DNA from: an uncultured delta proteobacterium
GTDB lineage: Bacteria > Desulfobacterota > Binatia > Binatales > Binataceae
Reading direction: 5' to 3'
Length of the DNA: 64,000 nucleotides
Assembly: GCA_963765675.1 (NCBI GenBank)
Contig: CAVXXK010000001.1
Location: forward strand, 896,001 to 960,000
The notes below the pieces were generated by a model. That model was not told the origin of the DNA. It saw nothing but the letters and a program-made list of their open reading frames with translations, and ran no database searches. A program made the position numbers and the translations under genes. This document shows, piece by piece, positions 1 through 64,000 of this stretch; the stretch's first letter is position 1; every line of letters starts with the position of its first letter.

Positions 1-132
1 CACGAGCGATCTTTTCGGCTCGATCGCGCAGATCTCCTTGTAAAATCGATAGAATATCGAATTCGACATTAGGCGCTCTTGTATATGAGAACGGTGTTAC
101 CGAATCTGTCGAATCAGCTCGATTGTGAAAGT

Positions 133-162
133 TTGACAAATCTTCCTAGTTCCCCTAATGAT
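133..162 (+). promoter_or_regulatory. Putative sigma70 promoter of DUF1329 copy 1
   Basis: TTGACA-17 nt-TAATGAT, conserved with the same spacing upstream of copy 2 (1963-1992). Confidence 0.55.
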
Positions 163-219
163 CGCCCTTCGGGGAGTACCGCGGCAATTTCGCCGCCATC
201 AACCTTTCGGAGGCGGTTC

Positions 220-1539
220 ATGCGAAAGCCCTGGAGAACGTCGTCATGGCGAGTGACGGTCGTCGCGGCTCTGTCGGTGTTCGCGTTTGGTGCCACGGGC
301 ATCACCGTTCACGCACAAGTAAAGCCTGGCGACTTCATCACTCCTGAAAACTCGTACAAAGTTAAGGATCTGGTCTCACCGGGAGTCATGTACAAGGTCG
401 AACACGGGATGGAGATGAAGATCACCCCGACTGAGCGGGTGGACTGGCCGCCCCCGTATAAAGACGCGACCGAAAAATATTCCTCGCAGGTCCGCTTGAC
501 CCAGAATCATAAGAGCCTGGTCGGGTATGTTGCGGGTCAGCCCTTCCCGCTGATCGACCCGAACGACCCCGATGTCGCCGTCAAGATCATCTGGAACAAC
601 GTGTTCCGCCCCATCACCACCGACGACTACGATCTGCGCTTCTATGACTGCGATTCCTCATACGAAAAGAAAGGCCAGCCGCAGTCCGGCCAGATCGAGT
701 ACTTCCAGATCGGCCACTACGCCGGCTACGATTTGGTCGGCCGCACCGAAGTCGATCCGATCCCGGCCGATCCCGACTTCAAGACCACCGGACGCTACTG
801 GCTGTTCGGGCTCTATCCGCTGCTCTCGCCCCAGGAGATTCGCGGCACCGGCTTCATCCGATGGCGCTACGCCAACCCCAACGAGGGTGACGCGATCTGG
901 AGCCTCGGCGCCGGCTCGCGCCGTATCCGCCGCGTCGACGAGTCGATCATGAGCTCTTCGACCACCGCTGGAGGAACCTCCGCGCACACTTGGGATCCCG
1001 ATCATTATTCGGGCTTCAATCCCAAAACCGAGGAGTACAACTACAAGTTCCTGGGCGAGAAGAACATGCTCGGCACCATCCACGCGATCCACTCGCCTGA
1101 GCAGCGTTGCCCGACCGACGGCGGCACCAGCGCCTGCCCTGAGGCTTGGGAAATGCGCCACCTCTATGTCGTCCAGGCTCTCCCTAATCGGAAAGAAGTC
1201 AACGCGCTCGATTCCAAGACCATCATCTATCTGGACGGCGAAATGTGGTTCGAGCCCTACATCGACACTTACGACCAGAGGGGAAACCTCTTCCGCAGCC
1301 ACATCTACTGGCTGGCGACGCGCGATCGTCCGGTTCCGGATGCGAAAGTCGCAATCTATCCCTTCAAGCGTTCGTTCGTCGTAGGCGCGGTTTCGACCGA
1401 CGTGCAATCCGGCCTCGCGACGATGTGCTATCTGCCGGGCATCGAGACGCCGGAGCGCGAATGCTGGTACATCAACATGGGCGCGGTGGATCGTTCCTTC
1501 TTCACCACCGACGCGATGGTGCGCGCGGCCTCGTTCTAA
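220..1539 (+). CDS. DUF1329 family secreted protein, copy 1
   Basis: Signal peptide ending AQ; YxAGxPFP, RRIRR and WEMR motifs typical of DUF1329; GGAGG before ATG 220, matching the paralog's start. Confidence 0.8.
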   Translation: MRKPWRTSSWRVTVVAALSVFAFGATGITVHAQVKPGDFITPENSYKVKDLVSPGVMYKVEHGMEMKITPTERVDWPPPYKDATEKYSSQVRLTQNHKSLVGYVAGQPFPLIDPNDPDVAVKIIWNNVFRPITTDDYDLRFYDCDSSYEKKGQPQSGQIEYFQIGHYAGYDLVGRTEVDPIPADPDFKTTGRYWLFGLYPLLSPQEIRGTGFIRWRYANPNEGDAIWSLGAGSRRIRRVDESIMSSSTTAGGTSAHTWDPDHYSGFNPKTEEYNYKFLGEKNMLGTIHAIHSPEQRCPTDGGTSACPEAWEMRHLYVVQALPNRKEVNALDSKTIIYLDGEMWFEPYIDTYDQRGNLFRSHIYWLATRDRPVPDAKVAIYPFKRSFVVGAVSTDVQSGLATMCYLPGIETPERECWYINMGAVDRSFFTTDAMVRAASF

Positions 1540-1566
1540 GCGCGCATTAGCTCGTAGCCTCGGCGG

Positions 1567-1734
1567 CTAATCAAACCACCAGGGCACGAAGAAAAAACCC
1601 GAAGCAGAAGCGGGTCCTTCCGAAAGGAAGGACCCGCTCTCTTTTTTTCCTGTCGCCTTTGGTGCCTTTCCTGGGGTCTTGGTTTCTTGGCGTTTTGATT
1701 CTTGCTGTTCTGATTTCTCTCCAAATGGTTTGAT
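1567..1734. repeat. Family E nested inverted repeat (CACCAAG(A/G)CAC arms around a GCGGGTCCTTCC-GAAA-GGAAGGACCCGC hairpin); could act as terminator
   Basis: Related copies at 5511-5673, 17889-18003, 24761-24872; halves at 10265-10304 and 59079-59115; related hairpin at 3421-3458. Confidence 0.7.
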
Positions 1735-1962
1735 CTCCGCCGCGCGCAATTTTCATCGCGAATAAGCCGCCCACCTTATGCTCGTCCGGGATCAACCTCG
1801 AAAAATCCGCCGAATCCGAAAAAATATTTTTCCCGCGTGTTCGCCGCCGCGTAATTTCATAAACTTTACTGAATAAGCGCCAAATTCTTTAAGCTGCATT
1901 AGCAATCCTTTCCGACAGTGCGTCGATAACTAAATCCACTGAACGATCGGTATGGTAAAAGT

Positions 1963-1992
1963 TTGACAAGTTTCTCGGACTTCCCTAATGAT
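1963..1992 (+). promoter_or_regulatory. Putative sigma70 promoter of DUF1329 copy 2
   Basis: TTGACA-17 nt-TAATGAT, as in copy 1. Confidence 0.55.
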
Positions 1993-2049
1993 TGCCGTCC
2001 ATAGCGTGCTGCGGCAATTTCGCCGCGGTCAACTTTTCGGAGGCGGTTC

Positions 2050-3369
2050 ATGCGAAAGCTCTGGAGAACGTCGTCATTGCGAGTGACGATCGTCGCGGCT
2101 CTGTCGCTGTTCGCGTTCGGCGCCATCGGCGGTGCCGCTCACGCGCAGGTAAAACCGGGCGATTTCATCACTCCTGAAAACTCCTACAAGGTTAAGGATC
2201 TGGTCGCGCCAGGAGTCATGTACAAGGTCGAGCACGGGATGACGATGAAGATCGTCCCGACCGAGCGGGTGGATTGGCCGCCCCCGTATAAAGACGCGAC
2301 CGAAAAATATTCCTCGCAGGTCCGCCTGACCCAGGATCGCAAGAGCCTGATCGGCTATGTCGCCGGCCAGCCGTTTCCGCTGATCGATCCGAACGATCCC
2401 GACGTCGCGGTCAAAATCATCTGGAACAACGTGTTCCGCCCCATCACCACCGACGACTACGATCTGCGCTTCTATGACTGCGACTCTTCTTACGAAAAGA
2501 AGGGCCAGCCGCAGTCCGGCCAGATCGAGTACTTCCAGATCGGCCACTACGCCGGCTACGACCTGGTCGGCCGCACCGAGGTCGAGCCGCTGCCGACCGA
2601 TCCCGACTTCAAGGCCACCGGACGCTACTGGCTGTTCGCGCTCTATCCACTGCTTTCGCCCCAGGAGCTCCGCGGCACCGGCTTTATCCGATGGCGCTAC
2701 GCCGCTCCGCAGGAGGGTGACGCTATCTGGAGCCTCACGGCAGGTTCGCGCCGTATCCGCCGCGTCGACGAATCCATCATGAGCTCATCGACAACTTCCG
2801 GCGGAACCTCCGCCCACGCCTGGGATCCCGATCATTATTCGGGCTTCAATCCCAAAACCGAGGAGTACAACTACAAGTTCCTGGGCGAGAAGAACATGCT
2901 CGGCACGATCCACGCGATCCATTCTCCCGAGCAGCGCTGCCCGACCGACGGCGGCACCAGCGCCTGCCCTGAGGCTTGGGAAATGCGCCACCTCTATGTC
3001 GTCCAGGCTTTCCCTAATCGGAAAGAAGTCAACGCGCTCGATTCCAAGACCGTCATCTATCTGGACGGCGAAATGTGGTTCGAACCCTACATCGACACCT
3101 ACGACCAGAGCGGACACCTCTTCCGCAACCACATCTACTGGTTGGCGACGCGCGATCGTCCGGTTCCCGACGCCAGAGTCGCGATCTATCCGTTCAAGCG
3201 TTCGTTCGTCGTAGGTGCGGTCTCGACCGACGTGCAATCCGGCCTCGCCACGATGTGCTATCTGCCGGGCATCGAGACGCCGGAGCGCGAATGCTGGTAC
3301 ATCAACATGGGCGCGGTGGATCGTTCCTTCTTCACCACCGACGCGATGTTCCGCGCAGCCTCGTTCTAG
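2050..3369 (+). CDS. DUF1329 family secreted protein, copy 2 (close tandem paralog)
   Basis: 439 aa, near-identical to copy 1 along its whole length. Confidence 0.8.
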   Translation: MRKLWRTSSLRVTIVAALSLFAFGAIGGAAHAQVKPGDFITPENSYKVKDLVAPGVMYKVEHGMTMKIVPTERVDWPPPYKDATEKYSSQVRLTQDRKSLIGYVAGQPFPLIDPNDPDVAVKIIWNNVFRPITTDDYDLRFYDCDSSYEKKGQPQSGQIEYFQIGHYAGYDLVGRTEVEPLPTDPDFKATGRYWLFALYPLLSPQELRGTGFIRWRYAAPQEGDAIWSLTAGSRRIRRVDESIMSSSTTSGGTSAHAWDPDHYSGFNPKTEEYNYKFLGEKNMLGTIHAIHSPEQRCPTDGGTSACPEAWEMRHLYVVQAFPNRKEVNALDSKTVIYLDGEMWFEPYIDTYDQSGHLFRNHIYWLATRDRPVPDARVAIYPFKRSFVVGAVSTDVQSGLATMCYLPGIETPERECWYINMGAVDRSFFTTDAMFRAASF

Positions 3370-3420
3370 GCGCCGATGAATCTCTGAACCAGCTGCCGTA
3401 AATCCGGCAAGCAAAAACAC

Positions 3421-3458
3421 AAGCGGGCTCTTCCACCAGGAAGGGCCCGCTCTTTTTT
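3421..3458 (+). terminator. Intrinsic terminator-like hairpin after DUF1329 copy 2
   Basis: AGCGGGCTCTTCC-ACCA-GGAAGGGCCCGCT followed by a T tract. Confidence 0.6.
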
Positions 3459-3729
3459 TCCCGTCGGCCTCCGTGTCTTTCTCCGCGACTGCTGGCTGCC
3501 GCACACCGCGGCGATTGAAAAGCGTCGTTGCGGGTGTAGTTGATTCTCAGTCAATCGACCTGATCCCCTACGCGCTCTGGCGAGATACTTCCCCAGGGTC
3601 CGATCAAAGCGAACACATAGATCTGCTGCGTAGGTTAATCAAAAGTCTCTTGAATTAATTCATCACCGAAAGCATTGTGACGATAGCAGAGTGATTCGCA
3701 GCCGCGCAGCAAAATTACCGAGCGATGTC

Positions 3730-4401
3730 ATGCCCAGTCGGCAATCTGCATTGCAAAAGTATCGATCAAAACGCGTCCGGGCGGTTTTTGATCGACGAAG
3801 AACCGATGGTCCAGTTTGGCAGAGAAGGTTCGAGGAATTCCTCCAGTTGAGTGAACGATGCATCGCCAGCCTTCGACTCACGACTGGCGACACGGTCTTG
3901 GACGTGGGATGCGGAGGTGGCCGGAATTTCGCCGAGCTCGAAAACAGAGTCGGTGCCAACGGAAGAATCATCGGTATCGAGCAGAGTCCAGAGCAACTGG
4001 CCGCGGCACGAGAGCTGGTAGAGCGCAGCCGATGGAGCAACGTTGTGCTGATCAACACGCCAATCGAGGACGCTGAGATACCTTTTGTCGCGGACGCCGC
4101 GCTCTTTTCCTTCACTCACGATATAATGCGTACTCCGTCGGCGTTGCGGAACGTGATCAAACACTTGAAGCCTGGTGGACGCATCGCCGCGATCGGCGTG
4201 AAATGGGCTCCGTGGTGGCATCTCATCACCAATTGGAGAACTTGGCGGGGTTCCAAAGACTTCGTGACCACGTTCGAGGGTTTCAACAAGCCCTGGAGCC
4301 ATTTGGAGAACCTGGTCTCGTCACTGGAAGTCGAATGCACGACTGCCCCGACGCCCGTGATTGGGAGAGCGGGTCTCTACATGGCGGCCGCGGAAAAGTG
4401 A
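3730..4401 (+). CDS. Class I SAM-dependent methyltransferase
   Basis: VLDVGCGGG motif I and LKPGGRI motif; start uncertain (3691 or 3730). Confidence 0.8.
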   Translation: MPSRQSALQKYRSKRVRAVFDRRRTDGPVWQRRFEEFLQLSERCIASLRLTTGDTVLDVGCGGGRNFAELENRVGANGRIIGIEQSPEQLAAARELVERSRWSNVVLINTPIEDAEIPFVADAALFSFTHDIMRTPSALRNVIKHLKPGGRIAAIGVKWAPWWHLITNWRTWRGSKDFVTTFEGFNKPWSHLENLVSSLEVECTTAPTPVIGRAGLYMAAAEK

Positions 4402-4571
4402 AACGAGGACACACCGAACGACTTTAATGTCCAATATTTCTCCCTAGCCCTGCTGCGGCCTATGTGACGAGACGATGCTTCATAATGGACCGGAGCGCTT
4501 CGATCTGATGGCGCACCTGAACGCGAAAGTTCGCAAGCTCTGCAAAGATTCTCCGTGGCGTCCTTGTTAGG

Positions 4572-5441
4572 TTGCCCGGTGTGAAACCGGTCACGGAGAC
4601 CGACTACCGCGCCCGTATCGAACGCGTGATCAGGGCACTCTCGGATGAGCCCGAGGCGCCGCACACCCTCGACCAACTCGCGCGTATCGCGCACTTCTCC
4701 CCCTTCCACTTCCATCGCATCTATCGCGCGATCGTGGGGGAGAGCGTGATCGAGACCGCGCGCCGGCTTCGTCTGGCGCGTGCTGCGCTGCTTCTCGCGA
4801 CGACTGATTCACCGGTGACAGAAGTCGCGATGAACTCCGGGTATGAAAGTGTGCAGACGTTCTCGCGCGCGTTCCGAAACCTCACCAACGTTTCACCCAG
4901 GGAGTTTCGAGATCGCGGGATGCAGTTGGCGCAGCTGGTGGTCGGTCCGCGACCAAGCAAACGCGGAGGAAGCATTATGCAAGTCGAGATTGTCGAGCGC
5001 AGCCCGATCAAAGCCTGGACGATGCGCCTTCAAGGGGCGATGACGCCGGAGAACTTCAAGGATGCCTACACGCGCCTGTGGCAATGGCAGATCGATCACG
5101 GAATCGCAGGCCGCACCAGGGAAGCGATCGGCATCTTCTACGGTGACAGCGAGGGCGGCGATAACGCGTTTCGCTACTACGCCGGAGTCATCTGGGATGA
5201 GCCGCTCAAGGCGGACGGCGGAATCGAAGTGCTGGAAGTGCCCGGCGGCAAGTACGCCTCGTATCGATTGGTCGGGTCCTATCACGGAATTCCCGCGGCG
5301 TTCCAGCGCCTGTACGGCGAGTGGCTGCCGAAGAGCGGATTCGTTCCTGACGATCGGCCGGCGCTGGAGATCTATCGCAACAATCCTTTCGATACGCCGG
5401 CCAACGAATTGATCACCGATCTGTTAATTCCGCTTCGATAG
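4572..5441 (+). CDS. AraC family regulator with C-terminal GyrI-like effector domain
   Basis: FSPFHFHRIY and GYESVQTFSRAF HTH motifs; GyrI-like YGEWLPKSG...LEIYRNNP...TDLLIPL. Confidence 0.9.
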   Translation: MPGVKPVTETDYRARIERVIRALSDEPEAPHTLDQLARIAHFSPFHFHRIYRAIVGESVIETARRLRLARAALLLATTDSPVTEVAMNSGYESVQTFSRAFRNLTNVSPREFRDRGMQLAQLVVGPRPSKRGGSIMQVEIVERSPIKAWTMRLQGAMTPENFKDAYTRLWQWQIDHGIAGRTREAIGIFYGDSEGGDNAFRYYAGVIWDEPLKADGGIEVLEVPGGKYASYRLVGSYHGIPAAFQRLYGEWLPKSGFVPDDRPALEIYRNNPFDTPANELITDLLIPLR

Positions 5442-5510
5442 AGAGAGCGGCTTGGCGCGTCGCGACGCGCCCGTCTCCGCACGCCGACGATCCCGCGCCT
5501 CGTGCTGATG

Positions 5511-5673
5511 CTAATCAAACCACCAAGACACCAAGGCAAAATCGAACCACCAAGACACGAAGGCACCAAGAAAGACACGAAGGCAGACAAAGACAAGAGC
5601 GGGTCCTTCCTTCGGGAAGGACCCGCTCCCGCTTGGTGTCTTTCTTTGTGTCTTAGTGTCTTGGTGGTTTGAT
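5511..5673. repeat. Family E nested inverted repeat
   Basis: ATCAAACCACCAAGACAC...GTGTCTTGGTGGTTTGAT ends; central GAGCGGGTCCTTCC-TTCG-GGAAGGACCCGCTC hairpin. Confidence 0.75.
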
Positions 5674-5729
5674 TTTACCTTTGTCTTTGCCTTTGTGTTT
5701 TGACTGTCGATTTCAATTTTTGTTTTCAA

Positions 5730-5751
5730 GTGGCACAGGCTTCGGCCTGTG
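5730..5751 (+). repeat. REP family A (GTGG foot + CACAGGCT-nn-AGCCTGTG palindrome)
   Basis: GTGGCACAGGCTTCGGCCTGTG, same family as the REPs flanking the RAYT. Confidence 0.8.
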
Positions 5752-5791
5752 TCTTCGGATACGCTTACGGCCAAGGATGAACGAAAAGGCG

Positions 5792-6812
5792 ATGCGGTTT
5801 GGAATCTTCGGCGGCGCACAAGCCGGCAGCACGCGACCCGGCGCGGTCATGGGACAGGGCTTTCATGATTTCATCGACTTCAACGTCGAGGCCGAGGCGC
5901 TCGGATATCACAGCACGTTTCTGGTCGAGCACCATTTCACCGGATGGAATCAAGTCTCGGCGCCTCTCACTCTGCTGACATGGCTCGCAGCGCGCACCCG
6001 CACGCTCCGCCTCGGCACTGCCGTGATAGTGCTGCCGTGGCACAATCCTGTCCTTCTCGCCGAGCAGGCCGCAACGCTCGATCTGATGTCAGGAGGCCGC
6101 CTCGATTTCGGAATCGGCAAAGGCTACCGCCACAGCGAGTTCAAGGGCTTCGCCATCGCGCTGGAGGAAGCCGACGCGCGCTTCGAGGAAGCCCTCGAGG
6201 TAATCTTGCACGGGTGGACCTCCGAGCAGCGCTTCTCGCATCGCGGCCGCTTTTGGCACTTCGACGATATCGTGGTCGAGCCCCCGCCCCGCCAGCAACC
6301 GCATCCTCCAATCTGGATGGCGGCCGCCAGCGCGCAATCAATCCGCAAAGTAGCAGCGCGCGGTTTCAATCTGATGCTCGATCAATTCGCCTCGATCGAA
6401 GTAATCGCCGAGCGCTTAGCCCTCTATCGAGCCGAGGTCGAATCGCACGGCCAGATTTTCGATCCAGGTAAGGTGTGCGTAGCCCGCGACATCATACGTA
6501 GCCCGCGATGAAACCGAAACCCGCGCCGCCCACGAGCGCAACGACAAAGAGTACGAGCGCATCCTGTCAGTCGCGCGATGGCCCGATCATCAAGGCGGCT
6601 CGCACGTCCTCGCCTACGCGCATTCAGACGAATCGCGCGCCAACACCCTAATCGGCCCCGCCGCTGAAATCACCGCCAAACTGGAAGCGCTCCGCGACAT
6701 CGGCGTGACGTACGTAATCCTGAATCACAACGGCTCGAGCGAATCGCTCCGCCGCTTCGCCCACGAAATCATGCCGTCGCTATCGCGCATCTCCACGCCC
6801 AACCTGGCATAG
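5792..6812 (+). pseudogene. LLM class flavin-dependent oxidoreductase with a +1 frameshift near 6494
   Basis: EHHF, LRLGTAV, GGRLDFGIGKGY and HPPIW motifs; removing one base at ATC-A-TAC restores ...TLIGPAAEITAKLEALRDIGVTYVIL...LRRFAHEIMPSL to TAG 6812; may be a sequencing error. Confidence 0.8.
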
Positions 6813-6825
6813 CATCCCCTGCTTT

Positions 6826-7325
6826 ATACCCTCTCCCTCCGGGAGAGGGCGGCGCGGCGCGATGCTTGCGCTTTTTTCGCAAGCATCGTGACGCGCGGGT
6901 GAGGGTGCTGCTGCTCCGCCGAACTTCGCCTCAGAACACAGGCTAAAGCCTGTGCCACTTAAAGCAAATCACAGTCTCTCCCTCTGAAGTGGCACAGGCT
7001 TCAGCCTGTGTCTCCACTCTCTACCACCTCGTTGCCCCGCGAGCTGTGAGCGACTACCGGAAAAACCAACGCCTCGAAGACGGGCGGCCCCCGAGCCGCC
7101 TCTACGAAAACAAATTCAATTCGTAGGGGCGCGTCGCGACGCGCCCGTCTCCGCACGCCGATGATCCCCCACCTCGTGCTGACTCTCCACCTCGCGCGAA
7201 GAAATGCGATGCCCGCGGCGCCGCGAATCTGAAATACCCTCGCCCTCCGGGAGAGGGCGGCGCGGCGCGATGCTTGCGCTTTTTTCGCAAGCATCGTGAA
7301 ACGCGGGTGAGGGTGCTGCTCCGCC
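6826..7325. repeat. Composite REP mosaic (families F, A doublet at 6937-6958/6989-7010, B2, B, F)
   Basis: 6826-7110 is a near-identical direct repeat of 9927-10214; 7216-7325 repeats 9909-10024. Confidence 0.85.
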
Positions 7326-7370
7326 GCCCGCCAATCCTGGGCCCTTTTAAGCCCGTCAGCGATCGGTGAT

Positions 7371-7913
7371 CTACTTTCTGACTATTCCTCTCATGTCAGA
7401 GAGGTCACGTAGAAAAATCTCTCGAAGTCCATCCAACGTCAAATGACCCATCGGATAAGGACTACCCGATCGCTGCTCATAGAGTCTGTTCAACGTGCGC
7501 CAAACACTCTCGATCGCCCAAATGACTTCGTTCGCAACGAGATTAGCCTCCCGGTAGACAGCATCTGGATCGAAAACGAAATCCTTGTCTATGTGCACGA
7601 AGGTTTTGTCGCGGATGAATTTGACCTTGTCGGAAAACACCTCTAAACGAAAGATGTCTATATCTTTCTTGACGTTGTCTCGTTCGCACCTGTAGAGGTA
7701 CCAGAACGTCGCGGTATCACCGCTATTCTCGAAGATCCGAACTAAGCGGATTAGTCGGTCTCCCAGAAGCGCACTGAATGAGGTGGCCAAGATGACTCCC
7801 GTTCTGGAGTCCAGCAACGCCTCAAGGGCGGCTTGCACGGACATCAGGTTGTAAGTCTCGGCGAGTAACCGCTTGAGGGTCCTCTCAAAACGGTCACGAT
7901 AGTCGGCGTTCAT
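7371..7913 (-). CDS. Putative HEPN-domain (AbiU2-like) protein
   Basis: Lower-GC helical 180-aa ORF with Rx5H motif RDKTFVH preceded by IRLVRIFE; family assignment is inference. Confidence 0.55.
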   Translation of the reverse strand: MNADYRDRFERTLKRLLAETYNLMSVQAALEALLDSRTGVILATSFSALLGDRLIRLVRIFENSGDTATFWYLYRCERDNVKKDIDIFRLEVFSDKVKFIRDKTFVHIDKDFVFDPDAVYREANLVANEVIWAIESVWRTLNRLYEQRSGSPYPMGHLTLDGLREIFLRDLSDMRGIVRK

Positions 7914-8183
7914 CGTCAGGTTATCCTTTTTCGATCAATATGTTGATTCTTCACCACCGACTCCATGGCGCGCGCAGCTTCTTTCTAAATTTCCTCTGAG
8001 TCCTCTGCCGACATAGTCGCAGGTGGCGGGCGCCGCCAACCAAGATGGACGCTCTTTTCTTTTTCGTGGTGTTAGGGGCTTTGGTTGCAGAGGGATTTGT
8101 AAAAATGACATCCTCGGGCCCGACCATGCACCATCACTACGATTTCCGGTGCAGAATGCAAAAAACTGCATCCTATCGAATCG

Positions 8184-9342
8184 TTACACCATCATTTCGA
8201 TGCACTCGTATAATAGTTCTTGCCGTCTCTCACGACGCGCAGGATGAGTTGTTTGTCTAGCTGCTAAGCTCTCTGTATTCCTCAATCAACTTCTTTATTT
8301 TACGAGGCGTGGGATCGGCGCCGTCTATAATTCGACCTGCCGCAGCGATTCGTCGCATCAGAGACGCCTCGCCAAATCTCTCTACGAGATCATCCGACAA
8401 AAGCAAGGTAATAAGAGTATAAAATTGAGGTTGGTCTGTTGCGAGCTTACTATCCTTCAAGGCTGGATGGCGACGGTACGCCTTTGCAAGAAAATCGAAG
8501 GCTTTGCGGAACGGCTGGCGTTCACGTCTGGTAAGAGCGCTATTCCTAGAAGCTTCAAGCTTGATGAAGGCCTTCAGAATCTCGGTTGGCGCGCGATGTT
8601 TTTTGGACCGCGAAAACAAGGCAATCTTCCGTCAATCGTTCCCAGATTCGATCGACTTGCGAATTCCTGTCTGGCAGTCGGCGGACGATGTTCAATCTCT
8701 TCATAACAAATACAAAGCTATTATTTTTCGCTTTGTAGAAATGGTTCGATGTCGTGTTTGCTTTAGTGCAATAAACTCAAAAATCTGCTTGAATAACGGG
8801 TCCTTGCCCAAAGCTTTAACAACATCGAAACGACTAACCTTGACGCCCTGCTGATTTATATCGATGAATAGATTTATTATCTCATCTATTGCCGTATTCT
8901 CATCGTCAAGATCGATCTCGATTGTCGGGATAGCATATTCTCGAAAGGTGCGGACCAATTGGATTTCGAGGTCTTTGAACCCGATCTGCTCGCCGTCTAG
9001 TTCTATATGGAAGTTAGCATTGTTCGCCGCTGGATTGTCGAAAAAATAGCTCGTGACGTTATTGACTTTCAGGTCCAATCGCTCGTCGCCGACAAATAGA
9101 ATCAGACTCTCGAGCCGCTGTTTACCGTCCAAAATGTTGTAAGCAAATTGTGCTCCGTCCGCCTGTTTATAAAGAAATACGGCTGGAATTGGCCGCGCTT
9201 GAATCATGTTAGCTATGAGTTTTTGGCGAGTTGCAAGATTCCATACCGTCCCTCGCTGAAACGGCGGGATCAGATTGATCTTTTGCGTATTGAAATATCC
9301 AATTATTTGGTCAATTTTCATCTCTCGATTGACGTATTTCAT
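8184..9342 (-). pseudogene. DUF262 (GmrSD/ParB-like N-terminal) domain protein with three frameshifts
   Basis: PPFQRGTVW, PIP, ILDGKQRL and F.DINQQG motifs; single-base shifts near 8740, 8626 and 8259 appear to join the ORF pieces to a stop at 8184. Confidence 0.75.
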
Positions 9343-9541
9343 TGATGGTTCCCCTTTTCCGTCGGGGCAGTTTGCCCCCGCACAGCGGCCTTACCATACC
9401 CTCTTCGAGACTACCGGTCATGCGCGGCTTCACTGATTTTCCGGCCCTTCAGGTCGATCGATTCTGCACCGTTTTTGAGCAGCAGGTTGGCGCCTAAATT
9501 CAGAACACTACGTGTCTTCGTGGCCAATTGATTCTTCGCCG

Positions 9542-9637
9542 CTATGCACCCGCACCCGACGCTCGCACCTGTCCGACCAGCGCGATGCGAGCGCGGTCAA
9601 ATCATTCTCGTCGTAGTAGCCCAATTCTATGCAGCCG
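9542..9637 (-). pseudogene. Diverged copy of the parB 3' end
   Basis: Aligns with 10309-10405 and shares GCGAGCGCGGTCAAATCATTCTCGTCGTA; encodes IELGYYDENDLTALA vs parB IELDYYDENDLTALA. Confidence 0.85.
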
Positions 9638-9641
9638 TCGA

Positions 9642-9830
9642 TCAGGTTTTCACAGAAAGCTCGGTTCCGCCCCTGAGCGGCAGGAGAGTCGAAACAAAGC
9701 CGTTGGCCGGGCGCCGCACAAAGTCCAGATAGTCGACGAAGCTTTTCGGAAAATGGCCCACATTATCGCAGACGACGATCGCGCCCTTGCGTAGCTGCGG
9801 CGCTATCAATTCGATTATTGGTCTGGCGGA
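9642..9830 (-). pseudogene. C-terminal fragment of an O-methyltransferase
   Basis: Reads ARPIIELIAPQLRKGAIVVCDNVGHFPKSFVDYLDFVRRPANGFVSTLLPLRGGTELSVKT*; no N-terminus or start. Confidence 0.65.
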
Positions 9831-9908
9831 TCCCTTCCGTCACCACCAGACCATGCACCGTCCGCTGACGAGTAGTCCTGAGTGCAAGGGATCTTGCCGG
9901 GGGGGGGG

Positions 9909-10304
9909 CGGCGCCGCAAATCTGAAATACCCTCGCCCACCGGGAGAGGGCGGCGCGGCGCGATGCTTGCGCATCTTTTTCGCAAGCATCGTGACGCGCG
10001 GGTGAGGGTGCTGCTGCTCCGCCGAACTTCGCCTGAAAACACAGGCTAAAGCCTGTGCCACTTAAAGCAAATCACAATCTCTCCCTCTGAAGTGGCACAG
10101 GCTTCAGCCTGTGTCTTCCACTCTCTACCACCTCGTTGCCCCGCGAGCTGTGAGCGACTACCGGAAAACCCAACGCCTCGAAGACGGGCGGCTCCCGAGC
10201 CGCCCCTACGAAAAACTGATTCGCTCGTACGGGCGCGCCGAGACGCGCCCAGCTCTTCACACCCTCCCTTCCTTCGTGTCTTTGTGTCTTAGTGGCCGGT
10301 TGAT
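9909..10304. repeat. Composite REP mosaic (F, A doublet at 10040-10061/10092-10113, B2, B-like, E half)
   Basis: Direct repeat partner of 6826-7325. Confidence 0.85.
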
Positions 10305-10308
10305 TCTG

Positions 10309-11244
10309 CTATGCACTTCCGCCCGACGCGCGAGTCTGCCCCACGAGCGACGCCGCGAGCGCGGTCAAATCATTCTCGTCGTAATAGTCCAATTCTATCC
10401 GGCCGGGATTCTTTCCTCGACGGCGCACAATCCTGACCTTGCGCTTGAGTGCGCGCTGGATTCCTTCCGCCAATGCGTTAAGATTCGCGTCATTTGCCGG
10501 ATGCGACGATCGCGACGCGCCGGGGCGTTTGCGCCGATGCTCCCCCGCTAACGCCTCGGCGCCGCGGGCGGTGATTTTGCCTGCTACGATCTCGGCCGCC
10601 GCGATGAGTTGCTCTTCTTCCGACGCGAGCGACAGCAACGGACGCGCCTGGCCCGCGCTCAGCTCGCCGCGCACCATCATTTCGAGAACATCGATCGGCA
10701 GTTCCAGAAGACGAATCGCGTTGCTGACGTAGGGACGGCTCTTGCCGATTCGCGCCGCGATTTCTTCGTGCTGAATCTGGAATTCGGTATGCAGCCGCTT
10801 GAACGCCCGCGCCTCCTCGACCGCGTTCAGATCCTCGCGCGACAGATTCTCGACGATCGACATTTCGAGCGCGCCGCGATCGTCGAGCTCGCGAATCACC
10901 ACCGGCACCGCGTCGAGTCCCGCGATCTTCGCCGCGCGCAGCCTCCTCTCTCCCGCGATCAGCTCGTAGCGCTGCGGACCGGATACGGGAGCGGCGCCGC
11001 TTGCGAGCCGCACGATCAGCGGCTCGATCACGCCCTGGCTCGCGATCGCGCGCGCCAGCTCCTGGAGCCGTTCGGAATCGAAGACGAGCCGCGGCTGAAA
11101 CGGACCCGGCGAAATCTGCTCGAGCGGCGCCATCACGATTCGCGCGCCGCTCTCCTGCGCCGCATTCTCTACTGACGCAGCGTCGGCAACCGTATTTTCG
11201 ATCAGCGCGTCCAGTCCGCGGCCGAGCGGTCGTCGATTAAGCAT
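10309..11244 (-). CDS. parB: Chromosome partitioning protein ParB
   Basis: LGRGLDALI N-terminus, QPR, IAGERRLRA and ENLSREDLN motifs; follows parA. Confidence 0.97.
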   Translation of the reverse strand: MLNRRPLGRGLDALIENTVADAASVENAAQESGARIVMAPLEQISPGPFQPRLVFDSERLQELARAIASQGVIEPLIVRLASGAAPVSGPQRYELIAGERRLRAAKIAGLDAVPVVIRELDDRGALEMSIVENLSREDLNAVEEARAFKRLHTEFQIQHEEIAARIGKSRPYVSNAIRLLELPIDVLEMMVRGELSAGQARPLLSLASEEEQLIAAAEIVAGKITARGAEALAGEHRRKRPGASRSSHPANDANLNALAEGIQRALKRKVRIVRRRGKNPGRIELDYYDENDLTALAASLVGQTRASGGSA

Positions 11245-11250
11245 CGTGGG

Positions 11251-12072
11251 TCATCCTCCTGCGGGCGCCGGCGCGACGCCTTCGATTCGTTCGATAATTT
11301 CCGCGGCGAGCGTGCGGTAGCCCTCGGCGCCTGACGAGCGCGGGTCGTACTCGATCGCGGACAGGCCATGGCTCGGGCTTTCGGACAGGCGCACGTTGCG
11401 CGGAATCACGCTGCGAAAAACCTTGTCTGGAAAATGCTGCCGCACCTCGCGCGCGATTTCATGCGACAGCCGGTTGCGCGAATCGAACATCGTCAGCACC
11501 AGCCCCTCGATTTCGAGACCCGGACTGAGCGCGAGCTTGACCTTGCGAATCGTCGCGAGCAGCGAGCTCAGCCCCTCGAGCGCGTAGTACTCGCACTGCA
11601 TCGGAACCAGAACCGAGTCGGCGGCGACGAGTGCATTGAGGGTGAGAATGCCGAGCGAGGGCGGCGAGTCGATTAAAACATAGTTATATTCTAATGCGAC
11701 CGCTTCCAACAACAACCGCAAACGCCGTTCTCGCCCCTCCATCGTCGCCAACTCGATCTCGGCGCCGACCAGGTCGCCTCCCGACGGCGCGAGGAACAGG
11801 TTCGGGCGCATCTCGCATACCACTTCGCCGAGCGGAGCGCCAAGGACCAGCGAGTCGTAGATTGTCTTCTGCGGCGATGGCGCGGGCTCAGATTCCTTGC
11901 CGGGATCCGGTTCCCTAACGATCGTTAGGCCAGAGGTGGCGTTGCCCTGCGGATCGAGATCGACCAGCAGCACGCGCCGGCCGCTCTGTGCGAGCGCCAC
12001 CGCGAGATTGATCGCAGTGGTGGTCTTTCCGACTCCGCCTTTCTGATTGGCAATTGCGATAACCCGCCCCAC
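11251..12072 (-). CDS. parA: Chromosome partitioning ATPase ParA/Soj
   Basis: NQKGGVGKTTT deviant Walker A, DLDPQGNAT, IPRNVRLSESPSHG. Confidence 0.97.
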   Translation of the reverse strand: MGRVIAIANQKGGVGKTTTAINLAVALAQSGRRVLLVDLDPQGNATSGLTIVREPDPGKESEPAPSPQKTIYDSLVLGAPLGEVVCEMRPNLFLAPSGGDLVGAEIELATMEGRERRLRLLLEAVALEYNYVLIDSPPSLGILTLNALVAADSVLVPMQCEYYALEGLSSLLATIRKVKLALSPGLEIEGLVLTMFDSRNRLSHEIAREVRQHFPDKVFRSVIPRNVRLSESPSHGLSAIEYDPRSSGAEGYRTLAAEIIERIEGVAPAPAGG

Positions 12073-12092
12073 AGCCAGCCCACCTCGTGCGA

Positions 12093-12108
12093 CGTTTCAC
12101 GTGAAACG
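12093..12108. promoter_or_regulatory. parS site
   Basis: CGTTTCACGTGAAACG inside a 22-bp perfect palindrome (12090-12111) upstream of parA; matches consensus TGTTTCACGTGAAACA. Confidence 0.9.
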
Positions 12109-12209
12109 TCGACGGGTCCATTAGACGCCGCGCGATCGCGAAAAGCAAAGCGCGCGCACGGCGGGAATCCACAGCTATCGCAAGTCAGGCGAGATCTGAT
12201 CGAGCGCGG

Positions 12210-12932
12210 TCAGCTCTCTTTGAGCCAGAGGGCGAGGGCGCGGACGATTTTCTCACCGCCACGAGAGAGCTCGTAACGCGGCGACAAGAGACCGGTCAAT
12301 CCTGCGGCCGAGGCAGCGTCGTTGTCGACCTCCTGCCCGGCTGCGAGGTAGGCCAACGCGATCCCGCCAGGTCTGAGCGCCATCCGCGCGAGCTCAAAAA
12401 ATTCGGGCATCACGCCGACCGCGCGGATCGTGATCAGATCGAACCCGCCGACCGATAGACCGGTTGGCGTTCCTCGCGTATGGACAATCGTCACGTTCGG
12501 CAACTCCATCGCGGCGGCGGCGGTCTCGAGGAAGCTCACGCGCTTGCGTCGCGCCTCTATCAGCACGGTCTCGAGCCCAGTTGCGGCGGCGAGAATCAGA
12601 CCGGGGAAGCCGGCACCGCTGCCTACATCTATCAGTCGGCAGCCTGGGCTGAGCACGCGCCCGAGGACGGAGTCGGGCTGCTTCCTGGCCATCCAGAAGG
12701 GGGCGAGCGAATCCATCACGTGGAACAGAATCTCGTCCGGGTTCTTCGGCGAGGCGGTCAGGTTGATTTTCTGCCCCCACAGCGCCAGATGGGACGCGAA
12801 TGTCCCGACCTTTTCGGACAGTGTTACAGAGACATCGTCGAAGCCGGCATCGAGCAGGATGCGCTCAAGCTTGCTCCGGACGACGTGGCCGATTTGGTTG
12901 ACGTCGGGATCATTTGGCGGTCGACGTTTCAC
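12210..12932 (-). CDS. rsmG: 16S rRNA (guanine527-N7)-methyltransferase RsmG/GidB
   Basis: INLT, HVMDSL, DVGSGAGFPG and KRVSFL motifs; between mnmG and parA. Confidence 0.95.
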   Translation of the reverse strand: MKRRPPNDPDVNQIGHVVRSKLERILLDAGFDDVSVTLSEKVGTFASHLALWGQKINLTASPKNPDEILFHVMDSLAPFWMARKQPDSVLGRVLSPGCRLIDVGSGAGFPGLILAAATGLETVLIEARRKRVSFLETAAAAMELPNVTIVHTRGTPTGLSVGGFDLITIRAVGVMPEFFELARMALRPGGIALAYLAAGQEVDNDAASAAGLTGLLSPRYELSRGGEKIVRALALWLKES

Positions 12933-12940
12933 GTGAAACG
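12925..12940. promoter_or_regulatory. parS site overlapping the rsmG start
   Basis: CGTTTCACGTGAAACG. Confidence 0.9.
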
Positions 12941-12944
12941 TGGG

Positions 12945-14822
12945 TCAGGGCGCGCGAAAGGCTCGCTCGCGGCCGCCTTTGATATGGACCGCCAAGAGCG
13001 AGATCGCGGCTGGCGTGACCCCGGGCATCCGCGCTGCCTGCCCGAGCGATTGCGGGCGCACCGCCGACAGGCGCTCGCGCACCTCCGTCGAGAGGCCGGT
13101 CACGGCAGCGAAGTCGACCCAGTCGGGGATAGCGGCATCCTCGAGGCGCTTGAAGCGCTCGATCGCTTCGGCCTGGCGCTTCACGTAGCCATCATACTTG
13201 ACGTCGATTTCGAGCTCGGCAGCTTCGTCGAGCGTCAGCATGACCGACTCGTCGAGCATCCTCATCAGGGTCGAGTACGAAATTTCTGGCCGACGCAGAA
13301 GCTCGATCGCTCGTGACGGATGCACGATCGGCGTCGAGTCGGCAGCCGCTAGCATCGCGTTGACGCGGTCGCTTGCGGGGACGGTGACCGAGTTGAGCCT
13401 CGCGAGCTCCGCCGCCACGTCCGAGGCCTTAGCCTCGACCCGGTCGCCCGCACGCGCGTCGAGGAGCCCGAGCCGCGCGCCGATCGCGGAGAGGCGGCGG
13501 TCGGCATTGTCCTCGCGCAGGAGGAGCCGGTACTCGGCGCGGGACGTGAACATCCGGTACGGCTCGCCGCCGATTCCACGTGTAACAAGATCATCGATCA
13601 TGACGCCGATGTATGCCTGGTCGCGACGAAGGAGCATCGGAGGTTCGCCACGGACCGCTAGCGTAGCGTTAATTCCCGCTACTAAACCTTGTGCAGCAGC
13701 CTCTTCATATCCTGTCGTGCCATTGAGCTGTCCAGCAAAATATAAGCCATTTAAGAGCTTGGTCTCTAGGCTAGAGTTCAATTGAGTAGGGTCAGAGAAA
13801 TCATATTCGATCGCGTAACCGGGCCGCATTATTTCGGCATTCTCGAGGCCTGCAATCGAATGAACCATCGCGACCTGAACGTCGAGCGGCAGGCTGGTCG
13901 ACAGACCGTTGGGATAAACCTCGACGGTGTCGCGCCCCTCGGGCTCGAGGAAAATCTGATGGCGCTCCTTGTCGCGAAAACGCATCACCTTGTCCTCAAC
14001 CGAGGGGCAGTAGCGCGGGCCGCGGCTCTGGATCACGCCGGAGTACATCGGCGAGCGGTCGATTCCCGCTCGGATAATCTCATGGGTGCGCGCGTTGGTG
14101 TAGGTGAGATGACACGGGATCTGCGGCTGCGTGATTCGCTCGGTGCGAAACGAGAACGGGGGCGGCGGCTCGTCGCCGGGCTGAGTCTCCAGCGCGGAGT
14201 AGTCGATCGTTCGCGCGTCGAGGCGCGGGCAAGTGCCCGTCTTGAGGCGGCCGATCCGGAAACCGTGACGCCCGAGGTCGTCGCTCAGTCCCATCGCGGC
14301 GAAATCGCCAGCGCGGCCCGCGTTGTAGTTTCGCAACCCGATATGGACGAGCCCCTTCAGGAAGGTGCCGGTCGTGAGGATCACGGTGGCGGCTTCGAAG
14401 ACCTCTCCGATTTGCGATTCGACGCCGCGCACTTGCCGCCCTTCGACAACCAGGCGCTCGACGCTCGCCTGGCGAATCGTCAGGTTATCTACAGACTCGA
14501 GTACGCGCTTGCTGCGTGCGCGATAGGCAGCCTTGTCGGCCTGCGCGCGGCGCGCGCGCACGGCGGGACCTTTGCGGGTATTGAGGAAGCGGAACTGGAT
14601 TCCGGTCTCGTCGATCGCGAGGCCCATCTCGCCGCCGAGCGCGTCGATTTCGCGCACGAGGTGGCCCTTGCCGATTCCGCCGATCGCGGGATTACAGGAC
14701 ATCTGGCCGATATGGTCGAGGTTGAGCGTGAGCATCAGCGTGCGCGCGCCCATCCGAGCGGCGGCGAGTGCGGCTTCGATTCCGGCGTGTCCTGCGCCGA
14801 CGATTATGACGTCATACTGCAT
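12945..14822 (-). CDS. mnmG: tRNA modification enzyme MnmG/GidA
   Basis: YDVIIVGAGHAG, MSCNPAIGG, GPRYCPS, GTTGYEEAAAQG and YRMFTSRAEYRL. Confidence 0.98.
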   Translation of the reverse strand: MQYDVIIVGAGHAGIEAALAAARMGARTLMLTLNLDHIGQMSCNPAIGGIGKGHLVREIDALGGEMGLAIDETGIQFRFLNTRKGPAVRARRAQADKAAYRARSKRVLESVDNLTIRQASVERLVVEGRQVRGVESQIGEVFEAATVILTTGTFLKGLVHIGLRNYNAGRAGDFAAMGLSDDLGRHGFRIGRLKTGTCPRLDARTIDYSALETQPGDEPPPPFSFRTERITQPQIPCHLTYTNARTHEIIRAGIDRSPMYSGVIQSRGPRYCPSVEDKVMRFRDKERHQIFLEPEGRDTVEVYPNGLSTSLPLDVQVAMVHSIAGLENAEIMRPGYAIEYDFSDPTQLNSSLETKLLNGLYFAGQLNGTTGYEEAAAQGLVAGINATLAVRGEPPMLLRRDQAYIGVMIDDLVTRGIGGEPYRMFTSRAEYRLLLREDNADRRLSAIGARLGLLDARAGDRVEAKASDVAAELARLNSVTVPASDRVNAMLAAADSTPIVHPSRAIELLRRPEISYSTLMRMLDESVMLTLDEAAELEIDVKYDGYVKRQAEAIERFKRLEDAAIPDWVDFAAVTGLSTEVRERLSAVRPQSLGQAARMPGVTPAAISLLAVHIKGGRERAFRAP

Positions 14823-14907
14823 GGCGATGAAGGCAGGATTATTGCGCGGCGGAGCGCCCGGCGCAAAGCGCGGAGAGTGGTGGCGATGGCGGGGATCGGC
14901 GCAGTGC

Positions 14908-14984
14908 GCCCTCACCCTGCGTGTCACGGCGATTGCAAAAAAGAGCAATCGCCGCGCCACGCTGCCCTCTCCCGGAGGGAGAGG
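14908..14984. repeat. Family F repeat (CCCTCACCC...GATTGC-AAAAAAGA-GCAATC...CCCTCTCCC-GGA-GGGAGAGGG)
   Basis: Related copies at 6829-6905, 7237-7313, 9930-10008 (opposite orientation) and 32151-32224. Confidence 0.75.
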
Positions 14985-15028
14985 GTATCAGTAGAGGCTG
15001 ACTTAAAGAGGTAACCGCCTCCAAATTA

Positions 15029-16402
15029 TTATTTGCCGATGCAGAATTCGCGGAAGATTGCGTCGAGTATTTCCTCGCCGGTTACTTCGCCCGTGATCGC
15101 GCCAAGTGCTTCTGCCGCAGCGGTTATATCGACGGCGGAGATCTCGGGCGGCATCCGCGCGAGCACGCTCGCGCGCGCGGCGCGCAGCGAGGAGAGCGCG
15201 CGCTCGAGCGCGTCGCGATGGCGGTCGCGCGAAATCGCGAGCTCGCTCGCGCCGTCGGGAGCGCCGAGCGAATCGACGGCGTGGGCGAGCTCGTCGCGCA
15301 AGGCGGGAAGTCCGTCGCCGGCGAGTGCCGAGATCGCAAGAATCGGCATCGCGATTCCCACCTCTCGCAGCTCCGCGGCTCCGGAGATTTGGGGCAGGTC
15401 CGACTTGTTGAGCAGCGCAACACCGGCGCGTCCGGCGCACAGCCGGGCGACAGCCAAGTCTTCATCGTCGAGTGGACGCGACGAATCGAACACCGCGATC
15501 ACCAGGTCGGCGTCGCCGAGCGCGGCGCGCGAGCGCTCGATACCGAGCCGCTCGATCTCGTCGGGGCTGGCGCGGATTCCAGCGGTATCGAGCAGGGTTA
15601 TCGCGTGGGCGCCGAGCTGGACGACGTCTTCGATCACGTCGCGAGTGGTCCCAGGAATCGCTGTGACGATCGCGCGCTCGGTCCCAAGCATGAGGTTGAG
15701 CAGGCTGGACTTGCCGACGTTGGGCTTGCCGATAATCGCAGCTCGCGCGCCCTCGCGAACGACTCTGCCACGCGAGAAGGAGTCGTGCAAAACGGCAACA
15801 TCGCCGATCACATGCTCGATCTCCTCGGTCATCGCGTGACGCGACGGCATCGCGATATCTTCGTCGGAGAAATCGATCTCGACTTCAAGATGCGCCCGGA
15901 TGTTGACGATTTTCTTTCGTAATTCTTTTACTTTCTTCGACAGATTACCGGAAAGCTGAGCAAGCGCCTGTCTGAGACCGGACTCGCTGCGAGCGGAAAT
16001 CAGATCAGCGACAGCTTCCGCCTCAGCGAGATCGATCCGTTCATTCAGAAATGCACGGCGGGTGAACTCTCCCGGTTCGGCGATTCGCGCTCCGTGCGAA
16101 ATTGCCACGGCGACGATCTGGCGCGTAAGGTAGCTGCCGCCATGGCAGTGCAACTCCGCAACGTCTTCTCCAGTGAAAGATTTAGGCTTGGGGAAGACGA
16201 CGGCCATCGCGCGATCGAGGTTTACTCCAGTCGCGGGGTCGATGACGTCCCCGATGACCAGCTCGCGAGGATTGCCTTCGCGCGCGGGATGCCAAATCGC
16301 ACGGAGGATTTCGAACGCTCGCGGGCCGGAGAGCCGGATGATCGCGACGGCGCCAATTCCCGGCGCGGTGGCGGGCGCAACGATTGTATCGGGCAGGTAC
16401 AT
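15029..16402 (-). CDS. mnmE: tRNA modification GTPase MnmE/TrmE
   Basis: DTIVAPAT, SFTGED, GKPNVGKSSL, GTTRD, DTAG and terminal FCIGK. Confidence 0.98.
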   Translation of the reverse strand: MYLPDTIVAPATAPGIGAVAIIRLSGPRAFEILRAIWHPAREGNPRELVIGDVIDPATGVNLDRAMAVVFPKPKSFTGEDVAELHCHGGSYLTRQIVAVAISHGARIAEPGEFTRRAFLNERIDLAEAEAVADLISARSESGLRQALAQLSGNLSKKVKELRKKIVNIRAHLEVEIDFSDEDIAMPSRHAMTEEIEHVIGDVAVLHDSFSRGRVVREGARAAIIGKPNVGKSSLLNLMLGTERAIVTAIPGTTRDVIEDVVQLGAHAITLLDTAGIRASPDEIERLGIERSRAALGDADLVIAVFDSSRPLDDEDLAVARLCAGRAGVALLNKSDLPQISGAAELREVGIAMPILAISALAGDGLPALRDELAHAVDSLGAPDGASELAISRDRHRDALERALSSLRAARASVLARMPPEISAVDITAAAEALGAITGEVTGEEILDAIFREFCIGK

Positions 16403-16475
16403 CGCGTGGTTAGGTTAGCATCGCGGCCGGGGATGGTACGATGCGTGCGCGCGATATGGCATCGAAGATAAGAGA

Positions 16476-16581
16476 CACAGGCTAAAGCCTGTGACACTTC
16501 CAGGCAAAAATCTCTTAGGTGCCATGGCTTTGAGACTGTGCCAGAGACGATTTTCTTAAGTGGCACAGGCTTTAGCCTGTG
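16476..16581. repeat. REP-A doublet upstream of RAYT (16476-16497 minus, degenerate copy, 16560-16581 plus)
   Basis: CACAGGCTAAAGCCTGTGACAC ... GTGGCACAGGCTTTAGCCTGTG. Confidence 0.85.
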
Positions 16582-16630
16582 TTCTTGGAATTTCGGAAGC
16601 TGGGTATAATTCCCTGCGAGCAAGGGATTC

Positions 16631-17149
16631 ATGGGAAGGAAAGAACCTTCGGACACCGATCCTCATCACTTTCAGGAAATTGATCCCTGGAAGTCCGAAG
16701 ACCTTGTCGCGAAGCACCGCAATCTGCCGCACTTCGAGGTGCCCGGAGCTACATACTTCGTAACCTTTCGGTGCCGCTCGAAGATCACGCTTCTGCCTGA
16801 GTCACGTGATCTGGTCATGGAGACAATCCGGACATGCGACCGCACGGTCATCGAGTTGGATGCGGCCGTCGTGATGCCGGATCACGCGCACGTAATTTTC
16901 AGGCTCATTGATACCCGCACGCTCAGCCAGGTTGTTCAGCGGATCAAGGGTCGATCGGCCCGTCAGATCAATCAGGTCCTTGGGACCGAGGGTGCGGTCT
17001 GGATGGACGAGAGTTTCGACCACATCATTAGGCATGAGGCGGAGCTGGAAGAGAAAATCGAATACATCAGGCAAAATCCGGTCAAGCGAGGGCTTGCGGT
17101 GCGGCCGGAAGATTACAGGTGGTTGTTTGTGAGAGAAGACACAGGCTAA
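16631..17149 (+). mobile_element. rayT: REP-associated tyrosine transposase (RAYT/TnpA-REP, HUH Y1 family)
   Basis: RNLPH, YFVTF, HUH motif MPDHAH, WxxESFDHIIR, catalytic Y in YIRQNPVKRGL; flanked by inverted REPs; stop codon lies inside the downstream REP. Confidence 0.92.
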
Positions 17150-17316
17150 AGCCTGTGCCACTTAAAACAAAAATCTAAATCACTTAGAACAAAAATCTGA
17201 ATCTCGGAGGTGGTAAAGGCTCCGGCTTCTGTTAAGAGGACTTTTTCATGTGGCACAGGCTCTGGCCGTCTATAGGGGGAGGAACAGTTCCTAAGTGGCA
17301 CAGGCTTTAGCCTGCG
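17140..17316. repeat. REP-A cluster downstream of RAYT (17140-17161 minus; degenerate copies near 17210 and 17250; 17295-17316 plus)
   Basis: Repeated GTGGCACAGGCT motif. Confidence 0.85.
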
Positions 17317-17338
17317 TTCTGAGGAAGCGGAATTGATC

Positions 17339-17776
17339 ATGAAGACGGGAAATGGATTCGTCGCTTACCTTCCTGGATTCAAAGGTTCGGACGCCCTACT
17401 GATTTTGGCGGATTCCGAGACGATCGATTGGCTGATGGCACAGTTCGGCCAGCTTGCGAGCGCTCCAGTTGGATCCGTCTGTCCGGCTTTTCTCATCGGA
17501 GACGGAAATCCGATCGAATCGGATGGCCTTTGTCTTCTGGTAGTAGAACCGGAAAATCAGGCAGAAGGCAGCCGCCTTATCCGAGATTCTGACGGGACAT
17601 TCAGGTGGAGTGTCTCGCGGCTATCGGCGGGTCATTATCGCGAGCTGCTTTCTGGCATATCAGGGCCGCATCCGGCGCATCAGTATCTCGATCCCAACAA
17701 CAGCCCTCCCGCGCCAGTGGTTATCATTTCCCGGGACGAATATGACGCCGAAACTTTCCGTCGTCCGAAGAACTAG
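17339..17776 (+). CDS. Hypothetical protein flanked by inverted REP-A
   Basis: RBS-like GAGGAAG; no recognised family; its 5' end is repeated at 18303 and 21159; REP-A minus at 17833-17854. Confidence 0.6.
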   Translation: MKTGNGFVAYLPGFKGSDALLILADSETIDWLMAQFGQLASAPVGSVCPAFLIGDGNPIESDGLCLLVVEPENQAEGSRLIRDSDGTFRWSVSRLSAGHYRELLSGISGPHPAHQYLDPNNSPPAPVVIISRDEYDAETFRRPKN

Positions 17777-18041
17777 GTGCCTGATACGGGGAGTTATATC
17801 GCGTCGTCACGTAAGCATCGCGGCGGGGAAGACACAGGCTAAAGCCTGTGCCACTTAAGACGAAAACGGAAGCAGCAGCCAAAATGCCAAGGCACCGCGT
17901 CACAAAAAAAACACCAAGGCACCAGAAAAAGAGAGCGGGGACTTGCTTTTGGGAAGGACTCGCTTCTGCTTCGTGTCTGTTCTTCGTGCCTTGGTGATTT
18001 GATTGGCTCGCGGAGGGTCAGCACGAGGGGCGGGAGTACCG

Positions 18042-18450
18042 GCTTGCGGAGACGGGCGCGTCGCGACGCGCCCCTACGAATCTGATTCTTATTCGTAGGG
18101 GCGGCTCGGGAGCCGCCCGTCTTCGCAGGGCTGAACAGAACCCCTGCGTGTAGATCTTTCGCCTCCTGCCAAGATGGCAATTCAAACCGCCATGACACTT
18201 CGCGTCGGCCGACGGGCCGTCGGCATCCACTGACAGTAGGAAGCTGCTGGCCACAGGCGATCGGGCTCTCGGCTACATTGCGCGGGGGGCGATCGAGGAT
18301 GTCAGGCTTTAGCCTGCGTTCTGAGGAAGCGGAATTGATCATGAAGACGGGAAATGGATTCGTCGCTTACCTTCCTGGATTCAAAGGTTCGGACGCCCTA
18401 CTGATTTTGGCGGATTCCGAGACGATCGATTGGCTGATGGCACAGTTTGG
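18042..18450 (+). repeat. About 410-bp direct repeat, copy 1 (REP B/B2/C + FAD-gene 3' copy + 148-bp head)
   Basis: Aligns with 20899-21306. Confidence 0.9.
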
Positions 18451-18549
18451 GTAGCGATGGTGTGTCGTGGAGTCGGCCAACCCGCGCTGCGTGCGTAGGT
18501 AGCTCTCATACTCGTCACGCAGGAAGCCCTCATCTCTGTCCTTTCGCAA
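18451..18549 (-). pseudogene. Possible tyrosine recombinase N-terminal fragment
   Basis: Reads LRDEYESYLRTQRGLADSTTHH, resembling the YLxxxRGLxxxT motif of XerC/D and RIT integrase SAM-like domains. Confidence 0.45.
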
Positions 18550-18599
18550 CCGCTGCTGCGCACCGCAATTGCTCGACGGGGCGATACCATTGATCGGCG

Positions 18600-18626
18600 T
18601 TGACTAGACCGACCGGTTGGTATACT
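18600..18626 (+). promoter_or_regulatory. Promoter and NemR-like operator upstream of the TetR gene
   Basis: TTGACT...TATACT (15-nt spacer) enclosing TAGACCGACCGGTTGG, similar to the E. coli NemR box TAGACCGACTGGTCTA. Confidence 0.55.
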
Positions 18627-18638
18627 CGATCACAGACA

Positions 18639-19283
18639 ATGGCCGAAAGTCCATCACGAACGAGCATTCTTAAGACGGCCGGCGATCTGATGCTCAAGTA
18701 CGGCTATGCCGCAACGTCGATCGACGACATTTGTTCCAAAGCGCGGGTAACAAAGGGGAGCCTGTACCACTTTTTTGAAACCAAGGAAGAACTCGGGCTC
18801 GCGGTCCTGAACGGATTCTACGAGCGAGGCGTCGCGCGCGTGGCAAGTGGCGCATACATGGGGATGAATGACCCGTACCAGCGTCTGCTCGGTCTGTTCG
18901 ATCATCTCGAGACGATTGGACCGGACCTCTGGCGCCACGGATGCCTGATGGGGAACTTCGCCTGCGAGTTCGCCGAGTCGAGCCAAACTATACGGCGCCG
19001 CGTAGCCGGGATGTTCGAAGAGCTGGTGAATAGGTTGTCGCCGATCTTCGGGCCGATCGCGCGCGACCGAAAGGAAGCGGACGAGCTGGCGGAGCAAACG
19101 CTCATGGTGATCGAGGGTGCGGTCGTTATGGCAAGGGCGCACGACGATCCGAGTCGCATAGCCTCAGGCGTGCGCCGCTTTCGGCGCACGATCGAGGCCC
19201 AGATCGGGAAGTCGAGAACAGCTACGGAGAAAATAAACCGAGGGCGAGCAAGTTCGCCCCTGCAACACAAGGGAGGAGAATAG
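18639..19283 (+). CDS. TetR/AcrR family regulator (NemR/LmrA-like)
   Basis: GYAATSIDDIC...KGSLYHFFETKEEL HTH and GCLMGN motif. Confidence 0.9.
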   Translation: MAESPSRTSILKTAGDLMLKYGYAATSIDDICSKARVTKGSLYHFFETKEELGLAVLNGFYERGVARVASGAYMGMNDPYQRLLGLFDHLETIGPDLWRHGCLMGNFACEFAESSQTIRRRVAGMFEELVNRLSPIFGPIARDRKEADELAEQTLMVIEGAVVMARAHDDPSRIASGVRRFRRTIEAQIGKSRTATEKINRGRASSPLQHKGGE

Positions 19284-19285
19284 CC

Positions 19286-19888
19286 ATGTCCGAGTCGTGG
19301 ACCCTTAAAGGATCGTACTTCGAAACCTGCAACTGCGAGACCGCCTGCCCGTGTGTCTTTTTGAGCCCTCCCACCGAAGGCGATTGCACCGTGCTTGTCG
19401 CCTGGCACGTTGACGAAGGCCGCTTCGGTGAAGTCGCGCTCAATGGCCTCAACGTGGCGCTTGCGGTCCACAGTCCGGGCCACATGGCAGAGGTTAAGTG
19501 GAAGGCGGCGCTTTACCTCGACGAACGCGCCTCCGGAGAGCAGCAAGAAGCCCTAACGAAAATCTTCAGCGGTCGGGCGGGGGGTCATCCTGGCCGTGTC
19601 GCCCAGCATATTGGCGAAGTGCTTGGGGTCAGAAGCGTACCGATCGAGTATAAGGCGGACGGTAAGCGACGCTCAGTTCGAGTGGGCAATGTGGCGGATG
19701 CGACGATTCAAGCGATCGCGGCGCCGGCGGGCGACGTAACCGTCAGCGGTCATCCGCTGGCGCTAGCGCCCGGCTTCCCGGCGGTCGCGGCACGGTCGGA
19801 AAGGCTCCGCTACCAGGATCACGGCTATAGTTGGGAGATCTCGAAAAAGAACGGGTTCTATTCTCCGTTCCAGTACGCCAATGGGTGA
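19286..19888 (+). CDS. DUF1326 domain protein
   Basis: W.L.G.YFETCNCETACPC...GDC motif. Confidence 0.85.
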   Translation: MSESWTLKGSYFETCNCETACPCVFLSPPTEGDCTVLVAWHVDEGRFGEVALNGLNVALAVHSPGHMAEVKWKAALYLDERASGEQQEALTKIFSGRAGGHPGRVAQHIGEVLGVRSVPIEYKADGKRRSVRVGNVADATIQAIAAPAGDVTVSGHPLALAPGFPAVAARSERLRYQDHGYSWEISKKNGFYSPFQYANG

Positions 19889-20684
19889 CTCGACCCTGAA
19901 GGTGCGAGATCCAATCACCGCCCTGCTGCGCCGCGATCGCTGGGTGGTTCTGGGCGGCTTGGCCGCACTGACTCTCTTCACCGCCGTCGAAAGCCGGTCG
20001 GTCGGAGATGCGATGATGCGCACCCCATCGCCTTTGTTGTGTGTATTTCTCTCGGCCCGATGGGGACCCGCCGAGCTGGCGACAATCGCGCTGATGTGGA
20101 GCGTGATGATGGTCGCCATGATGACGCCGACCGCATCGCCGATGGTGTTGGCGTTCGCCGGGCTTGAGCGTCGGCGTATCGGCGGCACAGGCGCTCCTTG
20201 GGGAACGACGAGCACTTTTCTTAGCGGATATCTGCTGGTCTGGATGGGCTTCAGCGTACTGGCGACGCTCGCCCAGTGGGGTCTTCATTCCGCAGCGATG
20301 TTATCGGCTGGCGGAATGAAGATGGCGAGCTCTTCGGTCGCTGCGGTGCTTCTGGTGAGCGCGGGAGTCTTTCAGTTCTCGTCAGCGAAATCAGCCTGCC
20401 TGAAGCATTGCCGCACACCGGTCGGCTTCCTGCTCTCCGAGTGGCGCGAGGGAATGGGTGGCGCGCTTGTGATGGGCGTTCGTCACGGGCTGTACTGCGT
20501 CGGCTGTTGCTGGCTATTGATGCTGCTTTTGTTCGTCGTCGGCGTGATGAACGCAGCGTGGTGCGCGGCGCTTGCCACTCTCGTTCTTGCAGAAAGGGTT
20601 TTGCCCGGCGGGCTGTGGCTCGCGCGCACAGTGGGTATCGTACTCGCTCTGTCAGGTGGCGCTTTGGCCGCCGGCATCTGGTAG
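19881..20684 (+). CDS. DUF2182 metal-binding integral membrane protein
   Basis: WSVMMVAMMTP, KSACLKHCRTP and HGLYCVGCCWLLM; overlaps DUF1326 gene. Confidence 0.85.
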   Translation: MGDSTLKVRDPITALLRRDRWVVLGGLAALTLFTAVESRSVGDAMMRTPSPLLCVFLSARWGPAELATIALMWSVMMVAMMTPTASPMVLAFAGLERRRIGGTGAPWGTTSTFLSGYLLVWMGFSVLATLAQWGLHSAAMLSAGGMKMASSSVAAVLLVSAGVFQFSSAKSACLKHCRTPVGFLLSEWREGMGGALVMGVRHGLYCVGCCWLLMLLLFVVGVMNAAWCAALATLVLAERVLPGGLWLARTVGIVLALSGGALAAGIW

Positions 20685-20708
20685 CGGCCACCGCCGGTGT
20701 TGTGTAAC

Positions 20709-21306
20709 GCGTCGGCCGACGGGCCGTCGGCATCCACTGATTCTTATTCGTAGGGGCCGCTCGGGAGCCGCCCGTCTGGGAAGAGCCAAAGATAGCCGAT
20801 CCGTGTAGAGCTTTCCCCTTTTGTTCATGATGGCAATTCAAACCGCGATGACGCTTCGCGTTGGCCGACGGGCCGTCGGCATCCACTGACAGAAGGGAGC
20901 TTGCGGAGACGGGCGCGTCGCGACGCGCCCCTACGAATCTGATTCTTACTCGTAGGGGCGGCTCGGGAGCCGCCCGTCTGGGAAGAGCCGAAGATAGCCG
21001 ATCCGTGTAGAGCTTTCCCCTTTTGTTCACGTTGACAATTCAAACCGCGATGACGCTTCGCGTCGGCCGACGGGCCGTCGGCATCCACTGACAGAAGCAA
21101 CAGCTGGCCACAGGCAATCGGGCTCTCGGCTACATTGCGCGGGGGCGATCGAGGATGTCAGGCTTTAGCCTGTGTTCTGAGGAAGCGGAATTGATCATGA
21201 AGACGGGAAATGGATTCGTCGCTTACCTTCCTGGATTCAAAGGTTCGGACGCCCTACTGATTTTGGCGGATTCCGAGACGATCGATTGGCTGATGGCACA
21301 GTTCGG
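20709..21306 (+). repeat. REP mosaic containing direct repeat copy 2 (20899-21306) and a partial internal duplication
   Basis: Three REP-C, two B2 and one B palindrome, followed by the FAD-gene 3' copy and the 148-bp head. Confidence 0.9.
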
Positions 21307-21367
21307 AAGGCGGCAAAACACTAGCCTGTGGTGGTGTATTTCAGGTCGGGACCTTGCTTGAGAAGAC

Positions 21368-22093
21368 TCACTTTACGTCCAATTCCTTGAGTTTTGCCGC
21401 TGCCGTTCCGTAGTTGCCAAGATGAAAAACAGATGCTCCTGACGGAGAGAAGGTGAAATCCTCAAACGGTGCTGCGACCATCTTTTTCAGGTAATCCACC
21501 GGCGCAAGGCCGGTGGTAACGTGCAGCTCTAAATGCTCGCCGGAATGCTCCGGCACATATACCTCGATGTAGTGAATCGTCGCCTCATTAATATCCGGGG
21601 CAGCGGGAGTGGTGACGAATGCGGCCGCGGTTCCGGTCCGCACCGTGTAAGGCGCCACGGCGTCAATCAAATCCTTCTGCAGCTTCACCAATTCCGGAGT
21701 CGTCTCCACCACGATGCCCGATAAGCCTAAGCCCGGCAGCGACGGAGAGGTAAGGTAGTAATATTTGTAGGCCTTCAATTTAAAACTGGCAATATTGTAG
21801 CTTTCGAAGACTTTGCCGGCGGCGGCGTAAATCTTGTCGAGGTCCGCCGTGCGGACGTAACGCTGCAACATCGAGATGTGCGGATGATGCGTCGCGTCGA
21901 GCGAAAAGCCCTTCGGGAACACCGAGCGCAGGCGAGCGTTCACGGCTTGCGCGTGATGCACCATCGTGGCATCCGGCTCCAGCGCTATGTCGATGGCAGT
22001 GATGGGACTTGGTTGTGCCATCGCTGCGCCCCAATAGCCCAGCAACGATGCCAGGAAAACGACGATTGAGGCGGCCTTCGCGAATCTGTTCAT
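21368..22093 (-). CDS. Secreted 2H-phosphoesterase-like protein
   Basis: Signal peptide (AMA-Q); two Hx(S/T) motifs, HPHISM and LHVTTG. Confidence 0.65.
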   Translation of the reverse strand: MNRFAKAASIVVFLASLLGYWGAAMAQPSPITAIDIALEPDATMVHHAQAVNARLRSVFPKGFSLDATHHPHISMLQRYVRTADLDKIYAAAGKVFESYNIASFKLKAYKYYYLTSPSLPGLGLSGIVVETTPELVKLQKDLIDAVAPYTVRTGTAAAFVTTPAAPDINEATIHYIEVYVPEHSGEHLELHVTTGLAPVDYLKKMVAAPFEDFTFSPSGASVFHLGNYGTAAAKLKELDVK

Positions 22094-22151
22094 GCAATGC
22101 TCCGCTTATTGGATAGGAGTAAAAACCGTCCGCGGACGTCTCGAATCGTCT

Positions 22152-23177
22152 TCATTTGTCAAAAGTGAAAATTCGCTTCCAGTCATTCTTCATGCTGATC
22201 ACGTTCCAGCCCCTGGACTTGGCCTCATCGTAGAGCGCCTGCGTGAACGTCCCGACTTTGGTGTCCGGTAGACCATCGGCAGGGCCGTATGCGTACTCGC
22301 GTGCGGGATCATCGTGCAACACCAACATCATCAACCGTGCGCCGTCGCCCGCCTGGGTCCATTCCAGCATCTGCTTGTCGCCGGGCGAGTTGCCAAACGC
22401 CGCGTAGGGCCGCTTGCCGATAAACAGGTTGATCCCGACGGGCTTGCCGGCATTGTCGTCGATGAAGAACACTTTGGGCTCGCGCATCAGTACCGGTTTG
22501 CCGTCCCGGTACTCGAATTTGGTCAGGATGCTCGATCCCACGACCTGCTCGGGCGGGACACCATAGACACTTTCGCTGTATACCCGCACGAACTCCTGGC
22601 CGCCGCCAGTGACGATGTAGGTTTTGAATCCATTAGCGCGCAGGTAATCCATGACCTCGAGCATCGGCTGGTAGACGAGGGCCGCGTACGGCTGATGAAA
22701 TCTCGGATCTCTGGCGGTTGCCAACCACTGCTTCACAAGCTGCTGGAACGCTTCGGTCGTCATTCCGGCATGGGTCGCTGCGAGGATAATTTCCCAGTCC
22801 GATTCCGAGAACTTGCCGATCGCCGCACGATCGTTCGTGAGAACCGCCTTGAACGGATCGCGTTCTTTCCATTCGGGATGCTGCGGGGCCAGCTCGTGCA
22901 CGCGGGCTAGCGCAAACGTAGCCTGAGTATACAGGGGATGTTCGACCCAAAGGGTGCCATCCTGATCGAAGGTGGCAATGCGATCCTGAGGTTCGACGTA
23001 TTTGGTGCCAGACTTGTCTGTAACTTCTTTGACGAAAGAAACGATCGCCTGTTTCGCCGGCCCGTCGTTCCACGATGCAAGCGCTGGTGTCTGAGCGTTT
23101 GCGTGGAGACTCAACGCCAGAAACATGACGATGACGAAAGCGCCGGGCAGCTTCGGGATCTTCCGACGAGAGTTCAT
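22152..23177 (-). CDS. Secreted HAD family hydrolase (acid phosphatase-like)
   Basis: Signal peptide; FDQDGTLW, VTGGG and GNSPGD motifs. Confidence 0.88.
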   Translation of the reverse strand: MNSRRKIPKLPGAFVIVMFLALSLHANAQTPALASWNDGPAKQAIVSFVKEVTDKSGTKYVEPQDRIATFDQDGTLWVEHPLYTQATFALARVHELAPQHPEWKERDPFKAVLTNDRAAIGKFSESDWEIILAATHAGMTTEAFQQLVKQWLATARDPRFHQPYAALVYQPMLEVMDYLRANGFKTYIVTGGGQEFVRVYSESVYGVPPEQVVGSSILTKFEYRDGKPVLMREPKVFFIDDNAGKPVGINLFIGKRPYAAFGNSPGDKQMLEWTQAGDGARLMMLVLHDDPAREYAYGPADGLPDTKVGTFTQALYDEAKSRGWNVISMKNDWKRIFTFDK

Positions 23178-23332
23178 TGCGCTCCTTATCGAACGATTCT
23201 CGATTAACTTTGGTCAAATCGACGCTCCGACTCTATTGTACCTTGGTACAAGGAGGACGGTCTCCCTCGCGCTCCCCCTGTTCAGGGGCGCGGTGGGGCT
23301 GTTGCGGTGTCGGCTATGGGGCGCAAGCATCG

Positions 23333-23386
23333 CAAACCGCGATGACGCTTCGCGTCGGCCGACGGGCCGTCGGCATCCACTGACAG
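23333..23386. repeat. REP family C (GCCGACGG-GC-CGTCGGCATCCAC; GTGG foot on minus strand)
   Basis: Copies near 18205, 20712, 20863, 21063, 32063, 54444 and 54572. Confidence 0.8.
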
Positions 23387-23428
23387 GAAAAAGACCGCTG
23401 GCGCGCCATAGGCGCTCGAGCTTTCGCG

Positions 23429-24670
23429 CTACATTGCGCGGAGGCGGTCGAGGATGTCTTCGGAGAATAGTTCTGCGGGAAGTAGCTCGGGGCCTACGAA
23501 GGCGGCGGGACCGAGATCGGGAAGGGCGTTGCGGGCGCGCGCTTCGCGGACTTTGATTCGGCGCGCGCGCGCATCGGGGCCGAACTCTACGTTCAAGATC
23601 GACAGGGTCGAGGCGGTCAGGCGCAGCCGGCGCATCCGCTCGCGCCGCTCCTCGGCGTAGGGACGGAAAATCTCCGGAGTCCAGTCGCGATTCTCGAGCA
23701 TCAGGTCGCGCACGATTCGCACGTCGCGATAGGTGATCGAAAGCCCCTGCCCGATAATCGGATCGTTGTGGCCGGCGGCGTCGCCGATCAGAACCACACC
23801 GGGCGCGTACGGCGTGTCGGTCCAGGTGTCCTCGTTACCGTAGGAGTTGCAGGGCCCGGCAGGGGTCGCGTTCGCAAGATACTCGCTCGCGGGGACGTAT
23901 CCGAGTTTGAACGCGTCGAGGAAGCGCGCCTGGTTGTCGGCGCCGGCGAACCGGCGGCGGTCTTCGAGCGCATAGCAGATGTACAGCCGGACCCGGCTCG
24001 CCGATTGCGGAAACGCGAGAAAGTTGATCGTGTTTTCGGTTCCGAAGATTTGCAGGTCCTCGGGCCATCCGTCGGTGTCGTCAACCAGAAGCCCCGCCAT
24101 CAGATGGTGCGAAGGATCGCGATGATACTCGATACCGGCCTGGCCGCGGACGATCGAGTTGCGGCCGTCGGCGCCGATCACGATGCGCGGGTTGTATTCG
24201 GTAAGGCGGCCGTCGTCGCGAAATCGCACTGCGGGCGAGGCGCCGGGGGTGACTGCGACGTCGGTGACGCCCCGGATGAGCACCGCTCCTCGCGAGGTCG
24301 CGGCGGCATTGAGGAGATCGCACATCTCGGGATGACGCATGCATAGCGGAGGCGGCAGGCCTATCGACTCGAACGCGGTGAGGTCGAGCGTCTGGCTTTC
24401 GGCGCTGGCGCGATCGAGATCGTCGCCGTAGGGGATGTGGCGCTTGAGGTGATGCCCGCCCGCTTTTTTAAGGAGATCATACAATCCGAGCCGCTTGGTC
24501 TCGGCGACTCCCCACGGAGCGATCCACTCGCCGCGCACGTGATCGACGTGGACGGTGGATTTCTCGAGGATGGTCGTCGCGATTCCGGCTTGCGCGAGGC
24601 TGGCGGCGAGTGCGCTGCCGCCGATTCCTCCGCCGATTATCACGACGTCGGGATTGTTTTGGTTGGGCAT
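23429..24670 (-). CDS. FAD-dependent oxidoreductase/monooxygenase
   Basis: DVVIIGGGIGG, IGADGRNS and LIGDAAGHNDPIIGQG motifs. Confidence 0.9.
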   Translation of the reverse strand: MPNQNNPDVVIIGGGIGGSALAASLAQAGIATTILEKSTVHVDHVRGEWIAPWGVAETKRLGLYDLLKKAGGHHLKRHIPYGDDLDRASAESQTLDLTAFESIGLPPPLCMRHPEMCDLLNAAATSRGAVLIRGVTDVAVTPGASPAVRFRDDGRLTEYNPRIVIGADGRNSIVRGQAGIEYHRDPSHHLMAGLLVDDTDGWPEDLQIFGTENTINFLAFPQSASRVRLYICYALEDRRRFAGADNQARFLDAFKLGYVPASEYLANATPAGPCNSYGNEDTWTDTPYAPGVVLIGDAAGHNDPIIGQGLSITYRDVRIVRDLMLENRDWTPEIFRPYAEERRERMRRLRLTASTLSILNVEFGPDARARRIKVREARARNALPDLGPAAFVGPELLPAELFSEDILDRLRAM

Positions 24671-24725
24671 CGTACGAGCGATGATAAGCACAAAATCGGC
24701 GATGTTGTCAGGAGGCGGCGGAAGA

Positions 24726-24872
24726 CACAGGCTAAAGCCTGTGCCACTTAAAACAAAGATTCAAATCAACAGTCAAAACACCAAGGCACCAAGGAAAGAC
24801 ACCAAGGCACCAAGAAGAAAGGAAAAAGAGAGCGGGCCTTCCTTTGTGTCTTGGTGTCTTGGTGGTTTGATT
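24726..24872. repeat. REP-A (24726-24747, minus) plus family E repeat
   Basis: CACAGGCTAAAGCCTGTGCCAC followed by CACCAAGGCACCAAG arms. Confidence 0.8.
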
Positions 24873-25028
24873 GGGCACAGGCTGCGCAGCACGGTGCTTG
24901 CTCGGGGGGCGCTGGTGTGGTTGCATGGCGGATCGGGCGCGGAAGACTTTGCGATGCGTCGCGCCCGCTATGATCGAAATCTTAAAGCGCGCCAGTTCTC
25001 TGGCGCGGTATAAAGTTGGCTCCGACCG

Positions 25029-25187
25029 ATGAAAAGGACCTACCAGCCGCACAATCGCCGCCGCAAACGAACCCACGGATTCCTTGCCCGGATGGCCTCG
25101 CCGGGAGGACGCGCAGTTCTGAAACGCCGCCGCGCCAAGGGCCGCAAACGCCTGACTCCCACGATTCCGCGCAAGCAGCCGGGCTGA
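25029..25187 (+). CDS. rpmH: 50S ribosomal protein L34
   Basis: [42 protein letters not shown] (52 aa, not in the ORF track). Confidence 0.97.
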
Positions 25188-25218
25188 TCCGCGCTCATCT
25201 AGAGATGAGCTCTCCAAG

Positions 25219-25626
25219 ATGAGCTTCGGGGCTGCGAGCTTCGGAGCCGCCGACCGGCTGCATCGAAGCGCGGAGTTCCTGCGCCTTCAGCGCCGGGGAA
25301 TCCGGCTGCAGGCCAAGCACTTCGTTCTCTATGCGGGCAGAATTGACTATGCGGGCGATCATGCGGGCAAACACGAATCCGCCGCGAGTCCGCGCAAACG
25401 GCTCGGGATTACCGTCTCGCGACGGGTGGGCAACGCAGTGGTCCGAAATCGGGTCAAACGCCGCGTGCGTGAATGCTTTCGGCAGATGCTGCGGGAGCGA
25501 CTTGACGAGGGGATGTCGCTAGTGGTGATTGCGCTGGTGGGGGCGGGTAATCTTGAGCAGACGGCTATCAATGCCGAGCTTCTGACTGCTACTTTGAACC
25601 TCGCCGGAAGGCGGCCACGCCGATGA
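25219..25626 (+). CDS. rnpA: Ribonuclease P protein component
   Basis: [25 protein letters not shown] motif; follows rpmH. Confidence 0.95.
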
Positions 25627-26009
25627 GTTTTCGCAAGGGCGACAATATCTATCAATTAGCCGGCCGCCTCGCGGCCAGCGGATTCCAATTAGCCGGCCGC
25701 CTCGCGGCCATCGGATTTGGATTCGCGATGCGCGGGATTTCCGCGATCGCCCGCGCACTCGCGCTCGCGATGATCGCGATCTATCGGCTGGCGATATCGC
25801 CCTTGCTGGTCGCGATGTTCGGGCGGGCTTGCCGCTTCGAGCCGACCTGCTCGGAGTACGCCGCGCTCGCGATCAGGCGGCATGGGATCGTGCGCGGAGG
25901 CGCGATGGCGGCCAGAAGGCTCGCGCGATGCCATCCACTGGGAGCGCATGGCTACGACCCGGTTCCCGCCGCGAGTGACGGGCGGGGAAATACCTCAGGA
26001 AGAATTTAA
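25623..26009 (+). CDS. yidD: Membrane protein insertion efficiency factor YidD
   Basis: ISP...[11 protein letters not shown]...RCHP...GYDPVP; start uncertain. Confidence 0.93.
25653..25718 (+). repeat. 33-bp tandem duplication at the yidD 5' end
   Basis: CAATTAGCCGGCCGCCTCGCGGCCA(G/T)CGGATT(C/T) twice, in frame. Confidence 0.9.
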
Positions 26010-27767
26010 TTGGATTCGAGTCGCGTACTGATCGCCGTCATCCTGTCGCTGGGATTGATCTTCGCTTACCAGGAACTGGTTCTGAAGCGGGTCTATCCGC
26101 CGCCGGGAAATCAGAACGCCGAAGGCACTCCAAAGGCGACCGCCGAAGGGGCACTTCCGAGCGCGAACGCCTCGCGCGCGGCGCAATCTGCCGCGGCGGC
26201 GTCGATTGCGGCGGCCGCGGCGGCCTCTTCCGCGGCTACGTCTTCGATTCCAGGCGCGCCGTCGGCCGCTTCGACAGCAATTGCGAGGCCGGTTCCGGCG
26301 CAGTCGCTGGCGGCGGCAAAGTCGGGCGCGCCGCCGCGATCGATCACGATCGAAACCTCACTTTATACGGCAACGATTACAACGCTCGGCGCGCGCCTTT
26401 CGAGCTTCACGCTCAAGCGCTACTTCGCGACGGCGGCTCGTAACAGCGGTCCATACCAGATGGTTCCGCAGACCGATGCGCGCTATCCGCTGGGGGTCAC
26501 GCTCGCGCGCGAGGGCAAGCTCGCCAACGATTCGGAGCTCGAGTACTCATGCTCTGGGCCGAGCGCGATCGACGTGCCGGGGACGGGGACCGCTACGATC
26601 GATTGCGTCGCGACCGCGGCCGACGGGACGAAAATCGACAAATCAATCGAGTTTCACGGCGAATCATACGCGTTCGCGCTGAACGTCGCGGTCAGCGGCG
26701 GCTCCAAGCTCGACGGGATCGGCCTGGCAATGAGCGAGCCGATGGCGGCGCACGAGGGTTATCGCGACGTGCCCGCGGTGCAGGCGTACGTGCAGGGCAA
26801 GACGATCAGCGACTACGAATCGACGCTCAAGAAGGGCACGCCCGCGGCTGCCGGCAAGATCACGTACGCGGGTTTCGGCGACCGTTATTTCCTGTCGGCC
26901 TACCTGCCGCGAAATCCGACCGAGGGCGTGCTGTCGATGGCGCTGGAGCCAGGCGACAACGCGTTCGCGCGGATCCTGTTCGGACCGAGCGCCACGCTTT
27001 CGGCCGAGGTGTACATGGGGCCGAAGCTGCTCGAGGCGCTCGAGACGGTCGATCCGGCGCTGAACAAATCGATCGACTTTGGCTACTCGGGGATTATCGC
27101 GCTGCCGTTTTTGCGCGTGCTCAAGCTGTTCCATCTGATCGCGCCGAACTGGGGCTGGGATATCGTGCTGCTGACGCTGGCGCTGCGGATCCTGCTGCTG
27201 CCGATGTCGATCAAGAGCCAGCGCTCGATGATGAAGATGCAGCGGCTGTCTCCGCAGATGGAAAAAATCCGCGAGAAGTTCAAGGACGACAGCGAGCGCC
27301 AGCAGAAAGAGATGGTCGATCTCTACAAGCGCAACCACGTCAACCCGGTCGGCGGATGCCTGCCGATGGCGATCCAGTTCCCGATCTTTATCGGGTTGTA
27401 CGAAGCGCTGCTGAACGCGGTCGAGCTGCGCCACGCGCCGTTCATGCTCTGGATCCGCGACCTGTCGGCGCCCGACTGCCTGCCGCTCTCGTGGATGCCG
27501 CGGATTCCGTATATCGATTGCCACGGACTGCCGGTGCTGGTGCTGCTGATGGGCGCGAGCACGTTTTTGCAGCAGTGGATGTCGCCGACTTCGCCCGATC
27601 CGAATCAGCAGCGCATGATGATGCTGACGCCGATTATCTTCACCGTGATGTTCGTGAACTTTCCCGCTGGACTCTCGCTGTACTATTTTGCCTCAAACGT
27701 GCTCGGCGTCGTCCAGCAGGTGTTTCTAAACCGCGAATTCAAAGCGTATAGCCCGGCCACCGCATGA
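26010..27767 (+). CDS. yidC: Membrane protein insertase YidC
   Basis: YMGPK, NWG, NPVGGCLP, LWIRDLSAPD and GLSLYY motifs. Confidence 0.97.
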   Translation: MDSSRVLIAVILSLGLIFAYQELVLKRVYPPPGNQNAEGTPKATAEGALPSANASRAAQSAAAASIAAAAAASSAATSSIPGAPSAASTAIARPVPAQSLAAAKSGAPPRSITIETSLYTATITTLGARLSSFTLKRYFATAARNSGPYQMVPQTDARYPLGVTLAREGKLANDSELEYSCSGPSAIDVPGTGTATIDCVATAADGTKIDKSIEFHGESYAFALNVAVSGGSKLDGIGLAMSEPMAAHEGYRDVPAVQAYVQGKTISDYESTLKKGTPAAAGKITYAGFGDRYFLSAYLPRNPTEGVLSMALEPGDNAFARILFGPSATLSAEVYMGPKLLEALETVDPALNKSIDFGYSGIIALPFLRVLKLFHLIAPNWGWDIVLLTLALRILLLPMSIKSQRSMMKMQRLSPQMEKIREKFKDDSERQQKEMVDLYKRNHVNPVGGCLPMAIQFPIFIGLYEALLNAVELRHAPFMLWIRDLSAPDCLPLSWMPRIPYIDCHGLPVLVLLMGASTFLQQWMSPTSPDPNQQRMMMLTPIIFTVMFVNFPAGLSLYYFASNVLGVVQQVFLNREFKAYSPATA

Positions 27768-28882
27768 GTATCACCGAACCAATCGAAGTCACCGCCGCAA
27801 CGGTGGAAGAAGCGATCAAGCAGGCGCTCACAGAGCTCGGTGCGCATCGAGACGGCGTCACGGAAGATGACGTGACGATCGAGGTGCTGGCGACGCCGCG
27901 CGCGGGCGTGCTCGGCCTCGGCGCGCGGCCGGCGAAGATCCGCGTCACGCTGCGTCCGCAGGCGGCTGCGACCTCGGGCGTGCAGTCGCCTCCTCCCGCG
28001 CCGCCAAGGCCCTCGCAACCGCCGCCGCGCGAGCGCAGGGAAGATCGTCGAGATGACCGGCGCCAAGATCATAGAGAAGATCATAGAGAAGACCGTAGAG
28101 ATGACCGCAGAGATGAGCGGCGCGGCGCGCGTCCTCAACAGCAGTCCTCGCGATCGCAGACCCAGCAGCAGCAGCCGAGGCCGGCGCGGGAACCTCGCGA
28201 AGATCGCGAGCACAGCGGCGACAGCGACGAGAATCCTGACGCTCCGCGCCGCAGCGCCAACCTCGATCAGCAAGCCGCCGAGGCAACCGAGATCCTCGCG
28301 CGAATCCTGGAGCTGATGGGCGAGAAGGGGCAGGTCACGCGCGTGGTCGAAACCGATCCCGACTCGCTCGAGCTCGAAATCAAGGGCGACGGCTCCGGGA
28401 TTCTGATTGGGCGGCATGGGCAGACGCTCGACGCGCTGGAATATATCGTCAACCGGATTGTCGCGCGGCGAATCCGCGACGCGGCGCCGATCATGCTTGA
28501 GACCGAGGCCTACCGCGCGCGCCGCCGCCAGCAACTGCATCGCATGGCGCTGTCGATGGGCGAGCGGGCCAAGCGCGAGCACGAGAGCGTGACGCTCGAG
28601 CCGATGCCGCCGCGCGACCGGCGCGTAATCCATCTGGCGCTCAAGGAAGATCCGATGCTGACGACGCGATCGTCGGGCGACGGCTTTCTGCGCGCGATCG
28701 AGATCGTCCCGGTCGGCGCCCCGCGTCAGGGCCGCGGCGGCGACGGACCCGGACCGTCTTCCGGACCGGGCCGAGGCGGCCGCAGTCGCGAGCGCGACAA
28801 TCGCGAGAAGCCGCGCGAGCGTCCAAACGACGCACTGGGCGAGCAAGGCGGCTTCAAGCACGGTCAAAAACGCATCGTGTAG
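27764..28882 (+). CDS. jag: RNA-binding protein Jag/EloR/KhpB
   Basis: Jag_N domain (TVEEAI...GVLGLG), KH (LIGRHGQTLDAL) and R3H (RRVIH); follows yidC. Confidence 0.93.
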   Translation: MSITEPIEVTAATVEEAIKQALTELGAHRDGVTEDDVTIEVLATPRAGVLGLGARPAKIRVTLRPQAAATSGVQSPPPAPPRPSQPPPRERREDRRDDRRQDHREDHREDRRDDRRDERRGARPQQQSSRSQTQQQQPRPAREPREDREHSGDSDENPDAPRRSANLDQQAAEATEILARILELMGEKGQVTRVVETDPDSLELEIKGDGSGILIGRHGQTLDALEYIVNRIVARRIRDAAPIMLETEAYRARRRQQLHRMALSMGERAKREHESVTLEPMPPRDRRVIHLALKEDPMLTTRSSGDGFLRAIEIVPVGAPRQGRGGDGPGPSSGPGRGGRSRERDNREKPRERPNDALGEQGGFKHGQKRIV

Positions 28883-28900
28883 CAGTCCGGCGCGGCAGTT

Positions 28901-29209
28901 TCAGGCGACCTTCACGATTGGATGGACCCTTGCTTTAGGACGCACGCTGATCCTCACGTCCTGGTCCAGCGCGTTCAAGAAACGGACGAGCCGGTCCATC
29001 GAGAATCCCTCCAATCGACCATGGAGCAGCGCGGAGATTTTGGGCTGCGTGACTTTCAGCACACTGGCCGCCTGCATTTGAGTCAGGCCGCGTTTCTCGA
29101 TCAGCACCGAGACCTGATGCACGAGATCAGCCTTGGCCTGCAAAAGATCCGCATCGGCCAGACCGAGGTCCCGGAAAACATTGCCGCTGCCTTTGGTCAC
29201 CTGAATCAT
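28901..29209 (-). CDS. XRE-family HTH antitoxin
   Basis: GSGNVFRDLG...LTQxxAA...TQPKIS...FSMDRL. Confidence 0.85.
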   Translation of the reverse strand: MIQVTKGSGNVFRDLGLADADLLQAKADLVHQVSVLIEKRGLTQMQAASVLKVTQPKISALLHGRLEGFSMDRLVRFLNALDQDVRISVRPKARVHPIVKVA

Positions 29210-29251
29210 GATGAGAGCTCCGTATAGTCGGTAGATCCTGATCGCTCAGGA

Positions 29252-29629
29252 CTAATGATTCGTTGCTTTGAGTGCGTTATAAATCCCCTCGGCAAATTTG
29301 TAGCGCGCTTTCACTAGATCAAGAGCGCTCTTCGGCGTTTCGATCCCTTTCTTCGATTTCTTCTTGAACGCGTGCAGCACGTAAACAATATCCTCAAACT
29401 TCACCGTATAGATCGCGCGATATGTGTCGCCGTCGAAATCGTCGACAATTTCCAAAACTCCGGCGCCATGGAACCCTCTCAGTGGCTTTGCGGCCGGATG
29501 TTTTCCGCCCAGTTGCGCCGAGTTCAGCGCGACTCCCATTACGGTTCTAACTTCTTTGGGGAATGCCCGCAGGTCGTCTCTCGAACTTCCGATGAAGTCC
29601 AAGGGCTTGCGTCTCAGCGGGGCCGCCAC
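29252..29629 (-). CDS. RelE/ParE-family (Gp49-like/HigB) toxin
   Basis: GSSRDDLRAFP, GVLEI, TYRAIY and VYVLHAFKKKSK; lies upstream of the antitoxin. Confidence 0.85.
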   Translation of the reverse strand: MAAPLRRKPLDFIGSSRDDLRAFPKEVRTVMGVALNSAQLGGKHPAAKPLRGFHGAGVLEIVDDFDGDTYRAIYTVKFEDIVYVLHAFKKKSKKGIETPKSALDLVKARYKFAEGIYNALKATNH

Positions 29630-29706
29630 GTCTTAACTATCCCAATTTAGGTATATTTGGTCAAGTCCGACAGGCCGGTTCATTGACGCGGGCGCCATGC
29701 CGGAAA

Positions 29707-30288
29707 TCAGGCGACGATGCGGTCGGAGAAGCCGGTTACGTCGTGGGTCATTATCAGGAGATCGCGGGGGTGGCCTTTGCGATCCTCTACCCAGTCGGTA
29801 AGCACCGCTTCCACCTGGAAGCCCAGGTGCTCGAAGGCGGTGCGCGCGGCGGTCTGATCGGGCGTCATCTGGGCGGTCAGCTTCTTGACGCCGAGTCCGC
29901 GCGCGAGGTCGAAAATCTCGGCGGTGAGGTGGCGGCCGAGTCCGAGCCCGCGATATTTCGACGACGCGTTGACGCGCAATTCGCCGATCCTGCGAGTCCA
30001 TCGCGCGGGCTCGACGTGGACGCTCGCGTAGGCGGCCAGGTCGCCGTCCACTTCGGCGAGGATCGTGACGGTGTTGCCCTTCTTGAGGTTCTCGATCCAT
30101 TCGCCGATGACGGCCTTGTCGGTGATGTCGGTGCGCAGGAAGAGCAGGTCGTCGCCGGGGAGCCTCGCGGCGAACTTGAGGATCGCGTCCTTATCCGAGG
30201 GCTGCATGATGCGGATAGTCGCTTCGCGGCCGTCGCGCAGTTTCAGATGCATCGGAAATTTGCTTTCGCCCTTCGCCTTTTGCGCCAT
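29707..30288 (-). CDS. GNAT family N-acetyltransferase
   Basis: YRGLGLG motif A, FEHLGF; GGAGG before ATG 30288. Confidence 0.85.
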   Translation of the reverse strand: MAQKAKGESKFPMHLKLRDGREATIRIMQPSDKDAILKFAARLPGDDLLFLRTDITDKAVIGEWIENLKKGNTVTILAEVDGDLAAYASVHVEPARWTRRIGELRVNASSKYRGLGLGRHLTAEIFDLARGLGVKKLTAQMTPDQTAARTAFEHLGFQVEAVLTDWVEDRKGHPRDLLIMTHDVTGFSDRIVA

Positions 30289-30470
30289 CGTAAACCCTCC
30301 GCGACGCCGGTCGCGGCCATGCCGCGCGGTCAGCGAACATCCTTGCAGCATCGCCATATTTCCAGCAAGCGCACCAGCGCGTGATTCGGTTTGCAGTTGA
30401 TCGTTGATGCCTGCCAAGGTTGAGCCTAACCTGCCGCGCGCGATTTCAGCGCGACACTGGAGGTATGGCG

Positions 30471-32012
30471 ATGGCTTCCGAGATCCTCGGCGGCGGCACC
30501 CAGAGCTACCGCCTGTCCACTCAGGACGCGACGTTCATCTACGCCGAGTCTCAAAACGGTCCGCTGCATATCGGGTCGATCGGGATGCTCGAAGGGCGGA
30601 TCGATTTCGAGGATATCCTGCGCCATGTCGAAAGCCGGATTCATCTGATCCCGCGCTATCGCCAGCGGCTTGCGCCGGTGCCGTTCAATCTCGCGCACGC
30701 GATGATGGAAGATGATCCGGAGTTCGCGGTCGCAAGTCACGTCTTCAATCACGAGTTGCCGCCCGGAACCAGCGAGGCCGACGCACTCAGCATCATCATG
30801 CGCGGCTACGAAACGCCGCTTAATCGCGCGCGTCCACTGTGGGACATGCATTGCTACCAGGGGATGGAAGGCGGACGCACCGCGATCGTCTGGCGAGTGC
30901 ATCACTGCCTGGTCGATGGAGTCTCGGGCGTCGAGCTATTGAAGGTGATGTACGATTTTCGGCCCGACCCCGAGCCGGTCGCGCCGCCGGAGACGCCGTG
31001 GGTGCCGAATCCGCCGTCGTCGGGCGTCGCGCGATTTATCGAAGGTGCTCGCGCGCAGTTCCGCACGACGATCGAGGGCGCGCAGGCGAGCGCGCGCGAG
31101 ATGATGAACGACCCGGGCGCCGCGGCGAAAAACGCGCAGGCGCTCGCGTCGGCGGCGCGCACGATGACCGAGCTGGCGACCCGGCGAATCGCGCAGACGC
31201 CGTGGAACGCGGGCGTCGCGACCGAGCGGCGCGAGATCGCGTGGACGCGCCAATCGTTTGCCGATTTTCGCGCGATCCGGCAGGCCTTCGGTGGGTCGGT
31301 CAACGACGTCGTCCTGACGATTCTGACTGAGGGCGCGGCGCGATATCTCGACCATCATGGCTACAAGGGACAGGGCGAGGAGTTGTGCATCGGATGCCCC
31401 GTCAACGTGCGCCATCGCGAGGAGCGCGGTGCGCTGGGTAATCGGGTCTCGATGATGTTTCCGACCGCGCCGGCCGCGCCGATGGACGTGGTCGAGCGGC
31501 TGCATCTGATTTCCGCCGAGACCGAGCGGATCAAGGAGTCGGGCAGCGCGCAGGCGCTCGAGTCATTCATGCGGCTGGCGGAGGGAGTTCCGCCGACTCT
31601 GGTCGCGATCGGATCGCGGATGGCGACTGGTGCGATGGACGCGGCGGCGGCGCTTGCGAAAGTCAGCGGATGGAAGCCGACGCCGGGCGGACTCGCACTG
31701 CCGGCCACGATGATCAATTTTATCGCGACCAACGTGCCGGGCGTGCAGGTACCGCTGTATCTTTTGGGGCATCGATGCCTCGACATGATTCCGCTGGTGC
31801 CGCTGGGGATGACGCTCGGCTATGGGGTCGCGATACTCAGTTACAATCAGAGTCTGTATTTCGGAATGATGTCGGAGCCGCGCCTGATGCCCGACGTCGC
31901 GCTGATGCGCGCGTTTGTGGACGACGCCTTTGCCGATCTGCGCCGCCGCGGCCAGGAGCGCGCGGGAGTAGCAGAGCGCGTGATGGCGGGAGTGGCGGCC
32001 GCGCGCGGATAA
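30471..32012 (+). CDS. Wax ester synthase/diacylglycerol acyltransferase
   Basis: HHCLVDG catalytic motif, RPLW, SVNDVVL and TNVPG. Confidence 0.92.
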   Translation: MASEILGGGTQSYRLSTQDATFIYAESQNGPLHIGSIGMLEGRIDFEDILRHVESRIHLIPRYRQRLAPVPFNLAHAMMEDDPEFAVASHVFNHELPPGTSEADALSIIMRGYETPLNRARPLWDMHCYQGMEGGRTAIVWRVHHCLVDGVSGVELLKVMYDFRPDPEPVAPPETPWVPNPPSSGVARFIEGARAQFRTTIEGAQASAREMMNDPGAAAKNAQALASAARTMTELATRRIAQTPWNAGVATERREIAWTRQSFADFRAIRQAFGGSVNDVVLTILTEGAARYLDHHGYKGQGEELCIGCPVNVRHREERGALGNRVSMMFPTAPAAPMDVVERLHLISAETERIKESGSAQALESFMRLAEGVPPTLVAIGSRMATGAMDAAAALAKVSGWKPTPGGLALPATMINFIATNVPGVQVPLYLLGHRCLDMIPLVPLGMTLGYGVAILSYNQSLYFGMMSEPRLMPDVALMRAFVDDAFADLRRRGQERAGVAERVMAGVAAARG

Positions 32013-32049
32013 CGGAGCAGCGCTCTGCGATTGATCCAGACCCAAAGAT

Positions 32050-32498
32050 GACGCTTCGCGTCAGCCGACGAGCCGTCGGCATCCACTGGCGGAGAAAAAA
32101 GAGCGGCGACCGGACCGGACGTTTCGGCAGCTCACGCAGAGCAGAGCAGCACCCTCACCCGCGCGTCACGGCGATTGCAAAAAGAAGCAATCGCCGCGCC
32201 GCGCTGCGCTCTCCCGGGGGAGAGCTCTGCGTGACCGGTGGCAAAAGTGTGCGAGGGCGTGAGGGCGAGATTCCTCGCGATCCCTGCCACTGCCGGTGAT
32301 GCGCACGTCGCCATCTGCATTGCCGATGCGCGCTCGGAATGACAATTTCTCCTGGCTTGGTGTCATTCCGAGCGCGATCAGACAACGCTTATCGCTTCGT
32401 ATGCTTCATGCTGCGCGGCAGATGCCGCGAGGAATCTCGCCCTTACGCATCGGCACACTCCTGCAATTGGTTACGCAAAGCTCTCCGGCGGGAGAGGG
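32050..32498. repeat. REP-C + family F + family D MITE-like nested palindrome (32209-32498)
   Basis: GGGCGAGATTCCTCGCG...GCGCTCGGAATGACA/TGTCATTCCGAGCGC...CGCGAGGAATCTCGCCC. Confidence 0.8.
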
Positions 32499-32560
32499 TG
32501 TCTGAAGCCGGCGGACGCGACGGTTGATTCGTGGATACGGGTGCGGCTTACTCGATTGCG

Positions 32561-33367
32561 ATGCCTCGACGCAAGAAATCTGCGCGGGCGCGGACGGCTA
32601 TCAATCCGTTGGCGCGTGGGCGATTTCCGATCCTCGAGTACGATCCGGCGCGGCGCGCGATCCTCGAGCCGCGGCGGATTGTCAAAGCGATCGATGTGCC
32701 TGCGCATTGCGTGCTGTGCTTCTTCCCCGAGGTGCTGGACCATCATACGCGCGAGCGCGGGCGTGAGATCAGCGTCGCCGAAGGCGAGGGCGGACGGCAT
32801 CCGATTCACGAGATCGAGTTCGACGGCAAGCGCCTGATCGTGGCGCATCCGCGGGTCGGCGCCGCGATGGCGACGGCGATGCTCGAGCGGCTGATCGCGC
32901 TCGGATGCCGCAAGTTTATCGCGTGCGGAGGCGCGGGCGTGCTCGATTCGTCGATCGCCGTGGGACATATCATCGTGCCGACCGCCGCGATTCGCGACGA
33001 AGGAACTTCGTACCATTACCTGCCGCCGAGCCGCGAGGTCGGGCCGCATCCGCGGGCGCTTAAGGCAATTCACGCGGCGCTACGCGCGCGCGGCGTCGAG
33101 TACCTGGTTGGGAAGACCTGGACCACCGACGGACTTTTCCGCGAGACGCGGGCGCGGATGCTCGCGCGCAAGCGCGAAGGATGCCTGACGGTAGAGATGG
33201 AAGCGGCGGCGTTTTTCGCGGCGGCAAAATTTCGGCGCGTGATGCTGGGGCAGATTCTTTATGGCGGCGACGATCTGGGCGGCCGCTGGAACGATCGCGC
33301 GTGGATGCGCCACGCAGTGCGCGCGCAGCTATTCGATCTCGCCGCCGAAGCCTGCCTGCGGATATAG
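32561..33367 (+). CDS. Nucleoside phosphorylase (PNP/UDP family)
   Basis: GGAG, RDEGTSYHY, WTTDGLFRET and VEMEAA motifs. Confidence 0.9.
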   Translation: MPRRKKSARARTAINPLARGRFPILEYDPARRAILEPRRIVKAIDVPAHCVLCFFPEVLDHHTRERGREISVAEGEGGRHPIHEIEFDGKRLIVAHPRVGAAMATAMLERLIALGCRKFIACGGAGVLDSSIAVGHIIVPTAAIRDEGTSYHYLPPSREVGPHPRALKAIHAALRARGVEYLVGKTWTTDGLFRETRARMLARKREGCLTVEMEAAAFFAAAKFRRVMLGQILYGGDDLGGRWNDRAWMRHAVRAQLFDLAAEACLRI

Positions 33368-33509
33368 TCCCTCGCCCAGTATGGGAGGTGCCGCTGGCAC
33401 GCGGTCAGATGAGGGTCTTTTCAGCGCGGTGCGAGGCAGCGCGCGACTAAAAGAGGCGATCTATGGTCGCGCAGTCGCGCGACTCAAGCTCAAGGGACCC
33501 TTCACCTTA

Positions 33510-33803
33510 CCTCTTCCTTCAGAGAGCTTTGCATAACCAATCGAAGGAGTACGCCGGTGGGTAAGGGCGAGATTCCTCGCGACCTCTGCCGCGCAGCATG
33601 AAGCATACAAAGCGATATAGATTGTCTGATCGCGCTCGGAATGACACAAAGCCAGGAGGAATTGTCATTCCGAGCGCGCCTCGGCAATCCAGATGGGTAC
33701 GTGCGCATCACCTTAAGCGGCGGGGATCGCGAGGAATCTCGCCCTCACGCTCTGGCACACTTTTTACGACTGTTTATGCAAAGCTCGCCTTTCAGGGCGA
33801 GGG
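33510..33803. repeat. Family D MITE-like nested palindrome
   Basis: Same nested inverted repeats as 41951-42254. Confidence 0.8.
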
Positions 33804-33815
33804 ATCAGACCTGGA

Positions 33816-35045
33816 TTAGTTCGTCAGGACGATTCCGAAGGGAGCAGGATTCGAGATCTTCAGGTCCGACTTGATCGATTGCACGAAGCAGATGGTCTGC
33901 GTACTTCCGCTGCAGGTCGCGTTGAGCTGGTACTGCGACAATGTCCCGTCGCCCTGATCGGTCGAGTAGGCGAACACGTTCTGCGGATCGACGATAATAT
34001 CGGTGGGTCCGTTAACCGAAAGCACGTTGGTCGAATTGGACAGCGCGTTGCCGGCGAGTATGTACGAGGTGATCGAACCCGACGCCATCGCGCTGGTGTT
34101 TTGATTCGCCGACAGTGCAATCGTGGAACCCGCCCACGCAACGCCGAGAGCCGCCGAGCTCGAAGGAACCGCCTGCGTGACAAATCCGGGAACCCCGGTG
34201 CTGCTGCTCGCGATAAAGAACAGCGAAATTATCTCGTTGCCTGGGTTGGTATCGCCGACCAGCAGGTAGGTGCCGGGAATGGTGCCGTTGGTGATAACCG
34301 GTCCCAGCGCGAGGAACCCCGGCGAACCGAATGTCCCGCCCAGGCTCGCGACCGGAGAGCCGGCAATATTAGCCAGAGCGCCGGTGTTCTGATTGATCGA
34401 GAGTGCGTAAATGGTGCCGTTGGAGTTATCCGATACGTAGAGGATCGTTCCGGCGGCGTTGATTGCCAGCCCGAACGGGCCGCTCATCCCCGCGATATTC
34501 GAGGTTACCGCCGTGCCGAGCGGACCGGCCGAACTAATAGGATACGCGCTGATCGATCCCTCAGCTTGATTCGATACAAACAGCCACGTTGGGACCGCGT
34601 TGATCGTCAGCGTGACCGCCTGCTCGGGATCGCTGTTGGCGCCGTTGGAGACTGACGCCGGCGTCATCGGCGTCAGGGTGCCGTCGGTGCCGACGGTGTA
34701 CTGGTAGATATTGCCGTCCTTGACATTGGTCGCATACAGGAAGGCGTTGTTTGCGGTGATCGCGATTCCCTTGGGACCGCTCGCGCTGCCCGCCGCCACC
34801 CGCGTGTTGTACTTGAGTACTCCGGTCGAGATATTGCGCTTGAACTCGGTGATGTAGCCGCTGGTGAAGTTGGTGACATAGGCGAAGCCGCCGCCGGTCG
34901 CGGTCGAGGTCGAGGTCGGCGACGCGGTGGAATTACTGACCGAGTAAACCGAATCACCGCACGAGGTGAGGCCGAGAAGAAAGGTTAGCAACAGAATCGG
35001 GGTCAGGAATGCGAGCGATCTCGCCAAGTAACGGGAATTTGACAC
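33816..35045 (-). CDS. Beta-propeller (lactonase/YncE-like) lipoprotein
   Basis: Lipobox LTS-C, S/T-rich linker, repeated P.GIA...FLY(A/V)TN blades. Confidence 0.7.
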   Translation of the reverse strand: MSNSRYLARSLAFLTPILLLTFLLGLTSCGDSVYSVSNSTASPTSTSTATGGGFAYVTNFTSGYITEFKRNISTGVLKYNTRVAAGSASGPKGIAITANNAFLYATNVKDGNIYQYTVGTDGTLTPMTPASVSNGANSDPEQAVTLTINAVPTWLFVSNQAEGSISAYPISSAGPLGTAVTSNIAGMSGPFGLAINAAGTILYVSDNSNGTIYALSINQNTGALANIAGSPVASLGGTFGSPGFLALGPVITNGTIPGTYLLVGDTNPGNEIISLFFIASSSTGVPGFVTQAVPSSSAALGVAWAGSTIALSANQNTSAMASGSITSYILAGNALSNSTNVLSVNGPTDIIVDPQNVFAYSTDQGDGTLSQYQLNATCSGSTQTICFVQSIKSDLKISNPAPFGIVLTN

Positions 35046-35264
35046 GGTCGCTCCTTTAGTCGCGAGTCAGCATTATCATCAGGCAGGACGCAGCCGCGCA
35101 AGATAAGTCGCGTGGGGCGGGAAACCCCGCGATTTCCACATAAAGCCAGAAATGATGGATGGGGCTGCTTAAGCGCCGAGCGGGTCGGGTTAGGCGATCA
35201 TTTCGGGAATCGAGATAAATCCTGCGCGCTTGACATCGGAGCGTGCGCGGGGCGAAACGATGCT

Positions 35265-35741
35265 ATGGCGTCCGCGCGATTCGTTATCCGCCGCGCTCGC
35301 GCTGCCGACGCGGTCGCGATTGCCGAGGTCTACATAGAATCGCGGCGCGGGGCCGCGCGCTATTTCCCGACCGTGCATAGCGACGACGATATCCGCGGAT
35401 GGATCACGTCCTATCTCGTGCCGAAGCTTGAAGTCTGGCTGGCCGAAGATGCAGCGTCGGGAAAAGCAATCGGGATGATGGCGCTCGAGGGTAACATGGT
35501 CGAGCAGCTATATGTCGCGCCCGCGGCGCAGCGGCGCGGCGTCGGCGACGGGCTGCTGGCGCTCGCGATGCGCGAGCGGCCCGCGGGGTTGCGTCTATGG
35601 ACCTTTCAGGCGAACACGCCCGCGCGGAACTTTTACGAAGCGCGAGGCTTCAAGGCGATCGAGTTTACCGACGGCGCGCGCAACGAAGAGCGCACGCCCG
35701 ACGTGCTCTACGAATGGAAGCCCGCGGCGCGGCGAGAATGA
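35265..35741 (+). CDS. GNAT family N-acetyltransferase
   Basis: LYVAPAAQRRGVG, LWTFQAN and FYEARGF. Confidence 0.88.
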   Translation: MASARFVIRRARAADAVAIAEVYIESRRGAARYFPTVHSDDDIRGWITSYLVPKLEVWLAEDAASGKAIGMMALEGNMVEQLYVAPAAQRRGVGDGLLALAMRERPAGLRLWTFQANTPARNFYEARGFKAIEFTDGARNEERTPDVLYEWKPAARRE

Positions 35742-35794
35742 TGAGCGTCACAAGGGTAGTACGTTCGTTTGAGAATTCACGGCTCGGGCCGAGG

Positions 35795-36071
35795 TGTCAT
35801 TCCCGCGCGTGTGCCGCGCGCGAGGAATCCCGAGCGAAGAGTTGCTGCATGTGATGTTGGCGTCGAGCATGGCCGCTCCGGGATTTCTCCCTCCGGTCGA
35901 AATGACGTATGCGGGCGAGTTTCATGAGTATCGTAGCCTGAGCCGAGCTCTCAATCGTCATTCCGAGCCTTGGGCGAGGAATCCCGAAGCGGCCATGCTC
36001 CGGCGCCAGCATTACATGCTGCGGCGCCTCGTCCGGGATTTCTGGCGCGGCGGCCACGCGCGGGAATGACA
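35795..36071. repeat. Family D-related MITE-like element
   Basis: Perfect 17-bp terminal IR TGTCATTCCCGCGCGTG/CACGCGCGGGAATGACA with two internal GAGGAATCCCG...GGGATTTCT units. Confidence 0.8.
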
Positions 36072-36138
36072 TTCAGAGAGCGTGTTGCAACAATGAAACC
36101 GCGAATGACGCCGTATCGACGACTAAGGAGATTTAACG

Positions 36139-37116
36139 ATGGCATCAATTGATTTCAACAAAATTCCGCGCTTCAAGGATTTGCCCGTAAAAAAAGGCGC
36201 ACCCGCCGAATCCTCGTGGGGCGTGTTCGGCGACAACGACGAATTCGGATGCTTGAATTTTCTCACGCCCGAGGGCGTCGTCGAGGCGGCGCGTCTGGTG
36301 CAGAAGGGGCGCGTGTTCCGGCTCGATACGCCGATCAATTACGCCAAGCCTCCGCTGTTCAATCGGCTGCCTGCCAAGCACACGATCCTGAGCTTCGAAC
36401 AATACGGGTTGCTGGGCCATGACGACTCGCTCGACAACTACAACACGCAAGAAGGCAGCCAATGGGACGGCCTGGCGCACGTCGGCCACGTGCGGCATCG
36501 CAAATTCTACAACGGCGTCACCGACGACCAGGTGAAGGACGGGCCCGATGGCAAACTGAGTATTCACAAATGGGCAAATCGCGTAGTCGGTCGCGGCGTG
36601 CTGATCGACGTGCGCAAATTCACGCAGGACAAGGGTCGGCCGCTCGACCCGCTGACCTCGGCGACCTACAAGCTCAAGGATTTGCAAGACGCGCTGGCTG
36701 CGCAGAAATCCACGCTCAAGCCGGGATCGATCCTGCTGGTGCGGACAGGATGGCTCGGCGCGTACTTCGGAACGTCGGCGGCGGAGAAAAAGGCGATGGC
36801 GCCGCTCGAGGCGCTCAAGTCGTGCGGCATCGAGGCGACCAGCGAGATGGTCGGATGGCTGTGGGATAGCCGCGTCGCCGCGATCGGGACCGATTGTCCG
36901 GCCGTCGAGCAGTGGCCGTGGGATTTCAAGGATGAAGGCGCGCTGCACTATCGCGCGCTCTCGATGCTGGGGCTGCCGCTCGGCGAGCAATTTGTCCTCG
37001 ACGATCTTGCGGCCGATTGCGCCGCCGATAATCGCTACGAGTTCATGGTGGTGTCGGTGCCGATGAACCTCGAGGGCGGAATCGCGACGCCGCCCAACGC
37101 GGTCGCGATCAAGTAA
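36139..37116 (+). CDS. Cyclase family (kynurenine formamidase-like) metal hydrolase
   Basis: QEGSQWDGLAH, GRGVLID and LLVRTGW. Confidence 0.88.
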   Translation: MASIDFNKIPRFKDLPVKKGAPAESSWGVFGDNDEFGCLNFLTPEGVVEAARLVQKGRVFRLDTPINYAKPPLFNRLPAKHTILSFEQYGLLGHDDSLDNYNTQEGSQWDGLAHVGHVRHRKFYNGVTDDQVKDGPDGKLSIHKWANRVVGRGVLIDVRKFTQDKGRPLDPLTSATYKLKDLQDALAAQKSTLKPGSILLVRTGWLGAYFGTSAAEKKAMAPLEALKSCGIEATSEMVGWLWDSRVAAIGTDCPAVEQWPWDFKDEGALHYRALSMLGLPLGEQFVLDDLAADCAADNRYEFMVVSVPMNLEGGIATPPNAVAIK

Positions 37117-37150
37117 TTGAAATTCAAAACCGGAATCCAAGGTTAGCGAA

Positions 37151-38122
37151 ATGGCACTCGAACTTTCATGCGCGTTCGCAACTTCGTCTGAAAGCCACGA
37201 GCACGCGCGAATCGCCGAAGAGCTGGGCTACGCGCGTGCCTGGTTCTACGATTCGCCCGCGCTCTATCCCGACGTCTGGGTGCAACTCTGCCGCGCCGCC
37301 GAGCGCACGAGCAGGATCGGCCTCGGCCCGGGAGTGCTGGTACCGAGCCTGCGGCATCCGATGGTCAACGCGGCGGCGATTGCGACGCTCGCATCGATCG
37401 CGGGAGCGCGCCGCGTCGCGGTGGCGATCGGATCGGGCTTCACCGGACGGCTGACGATGGGCAAAAGGCCGATGAAGTGGACCGACGTGCGCGAGTACGT
37501 GCAGGTTCTGCGCGCACTGCTCAGCGGCGACGAAGCAAAGTGGGAGGGCGCGGCGATCCGGATGCTGCATCCGGCGGGCTACGGCGCGCCGCGTCCGATC
37601 GAGGTGCCGATCGTGATCGGCGCCGCCGGTCCCAAGGGAATCGCGGTGGCGCGCGAGCTGGGCGACGGCGTCTTTGGCGCGCCAAACCCGATTCCCGGGT
37701 TCAAGTGGAGCATCGCGCTGACTCTCGGCACCGTGCTTCGGGAGGGCGAGGATCCCGGATCGGCGCGAGTGCTCGCGGCGGCAGGCCACGCCGCGCCGGT
37801 GCTGTTTCATTTCGCGCTCGAAAACAAGATGCTGCAGCTCGTCGACCGAGGCGAGGAATGGGCGGCCGCGTATAAGGACGTGCCGAGCCATCAGCGTCAT
37901 CTGGCGCTGCACGACCAGCATCTGATCGCGATCAATAAGCGCGACCGGCCGTTCATCACCGGAGCGACGCTGGTCAAGCAGGGACTCGCGCTGACGCGCG
38001 CAGGATGGCGCGAACGCGCCGCGGCGCTGGAAGCGGCGGGCGCGACGGAGATCGCGTATCAGCCGGCAGGCCCGGATATCGCGTCCGAGCTGGAAGCATT
38101 CGCGTCGGCGATTCGCGGTTGA
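37151..38122 (+). CDS. LLM class (flavin or F420) oxidoreductase
   Basis: AEELGY, RIGLGPGV, RHP and GPKG...GDG. Confidence 0.85.
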   Translation: MALELSCAFATSSESHEHARIAEELGYARAWFYDSPALYPDVWVQLCRAAERTSRIGLGPGVLVPSLRHPMVNAAAIATLASIAGARRVAVAIGSGFTGRLTMGKRPMKWTDVREYVQVLRALLSGDEAKWEGAAIRMLHPAGYGAPRPIEVPIVIGAAGPKGIAVARELGDGVFGAPNPIPGFKWSIALTLGTVLREGEDPGSARVLAAAGHAAPVLFHFALENKMLQLVDRGEEWAAAYKDVPSHQRHLALHDQHLIAINKRDRPFITGATLVKQGLALTRAGWRERAAALEAAGATEIAYQPAGPDIASELEAFASAIRG

Positions 38123-38749
38123 TCACGCAACCGCCGCGCGGGCGATGATCGCGGCGATCGCGCGGATCGCGGTCTCCATCACGTCGAGGGCCATGCTCGG
38201 GGCGTTCGGATGGCGCGCGCTCTGGCGCGAATCGTAGGGGAGATGGATGAATCCGACCGGCAGGCTCTGCCGGCGCCGCGTCAGATGCAAGCTCGCGTAC
38301 ATCAGCGCGTTGCACGCATACGCGCCGGCGCTCAGCGAGACCTGGGCGGGAATTTCGCGCCGGCGCATGTCGCGCATCACGGCAGGAATCGGAATCCGCG
38401 CGAAGTAGGCCTCGGGCGCGCCTGCGATGACTGGCTTCGCGCTGGTGCCATAGGTGTTGCTGGCGGCAGCGTTCTCGTCGGCCAGATTGATCGCGACTTT
38501 TTCGATCGAGATTGCGGGCCGTCCACCCGCCTGCCCGAGTCCCAGGATCGCGCGCGGGCGATAGCGGACGATCGCGGCGTTGAGGCGGCGTACGGCGGCG
38601 GCGCATCCGACCGGGACCTTCACCGATTTGACTTTGAGCGCCGCGATCTCGTCGCCGTCGAGGCTCCGGGCGATCTCCCATGAGGGATTGATCCGCTCGC
38701 CGCGAAATGGCGCGAATCCAGTAATCAGCAAAATCCGCGACTGCGCCAT
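38123..38749 (-). CDS. pcp: Pyroglutamyl-peptidase I
   Basis: LITGFAPF, NPS, GQAGGR, SAGAYACN and GFIHLP. Confidence 0.93.
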   Translation of the reverse strand: MAQSRILLITGFAPFRGERINPSWEIARSLDGDEIAALKVKSVKVPVGCAAAVRRLNAAIVRYRPRAILGLGQAGGRPAISIEKVAINLADENAAASNTYGTSAKPVIAGAPEAYFARIPIPAVMRDMRRREIPAQVSLSAGAYACNALMYASLHLTRRRQSLPVGFIHLPYDSRQSARHPNAPSMALDVMETAIRAIAAIIARAAVA

Positions 38750-38756
38750 GCGAGCC

Positions 38757-39585
38757 TCTAGCTCTTGCGCACCGGATGCTCGATCGGAACGTCGTCGCGA
38801 TTACCCCATTCGGCCCACGAACCCCAGTAGTTGCGCACGTTCGGATAACCGGCCAGCCGCAGCGCGACTAACGCGTGCGCGGCGCGGTAACCACCTTGGC
38901 AATATGGAATGATCTCGGCGTCGGGGCGCAGGCCGAGCGCCTCGTACTCCGCGCGCAGCGTGGCGGGCGATTTGAATTTGCCGTCGGCGGTGTTGGCTTC
39001 CGTCCAATCGCGATGCGCCGAGCCGGGAATCGCGCCGCCGTGGCGGGCGCGCACGCGTTCGCTGAAATACTCGGCGTCGCTGCGAACGTCGAAGATGCGA
39101 ACCTCGCGGCGTCCGAGCCGCTCGACGATATACGCGCTCGACGCGGAGATCTCGTCGCGCGGCGCACCCTTGAAGTGCGTCGGCTTTATCGCCGCCGGCG
39201 CGGTCCAGAGCTTTTCATTCGCGAGCGCGCGCAGTCCGCCGTCGAGCATCCTCGCGCGCCGATGCCCCATCCATTCGAGCAGCCACAGCACGCGCGCCGC
39301 GCGCATCCCGGAGTCGTTCTCGTAGCATACGACGGTTTCCTTGCCGGTGATTCCGAGCGCGGAGAATATCCATTCGAGCTGCGCGCGAAATTCCCGGATG
39401 CCGCGATCGGAGCTGTCGGAGTAATGAAACGGAAACGGATCGAAATGGCGCGCTCCGCGGATATGGCCGGCCCAGTAATCGTCGGGCGCGCGGGTGTCGA
39501 TGAACACGACATTCTTGTCGCTGCGATGCGCTCGCGCCCATTTCGCGTCGACGATTGGTTTGGGTTGCGCCGCTGATGATGCCAT
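38757..39585 (-). CDS. Tandem-domain rhodanese sulfurtransferase
   Basis: GHIRGA, LDGG, CQGGYRA and YWGSWAEW. Confidence 0.9.
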
Positions 39586-39618
39586 CGCGTGGTTCCTTCG
39601 CGGCAGGACAAATCGCGC

Positions 39619-40680
39619 TCAGGCGCCGATGCCGACCGCATCGCTAATAGAGCGAAATCCCTCGCGCCGGAGCAAGGCCATCAGGCCGCGTTTGATTTCC
39701 GCCACGACTCCCGGCCCCTGGTAGATGAGCGCGGTGTACAGCTCGACGAGGCTGGCGCCGGCGCGGATATGCTCCCACGCGTCGTCGGCGCTCGAAACAC
39801 CACCGACACCGATGATCTTGAGGCGTCCGCCGGTGTGGCGGTAAATCTCGCGAATAAATTCGCGCGAGCGGCCCCGCAGCGGAGTGCCGCTCAGGCCGCC
39901 AGCGTGCTCGGACGTGATTCCGACCGCGTTGCGCGCGAGCGTGGTGTTGGTCGCGACGATTCCGTCGAGCGCCAGCTCGAGCGCGGTGTCGCAAATCCGG
40001 CGCAGATCGGCGGATTCGAGATCGGGCGCGACTTTGAGCAGGATCGGCGGACGACGCGGCGCGTTCGTCATCGCGGCGTTGATCGCGGCGAAAATCTCGC
40101 GCATCCGCTCGGGCGATTGCCAGTTGCGCAGGCCGGGCGTGTTCGGCGAGCTGACGTTGACGACGATAAAATCCGCCAGCGCGCCCATCCGGCGGACGAG
40201 CGACGCATAGTCTTCCGCGACGCGCTCGACCGCGGTCTCCTTGTTCGGCCCTAGATTGATCCCCAGCTTGATCGCGACTCCGCGCCGACGCATCCGCTCG
40301 ATACGGCCGGCGACCGCGTCCATCCCGTCGCTCGGAAAGCCGAGCCGGTTGATGAGCGCGCGGTTCTCCGGCAAGCGGAAGACGCGCGGACGCGGATTTC
40401 CCGACTGCGGACGCGGCGTAATTGTGCCCAACTCGGCGAATCCAAAGCCGAGTCCCTGCCACGCGCCGGCGGCGACGGCATCTTTGTCCATCCCGGCGGC
40501 GAGTCCGATTGGATTTGAGAATTCCAGGTCCCAGAGTTTGACCCGCAATTCGGGAGGATCGGCCGGCGGCGACAGAAGCGGCCAGGTGGACAGGAGCGAG
40601 AGGGTCATGCGATGGGCGGTCTCGGCGTCGCACTGGAAGAGAGCGGGCTTTGCGAGTTTGTACAGTTCCGAGAGCATCAT
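39619..40680 (-). CDS. pyrD: Quinone-dependent dihydroorotate dehydrogenase
   Basis: NPIGLAAGMDK, GNPRPRVFRL, NVSSPNTPGLR and GGLSG. Confidence 0.96.
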   Translation of the reverse strand: MMLSELYKLAKPALFQCDAETAHRMTLSLLSTWPLLSPPADPPELRVKLWDLEFSNPIGLAAGMDKDAVAAGAWQGLGFGFAELGTITPRPQSGNPRPRVFRLPENRALINRLGFPSDGMDAVAGRIERMRRRGVAIKLGINLGPNKETAVERVAEDYASLVRRMGALADFIVVNVSSPNTPGLRNWQSPERMREIFAAINAAMTNAPRRPPILLKVAPDLESADLRRICDTALELALDGIVATNTTLARNAVGITSEHAGGLSGTPLRGRSREFIREIYRHTGGRLKIIGVGGVSSADDAWEHIRAGASLVELYTALIYQGPGVVAEIKRGLMALLRREGFRSISDAVGIGA

Positions 40681-40767
40681 GGCCGTCGCATCGGCAATCT
40701 TGCAGTCCCGTGCGGCGCTACGCAAATCGCCAAATTGGCAACTCAATGAAAGGATGCGCTGACGCAA

Positions 40768-40948
40768 AGGGCGAGATTCCTCGCGATCTCTGCCAATCAC
40801 CGTAGCGAGCACGACGCGATACGCTGTGCCTGAACGCGCTCGGAATGACACGGATGACGCGAAAGGTGTCATTCCGAGCGCGAGCGGGCGATGCATAATC
40901 GCGTCGTGCTTGTCGCGCCGAGCGGCAGGGGCCGCGAGGAATCTCGCC
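40768..40948. repeat. Family D core palindrome between divergent pyrD and thyX
   Basis: GGCGAGATTCCTCGCG...CGCTCGGAATGACAC/GTGTCATTCCGAGCG...CGCGAGGAATCTCGCC. Confidence 0.8.
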
Positions 40949-41098
40949 AGTGGCGCAGGCGAACCCTCAGAATGGGGGTCGAATCGGCGCGTGTGGGGAT
41001 AATCGTCGCCGCGATGGATGCATTCCCGTGCGCGCATGGAATATGATCGGAGACGAATCGATCAAGCGGAGAATTTCCCGGAGGCGGACGACGACGCG

Positions 41099-41926
41099 GT
41101 GAGCAATCAGACAAAGATGGAGGTCAAGCTGGTCGATTACGCGCAGCTTCCGCTCGAGAAGCTCTACGCCGCGTTCCGCACCTGTTATTCGTCGGAGACC
41201 CCGATCGAAGTCTGGGAAAAAATCAGAACCGAAAAGATTAGCCACGAGACGATCCGCAAATTTATCGGGGAGCGGCTGAAGACCGGACACGCCTCGCCGC
41301 TCGAGCAGGTCGTGTTCTGGTTCGGGATCTCGGGCGTGTCGCGATCGCTATCGCATCAGTTCGTGCGCCATCGCATCGGGATTAGCTTCGAGCAGCAGAG
41401 CCAACGCTACGTCAAGTTCAAGCAGGATCGGATGGCGTACGTGCTGCCGCAATCGTGGCAGCGAGTCGGGCTCGACGGCGAGTACGAAGAGTTGCTGGCG
41501 AAGGTGTCGGAGCTTTACGCCAAAGCGCTCAAGGCGGGTATCCCGGCCGAGGATGCACGCTTCGTGCTGCCCAACGCGGCACCGACCAATTTTCATGTGA
41601 TGGTGAATTTTGCCGAGATGCTGCACATCTGCGACCTGCGCCTGTGCCTGCGCGCGCAGTGGGAGATTCGGCGGATGGTCGCGATGATGCGGGCGGAGAT
41701 CAGGCGCGTGCTGCCCGAGATCGCGGTGTTCCTGCAGCCCAAGTGCGGCGAGAACCGCATGGGATATTGCGACGAGTCGCTCGAGGATTGGGCCAAGTGC
41801 CCGCTCGGCAAAGTGCGCCCGCACAAGTCCGCGCTGTTCGAGATGTACGAGCTACACGGCAAGCGCAAATCCGAAGCGCTCGGCGAAGCCGAGTTCAAAG
41901 CAGTCGAAGAAAAAGAGCTGCTCTAA
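41099..41926 (+). CDS. thyX: FAD-dependent thymidylate synthase
   Basis: GHASPLE, RHRxxxSFEQQSQRY, EDARFVLP and RAQWEIR; start uncertain. Confidence 0.95.
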   Translation: MSNQTKMEVKLVDYAQLPLEKLYAAFRTCYSSETPIEVWEKIRTEKISHETIRKFIGERLKTGHASPLEQVVFWFGISGVSRSLSHQFVRHRIGISFEQQSQRYVKFKQDRMAYVLPQSWQRVGLDGEYEELLAKVSELYAKALKAGIPAEDARFVLPNAAPTNFHVMVNFAEMLHICDLRLCLRAQWEIRRMVAMMRAEIRRVLPEIAVFLQPKCGENRMGYCDESLEDWAKCPLGKVRPHKSALFEMYELHGKRKSEALGEAEFKAVEEKELL

Positions 41927-41950
41927 ATCATCTCTCGCGCTCTTTCTGGC

Positions 41951-42254
41951 CCCTCGCCCTGAAAGGAGAGCTTGCATAACCAATCGGAGGAGTGCGCCGG
42001 CACGGAAGGGCGAGATTCCTCGCGATACCCGCCGTTTCACGTGATGCGCAGGGACCCATCTGCATTGCCGGTGCGCGCTCGGAATGACAATTTCCGGGTA
42101 TTTTGTGTCATTCCGAGCGCAGGTGGGCGTTGCATAGGGCGGCGTATTGCCTACCGTCGAGTAGCAGGAATCGCGAGGAATCTCGCCCTCGGAATTCAGC
42201 ACGCTCTCCGAAGAGTTATGCAAAATATGCAAAGCTCTCCTTTCAGGGCGAGGG
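41951..42254. repeat. Family D MITE-like element (most complete copy)
   Basis: Terminal IR CCCTCGCCCTGAAAGGAGAGCTT/AAGCTCTCCTTTCAGGGCGAGGG plus two inner IR layers. Confidence 0.85.
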
Positions 42255-42300
42255 ATAAGATTGTTGCGCGCGTGGAGGACTTGATCGTTCAATGGTGCTG

Positions 42301-42699
42301 ATGGCGGCTAATCCTGATTTGGAGCGTGCGATCGCGGCGTTCAACCGCGGTGAGTACTTCGACGCCGCGGAGGGCTTCGAAAATTCGCTCCGAGTGATCG
42401 ACGACGCGGACCTGAAAGCGGTCGTCAACGCGCTCAACCAGATCTCGGCCGGGCTGCATCTGCGATTCGAGCGCGGGGGACGGCAGGCGTCGATCAACCT
42501 GATGTCGCAGGCGATGCTTGCGCTCGACGATATGAAACCCGCGCGCGCGGGGATCGATATCGGGCGGCTGTATGACGAGGTCTCGGCGCTGGTCGCGGAA
42601 ATCAGGGCAGCGCCGCGCGACGCTCGCGACGGGCTGAAGCATCGCGCACGAATCTTCCTCGAGCGCCGTCGCGCGCCAAAGATCAACCGCACGAAATAA
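42301..42699 (+). CDS. DUF309 domain protein
   Basis: FNRGEYFDAAEGFE...Q.SAGLH, resembling DUF309. Confidence 0.65.
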   Translation: MAANPDLERAIAAFNRGEYFDAAEGFENSLRVIDDADLKAVVNALNQISAGLHLRFERGGRQASINLMSQAMLALDDMKPARAGIDIGRLYDEVSALVAEIRAAPRDARDGLKHRARIFLERRRAPKINRTK

Positions 42700-42739
42700 C
42701 CCGCGCGGTCTATTGACTCAATATAGGTCCGATGTTAAA

Positions 42740-42758
42740 TCCACTCAGCCTATAGGAT
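42740..42758 (+). promoter_or_regulatory. Putative Rrf2 operator 1
   Basis: TCCACTCAGCCTATAGGAT, 14/19 identical to 43241-43259; just downstream of a TTGACT...TTAAAT promoter-like sequence. Confidence 0.5.
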
Positions 42759-42759
42759 A

Positions 42760-43218
42760 ATGCTGTCAAAGAAATCGAAATATGCGTTGAAGGCGCTAAC
42801 AATTTTAGCCAAAGAATACGGTCAGGGGCCGGTGCTTATTTCGGATATCGCGCAGCGCGAAGAGATCTCGCGCAAGTTTCTCGAAATCATTTTGCTGGAA
42901 CTCAAGAATGCGGGAATTCTGCAGAGCAGAAAAGGCAAGGGCGGCGGATACTCTCTGGGGCGGCCTCCGCGCCAAATAAGTCTGGGACACGTGATCCGCG
43001 TGCTGGACGGCCCTTTGGCGCCTTTGCCCTGCGTCAGCAAAACGGCCTACGTGCGCTGCCGCGAATGCCGGGACGAGCGCACTTGCGGCATCCGGATGGT
43101 GATGAAGCAGGTTCGCGACGCGACCGCGCAGATCCTGGACTCGACCACTCTGGAAGACATGCTGAAGCAGGTCGAGTTGGCAGTGATGGGAAAAGAGGCA
43201 GTGAGTTTTTCGATTTGA
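42760..43218 (+). CDS. Rrf2 family regulator
   Basis: SKYALKAL, FLEIIL, SRKGKGGGY, LDGPLA and four C-terminal Cys. Confidence 0.93.
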   Translation: MLSKKSKYALKALTILAKEYGQGPVLISDIAQREEISRKFLEIILLELKNAGILQSRKGKGGGYSLGRPPRQISLGHVIRVLDGPLAPLPCVSKTAYVRCRECRDERTCGIRMVMKQVRDATAQILDSTTLEDMLKQVELAVMGKEAVSFSI

Positions 43219-43240
43219 GACTCTTTTTTTGGGAGATTAC

Positions 43241-43259
43241 TCTAGTCATCTAATAGGAT
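43241..43259 (+). promoter_or_regulatory. Putative Rrf2 operator 2
   Basis: TCTAGTCATCTAATAGGAT immediately upstream of the yezD-like gene. Confidence 0.5.
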
Positions 43260-43264
43260 TACTT

Positions 43265-43444
43265 ATGAACGAAAAAGAAGCGCAGTTCGGAGGCACGTAT
43301 CCGCCTCCTCAAGTCCTCGAACGCATCTCGCAAGCGATCCAGGGTGTCCGCTTTGGTTCGGTCGAGGTGGTGATCCAGGACGGCAGGGTCATCCAGATCG
43401 AGCGCAAGGAAAAATTTCGCTTTGATCGTCCGAATCGATCTTGA
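43265..43444 (+). CDS. YezD/DUF2292 (OscA-like) small protein
   Basis: IQGVRFGSVEVVIQDGRVIQIERKEKFR motif; precedes sulfate uptake genes. Confidence 0.85.
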   Translation: MNEKEAQFGGTYPPPQVLERISQAIQGVRFGSVEVVIQDGRVIQIERKEKFRFDRPNRS

Positions 43445-43622
43445 GCCAGTCGATTCGATAATTGAGCGCGCCAACCGCGCAAACGCGGATGGCCATTGAG
43501 ACACCGCGGGCAGCTTTTTGCGCCGGCCAGAGAAGGATCGGCGCCGGGATCGGAGTCAATGAAAGACACCTTCGAGCTGACTGGACATCCGGAAGCTCTC
43601 CAGATTGGAGGAACCTTCCGTG

Positions 43623-45107
43623 ATGAGAAAACTGACGCCGACGTTACTGCCGACGCTATGGCTTTCGGCATTGGTGGGGGTGGCGGCGATTCCGCTGCCG
43701 GCTTCCGCTCAGTCCACGATCAGAACTGACCCGTCGAGGGACCAGCAAATTATCGAGCTGAGGGAGGAAATAAAGCAGCTCGAACACCGCGTGGACACAC
43801 TGCAGGGACTCGACCACAAGGTCCAGGTCATCGATCGCAAGCTCGAGGTTCAATCAGCGGCCGAACAGGCCCAGATCAAGGTCGAGCAGGATCAGGCCAA
43901 GAACGCGCCGGTCATCAAGGCAGGTGCTCAGGGCTTTTCATTTGGGTCATCCAATGATGACTGGCGGGTGGAATTCCACGGAATCGTCCAGGCTGACGGA
44001 CGCTTTTTCGCTAACGGCACCGACAAGACTCCAAGCACATTCTATTTGAACCGGGCGCGTCCGATCCTGGCCGCGACTTTCGACAAGTACTACGGATTCA
44101 ACATCACGCCGGATTTTGGCCAAGGTAAAGTGGTCCTGCAGGACGCATATGTAAGCGACGACCAACTGCCATGGGCGGAGTTCCGGGTGGGAAAGTTCAA
44201 GACTCCGTTCGGACTCGAGCGCTTGCAGGTGGATACCTACGTACCGTTCAGTCAGCGATCCGAAACCACCAACCTGGTTCCGAACCGCGATTACGGACCT
44301 GAGGTTCGTGGCGCGTTTTTCGACAACCGGTTGACTTATCAACTGGCTATAATGAACGGAGTGCCGAACAATACGGCATCCGTCGATTCCGACATCAACG
44401 ACGGCAAGGATTTCATCGGCCGCGTCTTCGCCGAACCATTCAGGAAGAGTGAATACCCCTGGGCTCAGGGACTTGGCCTTGGTTTCGCCGCGACTTATGG
44501 CGATGAGAGCGGCTCGACAATCTCAGTCTATAAAACCTACGGCCAGGTGACCTGGTTCAGTTACAACTCGGGCGTGACTGCGGCCGGGCGTCGCTATCGG
44601 CTGTCTCCGCAAGGCTATTACTACTGGGGGCCGTTTGGACTAATGGCGGAGTATGTATCCGATAACCACAGCCTCAACCGATTTGCGACCGTCACGCACG
44701 GCGGAGTCACGAAAAAAATAGATCGCTACGCGACCTTCGCCGACGATGGCTACAGTGTCACGGCGATTTACGCTCTGACCGGCGAGAAGGAGTCTTACAC
44801 CGGCCTGACGCCGTTTCGCAATTTCGACCCTGAACACGGCGGCTGGGGCGCATGGGAACTCGATGCGCGGATCAGCAACGTGGCGACGGACAGCGGACAG
44901 TTCAAGCTGGGATTTGCCAGTGCGGCGGTCGCGGCCAGGACGGCAACCGAGTTCGCGTTGGGTCTGGCATGGTATCCAAGCCAGAACGTGAAATGGCAAT
45001 ACGACTACGCCAATACGTTCTTCGACGGCGGAGCGGGAACCACGGCCGCGCCCAAGGATCGTCCAAACGAAAGCGTGTTCGAAACGCAGCTTCAGCTCGC
45101 TTTCTAG
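43623..45107 (+). CDS. OprO/OprP family anion-selective porin
   Basis: Signal peptide, coiled coil, RARP, PDFG, GKFKTPFGLERL, GAWEL and terminal F. Confidence 0.85.
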   Translation: MRKLTPTLLPTLWLSALVGVAAIPLPASAQSTIRTDPSRDQQIIELREEIKQLEHRVDTLQGLDHKVQVIDRKLEVQSAAEQAQIKVEQDQAKNAPVIKAGAQGFSFGSSNDDWRVEFHGIVQADGRFFANGTDKTPSTFYLNRARPILAATFDKYYGFNITPDFGQGKVVLQDAYVSDDQLPWAEFRVGKFKTPFGLERLQVDTYVPFSQRSETTNLVPNRDYGPEVRGAFFDNRLTYQLAIMNGVPNNTASVDSDINDGKDFIGRVFAEPFRKSEYPWAQGLGLGFAATYGDESGSTISVYKTYGQVTWFSYNSGVTAAGRRYRLSPQGYYYWGPFGLMAEYVSDNHSLNRFATVTHGGVTKKIDRYATFADDGYSVTAIYALTGEKESYTGLTPFRNFDPEHGGWGAWELDARISNVATDSGQFKLGFASAAVAARTATEFALGLAWYPSQNVKWQYDYANTFFDGGAGTTAAPKDRPNESVFETQLQLAF

Positions 45108-45157
45108 CAGGCATGACGCAACGCGGCCTCCGCAACAGGAAGATGGAAGTATAGTCA

Positions 45158-46183
45158 ATGTACCGATTAAAACCTCACTTGAGACTATTTGCGGGCGCCG
45201 CGATTGCACTAATCGCGGGGGCATTACTCAGTGCCCACGCGCGTGCGGCGAATCAGCGTCTGCTGAATGTCTCTTACGACGCGACGCGCGAGTTCTACGA
45301 GGACTATAACGCCGCATTCGTGAAATACTGGAAAGCGAAGACCGGACAAGAGGTGTCGATTGAGTTGTCGAACGGCGGTTCGGGCAAACAGGCCCGAGCA
45401 GTAATCGATGGGCTCGACGCCGACGTTGTCACGCTCGGACTCGCTTACGATATCGACGCTATCTCCAGCAAGGCCGGTCTTTTGCCGGCGGATTGGCAGA
45501 GCAGGCTGCCCGATGACAGCAGCCCGTACACCTCGACCGTGGTGTTCCTGGTCCGCAAAGGTAATCCCAAGCAGATCAAGAACTGGAGCGATCTGATTCG
45601 CCCGGGAGTCGCGGTGATAACACCAAATCCCAAGACCTCGGGCGGCGCGCGATGGGCGTTTCTCGCGGCGTGGGGATACGCGCTCAGGGCGTCGGGCGGC
45701 AACGAGGCCAAAGCACGGGAGTTCGAAAAAGCGCTGTACAAAAACGTCCCCGTGCTCGATTCGGGCGCGCGCGGCTCGACCACCAGCTTCGTCGAGCGCG
45801 GAATCGGCGACGTGCTGCTGTCGTGGGAGGACGAGGCGTACCTCGCGATTGACAAGCTGGGCAAGGGCCAGTTCGAGATCGTTTATCCCAAGCGGAGCAT
45901 CGTCGCGCAGCCGCCGGTCGCGTGGATCGACAAAGTCGTTCAGCGCCACGGCACCGCCGATCTGGCGAAGGCCTATCTCGAATATCTCTACTCGGACGAG
46001 GGCCAGGAGATCATCGTGCGCAATCACTTCAGGCCGACCAATCCCGCGATCGCGGCAAAGCACGCGAAAGACCTGCCGCCGATCGAGCTGTTCACGCTCA
46101 AGCAGGTCTTCGGAAGCTGGGCGGAAGTCCAGAAAAAATTCTTCGCCGACGGCGGGGTCTTCGATCAGATTTATCAGCAATGA
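45158..46183 (+). CDS. sbp: Sulfate ABC transporter substrate-binding protein
   Basis: [20 protein letters not shown] and [11 protein letters not shown]. Confidence 0.95.
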
Positions 46184-46220
46184 GACGGCGCGCTGAAAGA
46201 CGGAGCGGGCGGTAATCGCG

Positions 46221-47048
46221 ATGGCGCTGAAGAAGGCAAGCGTCCTGCCGGGCTTTAGCCTCGCGATGGGGATCACGCTCGTCTATCTGAGCCTGCTGGT
46301 CTTGATCCCGTTGTCGACGATCTTCCTGCAGGCGGCGGGAATGGGTCTCGGCCATTTCTGGTCGGTGATTTCGTCGCCGAGGGTTGCGGCCGCCTACCGG
46401 CTGAGTTTCGGTGCGGCGTTTATCGCGGCGATCGTGGATTCAGCGGCGGGTTTCCTGACCGCGTGGGCGTTGACGCGCTACCGTTTTCCGGGCGCGAGCC
46501 TTTTCGATGCGGTCGTGGATCTTCCGCTGGCGCTGCCGACGTCGGTTGCGGGAATCACGCTGACCGCAATCTTCGCGGCCAACGGAATTGCCGGCTCGGT
46601 CTTCGCCCGGTTCGGAATCAAGGTGGCATACACGCGCCTCGCAGTGGTGGTCGCGATGATCTTCGTTGGAGTTCCGTTCGTGGTCAGAACCGTGCAACCG
46701 GTGTTGCAGGAACTGGACCTGGAACTGGAAGAGGCGGCCGAGACCCTGGGCGCGACCCGCCTTCAGACTTTTGCCCACGTGATCATTCCAGCGGTGCTGC
46801 CCTCGATTTTGACCGGCTTCGCGCTGGCCTTTGCGCGCGCGATCGGCGAATACGGGTCGGTAATTTTTATCTCGGGCAACATGCCGATGCGCACGGAAAT
46901 CGCGCCGCTCCTGATCGTCACCGAGCTCGAGCAATTCGACTACCACGCGGCGGCGGCGATCGCGCTGGTGATGCTGATCGCGTCGTTCGTAATGCTGCTC
47001 GCGATCAACCTGCTGCAACGCTGGACCTCGCGGATCTACGCCATATGA
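46221..47048 (+). CDS. cysT: Sulfate ABC permease CysT
   Basis: VLPGF, ALPTSVAG, PFVVRTVQPV and EEAA. Confidence 0.93.
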   Translation: MALKKASVLPGFSLAMGITLVYLSLLVLIPLSTIFLQAAGMGLGHFWSVISSPRVAAAYRLSFGAAFIAAIVDSAAGFLTAWALTRYRFPGASLFDAVVDLPLALPTSVAGITLTAIFAANGIAGSVFARFGIKVAYTRLAVVVAMIFVGVPFVVRTVQPVLQELDLELEEAAETLGATRLQTFAHVIIPAVLPSILTGFALAFARAIGEYGSVIFISGNMPMRTEIAPLLIVTELEQFDYHAAAAIALVMLIASFVMLLAINLLQRWTSRIYAI

Positions 47049-47959
47049 GCACGCCAGGCATCGGGCCAACGCGCCCGGGCTTCATCGAGCGGATTTGCCG
47101 TCCCGCTTCCGGCAACCGCAAAACCGGCCTCGGCGGATTGGCGATCGTGCTCGGCGCGATACTCTTCATGGGTGTCTTCCTGGTCGTCCCGCTCGCGGCG
47201 GTCTTCACCCTCGCGCTGCGCGAAGGTGCGCGCGTGTACTTGAGAGCGATCTCCGAGCCGTACGCGCGCAGCGCGATCCGTCTGACGCTGGTTACCGCAA
47301 TAGTCGTAGTGCCGGTGAATCTCTGCTTTGGCGTCGCGGCGGCGTGGGCGATCGGCAAATTCGAATTTCGCGGCAAGGGACTCCTGACGACTTTGCTCGA
47401 TCTGCCGTTCGCCGTCTCGCCGGTTATTGGCGGGATGCTGTTCGTGCTGCTGTTCGGAGCGCAGGGAATCGCGGGGCCGTGGCTGGACGCGCATGGAATC
47501 CGGATCGCGTTTGCCGAACCGGGAATCATCCTGGCGACCGCGTTCGTGACTTTTCCGTTCGTTGCCCGCGAGCTGATTCCAATCATGCAGGCGAATGGAA
47601 CCGAGGAGGAACAGGCCGCGATCTCGCTCGGCGCCAGCGGATGGCAGACATTTTTCCGCGTCACGCTTCCGAACGTGAAGTGGGGCGTGCTGTATGGAGT
47701 GATTCTCTGCAACGCGCGCGCGATGGGCGAGTTCGGCGCAGTTTCGGTTATCTCAGGCAACGTCCGCGGGCGCACGAGCACGATGCCGCTGTACATCGAA
47801 ATTCTATACAACGACTACGAGTTCACCGCCGCGTTCGCGGTCGCGTCGCTTTTGACCTTGCTCGCGATTGTGACGCTCGTCGCCAAGCGGATCGTCGGAC
47901 GCCGCGCCGGAATCGTAGATGAAGAAATCGCGGCCAACGAGGAGGATCTGGCCGCATGA
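47045..47959 (+). CDS. cysW: Sulfate ABC permease CysW
   Basis: [19 protein letters not shown] and [11 protein letters not shown]; ATGA overlap with cysT. Confidence 0.93.
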
Positions 47960-49029
47960 GTATCGAGGTTCGCGGCATCTCCAAGAAATTCGGCAGCTTC
48001 ACCGCGCTCGACAACGTGAACCTGAGCGTCGAGACCGGTGAGTTGGTCGCGCTGCTAGGGCTTTCGGGATCGGGCAAGACCACGCTGCTCCGAATCATCT
48101 CGGGGCTCGAAGCCGCCGACTCCGGGACGGTGCACTTCCACGGCGAAGACGCGACCGCGATTAGCGTGCGCGAACGCCAGGTCGGATTCGTGTTCCAGCA
48201 CTACGCGCTCTTCCGCCACATGACGGTGTTCGAGAACATCGCGTTCGGATTGCGCGTGCGGCCGCGGCAAGCGCGACCCTCAAAGGTTGAGATCGCCGAA
48301 CGGGTTCACAAGCTACTCAAGCTGGTGCAGCTCGACGTCCTGGCCGGCCGCTATCCCTCGCAACTCTCGGGAGGACAGCGCCAACGCATCGCCCTTGCGC
48401 GCGCGCTGGCGGTCGAACCCAAGGTGCTACTGCTCGATGAGCCGTTCGGCGCACTGGACGCGAAGGTGCGGCAGGAGCTGCGGCGATGGCTCAAGCGGCT
48501 GCACGAGGAGTTGCGCATCACCAGCATCTTCGTCACCCACGACCAGGATGAAGCGCTCGAGGTCGCCGATCGCGTCGTGGTCATGAACGCGGGACGGATC
48601 GAGCAGGTCGGCACGCCGGAAGAGGTTTATCATCATCCCGCAAACGCGTTCGTTTACAATTTCCTCGGCAACGTGAACCTGTTCCATGGCCGAATCGAGA
48701 ACGGCAAGGTCTATGTGGGCGAGACCGTGTTCGAACTCGACGGCGCTGACCGGCGCGCGGTCAACGGAGCCTCGGGCAAGGCGGCGCTCTACATGCGGCC
48801 GCATCTGCTCGAACTCGACCGCACGCCGCACGGGCACGAAAACTTTCGCGCGACCGTCAAGGCGATCAACGCGGCGGGTCCGCAGGTCAAAGTCGAGTTG
48901 GTCGCCGAATGGGGCGATCGGGTGCAGGTCGAGATCGATCACGAGCGCTACCGGATTCTCGCGATCGAACCGGGTGCGCAGGTTTTTGTTCATCCCAGGC
49001 AGAGCAGAGTTTTCGTTTACCAGATTTAA
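47956..49029 (+). CDS. cysA: Sulfate ABC ATPase CysA
   Basis: [26 protein letters not shown] and [11 protein letters not shown]. Confidence 0.95.
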
Positions 49030-49038
49030 GGTGCGGCT

Positions 49039-49344
49039 CTAACCAGTCAGTTGCGCGAGCAGCTTTTTGAGCTTTGGCGCGCCCGCAAGCGCGGTGCGGA
49101 TCTTCGCGATCTCGTCGGTATCGACGATCAGCGGCATCCGCTGGAACCGTCCGCGCTGGTCGTAAACGCAGAAGCGAATCTCATACGATCCCTTCGCCAT
49201 TCCGTCGGTGAACTTGAGCAGCTGAATGCAGGGGACGTGGTACGGAGTCGCGACCCTTATCTCTTCCTCGATAATTCCCGAGCCCCAGTGGAGCGCGAAC
49301 GTGCGCGGTCCGGCTGCGGGCTTCGATTTTTTTGCGGTCGCCAT
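49039..49344 (-). CDS. Hypothetical protein
   Basis: Strong RBS GGAGGTG and host-like codon usage; no family recognised. Confidence 0.65.
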   Translation of the reverse strand: MATAKKSKPAAGPRTFALHWGSGIIEEEIRVATPYHVPCIQLLKFTDGMAKGSYEIRFCVYDQRGRFQRMPLIVDTDEIAKIRTALAGAPKLKKLLAQLTG

Positions 49345-49523
49345 CGACACCTCCCGAGCATGATTTTTTCGCTTGTGCGAAGCAGATCAGCGTCTACCAG
49401 ATTTGAGAACTCTCCGCCAAAGATACTAAAGGTGAAATTTCGGATATCGCGCGCGAACGCGCTCCGCGATTTGACTGAAACGGGCGCGCCCGCGATGCTG
49501 ATGCAGCAGCGGAACCATCGGCC

Positions 49524-50396
49524 ATGAACATCACGCAGGAATCTGTCGCGGCGGGCTTGAGGCACGCGGATTACATCACCAATCAGCGCGTCGAGACGGC
49601 GGTGTTTCTCGCGCTCGCGCTCGAAAAGCCGCTGCTGATCGAGGGACCCGCCGGCGCGGGCAAAACCGAGGTCGCCAAGGTGCTGGCCGCGATGCTGCCG
49701 GCTGAGCTGGTGCGGCTGCAATGCTACGAGGGACTGGACGAAGCGCGCGCGCTGTACGAATGGAATTATCAAAAGCAGCTTCTGCGCCTGCAGGCGGACG
49801 AGGCCAACGGCGCGCGCTGGGAAGATCTGTCCGAGCACATTTTCTCGCGCGAGTACCTGCTCGAGCGTCCGCTCCTGAAGGCGATCACGTCGCCGAGCCG
49901 CGTGGTCCTGCTAATCGACGAGGTCGATAAGGCCGACGAGGAGTTCGAGGCGTTCCTGCTCGAGCTGCTCTCGGATTTTCAGGTCAGTATCCCGGAGCTC
50001 GGCACACTGCGCGCGCGAGAGCGTCCGGTTGTGGTTCTGACCTCGAATCGCGCGCGCGAGCTTTCGGAAGCGCTGCGCCGACGATGCCTTCATCTCTTCA
50101 TCGACTTTCCCGGAATCGAGCAGGAACGAAAAATAATTGCACTCAAAGTACCGGGCCTCGATGAGCGCCTTGCAGTCGAGGCCGCGCGCTTCGTCAGCGC
50201 TGTGCGCAAGCTCGGCCTGCGCAAACCACCCTCGATCGCCGAGACGCTGGATTGGTGCCGCGCGCTCGTTCAGCTCGGCGTCGTCGAGCTCAATTCGGAC
50301 TCGATTCGGACCGCGCTAGGCGTGCTGCTCAAGCATGAGGACGACCGCGCCAAGGTCGAGTCGAAAGCGGCGGCGCTAGCGACGCGCCGGCTATGA
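49524..50396 (+). CDS. MoxR/CoxD family AAA+ ATPase
   Basis: EGPAGAGKT, RLQCYEGLD, LLIDEVDK and ALRRRC. Confidence 0.92.
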   Translation: MNITQESVAAGLRHADYITNQRVETAVFLALALEKPLLIEGPAGAGKTEVAKVLAAMLPAELVRLQCYEGLDEARALYEWNYQKQLLRLQADEANGARWEDLSEHIFSREYLLERPLLKAITSPSRVVLLIDEVDKADEEFEAFLLELLSDFQVSIPELGTLRARERPVVVLTSNRARELSEALRRRCLHLFIDFPGIEQERKIIALKVPGLDERLAVEAARFVSAVRKLGLRKPPSIAETLDWCRALVQLGVVELNSDSIRTALGVLLKHEDDRAKVESKAAALATRRL

Positions 50397-51631
50397 CTCC
50401 GTTTCGCGACCAGGTCGTAAATTTTATCGCCGCGCTTCGCACCGCCGGAATTCGCATCTCGGTTTCCGAATCAATCGACGCCCTGCGCGCCGTCGCTGCC
50501 GCAGGTTTCGAGCGCGTGACGATGCGCGAGGCGATGGCTGCGGCGCTGATCAAGGACGAAGCCGATCGGATCATTTTTGACGACGCGTTCGCGCGGTTCT
50601 TCTCAGCATCCGCGGCCGGAAACGCGCGCGGGCAGCATCCTGATCATCGCGGGCAGCTCGAATCGGCAGCGAGTGGCCGCGGACGTCCCGGCGAGGAACC
50701 AGGCGAGGTCTCGAAACCTCGCGAGCGTCCTCAGCCAAGCCGCCCGGGCACAAAGAGCGCGGCGCGCGATCGCCAGAATCAGGCTGAAGACCGCAAGGGC
50801 GATCGCGCCGAGGCGAAGACCGATTCGGAGAACGAATCGGAAGATCGTTCCGCACAAGGTCGTACGGCGAAAGATAACGGGCGGGAAGAATCTGGAATCG
50901 AGGCTAGACGCGCGGCGCGGATGCGCGCGCTCGAGCGCGCGCCGTTCGCCGCCTACACCGATCTCGAATACGTGCAGGCGCGTGACACGCTGGCGATCCT
51001 GAAACGTCGCTTCCGGGTCCGCCTCGGACGGCGCTTGCGAATCGCAAAGGCCGGGCGGATAGATTTTCGGCGCACGATTCGCGCCGCGACCCAACGCGGC
51101 GGCGTGCTCGCCGAGCTACGCTTTCGCGCGCGGCGTCCGCGGCGGATCGATCTGACGATCCTGGCAGACGTTTCCGGCTCGGTGCGCTACGCGTCGGAGC
51201 TGATGCTCGAGCTCGTAGCCGGGGCACGCGACCATTTTCATCGCGTGCGGAGTTTCGTTTATATCGACCGACTGGCCGAGGCCGAGTTCGAGTCCGGCCA
51301 CCTGGTGACGACGCCCGCGCTCGACCTCTACGCGCGTTCGGATTTCGGCCGCGTGCTGGGCGAGCTATGGAACCGCCGGGCCGAGGTTCTCGGCCGCCAG
51401 ACCGTGGTGGTCATCCTGGGCGACGGGCGCAACAACCGGCGTCCGGCGCGCGCCGATCTGTTGCGCGAGATCGCGCGCAACTGCCGCGCCGTCATATGGC
51501 TGAATCCGGAAGAGCCAACACGCTGGGGCACCGGCGACAGTGCGATCGAGCAGTACGCTCGCGAGGTCCGGGCCCACCTGGCGGCGCGCAATCTCCACGA
51601 ACTGGAACGCGGCCTTCTCGCAATCGCGTAG
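50393..51631 (+). CDS. CoxE-like VWA domain protein
   Basis: DVSGS MIDAS, GDGRNN and WLNPE...WGTGDS; coupled to the MoxR gene. Confidence 0.9.
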   Translation: MTPFRDQVVNFIAALRTAGIRISVSESIDALRAVAAAGFERVTMREAMAAALIKDEADRIIFDDAFARFFSASAAGNARGQHPDHRGQLESAASGRGRPGEEPGEVSKPRERPQPSRPGTKSAARDRQNQAEDRKGDRAEAKTDSENESEDRSAQGRTAKDNGREESGIEARRAARMRALERAPFAAYTDLEYVQARDTLAILKRRFRVRLGRRLRIAKAGRIDFRRTIRAATQRGGVLAELRFRARRPRRIDLTILADVSGSVRYASELMLELVAGARDHFHRVRSFVYIDRLAEAEFESGHLVTTPALDLYARSDFGRVLGELWNRRAEVLGRQTVVVILGDGRNNRRPARADLLREIARNCRAVIWLNPEEPTRWGTGDSAIEQYAREVRAHLAARNLHELERGLLAIA

Positions 51632-51649
51632 GGCGCGGCGGTATCGGCT

Positions 51650-53152
51650 CTAGAAATCCAGCAGCTCGCGCATTCGCTCGAGGACGCGTTGCGCGCGGGT
51701 CATTTTCCCGTCCACATGTTGGTCGACGTGCAGCGTCTTTTCGCGATCGAGCTGGCGCTGCGCGACGATTTCGCTGATCGCCTCGGCCGCTTTCGGATGC
51801 TCGCGGAACAGACGGGAGAAGCCGTCGCGGTTCATTTCGAGCACCTCGGTGTCGGTCACCGCCTTGATTGTCGCGTTGCGCGGATCGCCGTTTAAGAGCG
51901 CACCCTCGCCATAGATCTGCGACGCTCCGCCGTAGGCAAGATGGCGCTCGGTTCCATCCTGCGCGGTTCCGATTATCTCGACCGTGCCGCGGCGCACGAT
52001 GAACATCGTTTCACCCGGCTCTCCGGTGCGCACCAGCACCTCGCCCGCGCCGAACTGATGCACCTGCACGGTGGGGACGAGGAAGCGGAGGTCGGCGTCG
52101 GTCAGCTCGGCCAGGAACGGAACCTTGCGCAGCTCGGTCATGATCTCGGCTTCGTACTCGGCTTCGCCTGCGCCGATCCTCCCGCGGCGTTCGCGCCGCA
52201 GCTCGAGCGTGCGCATCGGATACGGAATATCGATCCGGTTACGGCGTAGCGCATACCACAGGCTCGACACGACTTCCGAATGGACGCGCTCCTGCAGTGC
52301 GTAATCGTCGATCCAGAATTTGATCCGATAGCGAATCGCGCTGTCGCCGTACTCCCAGGGCATGATTTCAACCGCCGGCTCGCGCGTCACGTGCGGAATA
52401 TCGCGCAGCACCTTGACCAGCACCTCGCGCACACGATTGGGCGGTACATCGTAGGCGATTCCGATCGAGATTTCGTCGCCGATCGCGCCGCTGAAATTCA
52501 CCAGCACGTCCTTGCTGACCAGCGAGTTCGGAACCTCAAGCCGCTCATGGGCGCGAGTGACAACGGTTGTCGAGCGCCATCCGATTCCGCGCACCTGTCC
52601 GACAAAGTTGCCTGCACGCACCCAGTCCCCAGGCTCGAAGGGCTTGCCGAGCTGGAGCATCAGGCCGCTGAACACGTTGCTGAGCGATTCCTGTAGGGCG
52701 AGACCTATGACCGCGGCGACCACGGTGGTGGTAGTGAGAATCGACAGCGGTTGAAAACCAAAGTCGGTGTACAAGACGACGCCCGCGACCACCGCCCACA
52801 ACACAAACATCACGAGGTCTTTGAAGATGGTCGAAAAATGCGCGCGCCCGCGCCTCGTCAGACCGTCGAAGGCCTCGAGCAAAAGCCGGATGACTCCGAA
52901 CAGGAACAGGACCAGCGCGGCGGCGGCAACCTTCTCGGCGATATCGCGTCGATGAATCAACGTCGAGGCGACGTCGAGGATCAGGCCGGACGCGATAAGC
53001 ACAAATGTGTTCGAGCTGATCGAGGAGCGCCGCCGCCTGAGCGCGAAGGCTCCCAGAAGCGCGACCAGAATCGCGAGCGATTCCGCGAAATCGCGCAGAT
53101 CCGAATGGATCGCCCAGAAACCGAGAATCAATTGCAGCGGCGTTGACCGCAT
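51650..53152 (-). CDS. MscS mechanosensitive channel with C-terminal cNMP-binding domain
   Basis: GLALQESLSNVFSG, PFEPGDWV and GEGALL...PRNAT. Confidence 0.9.
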   Translation of the reverse strand: MRSTPLQLILGFWAIHSDLRDFAESLAILVALLGAFALRRRRSSISSNTFVLIASGLILDVASTLIHRRDIAEKVAAAALVLFLFGVIRLLLEAFDGLTRRGRAHFSTIFKDLVMFVLWAVVAGVVLYTDFGFQPLSILTTTTVVAAVIGLALQESLSNVFSGLMLQLGKPFEPGDWVRAGNFVGQVRGIGWRSTTVVTRAHERLEVPNSLVSKDVLVNFSGAIGDEISIGIAYDVPPNRVREVLVKVLRDIPHVTREPAVEIMPWEYGDSAIRYRIKFWIDDYALQERVHSEVVSSLWYALRRNRIDIPYPMRTLELRRERRGRIGAGEAEYEAEIMTELRKVPFLAELTDADLRFLVPTVQVHQFGAGEVLVRTGEPGETMFIVRRGTVEIIGTAQDGTERHLAYGGASQIYGEGALLNGDPRNATIKAVTDTEVLEMNRDGFSRLFREHPKAAEAISEIVAQRQLDREKTLHVDQHVDGKMTRAQRVLERMRELLDF

Positions 53153-53172
53153 CGTTTATGCCCCGATGACCT

Positions 53173-54345
53173 CTATATCCCGATCACGTCGGCGATTCCG
53201 CTGAGCAATTTCCCGGCGGCAAAAAACTCCGCCGCGATCTCGCGCGCCGCGCGCGCATGCCGCGCATAGTCCGCGTTCACGCGCCCGATCGCATCGACCG
53301 CTTCATCGGCGGTGTCGAAGCCCAAAAGGCCTTCGCCCTCGGGAATGAACTTCTCAAATCCCGTGCGCTGGGTCACGACCGGGCGCCCCGCCGCCAGATA
53401 GCATACGCTGCGGTCGCTGAACCATCCGGAGCGTGTGCGCACGTAGATGTCCTTCGCGACCGTGAACTCGCCGCGCGAGGCACTGATATATTTGCGATAC
53501 GCATCGATATCCAGCGACATCGGCGTCACCGGCATGATCGAGAATCCGCCCGCGAGCGCAGCGTCGTAGTCGGGACCGGCTTTCAGGTCGGTGGCCATCT
53601 CTATCGGCTGCGCCGCCCGGCGCGGAACCTCGAACATCCGCTGAAAGTTGACGTGCTTGGACCAATAGTAGGTATCGCCGCCGATCACCAGATCGCTGCC
53701 GTGGTTGCGCCAGGTGCCGACGGTGGTGAACGCGCGCGGCTTGGCCGGGCCAACGCCGGCGGGCCAATCGTCGAGCAGGACAGGAGGCCGGGTGCTATGC
53801 CAATCGATTCCCGCCGCCGGAAGTTTGCAATCGGGCGCACCGATATTGGCGGCGTAAGTGAAAAAAAACTTGTGCGCAGACGCGAACTCGCGCGCGAGCG
53901 CGATTTTGCGCGCGTATTCGACCTGAAACGTTCCGGGGTCGGTTTCGAGATAGACGAGGCAGCGCGACGCGCGATGCTCCTCGCGCGGCTCGGTCGCGCC
54001 GCACAGATTGATCACAGCGTCTGCGCCGCGGATCAGCTCGAGGCATCGCTCGCGCGGCATCCCGACGTACTCCTCGCGCACGGAATCGAGAAATGCCCAC
54101 CGGCCGCCGAAGCCGTAGCGTTCGAGCACGCCACCCAACAGCCGCAGGTTGCGCGAAGGATCGCGCGTGATCGTAACCTCGAGCGGATCGTAGCAATGCG
54201 CTCGGTGATCCTCGATGTAATAGACGTCGAAGCCGAGTTCGCGAAATCCGATCAGATGATGCAGCAGCTGCCAGACGACACCCGCGAACGGGTACCGCGC
54301 GGCGAGGTGAAGAACGACGATTCGGCCCTTGCGCTTTTGGTCCAC
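53173..54345 (-). CDS. Glycosyltransferase-like protein
   Basis: SRGEFTVAK and SGWFSDRSVCYLAAGRPVV (GT-B-like C-terminus). Confidence 0.65.
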   Translation of the reverse strand: MDQKRKGRIVVLHLAARYPFAGVVWQLLHHLIGFRELGFDVYYIEDHRAHCYDPLEVTITRDPSRNLRLLGGVLERYGFGGRWAFLDSVREEYVGMPRERCLELIRGADAVINLCGATEPREEHRASRCLVYLETDPGTFQVEYARKIALAREFASAHKFFFTYAANIGAPDCKLPAAGIDWHSTRPPVLLDDWPAGVGPAKPRAFTTVGTWRNHGSDLVIGGDTYYWSKHVNFQRMFEVPRRAAQPIEMATDLKAGPDYDAALAGGFSIMPVTPMSLDIDAYRKYISASRGEFTVAKDIYVRTRSGWFSDRSVCYLAAGRPVVTQRTGFEKFIPEGEGLLGFDTADEAVDAIGRVNADYARHARAAREIAAEFFAAGKLLSGIADVIGI

Positions 54346-54424
54346 CAGGATTGAGCAATTTTACTGTGCGCGATGGATTATAGATAGCGGGTGCAGTGGT
54401 TAGACGAAGGCACGAGGGACATCT

Positions 54425-54614
54425 CAAGAGGACGCCTCGCGTGAGCCGACGGGCCGTCGGCCGCCACTGGCAGAAAAGACCTATCGCGTGACGTCAACCC
54501 ACTTCTCAGACGTACACCACCCAACTGCGCTTTTCGTCCCAGTTCCTCGATTGCGCGTTACTTCTCCGTCAGTGGTGGCCGACGGCCCGTCGGCTCACGC
54601 GACGCGTCCTCTTG
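54425..54614. repeat. REP-C doublet (REPIN-like long inverted repeat)
   Basis: CAAGAGGACGC.TCGCGTGAGCCGACGGGCCGTCGGCC.CCACTG and its reverse complement about 100 bp away. Confidence 0.85.
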
Positions 54615-54637
54615 TACGCGAGTGCGCCACACCATCG

Positions 54638-55261
54638 TCACGGCAGGCCGGCGATACGCCTTAGTTCGTCGTTCAACAACTCGACGGTCTTTCGCCGCTG
54701 GCTGACTTGCGCCGCGCGATTCTCTCCCAGCTCGCCCAGGTAGCATCCGCGATCCGGCAGATAGAGCACCGCGCGGTAGGGAAATCCCGGCTTGAGCTCG
54801 TGCCACGGCTTGCGCGCGATAACTCCCTCGATAGCCGCTTCGACCACGCGCTCGCACATCTCGAGACCGTCGCGCCAGGTGAGCGCGGCGGCGGCGCGCA
54901 GTCTGGCGGTGCGGCGCGAATCCTCGATTTCTTCCATCCGCCGCATCACCTCGGCGACGAGCGCATCATCCGGATCCTCGGTGGCGTTGCCGAGCCATCT
55001 GTGCGAGCGCACGCCCGGCTCGCCGCCGAGCGCGTCGATCTCGAGGCCGCCGTCGTCGGCAATCGTCGCGATACCGGCGCGCGCGAAATAGAAGCGCGCC
55101 TTGATCAGCGCGTTGCCCGCGAACGTGGCGGCCGTCTCCTCCGGATGCTCGCGGATACCCGCGTCGGCCAGCGAAATCGGTTTGAGCGCGTATGCGGCGA
55201 GCAGCAGGCGGTACTCAGCCAGCTTGGCGGGATTGGTGGTTGCTATGAGAATTTCTTTCAT
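54638..55261 (-). CDS. rdgB: Non-canonical purine NTP pyrophosphatase (Ham1/RdgB family)
   Basis: ATTNPAK, E...TFAGNA..KA, ADDGGL and PGVRS; SHR motif diverged to SQR. Confidence 0.85.
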   Translation of the reverse strand: MKEILIATTNPAKLAEYRLLLAAYALKPISLADAGIREHPEETAATFAGNALIKARFYFARAGIATIADDGGLEIDALGGEPGVRSHRWLGNATEDPDDALVAEVMRRMEEIEDSRRTARLRAAAALTWRDGLEMCERVVEAAIEGVIARKPWHELKPGFPYRAVLYLPDRGCYLGELGENRAAQVSQRRKTVELLNDELRRIAGLP

Positions 55262-55288
55262 CGCGATGCTGCGCGCCGATGCGGTGGG

Positions 55289-56449
55289 TCAGGATTTTGA
55301 TTTCGGATGGTAAGTGAATTTCAGATTCTCGCGCTCACGATGCTCTTCGAGTGCAAGCTCGATCAGCCGATCGATCAGCTTGTCATTGGGGATTCCGCTC
55401 GCCTCCCACAGCTTCGGATACATGCTGATCGAGGTGAAGCCGGGAATCGTGTTTACCTCGTTGACGTAAATGCGGCGCAGATCGCGGCTGGCCAGAAAAT
55501 CAACCCGCGCCATCCCGTGAATTGAGAGCGCCTTGAACGCGCGGATCGAGATCATGCCGAGGCGCTTCATGATCACGGCTGGAATGTCGGCAGGAATCTT
55601 CGTCTGCGCGCCGATCGGATCGACATACTTGGATTCGTAGCTGTAGAACTCGTGCGCACTCGCCACGATCACCTCGCCCGCGATGGAAGCCTCGGGACGA
55701 TCGTTGCCGAGCACCGCGACTTCGAATTCGCGGCCTGCGCACGAGGCCTCGATCAGCGCCTTGCGATCGTACTGAAATGCGTCTTCGAGCGCGGCGTCGA
55801 GTTCGGCCGCGCGTTTGACCTTGCTGACGCCGATCGATGATCCGGCCGCGTTGGGCTTGATGAACACCGGGTAGCCGAGTCCGCGCGCGAGCTTGCGCGC
55901 GCCGGCGCGATCGACTTGCCACTCGGCGCGCTCGATCGAGTGATAGCGCACGACTGGGACCTTCGCGGCGCGCAACAATCGTTTCTGCACGTCCTTGTCC
56001 ATCCCAATCGCGGAGCCGAGCACGCCGGCGCCGACGTACGGAATGCCGGTCAGATCAAGCAGCCCCTGCACGCTGCCGTCCTCGCCGAAGGTGCCGTGCA
56101 GCACCGGAAAAATCACGTCGAGCTCGCCCGCGACCGGCCCTCCCGTGCTCGCGAGATCGCCCGAAGTGGGCGCCCTGACCAGAGCGCGGCTGTTCCGATG
56201 CGGCAGCAAGGTGACGGGAGTATCTCCCGCCGAGAGCGCGGCCAGATGCGGCGTAGTGTCGGCGAGCAGCTTGAGCGCGTCATTTTCGAGATACCACTTG
56301 CCGTCGCGATCGATTCCGATCGGCACGATCTCGTAACGCTCCGGATCCATCGCGGACATCACACTGAGCGCCGACCGGAGCGACACTTCATGCTCGCCCG
56401 AACGGCCGCCGAACAGAACTCCAACCCGGATTTTATTGCTCAACGCCAT
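55289..56449 (-). CDS. ddl: D-alanine-D-alanine ligase
   Basis: FGGRSGEHEVS, HGTFGEDG, GSSIG and NEVNTIPGFT. Confidence 0.96.
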   Translation of the reverse strand: MALSNKIRVGVLFGGRSGEHEVSLRSALSVMSAMDPERYEIVPIGIDRDGKWYLENDALKLLADTTPHLAALSAGDTPVTLLPHRNSRALVRAPTSGDLASTGGPVAGELDVIFPVLHGTFGEDGSVQGLLDLTGIPYVGAGVLGSAIGMDKDVQKRLLRAAKVPVVRYHSIERAEWQVDRAGARKLARGLGYPVFIKPNAAGSSIGVSKVKRAAELDAALEDAFQYDRKALIEASCAGREFEVAVLGNDRPEASIAGEVIVASAHEFYSYESKYVDPIGAQTKIPADIPAVIMKRLGMISIRAFKALSIHGMARVDFLASRDLRRIYVNEVNTIPGFTSISMYPKLWEASGIPNDKLIDRLIELALEEHRERENLKFTYHPKSKS

Positions 56450-56573
56450 CGCATGCAGCCGCTCGCGCGGAGCATCGATTGTGACATGGCGCGCGAAAAT
56501 CTTCGAGCGCGCTTCGAGTCACGCTTCGCGCAGCGCATGGAATCGCGCTCGCCGCGCCGATAGAGTTTCGCCG

Positions 56574-57455
56574 ATGAAGCGCTATCCGTTCGTCACCGTT
56601 GACGTTTTCACTTCCCGCGCGCTTGCGGGCAACGGGTTGGCGGTCTTCACCGACGCGGCCGGCCTGAGCGACACCGAAATGCAGTCGCTGGCGCGCGAAA
56701 TGAATCTCTCCGAGACGACGTTCGTGTTCCCGCGCGACGTCGCCATCGAGCGCGAGCGCGGAATCAGCGTGCGCATCTTCACGATCGGATACGAACTCCC
56801 CTTCGCCGGCCATCCGACCCTCGGCACCGCCTTTGTGCTCGCGCGGACGCGGCAGAGCCGCGATATCGTGCTCGACCTGAAGGTGGGAAAAATCCCGGTT
56901 CATTTCACCGATCGCGAGGGCGAGCTGTTCGGCGAGATGACGCAGCGCGATCCTGAATTTGGCTTCGTTCACAACGCCGTCGAAGTCGCGGCCGTCACCG
57001 GATTGCCGCCCAGCGCGATCGACGCGTCGCTGCCGATTCAGACTGTTTCTACCGGGGTGGCATTTGCGATCGTGCCGATAATCTCGTTGGCTTCGTTTGC
57101 CAAACTGCACGTCGATCAGGCGCGGATACTTTCCTACCTTGAGCGTACCGCGACGCATCAGTTTTATTTTGTTTCACGTGAAACCCAAGACCCGGCGGCG
57201 CGGCTCCATGCGAGGATGCAATTTATCGGCGGCGAGGATCCCGCAACCGGCTCGGCCGCCGGCGACGCGGCGGCGTGGATGGTTCGGCACGGAGTCGCGC
57301 AACCGGGAGAGCAGGTGCTGATCGAGCAAGGTATCGAAGTGCAGCGCCCCAGCCGAATTTTCGTGCGCGCGAGCCGCGACGAATCGCGCGTGCACGAAGT
57401 TCGCGTCGGAGGCAATGTAGTCGAGGTGATCCGCGGCGAGGTGTCGCTGCCCTAG
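56574..57455 (+). CDS. PhzF family isomerase/epimerase
   Basis: VDVFT...GN, NLSETTF, ELPFAGHPT and EDPATGSA. Confidence 0.93.
   Translation: MKRYPFVTVDVFTSRALAGNGLAVFTDAAGLSDTEMQSLAREMNLSETTFVFPRDVAIERERGISVRIFTIGYELPFAGHPTLGTAFVLARTRQSRDIVLDLKVGKIPVHFTDREGELFGEMTQRDPEFGFVHNAVEVAAVTGLPPSAIDASLPIQTVSTGVAFAIVPIISLASFAKLHVDQARILSYLERTATHQFYFVSRETQDPAARLHARMQFIGGEDPATGSAAGDAAAWMVRHGVAQPGEQVLIEQGIEVQRPSRIFVRASRDESRVHEVRVGGNVVEVIRGEVSLP
57170..57185. promoter_or_regulatory. parS site inside the PhzF-family gene
   Basis: TGTTTCACGTGAAACC, 15/16 match to consensus. Confidence 0.8.
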
Positions 57456-57484
57456 TCTCGCGTCCACTCGCGAGCATCGCGCGG

Positions 57485-58939
57485 TTACTGGCGATAGTTC
57501 GGGGCTTCCTTGGTGATGAACACGTCGTGCACGTGGCTCTCGCGCTGGCCAGCGTCACTCACGCGGATAAAGCGCGCGCGGCGGCGAAGCTCGGCGAGAT
57601 TGGCGGCGCCGAGATAACCCATCCCGGATTGCAAACCGCCGATGAGCTGCTCGATATTCGACGCGAGCGACCCACGATGCGGCACGCGGCCTTCGATTCC
57701 CTCGGGCACGTGCTTGCCCTCGGCAGCCTCCTGCATCCCGTAACGATCGTGCGTACGCTCGTTCATCGCGCCGATCGAGCCCATCCCGCGATACAATTTG
57801 TAGGTACGGCCCTGGTAGAGAATCGTCTCGCCGGGACTTTCCTCGGTGCCCGCGAACAGCGATCCGATCATCACCGAGGTCGCGCCCGCCGCGATCGCCT
57901 TGGTGATATCGCCCGAGAAGCGAATTCCGCCGTCGGCGACGATCGGAATTCCGCGCGGCTCCGCAATCGCCGCCGTATCCATGATCGCGGTGATTTGCGG
58001 AACGCCGACGCCCGAGACCACCCGCGTGGTGCAGATCGATCCGGGACCCATCCCGACTCGCAGCGCGTCCGCGCCCGCGTCTATCAGCGCCTTGGCGCCT
58101 TCGGAGGTGGCGACATTGCCCGCGATAATGTCCACGTCGGGACAATCGCGACGCGTCGCGCGGACCGCCTCGAGCACGTTGTGCGTGTGACCGTGCGCAG
58201 TATCGATGCAAAGCACGTCAACTCCCGCGCGGCGCAGGGCAAGCGCGCGCGCCTCGCGCTCGGGACCGACGCCGATCGCGGCGCCGACGCGCAGACGGCC
58301 GCGGCTGTCCTTGCTCGAATGCGGATGCCGCGTCGCCTTGTCCATATCCTTCACCGTGATAAGGCCGCGCAGACGCTCGTGCTCGTCGGTGAGCAGGAGT
58401 TTTTCGATGCGATGCGCCTGCAGGATTTCCTTGGCCTGATCGAGCGAGATCCCGGGCCGCGCCGTGACCAGCTTGGTGGTCATCACGTCGCGCACCGGCT
58501 TGTCGAGGCGTTTTTCGAAGCGCAAGTCGCGATTGGTCAGAATTCCGACCAGGCGGCCCTCCTTCACCACCGGCAATCCGGAGATGTGATGCTGCTCCAT
58601 GATCGCGAGCGCTTCTCCGATCCGCTGCTCGGGATGGACGGTGACCGGATCGGCGATCATCCCGCTTTCATATTTCTTGACCGCTTCAACTTCGGCGGCC
58701 TGCTGCTCGATCGAGAGATTGCGATGGATAAATCCGATACCGCCGTGCTGGGCAAGCGTGATCGCGGTGAGCGATTCGGTGACGGTGTCCATCGGGGAGG
58801 ACACCAGCGGGATGCGCAGATGGATTTTGGGCGTGAGTTGGGTGGCGACGTCGCAGGCGGTGGGGAGCAGGTCTGAAAACTGCGGCAGCAGGAGAACGTC
58901 ATCGAAAGTTAGACCTTCGCGAAGCTCCGAATGAGGCAT
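57485..58939 (-). CDS. guaB: IMP dehydrogenase
   Basis: [11 protein letters not shown] pair, GPGSICTTR and YRGMGS; AAGGAGG RBS. Confidence 0.98.
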
Positions 58940-58952
58940 TTGGAGACCCTCC

Positions 58953-59036
58953 TTAAGCAAAAAGCCCGCAGTTGACCTGCGGGCTTTCGTCCGTTTGTAA
59001 GAGCTGAAACGCGTGCGTGCTAATCTGACGCGCCAT
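58953..59036 (-). other. Putative leaderless uORF/leader peptide upstream of guaB (27 aa)
   Basis: [27 protein letters not shown]; ATG 6 nt after the -10 box; spans the terminator; TAA overlaps the guaB RBS. Confidence 0.5.
58957..58987 (-). terminator. Intrinsic terminator in the guaB leader (possible attenuator)
   Basis: 11-bp stem AAAGCCCGCAG/CTGCGGGCTTT with a U tract on the minus strand directly before the RBS. Confidence 0.7.
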
Positions 59037-59041
59037 AACTG

Positions 59042-59070
59042 AAAGTAACAGAGAGCGGTGCCGCAATCAA
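59042..59070 (-). promoter_or_regulatory. Putative sigma70 promoter for guaB
   Basis: TTGATT-17 nt-TACTTT with a TG extension. Confidence 0.55.
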
Positions 59071-59612
59071 CACGGAGGAATCAACCGGCCACCAAGACAC
59101 GAAGGCACGAAGAAGGCCGGCTGAATATTCCATCATCGAAGCCACTGCGACGCTCCTCGTCGCGGCGCGCTGGAGCAAAAGCACGCTAAAGATCGTCGCC
59201 GCCGAAACATACATCAACTGAATTTCTGTGCGAAGTATCGCGGGTTCGGTAGAATCCGCCAATCAACGATACGCGGCGCATCCACGCCGACAAACATCAA
59301 AGGGGGCTGTCATGCTTTGCATTGTTGAACTGCTCAACGAAGTGATCGATATGACTCCGCAAGACTTCGCCGAACGCGTCGGGCTTACGAGCATCACGGC
59401 AGCACACTATCAAAGGATGGGTTTCGACAACTGGCTTCGCCAGTGCGTCACGCCGAGCCGTCAATTCGCAAGCCTGAACGACGCCTACGGCGAATTCGTC
59501 AAGAGTTTCGGTTAGGCGGCGACGCTAAGTTTGGATGAATAGGTGCAATTCGGCGGCCATTGAGCTATCGTTCGCGCACATTCGCGGGTTTTGAGAGACC
59601 GACCGAGTTGCT

Positions 59613-60767
59613 GTGACCGAAAAGTTCACGTTCTATGAGTTTTTTGCAGGGGGCGGATTCGTGCGCTTGGGACTGGGGGCGCGCTGGAAGTGTCTGTTTG
59701 CGAATGACATCTCCGAGAAAAAGGCGGCATCCTATAGAGCGAACTTTCCGCCATCCAACGAACTGCATGTAGCCGACATCAAAGGGGTGGCGCCGTCTAG
59801 TTTACCGGGCCGTGCAGATATGGCCTGGGCCTCTTTCCCTTGCCAAGATTTGTCGCTAGCAGGCGCAGGAGCCGGCTTGCAAGGTGAGCGCAGCGGGACA
59901 TTTTGGACCTTCTGGAAGATTCTTCGGTCGCTCGGCGAGGAAGGTCGACAACCTACAATTGTAGTGCTTGAAAACGTCCCCGGGGCCGTGAAATCTCATG
60001 GTGGAAGGGATTTTCTGGAGATCATTCGCGTTCTCAATCAAGTAGGTTACCGTGTGGGAGCGATGATCGTTGATGCGTCCCTCTTTCTTCCGCAATCTCG
60101 TCCTAGATTAATCCTAATTGCGGTTTCCTGTGATTATGAGTTCCCTGCGACACTAACCGATAACCCATTTTCTCGGCCATGGCATACACGCGCGATTTGC
60201 GAAGCGTTTTTTGCACTTTCTCCGCATTATCGGCAGCGATGGGTATGGTGGAGATTGCCTTTACCTCCGTCGAGATCTAACTCAGTAGATTCTCTCATTG
60301 AAGATCCTCCTATAGGAGTGACTTGGTATTCGCCGAATGAAACCGAGAAACTTCTCGCCCAAATGACGCCCGTGAATCTCGCGAAAGTCGCCCATGCTCT
60401 TTCATACCAGGAGCGAAAAGTGGGACTCGTCTATCGACGGACGCGTGTCCTGCCTGATGGAACTCGGAATCAAAGAGCAGAGGTCAGGTTCGATGGAGTC
60501 AGCGGCTGCCTCAGAACACCAGGTGGCGGCTCGAGTCGGCAGATCGTATTGATTGTCGAGAACGGCGTCGTAAGATCGCGACTCCTGACGGCGCGGGAAG
60601 CAGCGCGTCTCATGGGCCTGCCTGAAAAATACAAGCTACCCAATAACTATAACGAAGCCTATCATCTCGTTGGAGACGGAGTTGCTGTGCCCGTCGTATC
60701 TTGGCTCGAACGGCACATTCTCGCTCCCCTTCTCTCACGCGAAATCACAACACACGCGGCACTATGA
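59613..60767 (+). CDS. dcm: DNA (cytosine-5)-methyltransferase
   Basis: EFFAGGG, FPCQDLS, ENV, QSRPR, R.LT.REAARLMG and GDGV; lower GC. Confidence 0.93.
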   Translation: MTEKFTFYEFFAGGGFVRLGLGARWKCLFANDISEKKAASYRANFPPSNELHVADIKGVAPSSLPGRADMAWASFPCQDLSLAGAGAGLQGERSGTFWTFWKILRSLGEEGRQPTIVVLENVPGAVKSHGGRDFLEIIRVLNQVGYRVGAMIVDASLFLPQSRPRLILIAVSCDYEFPATLTDNPFSRPWHTRAICEAFFALSPHYRQRWVWWRLPLPPSRSNSVDSLIEDPPIGVTWYSPNETEKLLAQMTPVNLAKVAHALSYQERKVGLVYRRTRVLPDGTRNQRAEVRFDGVSGCLRTPGGGSSRQIVLIVENGVVRSRLLTAREAARLMGLPEKYKLPNNYNEAYHLVGDGVAVPVVSWLERHILAPLLSREITTHAAL

Positions 60768-61723
60768 GCGACCTCAAACCCGAGGCAAACGGCGCCCTGC
60801 GCGAATTTGGAACAGCTAATAAGGTGGCAGGGTCGAAGGGAAAATTATCGGTCGCACTGCATATTACGCGTTTAGCGATCGAGAAAGGTCTTCCGATCGA
60901 TTCGAAAGAGTTAATAACTGAAGGGAAGGGTCAGCTCAAGGGTATTGGCGCTCCGCGGATCAAAGGAATTCTGGCGGACTATGGCATCACGCAACGCCTC
61001 GCATCAGAAGCCGGTAGGACGAGCCGCGGTAGTTTGGGCTTCGGTACAGACTATGCGCAGGTGCTGAACACCCTTAAGCAGCGTGGAATAATCCACGAAG
61101 AGGATCTTGGGGTCGTCGAGAAATGGTGGATCGAGAAGGTGAAGGAATATTTTGAAGCCCAGCCTTTCAAATTGAAGTTTGATACGACAGCCTCCCTTCG
61201 TACCGCCGTATTAAGTCTCCTTAAGCAGGCACAGCAGAGGCAGCAGCAAAATCCCGGCACTCATTATGTGGGAATCGTGCTGCAACACCTAGTTGGGGCA
61301 AAGCTCGCTCTTGCGCTACCAAAAGAGAAAATGGAGTTTCGGTCCGCCTCCACGGCTGACGAACCTGGAGCATTCGGCGGAGACTATGAGCTAGGAGATT
61401 CAATAATACACGTCACGACGGCTCCCTCGCAGAGTCTTCTGCGCAAATGCGCGGAAAATCTATCGGTCAGTAAACGCCCTATAATAGTTACTATAAGAGA
61501 CGGCGTACCCGCGGTTGCAAATCAAGCTAAGGTAGTAGACTTAGACGATTCCCGCGTCGAGGTGTTTGAAGCCGAACAATTCCTAGTGATGAACATTTGC
61601 GAGCTCGGGCAATTCTCAAACAAAAAAATTCAGACGTCCCTACAGGATCTGGTAGCTAGGTACAACAAGATTGTTGAGGCGAACGAGACCGATGCTAGCC
61701 TGCGAATCGAAATAGGTTCCTGA
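60764..61723 (+). CDS. DUF4928 family protein (putative restriction endonuclease partner)
   Basis: KGxLSVAL, EAGRTSRGS, LQHLVGAKL, AD...GD...IHVT motifs; ATGA overlap with the MTase. Confidence 0.75.
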   Translation: MSDLKPEANGALREFGTANKVAGSKGKLSVALHITRLAIEKGLPIDSKELITEGKGQLKGIGAPRIKGILADYGITQRLASEAGRTSRGSLGFGTDYAQVLNTLKQRGIIHEEDLGVVEKWWIEKVKEYFEAQPFKLKFDTTASLRTAVLSLLKQAQQRQQQNPGTHYVGIVLQHLVGAKLALALPKEKMEFRSASTADEPGAFGGDYELGDSIIHVTTAPSQSLLRKCAENLSVSKRPIIVTIRDGVPAVANQAKVVDLDDSRVEVFEAEQFLVMNICELGQFSNKKIQTSLQDLVARYNKIVEANETDASLRIEIGS

Positions 61724-61731
61724 TTTCCGTC

Positions 61732-62187
61732 ATGGATGTTTTCACACCCAGAGTACGAAGCGCCATCATGGCAAGCGTTCGCTCGCAGGACATGAAGCCT
61801 GAACTCACGGTTCGGCGATTGGCGCATCGTTTGGGTTACCGTTTCCGCCTGCATCGACGTACGCTGCCGGGGACACCTGATCTAGTATTTCCATCGCGCC
61901 GCCGCGTCATCTTCGTCAATGGTTGCTTCTGGCATGGCCATCATTGTGCGCGCGGAGCACGACTACCAAGGAGCAATCGCGAATACTGGATGCGCAAGAT
62001 TACCACCAACAAACGGCGCGACCGCGAAACCCTAAGGAAACTTCATTCGTTTGGATGGAGCACCTTAATCGTTTGGGAATGCCAGCTGCGCGATCACGCG
62101 AAGGTGAATCAGAGACTCAGAGTCTTTCTCGGTGATCGCGGATATGTGTCGCCAGTCATTGACCCGACGACGAATCGTAGGCAGTAA
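61732..62187 (+). CDS. vsr: Very short patch repair endonuclease
   Basis: RS..MA.VRS.DMKPE, LPGTPDLV, GCFWHGH and VWEC. Confidence 0.93.
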   Translation: MDVFTPRVRSAIMASVRSQDMKPELTVRRLAHRLGYRFRLHRRTLPGTPDLVFPSRRRVIFVNGCFWHGHHCARGARLPRSNREYWMRKITTNKRRDRETLRKLHSFGWSTLIVWECQLRDHAKVNQRLRVFLGDRGYVSPVIDPTTNRRQ

Positions 62188-62281
62188 GTCGGTGCCGGTG
62201 CCGAAGCCGTTCGGACCGCTAGAAGAAAGCTTTTACTCGATACTCAATGATGTGTTGTTCGCCAGCCTTGCGGAGATTTCC

Positions 62282-62357
62282 TGATCCACCCGACTCGTAG
62301 AGGTTGTGTTGATCGATCAGGCGCCTTCTATTCCGGCGCGCGGGCTCCGAGCATGTC
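62282..62357 (-). pseudogene. Diverged copy of the 3' region of the HAD gene
   Basis: Aligns with 63504-63580, with exact GGTTGTGTTGATCGATCAGGCG and CCGAGCATGTC. Confidence 0.8.
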
Positions 62358-62377
62358 TCGCGCGCTATCGCTCCAGT

Positions 62378-63415
62378 TCAGAGGTCGCGCGCGTACGCTA
62401 GGGGGTCGCGATAGGCGTCGAAGATTTGGCGTAGCGCGTCGGGCATGGAAACCACCGGGGCCCAGTTCAGATCGGCCATCGTGTTCTCGATCTTCGGCAC
62501 GCGGTTCTGCACGTCCTGGTAGCCGCTGCCGTAATACGCGTCCGAGGTCGTCGTGATCAGTTCCACCTTCTTTGCGTTGTCGCGGTATTCGTCGTATTCG
62601 GCCGCCAGCGCCAGCATCATCTGGGCGAGCTCGCGGATCGAGAAATTATTGACCGGATTGCCGATATTGTAGATTTGACGCGTCGCGCGGCCTCCGGGGT
62701 TCTCGATGATGCGCATCAGCGCAGCGATGCCGTCGTCCACGTAGGTGAACGCGCGCTTCTGCTGACCGCCGTCGACCAGCTTGATCGGTTCGCCGCGCAC
62801 GATGTGGCCGAGGAACTGAGTAATGACGCGGCTGGAACCTTCCTTCGCGGTGTGGATGCTGTCGAGGCCGGCGCCGATCCAGTTGAAGGGACGGAACAAG
62901 GTGTAGTCGAGGCCCTCGCTCATCCCATAGGCGTGGATAACCCGGTCCATCAACTGTTTCGAGCAGGCATAGATCCAGCGCGGCTTGTTGATCGGACCGT
63001 AGATCATCTCGGACGCTTCCGAGTCGAACTCGCTGTCGCGGCACATCCCATACACTTCGCTGGTCGAGGGGAACAGGACGCGCTTCTTGTGCTTTACGCA
63101 TTGGCGCACGATCGGCAGGTTGGCTTCAAAATCCAGCTCGAACACACGCAGCGGGTCCTTCACGTAGCTGGCCGGAGTGGCTATTGCCACCAGCGGGATG
63201 ATCACGTCGCACTTGCGCACGTGATACTCGATCCATTCCTTGTTGATCGTGATGTCGCCTTCGAAGAAATGGAAGCGCGGATTATCCAGCCACTCGCTCA
63301 CGCGGTCGGTGCTCATGTCCATGCCGTAGACCTGCCAATCGGTGGTTTCGATGATGCGCTTGGTCAGGTGATGGCCAATGAAGCCGTTGACGCCGAGAAT
63401 CAGGATCTTTTTCAT
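62378..63415 (-). CDS. UDP-glucuronate decarboxylase (stand-alone ArnA C-terminal-like UDP-4-keto-pentose/UDP-xylose synthase)
   Basis: ILGVNGFIG, PLRVFELDFE, STSEVYG and RWIYACSKQL. Confidence 0.92.
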   Translation of the reverse strand: MKKILILGVNGFIGHHLTKRIIETTDWQVYGMDMSTDRVSEWLDNPRFHFFEGDITINKEWIEYHVRKCDVIIPLVAIATPASYVKDPLRVFELDFEANLPIVRQCVKHKKRVLFPSTSEVYGMCRDSEFDSEASEMIYGPINKPRWIYACSKQLMDRVIHAYGMSEGLDYTLFRPFNWIGAGLDSIHTAKEGSSRVITQFLGHIVRGEPIKLVDGGQQKRAFTYVDDGIAALMRIIENPGGRATRQIYNIGNPVNNFSIRELAQMMLALAAEYDEYRDNAKKVELITTTSDAYYGSGYQDVQNRVPKIENTMADLNWAPVVSMPDALRQIFDAYRDPLAYARDL

Positions 63416-63448
63416 CAGGAGCTTCCTGCCACCGCTTCGCGGCGGCGT

Positions 63449-64000
63449 TCAATTGGTATCGATCGAAATCTTGTGCAGCTCGCGGACGTGGGTAATCTTC
63501 GGATGATCGACCCAGTCGTAGCGGTTGTGTTGATCGATCAGGCGGCCTTCGATTCCTGCGGCGCGCGCGCCGAGCATGTCGATCGAGTAGATGTCGCCCG
63601 CGTAGCGCGCTTCATCGGGCGCGACGCCCAGACGCTCCAGCGCGATCTGGAAAATCCGCGGGTCGGGTTTCGCCACGCCTACGATGTGGGAATCGATTAT
63701 CGTGTCGAAAAATTCCGCGAGGCCGAAGCGCTTCGCGTCGCCTTCGACCTGACCCTCGGCGTTGGACACGATCGCGAGCTTGTAGCCCGCGCGCTTTAAG
63801 CGCTCGAGCGCCTCATGCGTGCCCGGCCGGACGACGCGCCATAACGTCGCCTCGCGATGAATCTTCTGGAAATGCTCGCCGCATTCGCGAATCTCTTCTT
63901 CAGGAATTCCCGCCGCACCCAGCCATTCGCGAAAAAATTCCTCGTAACCGGAATTTACGTCGCGCTCGCGCCCGCTCATCAGGTAGCGATCGATCATCGC
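63449..64000 (-). CDS. HAD family hydrolase (5' end beyond window)
   Basis: VSNAEG, KPDPRIF and GDIYSID motifs. Confidence 0.88.
   Translation of the reverse strand, partial: AMIDRYLMSGRERDVNSGYEEFFREWLGAAGIPEEEIRECGEHFQKIHREATLWRVVRPGTHEALERLKRAGYKLAIVSNAEGQVEGDAKRFGLAEFFDTIIDSHIVGVAKPDPRIFQIALERLGVAPDEARYAGDIYSIDMLGARAAGIEGRLIDQHNRYDWVDHPKITHVRELHKISIDTN

Follow-up and report, generated by a model that had tools for sequence, protein, structure and literature searches.

The closest described relatives of the locus reported here are the RAYTs (REP-associated tyrosine transposases) and their REP hairpins. According to the parts of Ton-Hoang et al. (2012; PMC3333891) that bear on this comparison, the E. 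coli enzyme TnpA(REP) (PDB 4ER8) nicks single-stranded DNA more than 400 nt from a bound REP and transfers strands, and a model for the tandem amplification of BIMEs, with cuts distant from the REP, strand transfer, circles, and tandem growth, has already been proposed. Our locus lies in a 64,000-nt window (the whole stretch of DNA that we analyzed) from a soil bacterium. It shares with the REPtron of that account a single-copy Y1 HUH transposase, inverted cognate REPs made of a 5' GTGG plus a hairpin, dispersed REP copies (about 60 across the genome), and tandem structures beside the gene that differ between strains. As those parts of the paper describe them, REPtron arrays consist only of 30–100-nt REP/BIME units, whereas the array described here has units of 1.0–2.9 kb with whole genes and copied ends of neighboring genes. 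Also, its joints, as sites of putative cleavage, do not follow the C↓T rule given there (arrows mark cleavage points or joints).

Other known systems resemble the array in part. In tandem duplication and amplification, there is likewise one novel illegitimate join at each unit boundary, with 1 nt of microhomology, and recombination between repeats gains or loses units (as in contig C10 and metagenome run X2, below); but the units of our array share only a head and a tail, two unrelated payloads follow the same head nucleotide, and the tail alleles differ. Integrons (IntI, attI, attC) also combine unrelated genes, a repeated boundary module, a neighboring gene of recombinase type, and a variable number of units, but our array has no IntI, its boundary module consists of local gene ends and REPs instead of attC, and its payloads are multi-gene, with their own regulator, mixed orientation, and truncated remnants, and with no cassette pool found elsewhere. 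Tandem genomic islands that grow by tyrosine-recombinase accretion are similar in that every boundary repeats the target's 3' end, the far end has the oldest chromosome context, and one unit end has a recombinase fragment; unlike them, the array has sites without a shared core, no intact integrase, and a head that is local chromosomal DNA. Finally, IS200/IS605 elements with passengers share the Y1 transposase, hairpin-dependent chemistry, the lack of target duplication, and possible circle junctions, but here the transposase gene is outside the units, and the units occupy a single locus, have no other copies, and begin within a broken hairpin.

Structure of the array

The array is a 6.2-kb stretch between the RAYT-side REP-A hairpin and a FAD-dependent monooxygenase gene, about 5–12 kb from the GC-skew origin on the right replichore. 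It comprises three blocks of unrelated accessory genes in mixed orientation, and every unit opens and closes with the same copied bits of two neighboring genes. The conserved left border gene is mnmE (15029..16402, minus strand; Pfam MnmE_helical and TrmE_N), which is part of a parB-parA-rsmG-mnmG-mnmE block. The conserved right border gene encodes the FAD-dependent monooxygenase (23429..24691, minus strand; Pfam FAD_binding_3), with orthologues in 6 of 10 congeners at 81–92% amino-acid identity.

The RAYT (16631..17149, plus strand) is intact and ends 152 nt 5' of the first head copy. It matches NCBIfam NF047646 (114 bits; cut-off 80), Pfam Y1_Tnp, and PDB 4ER8 (E 7e-8), and its HUH motif (HAH) and the tyrosine of EYIRQNPV align with the latter. 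This is the sole cognate copy in the genome. It is bracketed by inverted REP-A hairpins at 16558–16582 (plus) and 17139–17164 (minus), and its TAA stop codon falls in the loop of the downstream one. The only full REP-A(+) hairpin at an array head is at 17292..17317 (GTGG, then CACAGGC TTTA GCCTGCG).

The head is 148 nt long and consists of the 3' part of the REP-A hairpin plus 37 codons of ORF145. As the preliminary description of this DNA stated, it occurs three times, always on the plus strand: at 17301..17448, where it runs on into intact ORF145; at 18303..18450, where ORF145 breaks off at codon 37 and a TAG stop follows; and at 21159..21306, as found by repeat search and alignment, with a contig from metagenome run X1 bridging 21150–21469. 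The core is 99.3–100% identical by BLAST, with 1–2 base differences per copy in the alignment. A repeat search of positions 15000–26000 recovered the copies as a 166-nt family, D1 (17283–17448, 90%; 18285–18450, the reference; 21141–21306, 99%). Three 148-nt copies at 99% identity cannot have arisen by chance. BLAST found no head or tail copies outside the array in the rest of the genome.

At the joint between tail and head, GAGGATGTC↓AGGCTTTAGCC, the last nine FAD codons are fused with the REP-A 5' arm. This joint occurs twice, as ...GCGATCGAGGATGTC↓AGGCTTTAGCCTG, identically at 18303/18304 and 21159/21160, and the copied FAD piece is 31 nt (the stop codon plus nine codons). Its native parents are ...GGTCGAGGATGTC↓TTCGGAG at 23458/23459 on the FAD side (site b) and ...AAGTGGCAC↓AGGCTTTAGCC at 17301/17302 on the REP-A(+) side, within the 5' arm (site a). 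This illegitimate joint has 1 nt of microhomology. Around the two joints, about 210 nt are ~98% identical (four differences), and further left the tails are only 77–89% alike. The close match around both joints fits, without proving, a single origin followed by copying; a joint that arose repeatedly at one specific site, from donors that were close relatives, would give a similar picture.

All three heads end alike, after TGGCACAGTT(C/T)GG, with the variant TTTGG in unit 2, and continue as CCAGCTT (intact ORF145), GTAGCGA (unit 2), or AAGGCGG (unit 3). The proposal that payloads join the head at the same nucleotide holds to within a small ambiguity. In unit 3 this amounts to 1 nt, since other genomes likewise have a G at this point of the parent context; in unit 2 the T/C difference makes it up to 3 nt. 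Unrelated DNA was joined to the 3' end of the head twice, within 1–3 nt. The suggested resemblance of this point to the start of a REP is borne out by a REP-A-like 8-mer, TGGCACAG, one copy of which is 5 nt from the head end. The 4.5-Mb genome has 131 copies, counting both strands, and about half are inside REP-A; a chance copy this close is therefore unlikely. No cleavage dinucleotide is common to the joints: on the top strand we see C↓T (site b), C↓A (site a), G↓G or G↓C (head end), and T↓T (at L087, a metagenome contig discussed below). The head end has no significant hairpin (z +0.6 and +1.0), and site b is not in a hairpin but 13 nt 3' of one. Among the 16 matches listed for broken REP-A, three are the array joints, and the remaining 13 looked to us, on visual inspection, like degenerate REPs or chance matches. 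Broken REP-A is confined to the array, so joints made by the RAYT are no general habit in this genome.

Strain variants of one locus might have been chained by the assembler at common repeats: the assembly has 16 contigs and 4.3% contamination, a second haplotype of this locus is present in it as contig C10, and the tandem of units 1 and 2 is found only in the array contig, C1. Run-level support consists of Logan contigs at depth 2–7; as support comes from contigs only, the three-unit form of C1 rests on the C1 assembly itself, plus C10 for units 2 and 3. However, two contigs that were assembled separately and are 1–2% apart each carry the tail/head joint and both head/payload joints, the X1 contig bridges the joint between head and payload 3, and the joints are novel sequences and not repeat overlaps. 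The array is almost certainly not an artefact of this kind.

Origins of the accessory genes

Unit 1 holds ORF145 (17339..17776, plus strand), an accessory gene with a patchy distribution and no assigned function. It has 15 full-length homologues at 59–90% identity with a conserved N-terminus, which indicates a real gene, and zero Pfam or NCBIfam matches. ORF145 is found in 7 of 165 family genomes (G000 included); the six among the 164 other genomes comprise four full-length genes and two internal scraps, with zero heads. Three of 44 metagenome loci encode it, all at full length. After ORF145 comes a diverged copy of the mnmE start and its upstream hairpin (17787..17860; repeat families D9, D5, and I8), in which 17787–17828 is 81% identical to 16390–16431 and is fused to REP-A(-) at 17832–17860. 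The unit 1 tail (17870..18303) contains the palindromic element CACCAAGG, the D3 palindrome (18042–18164), REP-C (18170–18240), spacer allele A, and the FAD 3' copy (18273–18303).

In unit 2, the head abuts a fragment of ~68 nt that resembles the 5' region of a tyrosine-recombinase gene (18451..18518, minus strand). This was previously called an integrase-like scrap, and the likeness stands in that 59 nt are 83% identical to the region for the recombinase N-terminus in G145, where the counterpart sits beside Phage_int_SAM_1 and Phage_integrase ORFs; on its own, the fragment gave no family match in the domain search. The C10 copy carries a frameshift. Next is the payload 2 block (18519..20688, plus strand), with genes for TetR (18600–19283), DUF1326 (19286–19888), and PpoB2/DUF2182 (19881–20684). 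The block is 92–93% identical in G003 and G172, starting from 18519/18524, and 77–85% identical in G020, G026, and G069. The unit 2 tail (20697..21159; families D2, D3, D4, D8, and D12) has REP-C and D3 pieces, spacer allele A, and the FAD 3' copy (21129–21159), as well as an internal 202-nt tandem duplication (20737–20895 and 20939–21097).

Unit 3 begins with the remnant of an IS21-family istB gene (21307..21367, plus strand): the head side of payload 3 is cut 18 nt before the istB stop, so that the last ~18 nt and the following sequence remain and the rest of the IS is absent. This left flank is conserved in G036, G069, G027, and G003, and in G069 it encodes IstB in full (PF01695, E 1.7e-89), with an rve transposase ahead of it. 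The payload 3 genes (21368..23177, minus strand) encode a secreted putative 2H phosphoesterase of 241 amino acids (21368–22093) and a HAD hydrolase (22152–23177; Pfam, E 4.2e-10). Pfam upholds the earlier labels for HAD, TetR, DUF1326, and DUF2182; the 2H label is based on a sub-threshold match to PF13563 (E 0.032) and two H-x-S/T-x motifs read by eye in the translation. Positions 21306–23256 are 93% identical to G036, which belongs to a different genus, and payload 3 with its istB flank also occurs in G069 (88%), G027 (85%), and, as a remnant, in G003. In G003 the remnant adjoins the FAD gene without any head: payload 3 was beside the FAD gene earlier than its attachment to the head. The native tail (23320..23458) contains REP-C, spacer allele B, and the true FAD 3' end, with site b between 23458 and 23459. 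The preliminary description gave every unit the same tail; copies of the FAD end and REP-C are indeed present, but the tails of units 1 and 2 are only ~85% like the native one and carry the spacer allele that is native in G003, whereas the native tail of the window has the allele of G001.

Overall, the payloads are leftovers of horizontally acquired DNA without recombination sites of their own: the 2H/HAD pair traveled with an IS21 element and the TetR-DUF1326-PpoB2 block with a recombinase fragment. They are not the cassettes that had been proposed, and they break off at arbitrary points within remnants of mobile-element genes. The analogy to an integron also fails in that payload 3 is transcribed against the head, so an integron-like expression logic is absent.

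The units could instead be decayed integrative elements that entered serially by tyrosine recombination at the FAD 3' end, each bringing a replacement 3' end and a common arm (the head). Starting from the FAD gene, one meets its true 3' end, then twice an element with a pseudo 3' end behind it, and finally the old chromosome (ORF145, REP-A, RAYT); this is the classic picture of tandem islands, and a tyrosine-recombinase gene fragment abuts the second head. But tyrosine recombinases need a core sequence and sites a and b share one base only; just 68 nt of a recombinase gene is left, unit 3 has none and an IS21 remnant instead, and there is no intact integrase within 14–27 kb. Furthermore, the head copies local chromosomal DNA ~1 kb from the tail, as a circle of the slot itself would. 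We consider this origin very unlikely.

Variation among strains and relatives

The array is strain-specific, with no fixed arrangement common to relatives. The congeners G009 and G005 have an empty site, with ~110–160 nt from the RAYT to the FAD gene. In both, the RAYT has a 1-nt frameshift ahead of the catalytic tyrosine (n = 2, possibly sequencing errors). The number of units varies, as had been suggested: C10 lacks unit 1 and equals C1 minus exactly one 1002-nt head-to-head unit, with the full REP-A at its left and the unit 2 variant TTTGG at its right. Divergence between C1 and C10 is a mosaic of 0.15% to 5% per segment, as expected for recombining strains, and their homology stops exactly at REP-A(+). 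In run X2, a contig of 454 nt passes from 20862 to 23357 across 30 nt of REP-C common to both places, so that unit 2 leads directly to the FAD gene and unit 3 is skipped. The joints are identical in every copy seen. No further head/payload joints, and hence none of the other payloads envisaged for this junction, were present in the 164 other family genomes or the 44 metagenome loci.

Partial-gene duplications that flank insertions beside the same RAYT in two other lineages are similar to the array. In G005, a 2.6-kb hydrolase insert is flanked by direct repeats of 276 nt from the mnmE 5' end (90.6% identical), and one of the repeat boundaries is in the loop of a GCATCGC hairpin. L087 has three RAYT copies, 85–92% alike, interspersed with ORF145 and two hydrolase genes, and one joint is in the loop of REP-A(+). 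Separately, a 285-nt REP-module repeat surrounds a GmrSD cassette, where a REP cluster bounds a strain-specific segment.

The preliminary description envisaged iterative site-specific capture, possibly run by the RAYT. The DNA between sites a and b would be cut out as single-stranded circles and re-inserted beside REP-A, and new payloads would be attached by a RAYT cut and strand transfer at the head end. The array is real, variable, and next to an intact RAYT; its joints recur in every copy, the 8-mer adjoins the head end, and the arrays of L087 and G005 adjoin the same RAYT family. Site b is a C↓T step like that of the E. coli enzyme, and site a also follows a C. On the right replichore, the plus strand is the lagging-strand template, and it is on this template that Y1 enzymes act in the account cited above (PMC3333891); the RAYT is frameshifted in both congeners with an empty site (with the caveat above). 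Against capture, no more payloads were found at the joint in the genomes and loci searched, heads and tails are absent elsewhere in the genome, payload ends are arbitrary cuts, payload 3 predates its head, the joints have no common dinucleotide, the two tail/head joints fit one origin followed by copying, the head end is outside hairpins, and repeat recombination accounts for all of the observed changes in unit number. We therefore regard this idea as unlikely.

Formation of the array

Our favored reading, which we think has an even chance of being right, is that the slot is a strain-specific recombination patchwork: one illegitimate joint formed within the REP-A hairpin, and homologous recombination then added, removed, and swapped units. 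The joint between FAD codon -10 and the REP-A(+) 5' arm would have arisen once, and the slot between sites a and b would thereby have become a repeat unit, via tandem duplication or an excised circle. Homologous recombination between the 148-nt heads or the REP-C tails would then have produced the variation in units that we observe. In some exchanges, DNA from related strains may have entered by Campbell-type single crossovers, which would stack alternative versions of the slot in tandem.

The breaks might instead come from the palindromes themselves and not from the RAYT. REP sequences serve as gyrase sites, and in Salmonella they are where tandem duplications are joined. REP hairpins, once extruded or stalled, could be cut by a hairpin nuclease, be bound by gyrase, or lead to template switching at forks near the origin; the joints would then be ordinary illegitimate recombination, with later remodeling by homologous recombination. 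Several joints fall within hairpins: site a is in the 5' arm of REP-A, the L087 joint in the REP-A loop, and the G005 repeat boundary in the GCATCGC loop. Microhomology is 0–1 nt, and REP clusters bound strain-specific segments (the C1/C10 break and the GmrSD repeat). However, the head end and site b are outside hairpins, and the model gives no reason for the double use of the head end. We find it distinctly unlikely.

The recombination patchwork that we favor has its own difficulty, in that two independent illegitimate joints within 1–3 nt, at what appears to be a break site, are beyond homologous recombination. Two or more illegitimate joints would have had the head's 3' end on their left side, at a recurrent break beside the REP-A-like half-site ATGGCACAG. 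The most likely source of the break would be a nick in single-stranded DNA by the adjacent RAYT, followed by replication run-off and end joining. Such putative nicking by the intact neighboring RAYT is plausible, but the dinucleotides at the joints depart from the C↓T rule of E. coli TnpA(REP), no significant hairpin contains the head end, and broken REP-A is found only at the array. On the patchwork reading, the RAYT/REP cluster would be a break-prone hot spot at which accessory DNA can accumulate, and not a dedicated capture machine.

Structure of the array and its boundaries

The array comprises three units (17301–23458) that lie between a RAYT gene (16631–17149, plus strand) and the gene for a FAD monooxygenase (23429–24691, minus strand). 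The three copies of the head that the preliminary description had claimed (17301–17448, 18303–18450, and 21159–21306) are present, at 99–100% identity; each has the 3' part of a REP-A palindrome and the first 37 codons of ORF145. To the left of head 1 is a complete REP-A(+) hairpin, and the head continues into the intact ORF145 (17339–17776). Before heads 2 and 3 comes GAGGATGTC, with which a 31-nt copy of the 3' end of the FAD gene (the last 9 codons and the stop) ends. At both heads, GAGGATGTC is joined to AGGCTTTAGCC, 3 nt into the REP-A 5' arm, and both heads run into unrelated DNA after TGGCACAGTT(C/T)GG. The same novel joint is found at each internal unit boundary, and the 31-nt FAD gene end forms a direct repeat at every boundary (18273–18303, 21129–21159, and 23428–23458).

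ORF145 is a real gene, with 15 full-length homologues (59–90% identity) that conserve the residues corresponding to the head end (DWLM-A/S-QFG). It is sporadic, with matches in 7 of 165 genomes of the family, including this one. Across the genome, the head and tail were found only at this locus and at its allele on C10, a second haplotype contig of the same assembly. The head is absent from 10 congeners, where matches cover just the REP-A part.

The tails consist of REP-C, a spacer, and the FAD gene end. Units 1 and 2 have the spacer allele that is native in the genome G003, and the native tail has the allele of G001. Over about 210 nt around the two tail/head joints there are 4 differing positions. 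Farther left, the tails of units 1 and 2 are 77–89% alike and are made of dispersed REP-C and D3 palindromes, and the tail of unit 2 contains a 202-nt internal tandem duplication of REP-C and D3 pieces (20737–20895 and 20939–21097, 96% identical). This pattern fits a single origin of the joint followed by exchanges within the REP clusters; it is also compatible with recurrent formation of the tail/head joint from close relatives.

The RAYT, its REPs, and the chromosomal setting

The RAYT protein is a Y1 HUH transposase of the RAYT clade (114.2 bits to the NCBIfam equivalog NF047646, REP_Tyr_transpos; the cut-off is 80). In an alignment with E. coli TnpA(REP) (4ER8), the HAH (HUH motif) and the tyrosine of EYIRQNPV are in register. 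Inverted copies of REP-A flank the gene, at 16558–16582 (plus) and 17139–17164 (minus). REP-A has the form GTGG plus CACAGGC-TTYA-GCCTGTG, which is the 5' GT(A/G)G and hairpin of the REPs of REPtrons. The genome contains 60 dispersed, oriented hits of GTGG plus CACAGGC-N4-GCCTGTG (5 of them on C10), and ten REP-A hits lie around the array, within 901.7–920.7 kb of contig C1. There is only one cognate RAYT (and its C10 allele); two other RAYTs are just 38–40% identical to it. Three features of a REPtron are present: a RAYT-clade protein, inverted flanking REPs, and a dispersed REP with one cognate RAYT. Truncated copies of REP-A occur only at the joints of the array (3 of the 16 listed matches); judged by eye, the other 13 are REPs that have degenerated or matches due to chance. 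The stop codon of the RAYT gene (TAA, 17147–17149) falls within the loop of the REP-A(-) hairpin downstream, and the last RAYT codons together with that REP are repeated after ORF145 (17828–17875) and upstream of the FAD gene (24721–24768).

The assembly (4.5 Mb, 16 contigs) is 95.6% complete with 4.3% contamination. The minus-strand genes parB, parA, rsmG, mnmG, and mnmE are to the left of the array, and to the right are rnpA, yidD, and yidC (plus strand). The cumulative GC skew of the 2.44-Mb contig C1 has its minimum near 908 kb, or at about 12 kb of the window (region ~10000–13000), at the parAB-rsmG-mnmG block, which places the array a few kilobases from the likely origin, in the right replichore. 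As dnaA lies 114 kb away, at C1:1010406, the origin of this organism may not be next to dnaA. According to PMC3390384, accessory DNA tends toward REP deserts and REPs are usually absent around the origin. The array departs from that pattern on both counts, with accessory DNA and REPs together, close to the origin.

The payloads are unrelated, and their head-side ends lie in remnants of mobile genes

The payloads are not related to each other, and the units are not homologous along their whole length. Payload 3, a 2H-like/HAD gene pair, lies on the opposite strand and is transcribed against the head. A PDB sequence search with its 241-aa 2H-like protein gave only a chance hit (E = 0.4). The DNA of payload 3 (21306–23256) is found in other genera at 93% (G036), 88% (G069), and 85% (G027) identity. 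Since the FAD gene is only 80–88% identical within the genus, the 93% identity of payload 3 to another genus indicates horizontal transfer. The left flank of payload 3 is conserved in these three genomes. In G069, a complete pair of IS21-family genes makes up this flank (an rve transposase and IstB; PF01695, E = 1.7e-89), and homology with the window begins 18 nt before the istB stop. In the other genera (L100 from G036 and L101 from G069), an IS21-family element or remnant is always on the same side of the gene pair, which looks like a horizontally spreading module tied to IS21. Beside the FAD gene of G003 there is an allele-A tail and a remnant of payload 3 (corresponding to 21306–21457, 97% identity) whose genes are deleted; its left flank is more of the istB gene, not a head. 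A search for the continuation of this contig past the payload-3 flank found the pattern in that contig only.

Payload 2 carries its own TetR regulator. It starts with about 68 nt, 59 of which are 83% like the 5' region of a tyrosine-recombinase gene in the genome G145; this scrap has no paralogue in its own genome. The TetR-DUF1326-PpoB2 block begins at 18519 and is 92–93% identical in two other genomes (G003 and G172).

Given the cuts within istB and within the recombinase gene, the head-side ends of both payloads are arbitrary and lie inside remnants of mobile-element genes; the payloads are not cassettes. Nor did we find other payloads at the same junction in relatives or metagenomes: a degenerate head-end pattern matched 44 metagenome loci, 3 of which have relatives of ORF145, all full length. 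An ORF145 alignment scan of the genome collection turned up a single distant MAG locus, whose surroundings contain neither a REP nor a RAYT. Some matches come from unpublished genomes, namely one of the six FAD orthologues (G010), one of the four payload-3 flanks (G027), one ORF145 scrap (G089), and one scrap match (G187); no conclusion rests on these.

Unit number varies, probably by homologous recombination

FAD orthologues are present in 6 of 10 congeners. In two near-complete genomes (G009 and G005), mnmE, the RAYT, and the FAD gene are syntenic, and the ~110–160 nt between the RAYT and the 3' end of the FAD gene hold REP elements only. Relative to these empty sites, the whole array is an insertion. 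Both of these RAYTs have a 1-nt frameshift before the catalytic tyrosine (16230–16250 of L018 in G009 and ~3700 of L019 in G005), which could be sequencing errors (n = 2), and each genome has a full-length RAYT paralogue elsewhere (57–58% identity).

C10 (19.4 kb) is a 98–99% variant of the array locus. Its positions 4850–12205 correspond to 906090–913445 of C1, and 12061–18568 correspond to 914303–920809, so C10 lacks exactly unit 1 (1002 nt). Its first head has the full REP-A on the left and the unit-2 variant TTTGG on the right, as recombination between head 1 and head 2 would give. Divergence between the two contigs is a mosaic, at its lowest in unit 3 (~0.15%) and at its highest in part of mnmE (~5%). 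The homology stops exactly at a REP-A(+), and C10 then carries a restriction-modification-type cassette. The genes to the left of this REP-A(+) (C10 1–4849) encode a T5orf172-ResIII protein, an Eco57I-type methylase, and an MmeI-type methylase. At the other end, beyond the FAD gene (C10 18569–19450), are extra small genes that by eye resemble a toxin-antitoxin pair.

The public sequencing runs gave only low-depth Logan contigs, and no run contained more than 24% of the sampled words; stretches left uncovered are uninformative. One contig (run X1) spans the joint between the head and payload 3 (21150–21469). Another (run X2, 454 nt) passes from 20862 to 23357 via 30 shared REP-C bases and skips unit 3. 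Five other run joints (18079 to 20747, 18081 to 18040, 19352 to 20125, 20932 to 23341, and 22670 to 22942) were discarded for dispersed repeats, short sides, or unknown letters. The variation in unit number that had been proposed is therefore found, with unit 1 missing from C10 and unit 3 from the X2 contig. The gain and loss of units are directly apparent in these variants, and homologous recombination accounts for them.

Similar duplications at other loci

In G005, a 276-nt direct repeat (L019, which is G005:C5; 4303–4561 and 7163–7438; 90.6% identical) contains the 5' end of mnmE and sequence upstream. It brackets a 2.6-kb insert that encodes a 534-aa alpha/beta hydrolase and adjoins the orthologous RAYT, and its boundary falls within a hairpin loop (GCATCGC...GCGATGC). 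The repeat ends in ...GCGGCCGAGGATG, which resembles GGCGGTCGAGGATGTC at the junction of the array and the FAD gene (site b, 23458/23459). The motif CGAGGATG is common to these two boundaries; we set it aside, as the match involves just two sites and was noticed post hoc. A metagenome contig (L087, 1–5436) has three tandem RAYT copies (85–92% alike), which are separated by an ORF145 homologue (76%) and two genes for TAP-like alpha/beta hydrolases. The junction of the third RAYT with the gene before it lies in a REP-A(+) loop, and this copy seemingly lacks its start codon. The hydrolase inserts of the two loci are only 26–29% identical, and we rejected the idea that they are one cassette. In both loci, the divergence between repeat copies equals that between lineages, which suggests stacked alleles of different lineages rather than recent copying within a genome.

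Within the window, the start region of mnmE has a diverged copy at 17787–17828. A direct repeat of ~285 nt (6826–7110 and 9929–10214, 98%) contains several REP types, including a REP-A doublet. The two copies bracket 2.8 kb with a GmrSD-type restriction gene (8701–9342) and two ORFs without an assigned function. This pair has the same architecture as the array, but its boundary module is non-coding. The window also has two tandem DUF1329 paralogues (79–1539 and 2050–3369), whose 5' ends are 84% identical over 300 nt, and a third DUF1329-related 3' end at 7942–7988. In older work on Salmonella, REPs reportedly served as join points. In Pseudomonas, some tandem duplications have join points in intergenic repeats, according to PMC7661048.

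Comparison with known systems and the origin of the joints

The array had been likened to an integron. In the ORFs that were scanned with Pfam (~15–28 kb), there is no integrase family, and the only trace of a recombinase is the 68-nt fragment. Integron cassettes end in attC, whereas the boundaries here are by composition REP-C and D3 palindromes plus the 31-nt FAD gene end. Also, most integron cassettes are single ORFs without a promoter and share one orientation, whereas one payload here has its own regulator and another is on the opposite strand. In these respects the array differs from an integron. Tandem islands of tyrosine recombinases share with the array a repeat of the target gene's end at each boundary, but they need a shared core and an integrase; here the two sites that are joined (site a, 17301/17302, and site b) share one base, and there is no intact integrase among the scanned ORFs. 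IS200/IS605 elements with passengers have the transposase inside the element and copies elsewhere, whereas this RAYT lies outside the units and the array is at a single locus. Simple tandem amplification would account for the shared novel joint at the internal boundaries but not for units that lack whole-length homology.

To produce the repeat unit, a single illegitimate joint in the REP-A hairpin is enough. Homologous recombination does not explain why the head end (17448/17449) is joined to two unrelated sequences within 1–3 nt. By our own estimate, two independent joints anywhere in the 438-nt ORF would coincide this closely with a chance of ~7/438, which argues for a hot spot at the head end. 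The head end has no significant folding and lies in no hairpin. The 8-mer TGGCACAG, identical to the REP-A arm, occurs 5 nt from it (17436–17443); counting both strands, the genome contains this 8-mer 131 times, and about half of these copies belong to REP-A.

TnpA(REP) of E. coli binds GTAG plus the hairpin, introduces nicks between C and T in single-stranded DNA up to >400 nt away, and transfers strands, and it is the proposed builder of tandem BIMEs (PMC3333891). In the array, the step at site b is C–T and the base before site a is a C, while the head end and the L087 joint are off this rule. The steps at the joints are C–T, C–A, G–G or G–C (head end), and T–T (L087), with no step common to all. 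Nicking by the RAYT is our best guess for the source of the breaks, and a tentative one that we hold to be somewhat improbable. A dedicated capture system ranks below it.

We consider it quite unlikely that genes accrete beside the replication origin on a platform made up of the RAYT and its REP hairpin. On such a platform, the RAYT would introduce nicks into single-stranded DNA at its REP and close to it, gene-sized circles (site a to site b) would be released, and broken ends would be joined to foreign DNA, so that accessory genes would accumulate in tandem beside the RAYT. If this is true, the same process would also account for the partial-gene duplications of G005 and the three-RAYT array of L087.

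Implications

On the role of RAYTs in their hosts, the literature we consulted covers just the spread of REPs and possible structural roles. Among titles and abstract openings, we met no description of RAYT-linked gene arrays. If the platform is real, it would be the first genome-shaping role of RAYTs beyond REP spread. The locus is a compact natural test case, with an intact RAYT beside datable joints, one of which is within the RAYT's own hairpin; strain variants, relatives with empty sites, and two independent look-alike loci provide material for comparison. For annotation, the risk is that the pattern of stacked alleles will be mistaken for cassettes or for misassembly. If the RAYT makes the joints, then REP/RAYT would be a route by which accessory and defence genes gather near the origin. 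If it does not, then the locus shows REP clusters seeding long partial-gene duplications and stacking alternative alleles in tandem.
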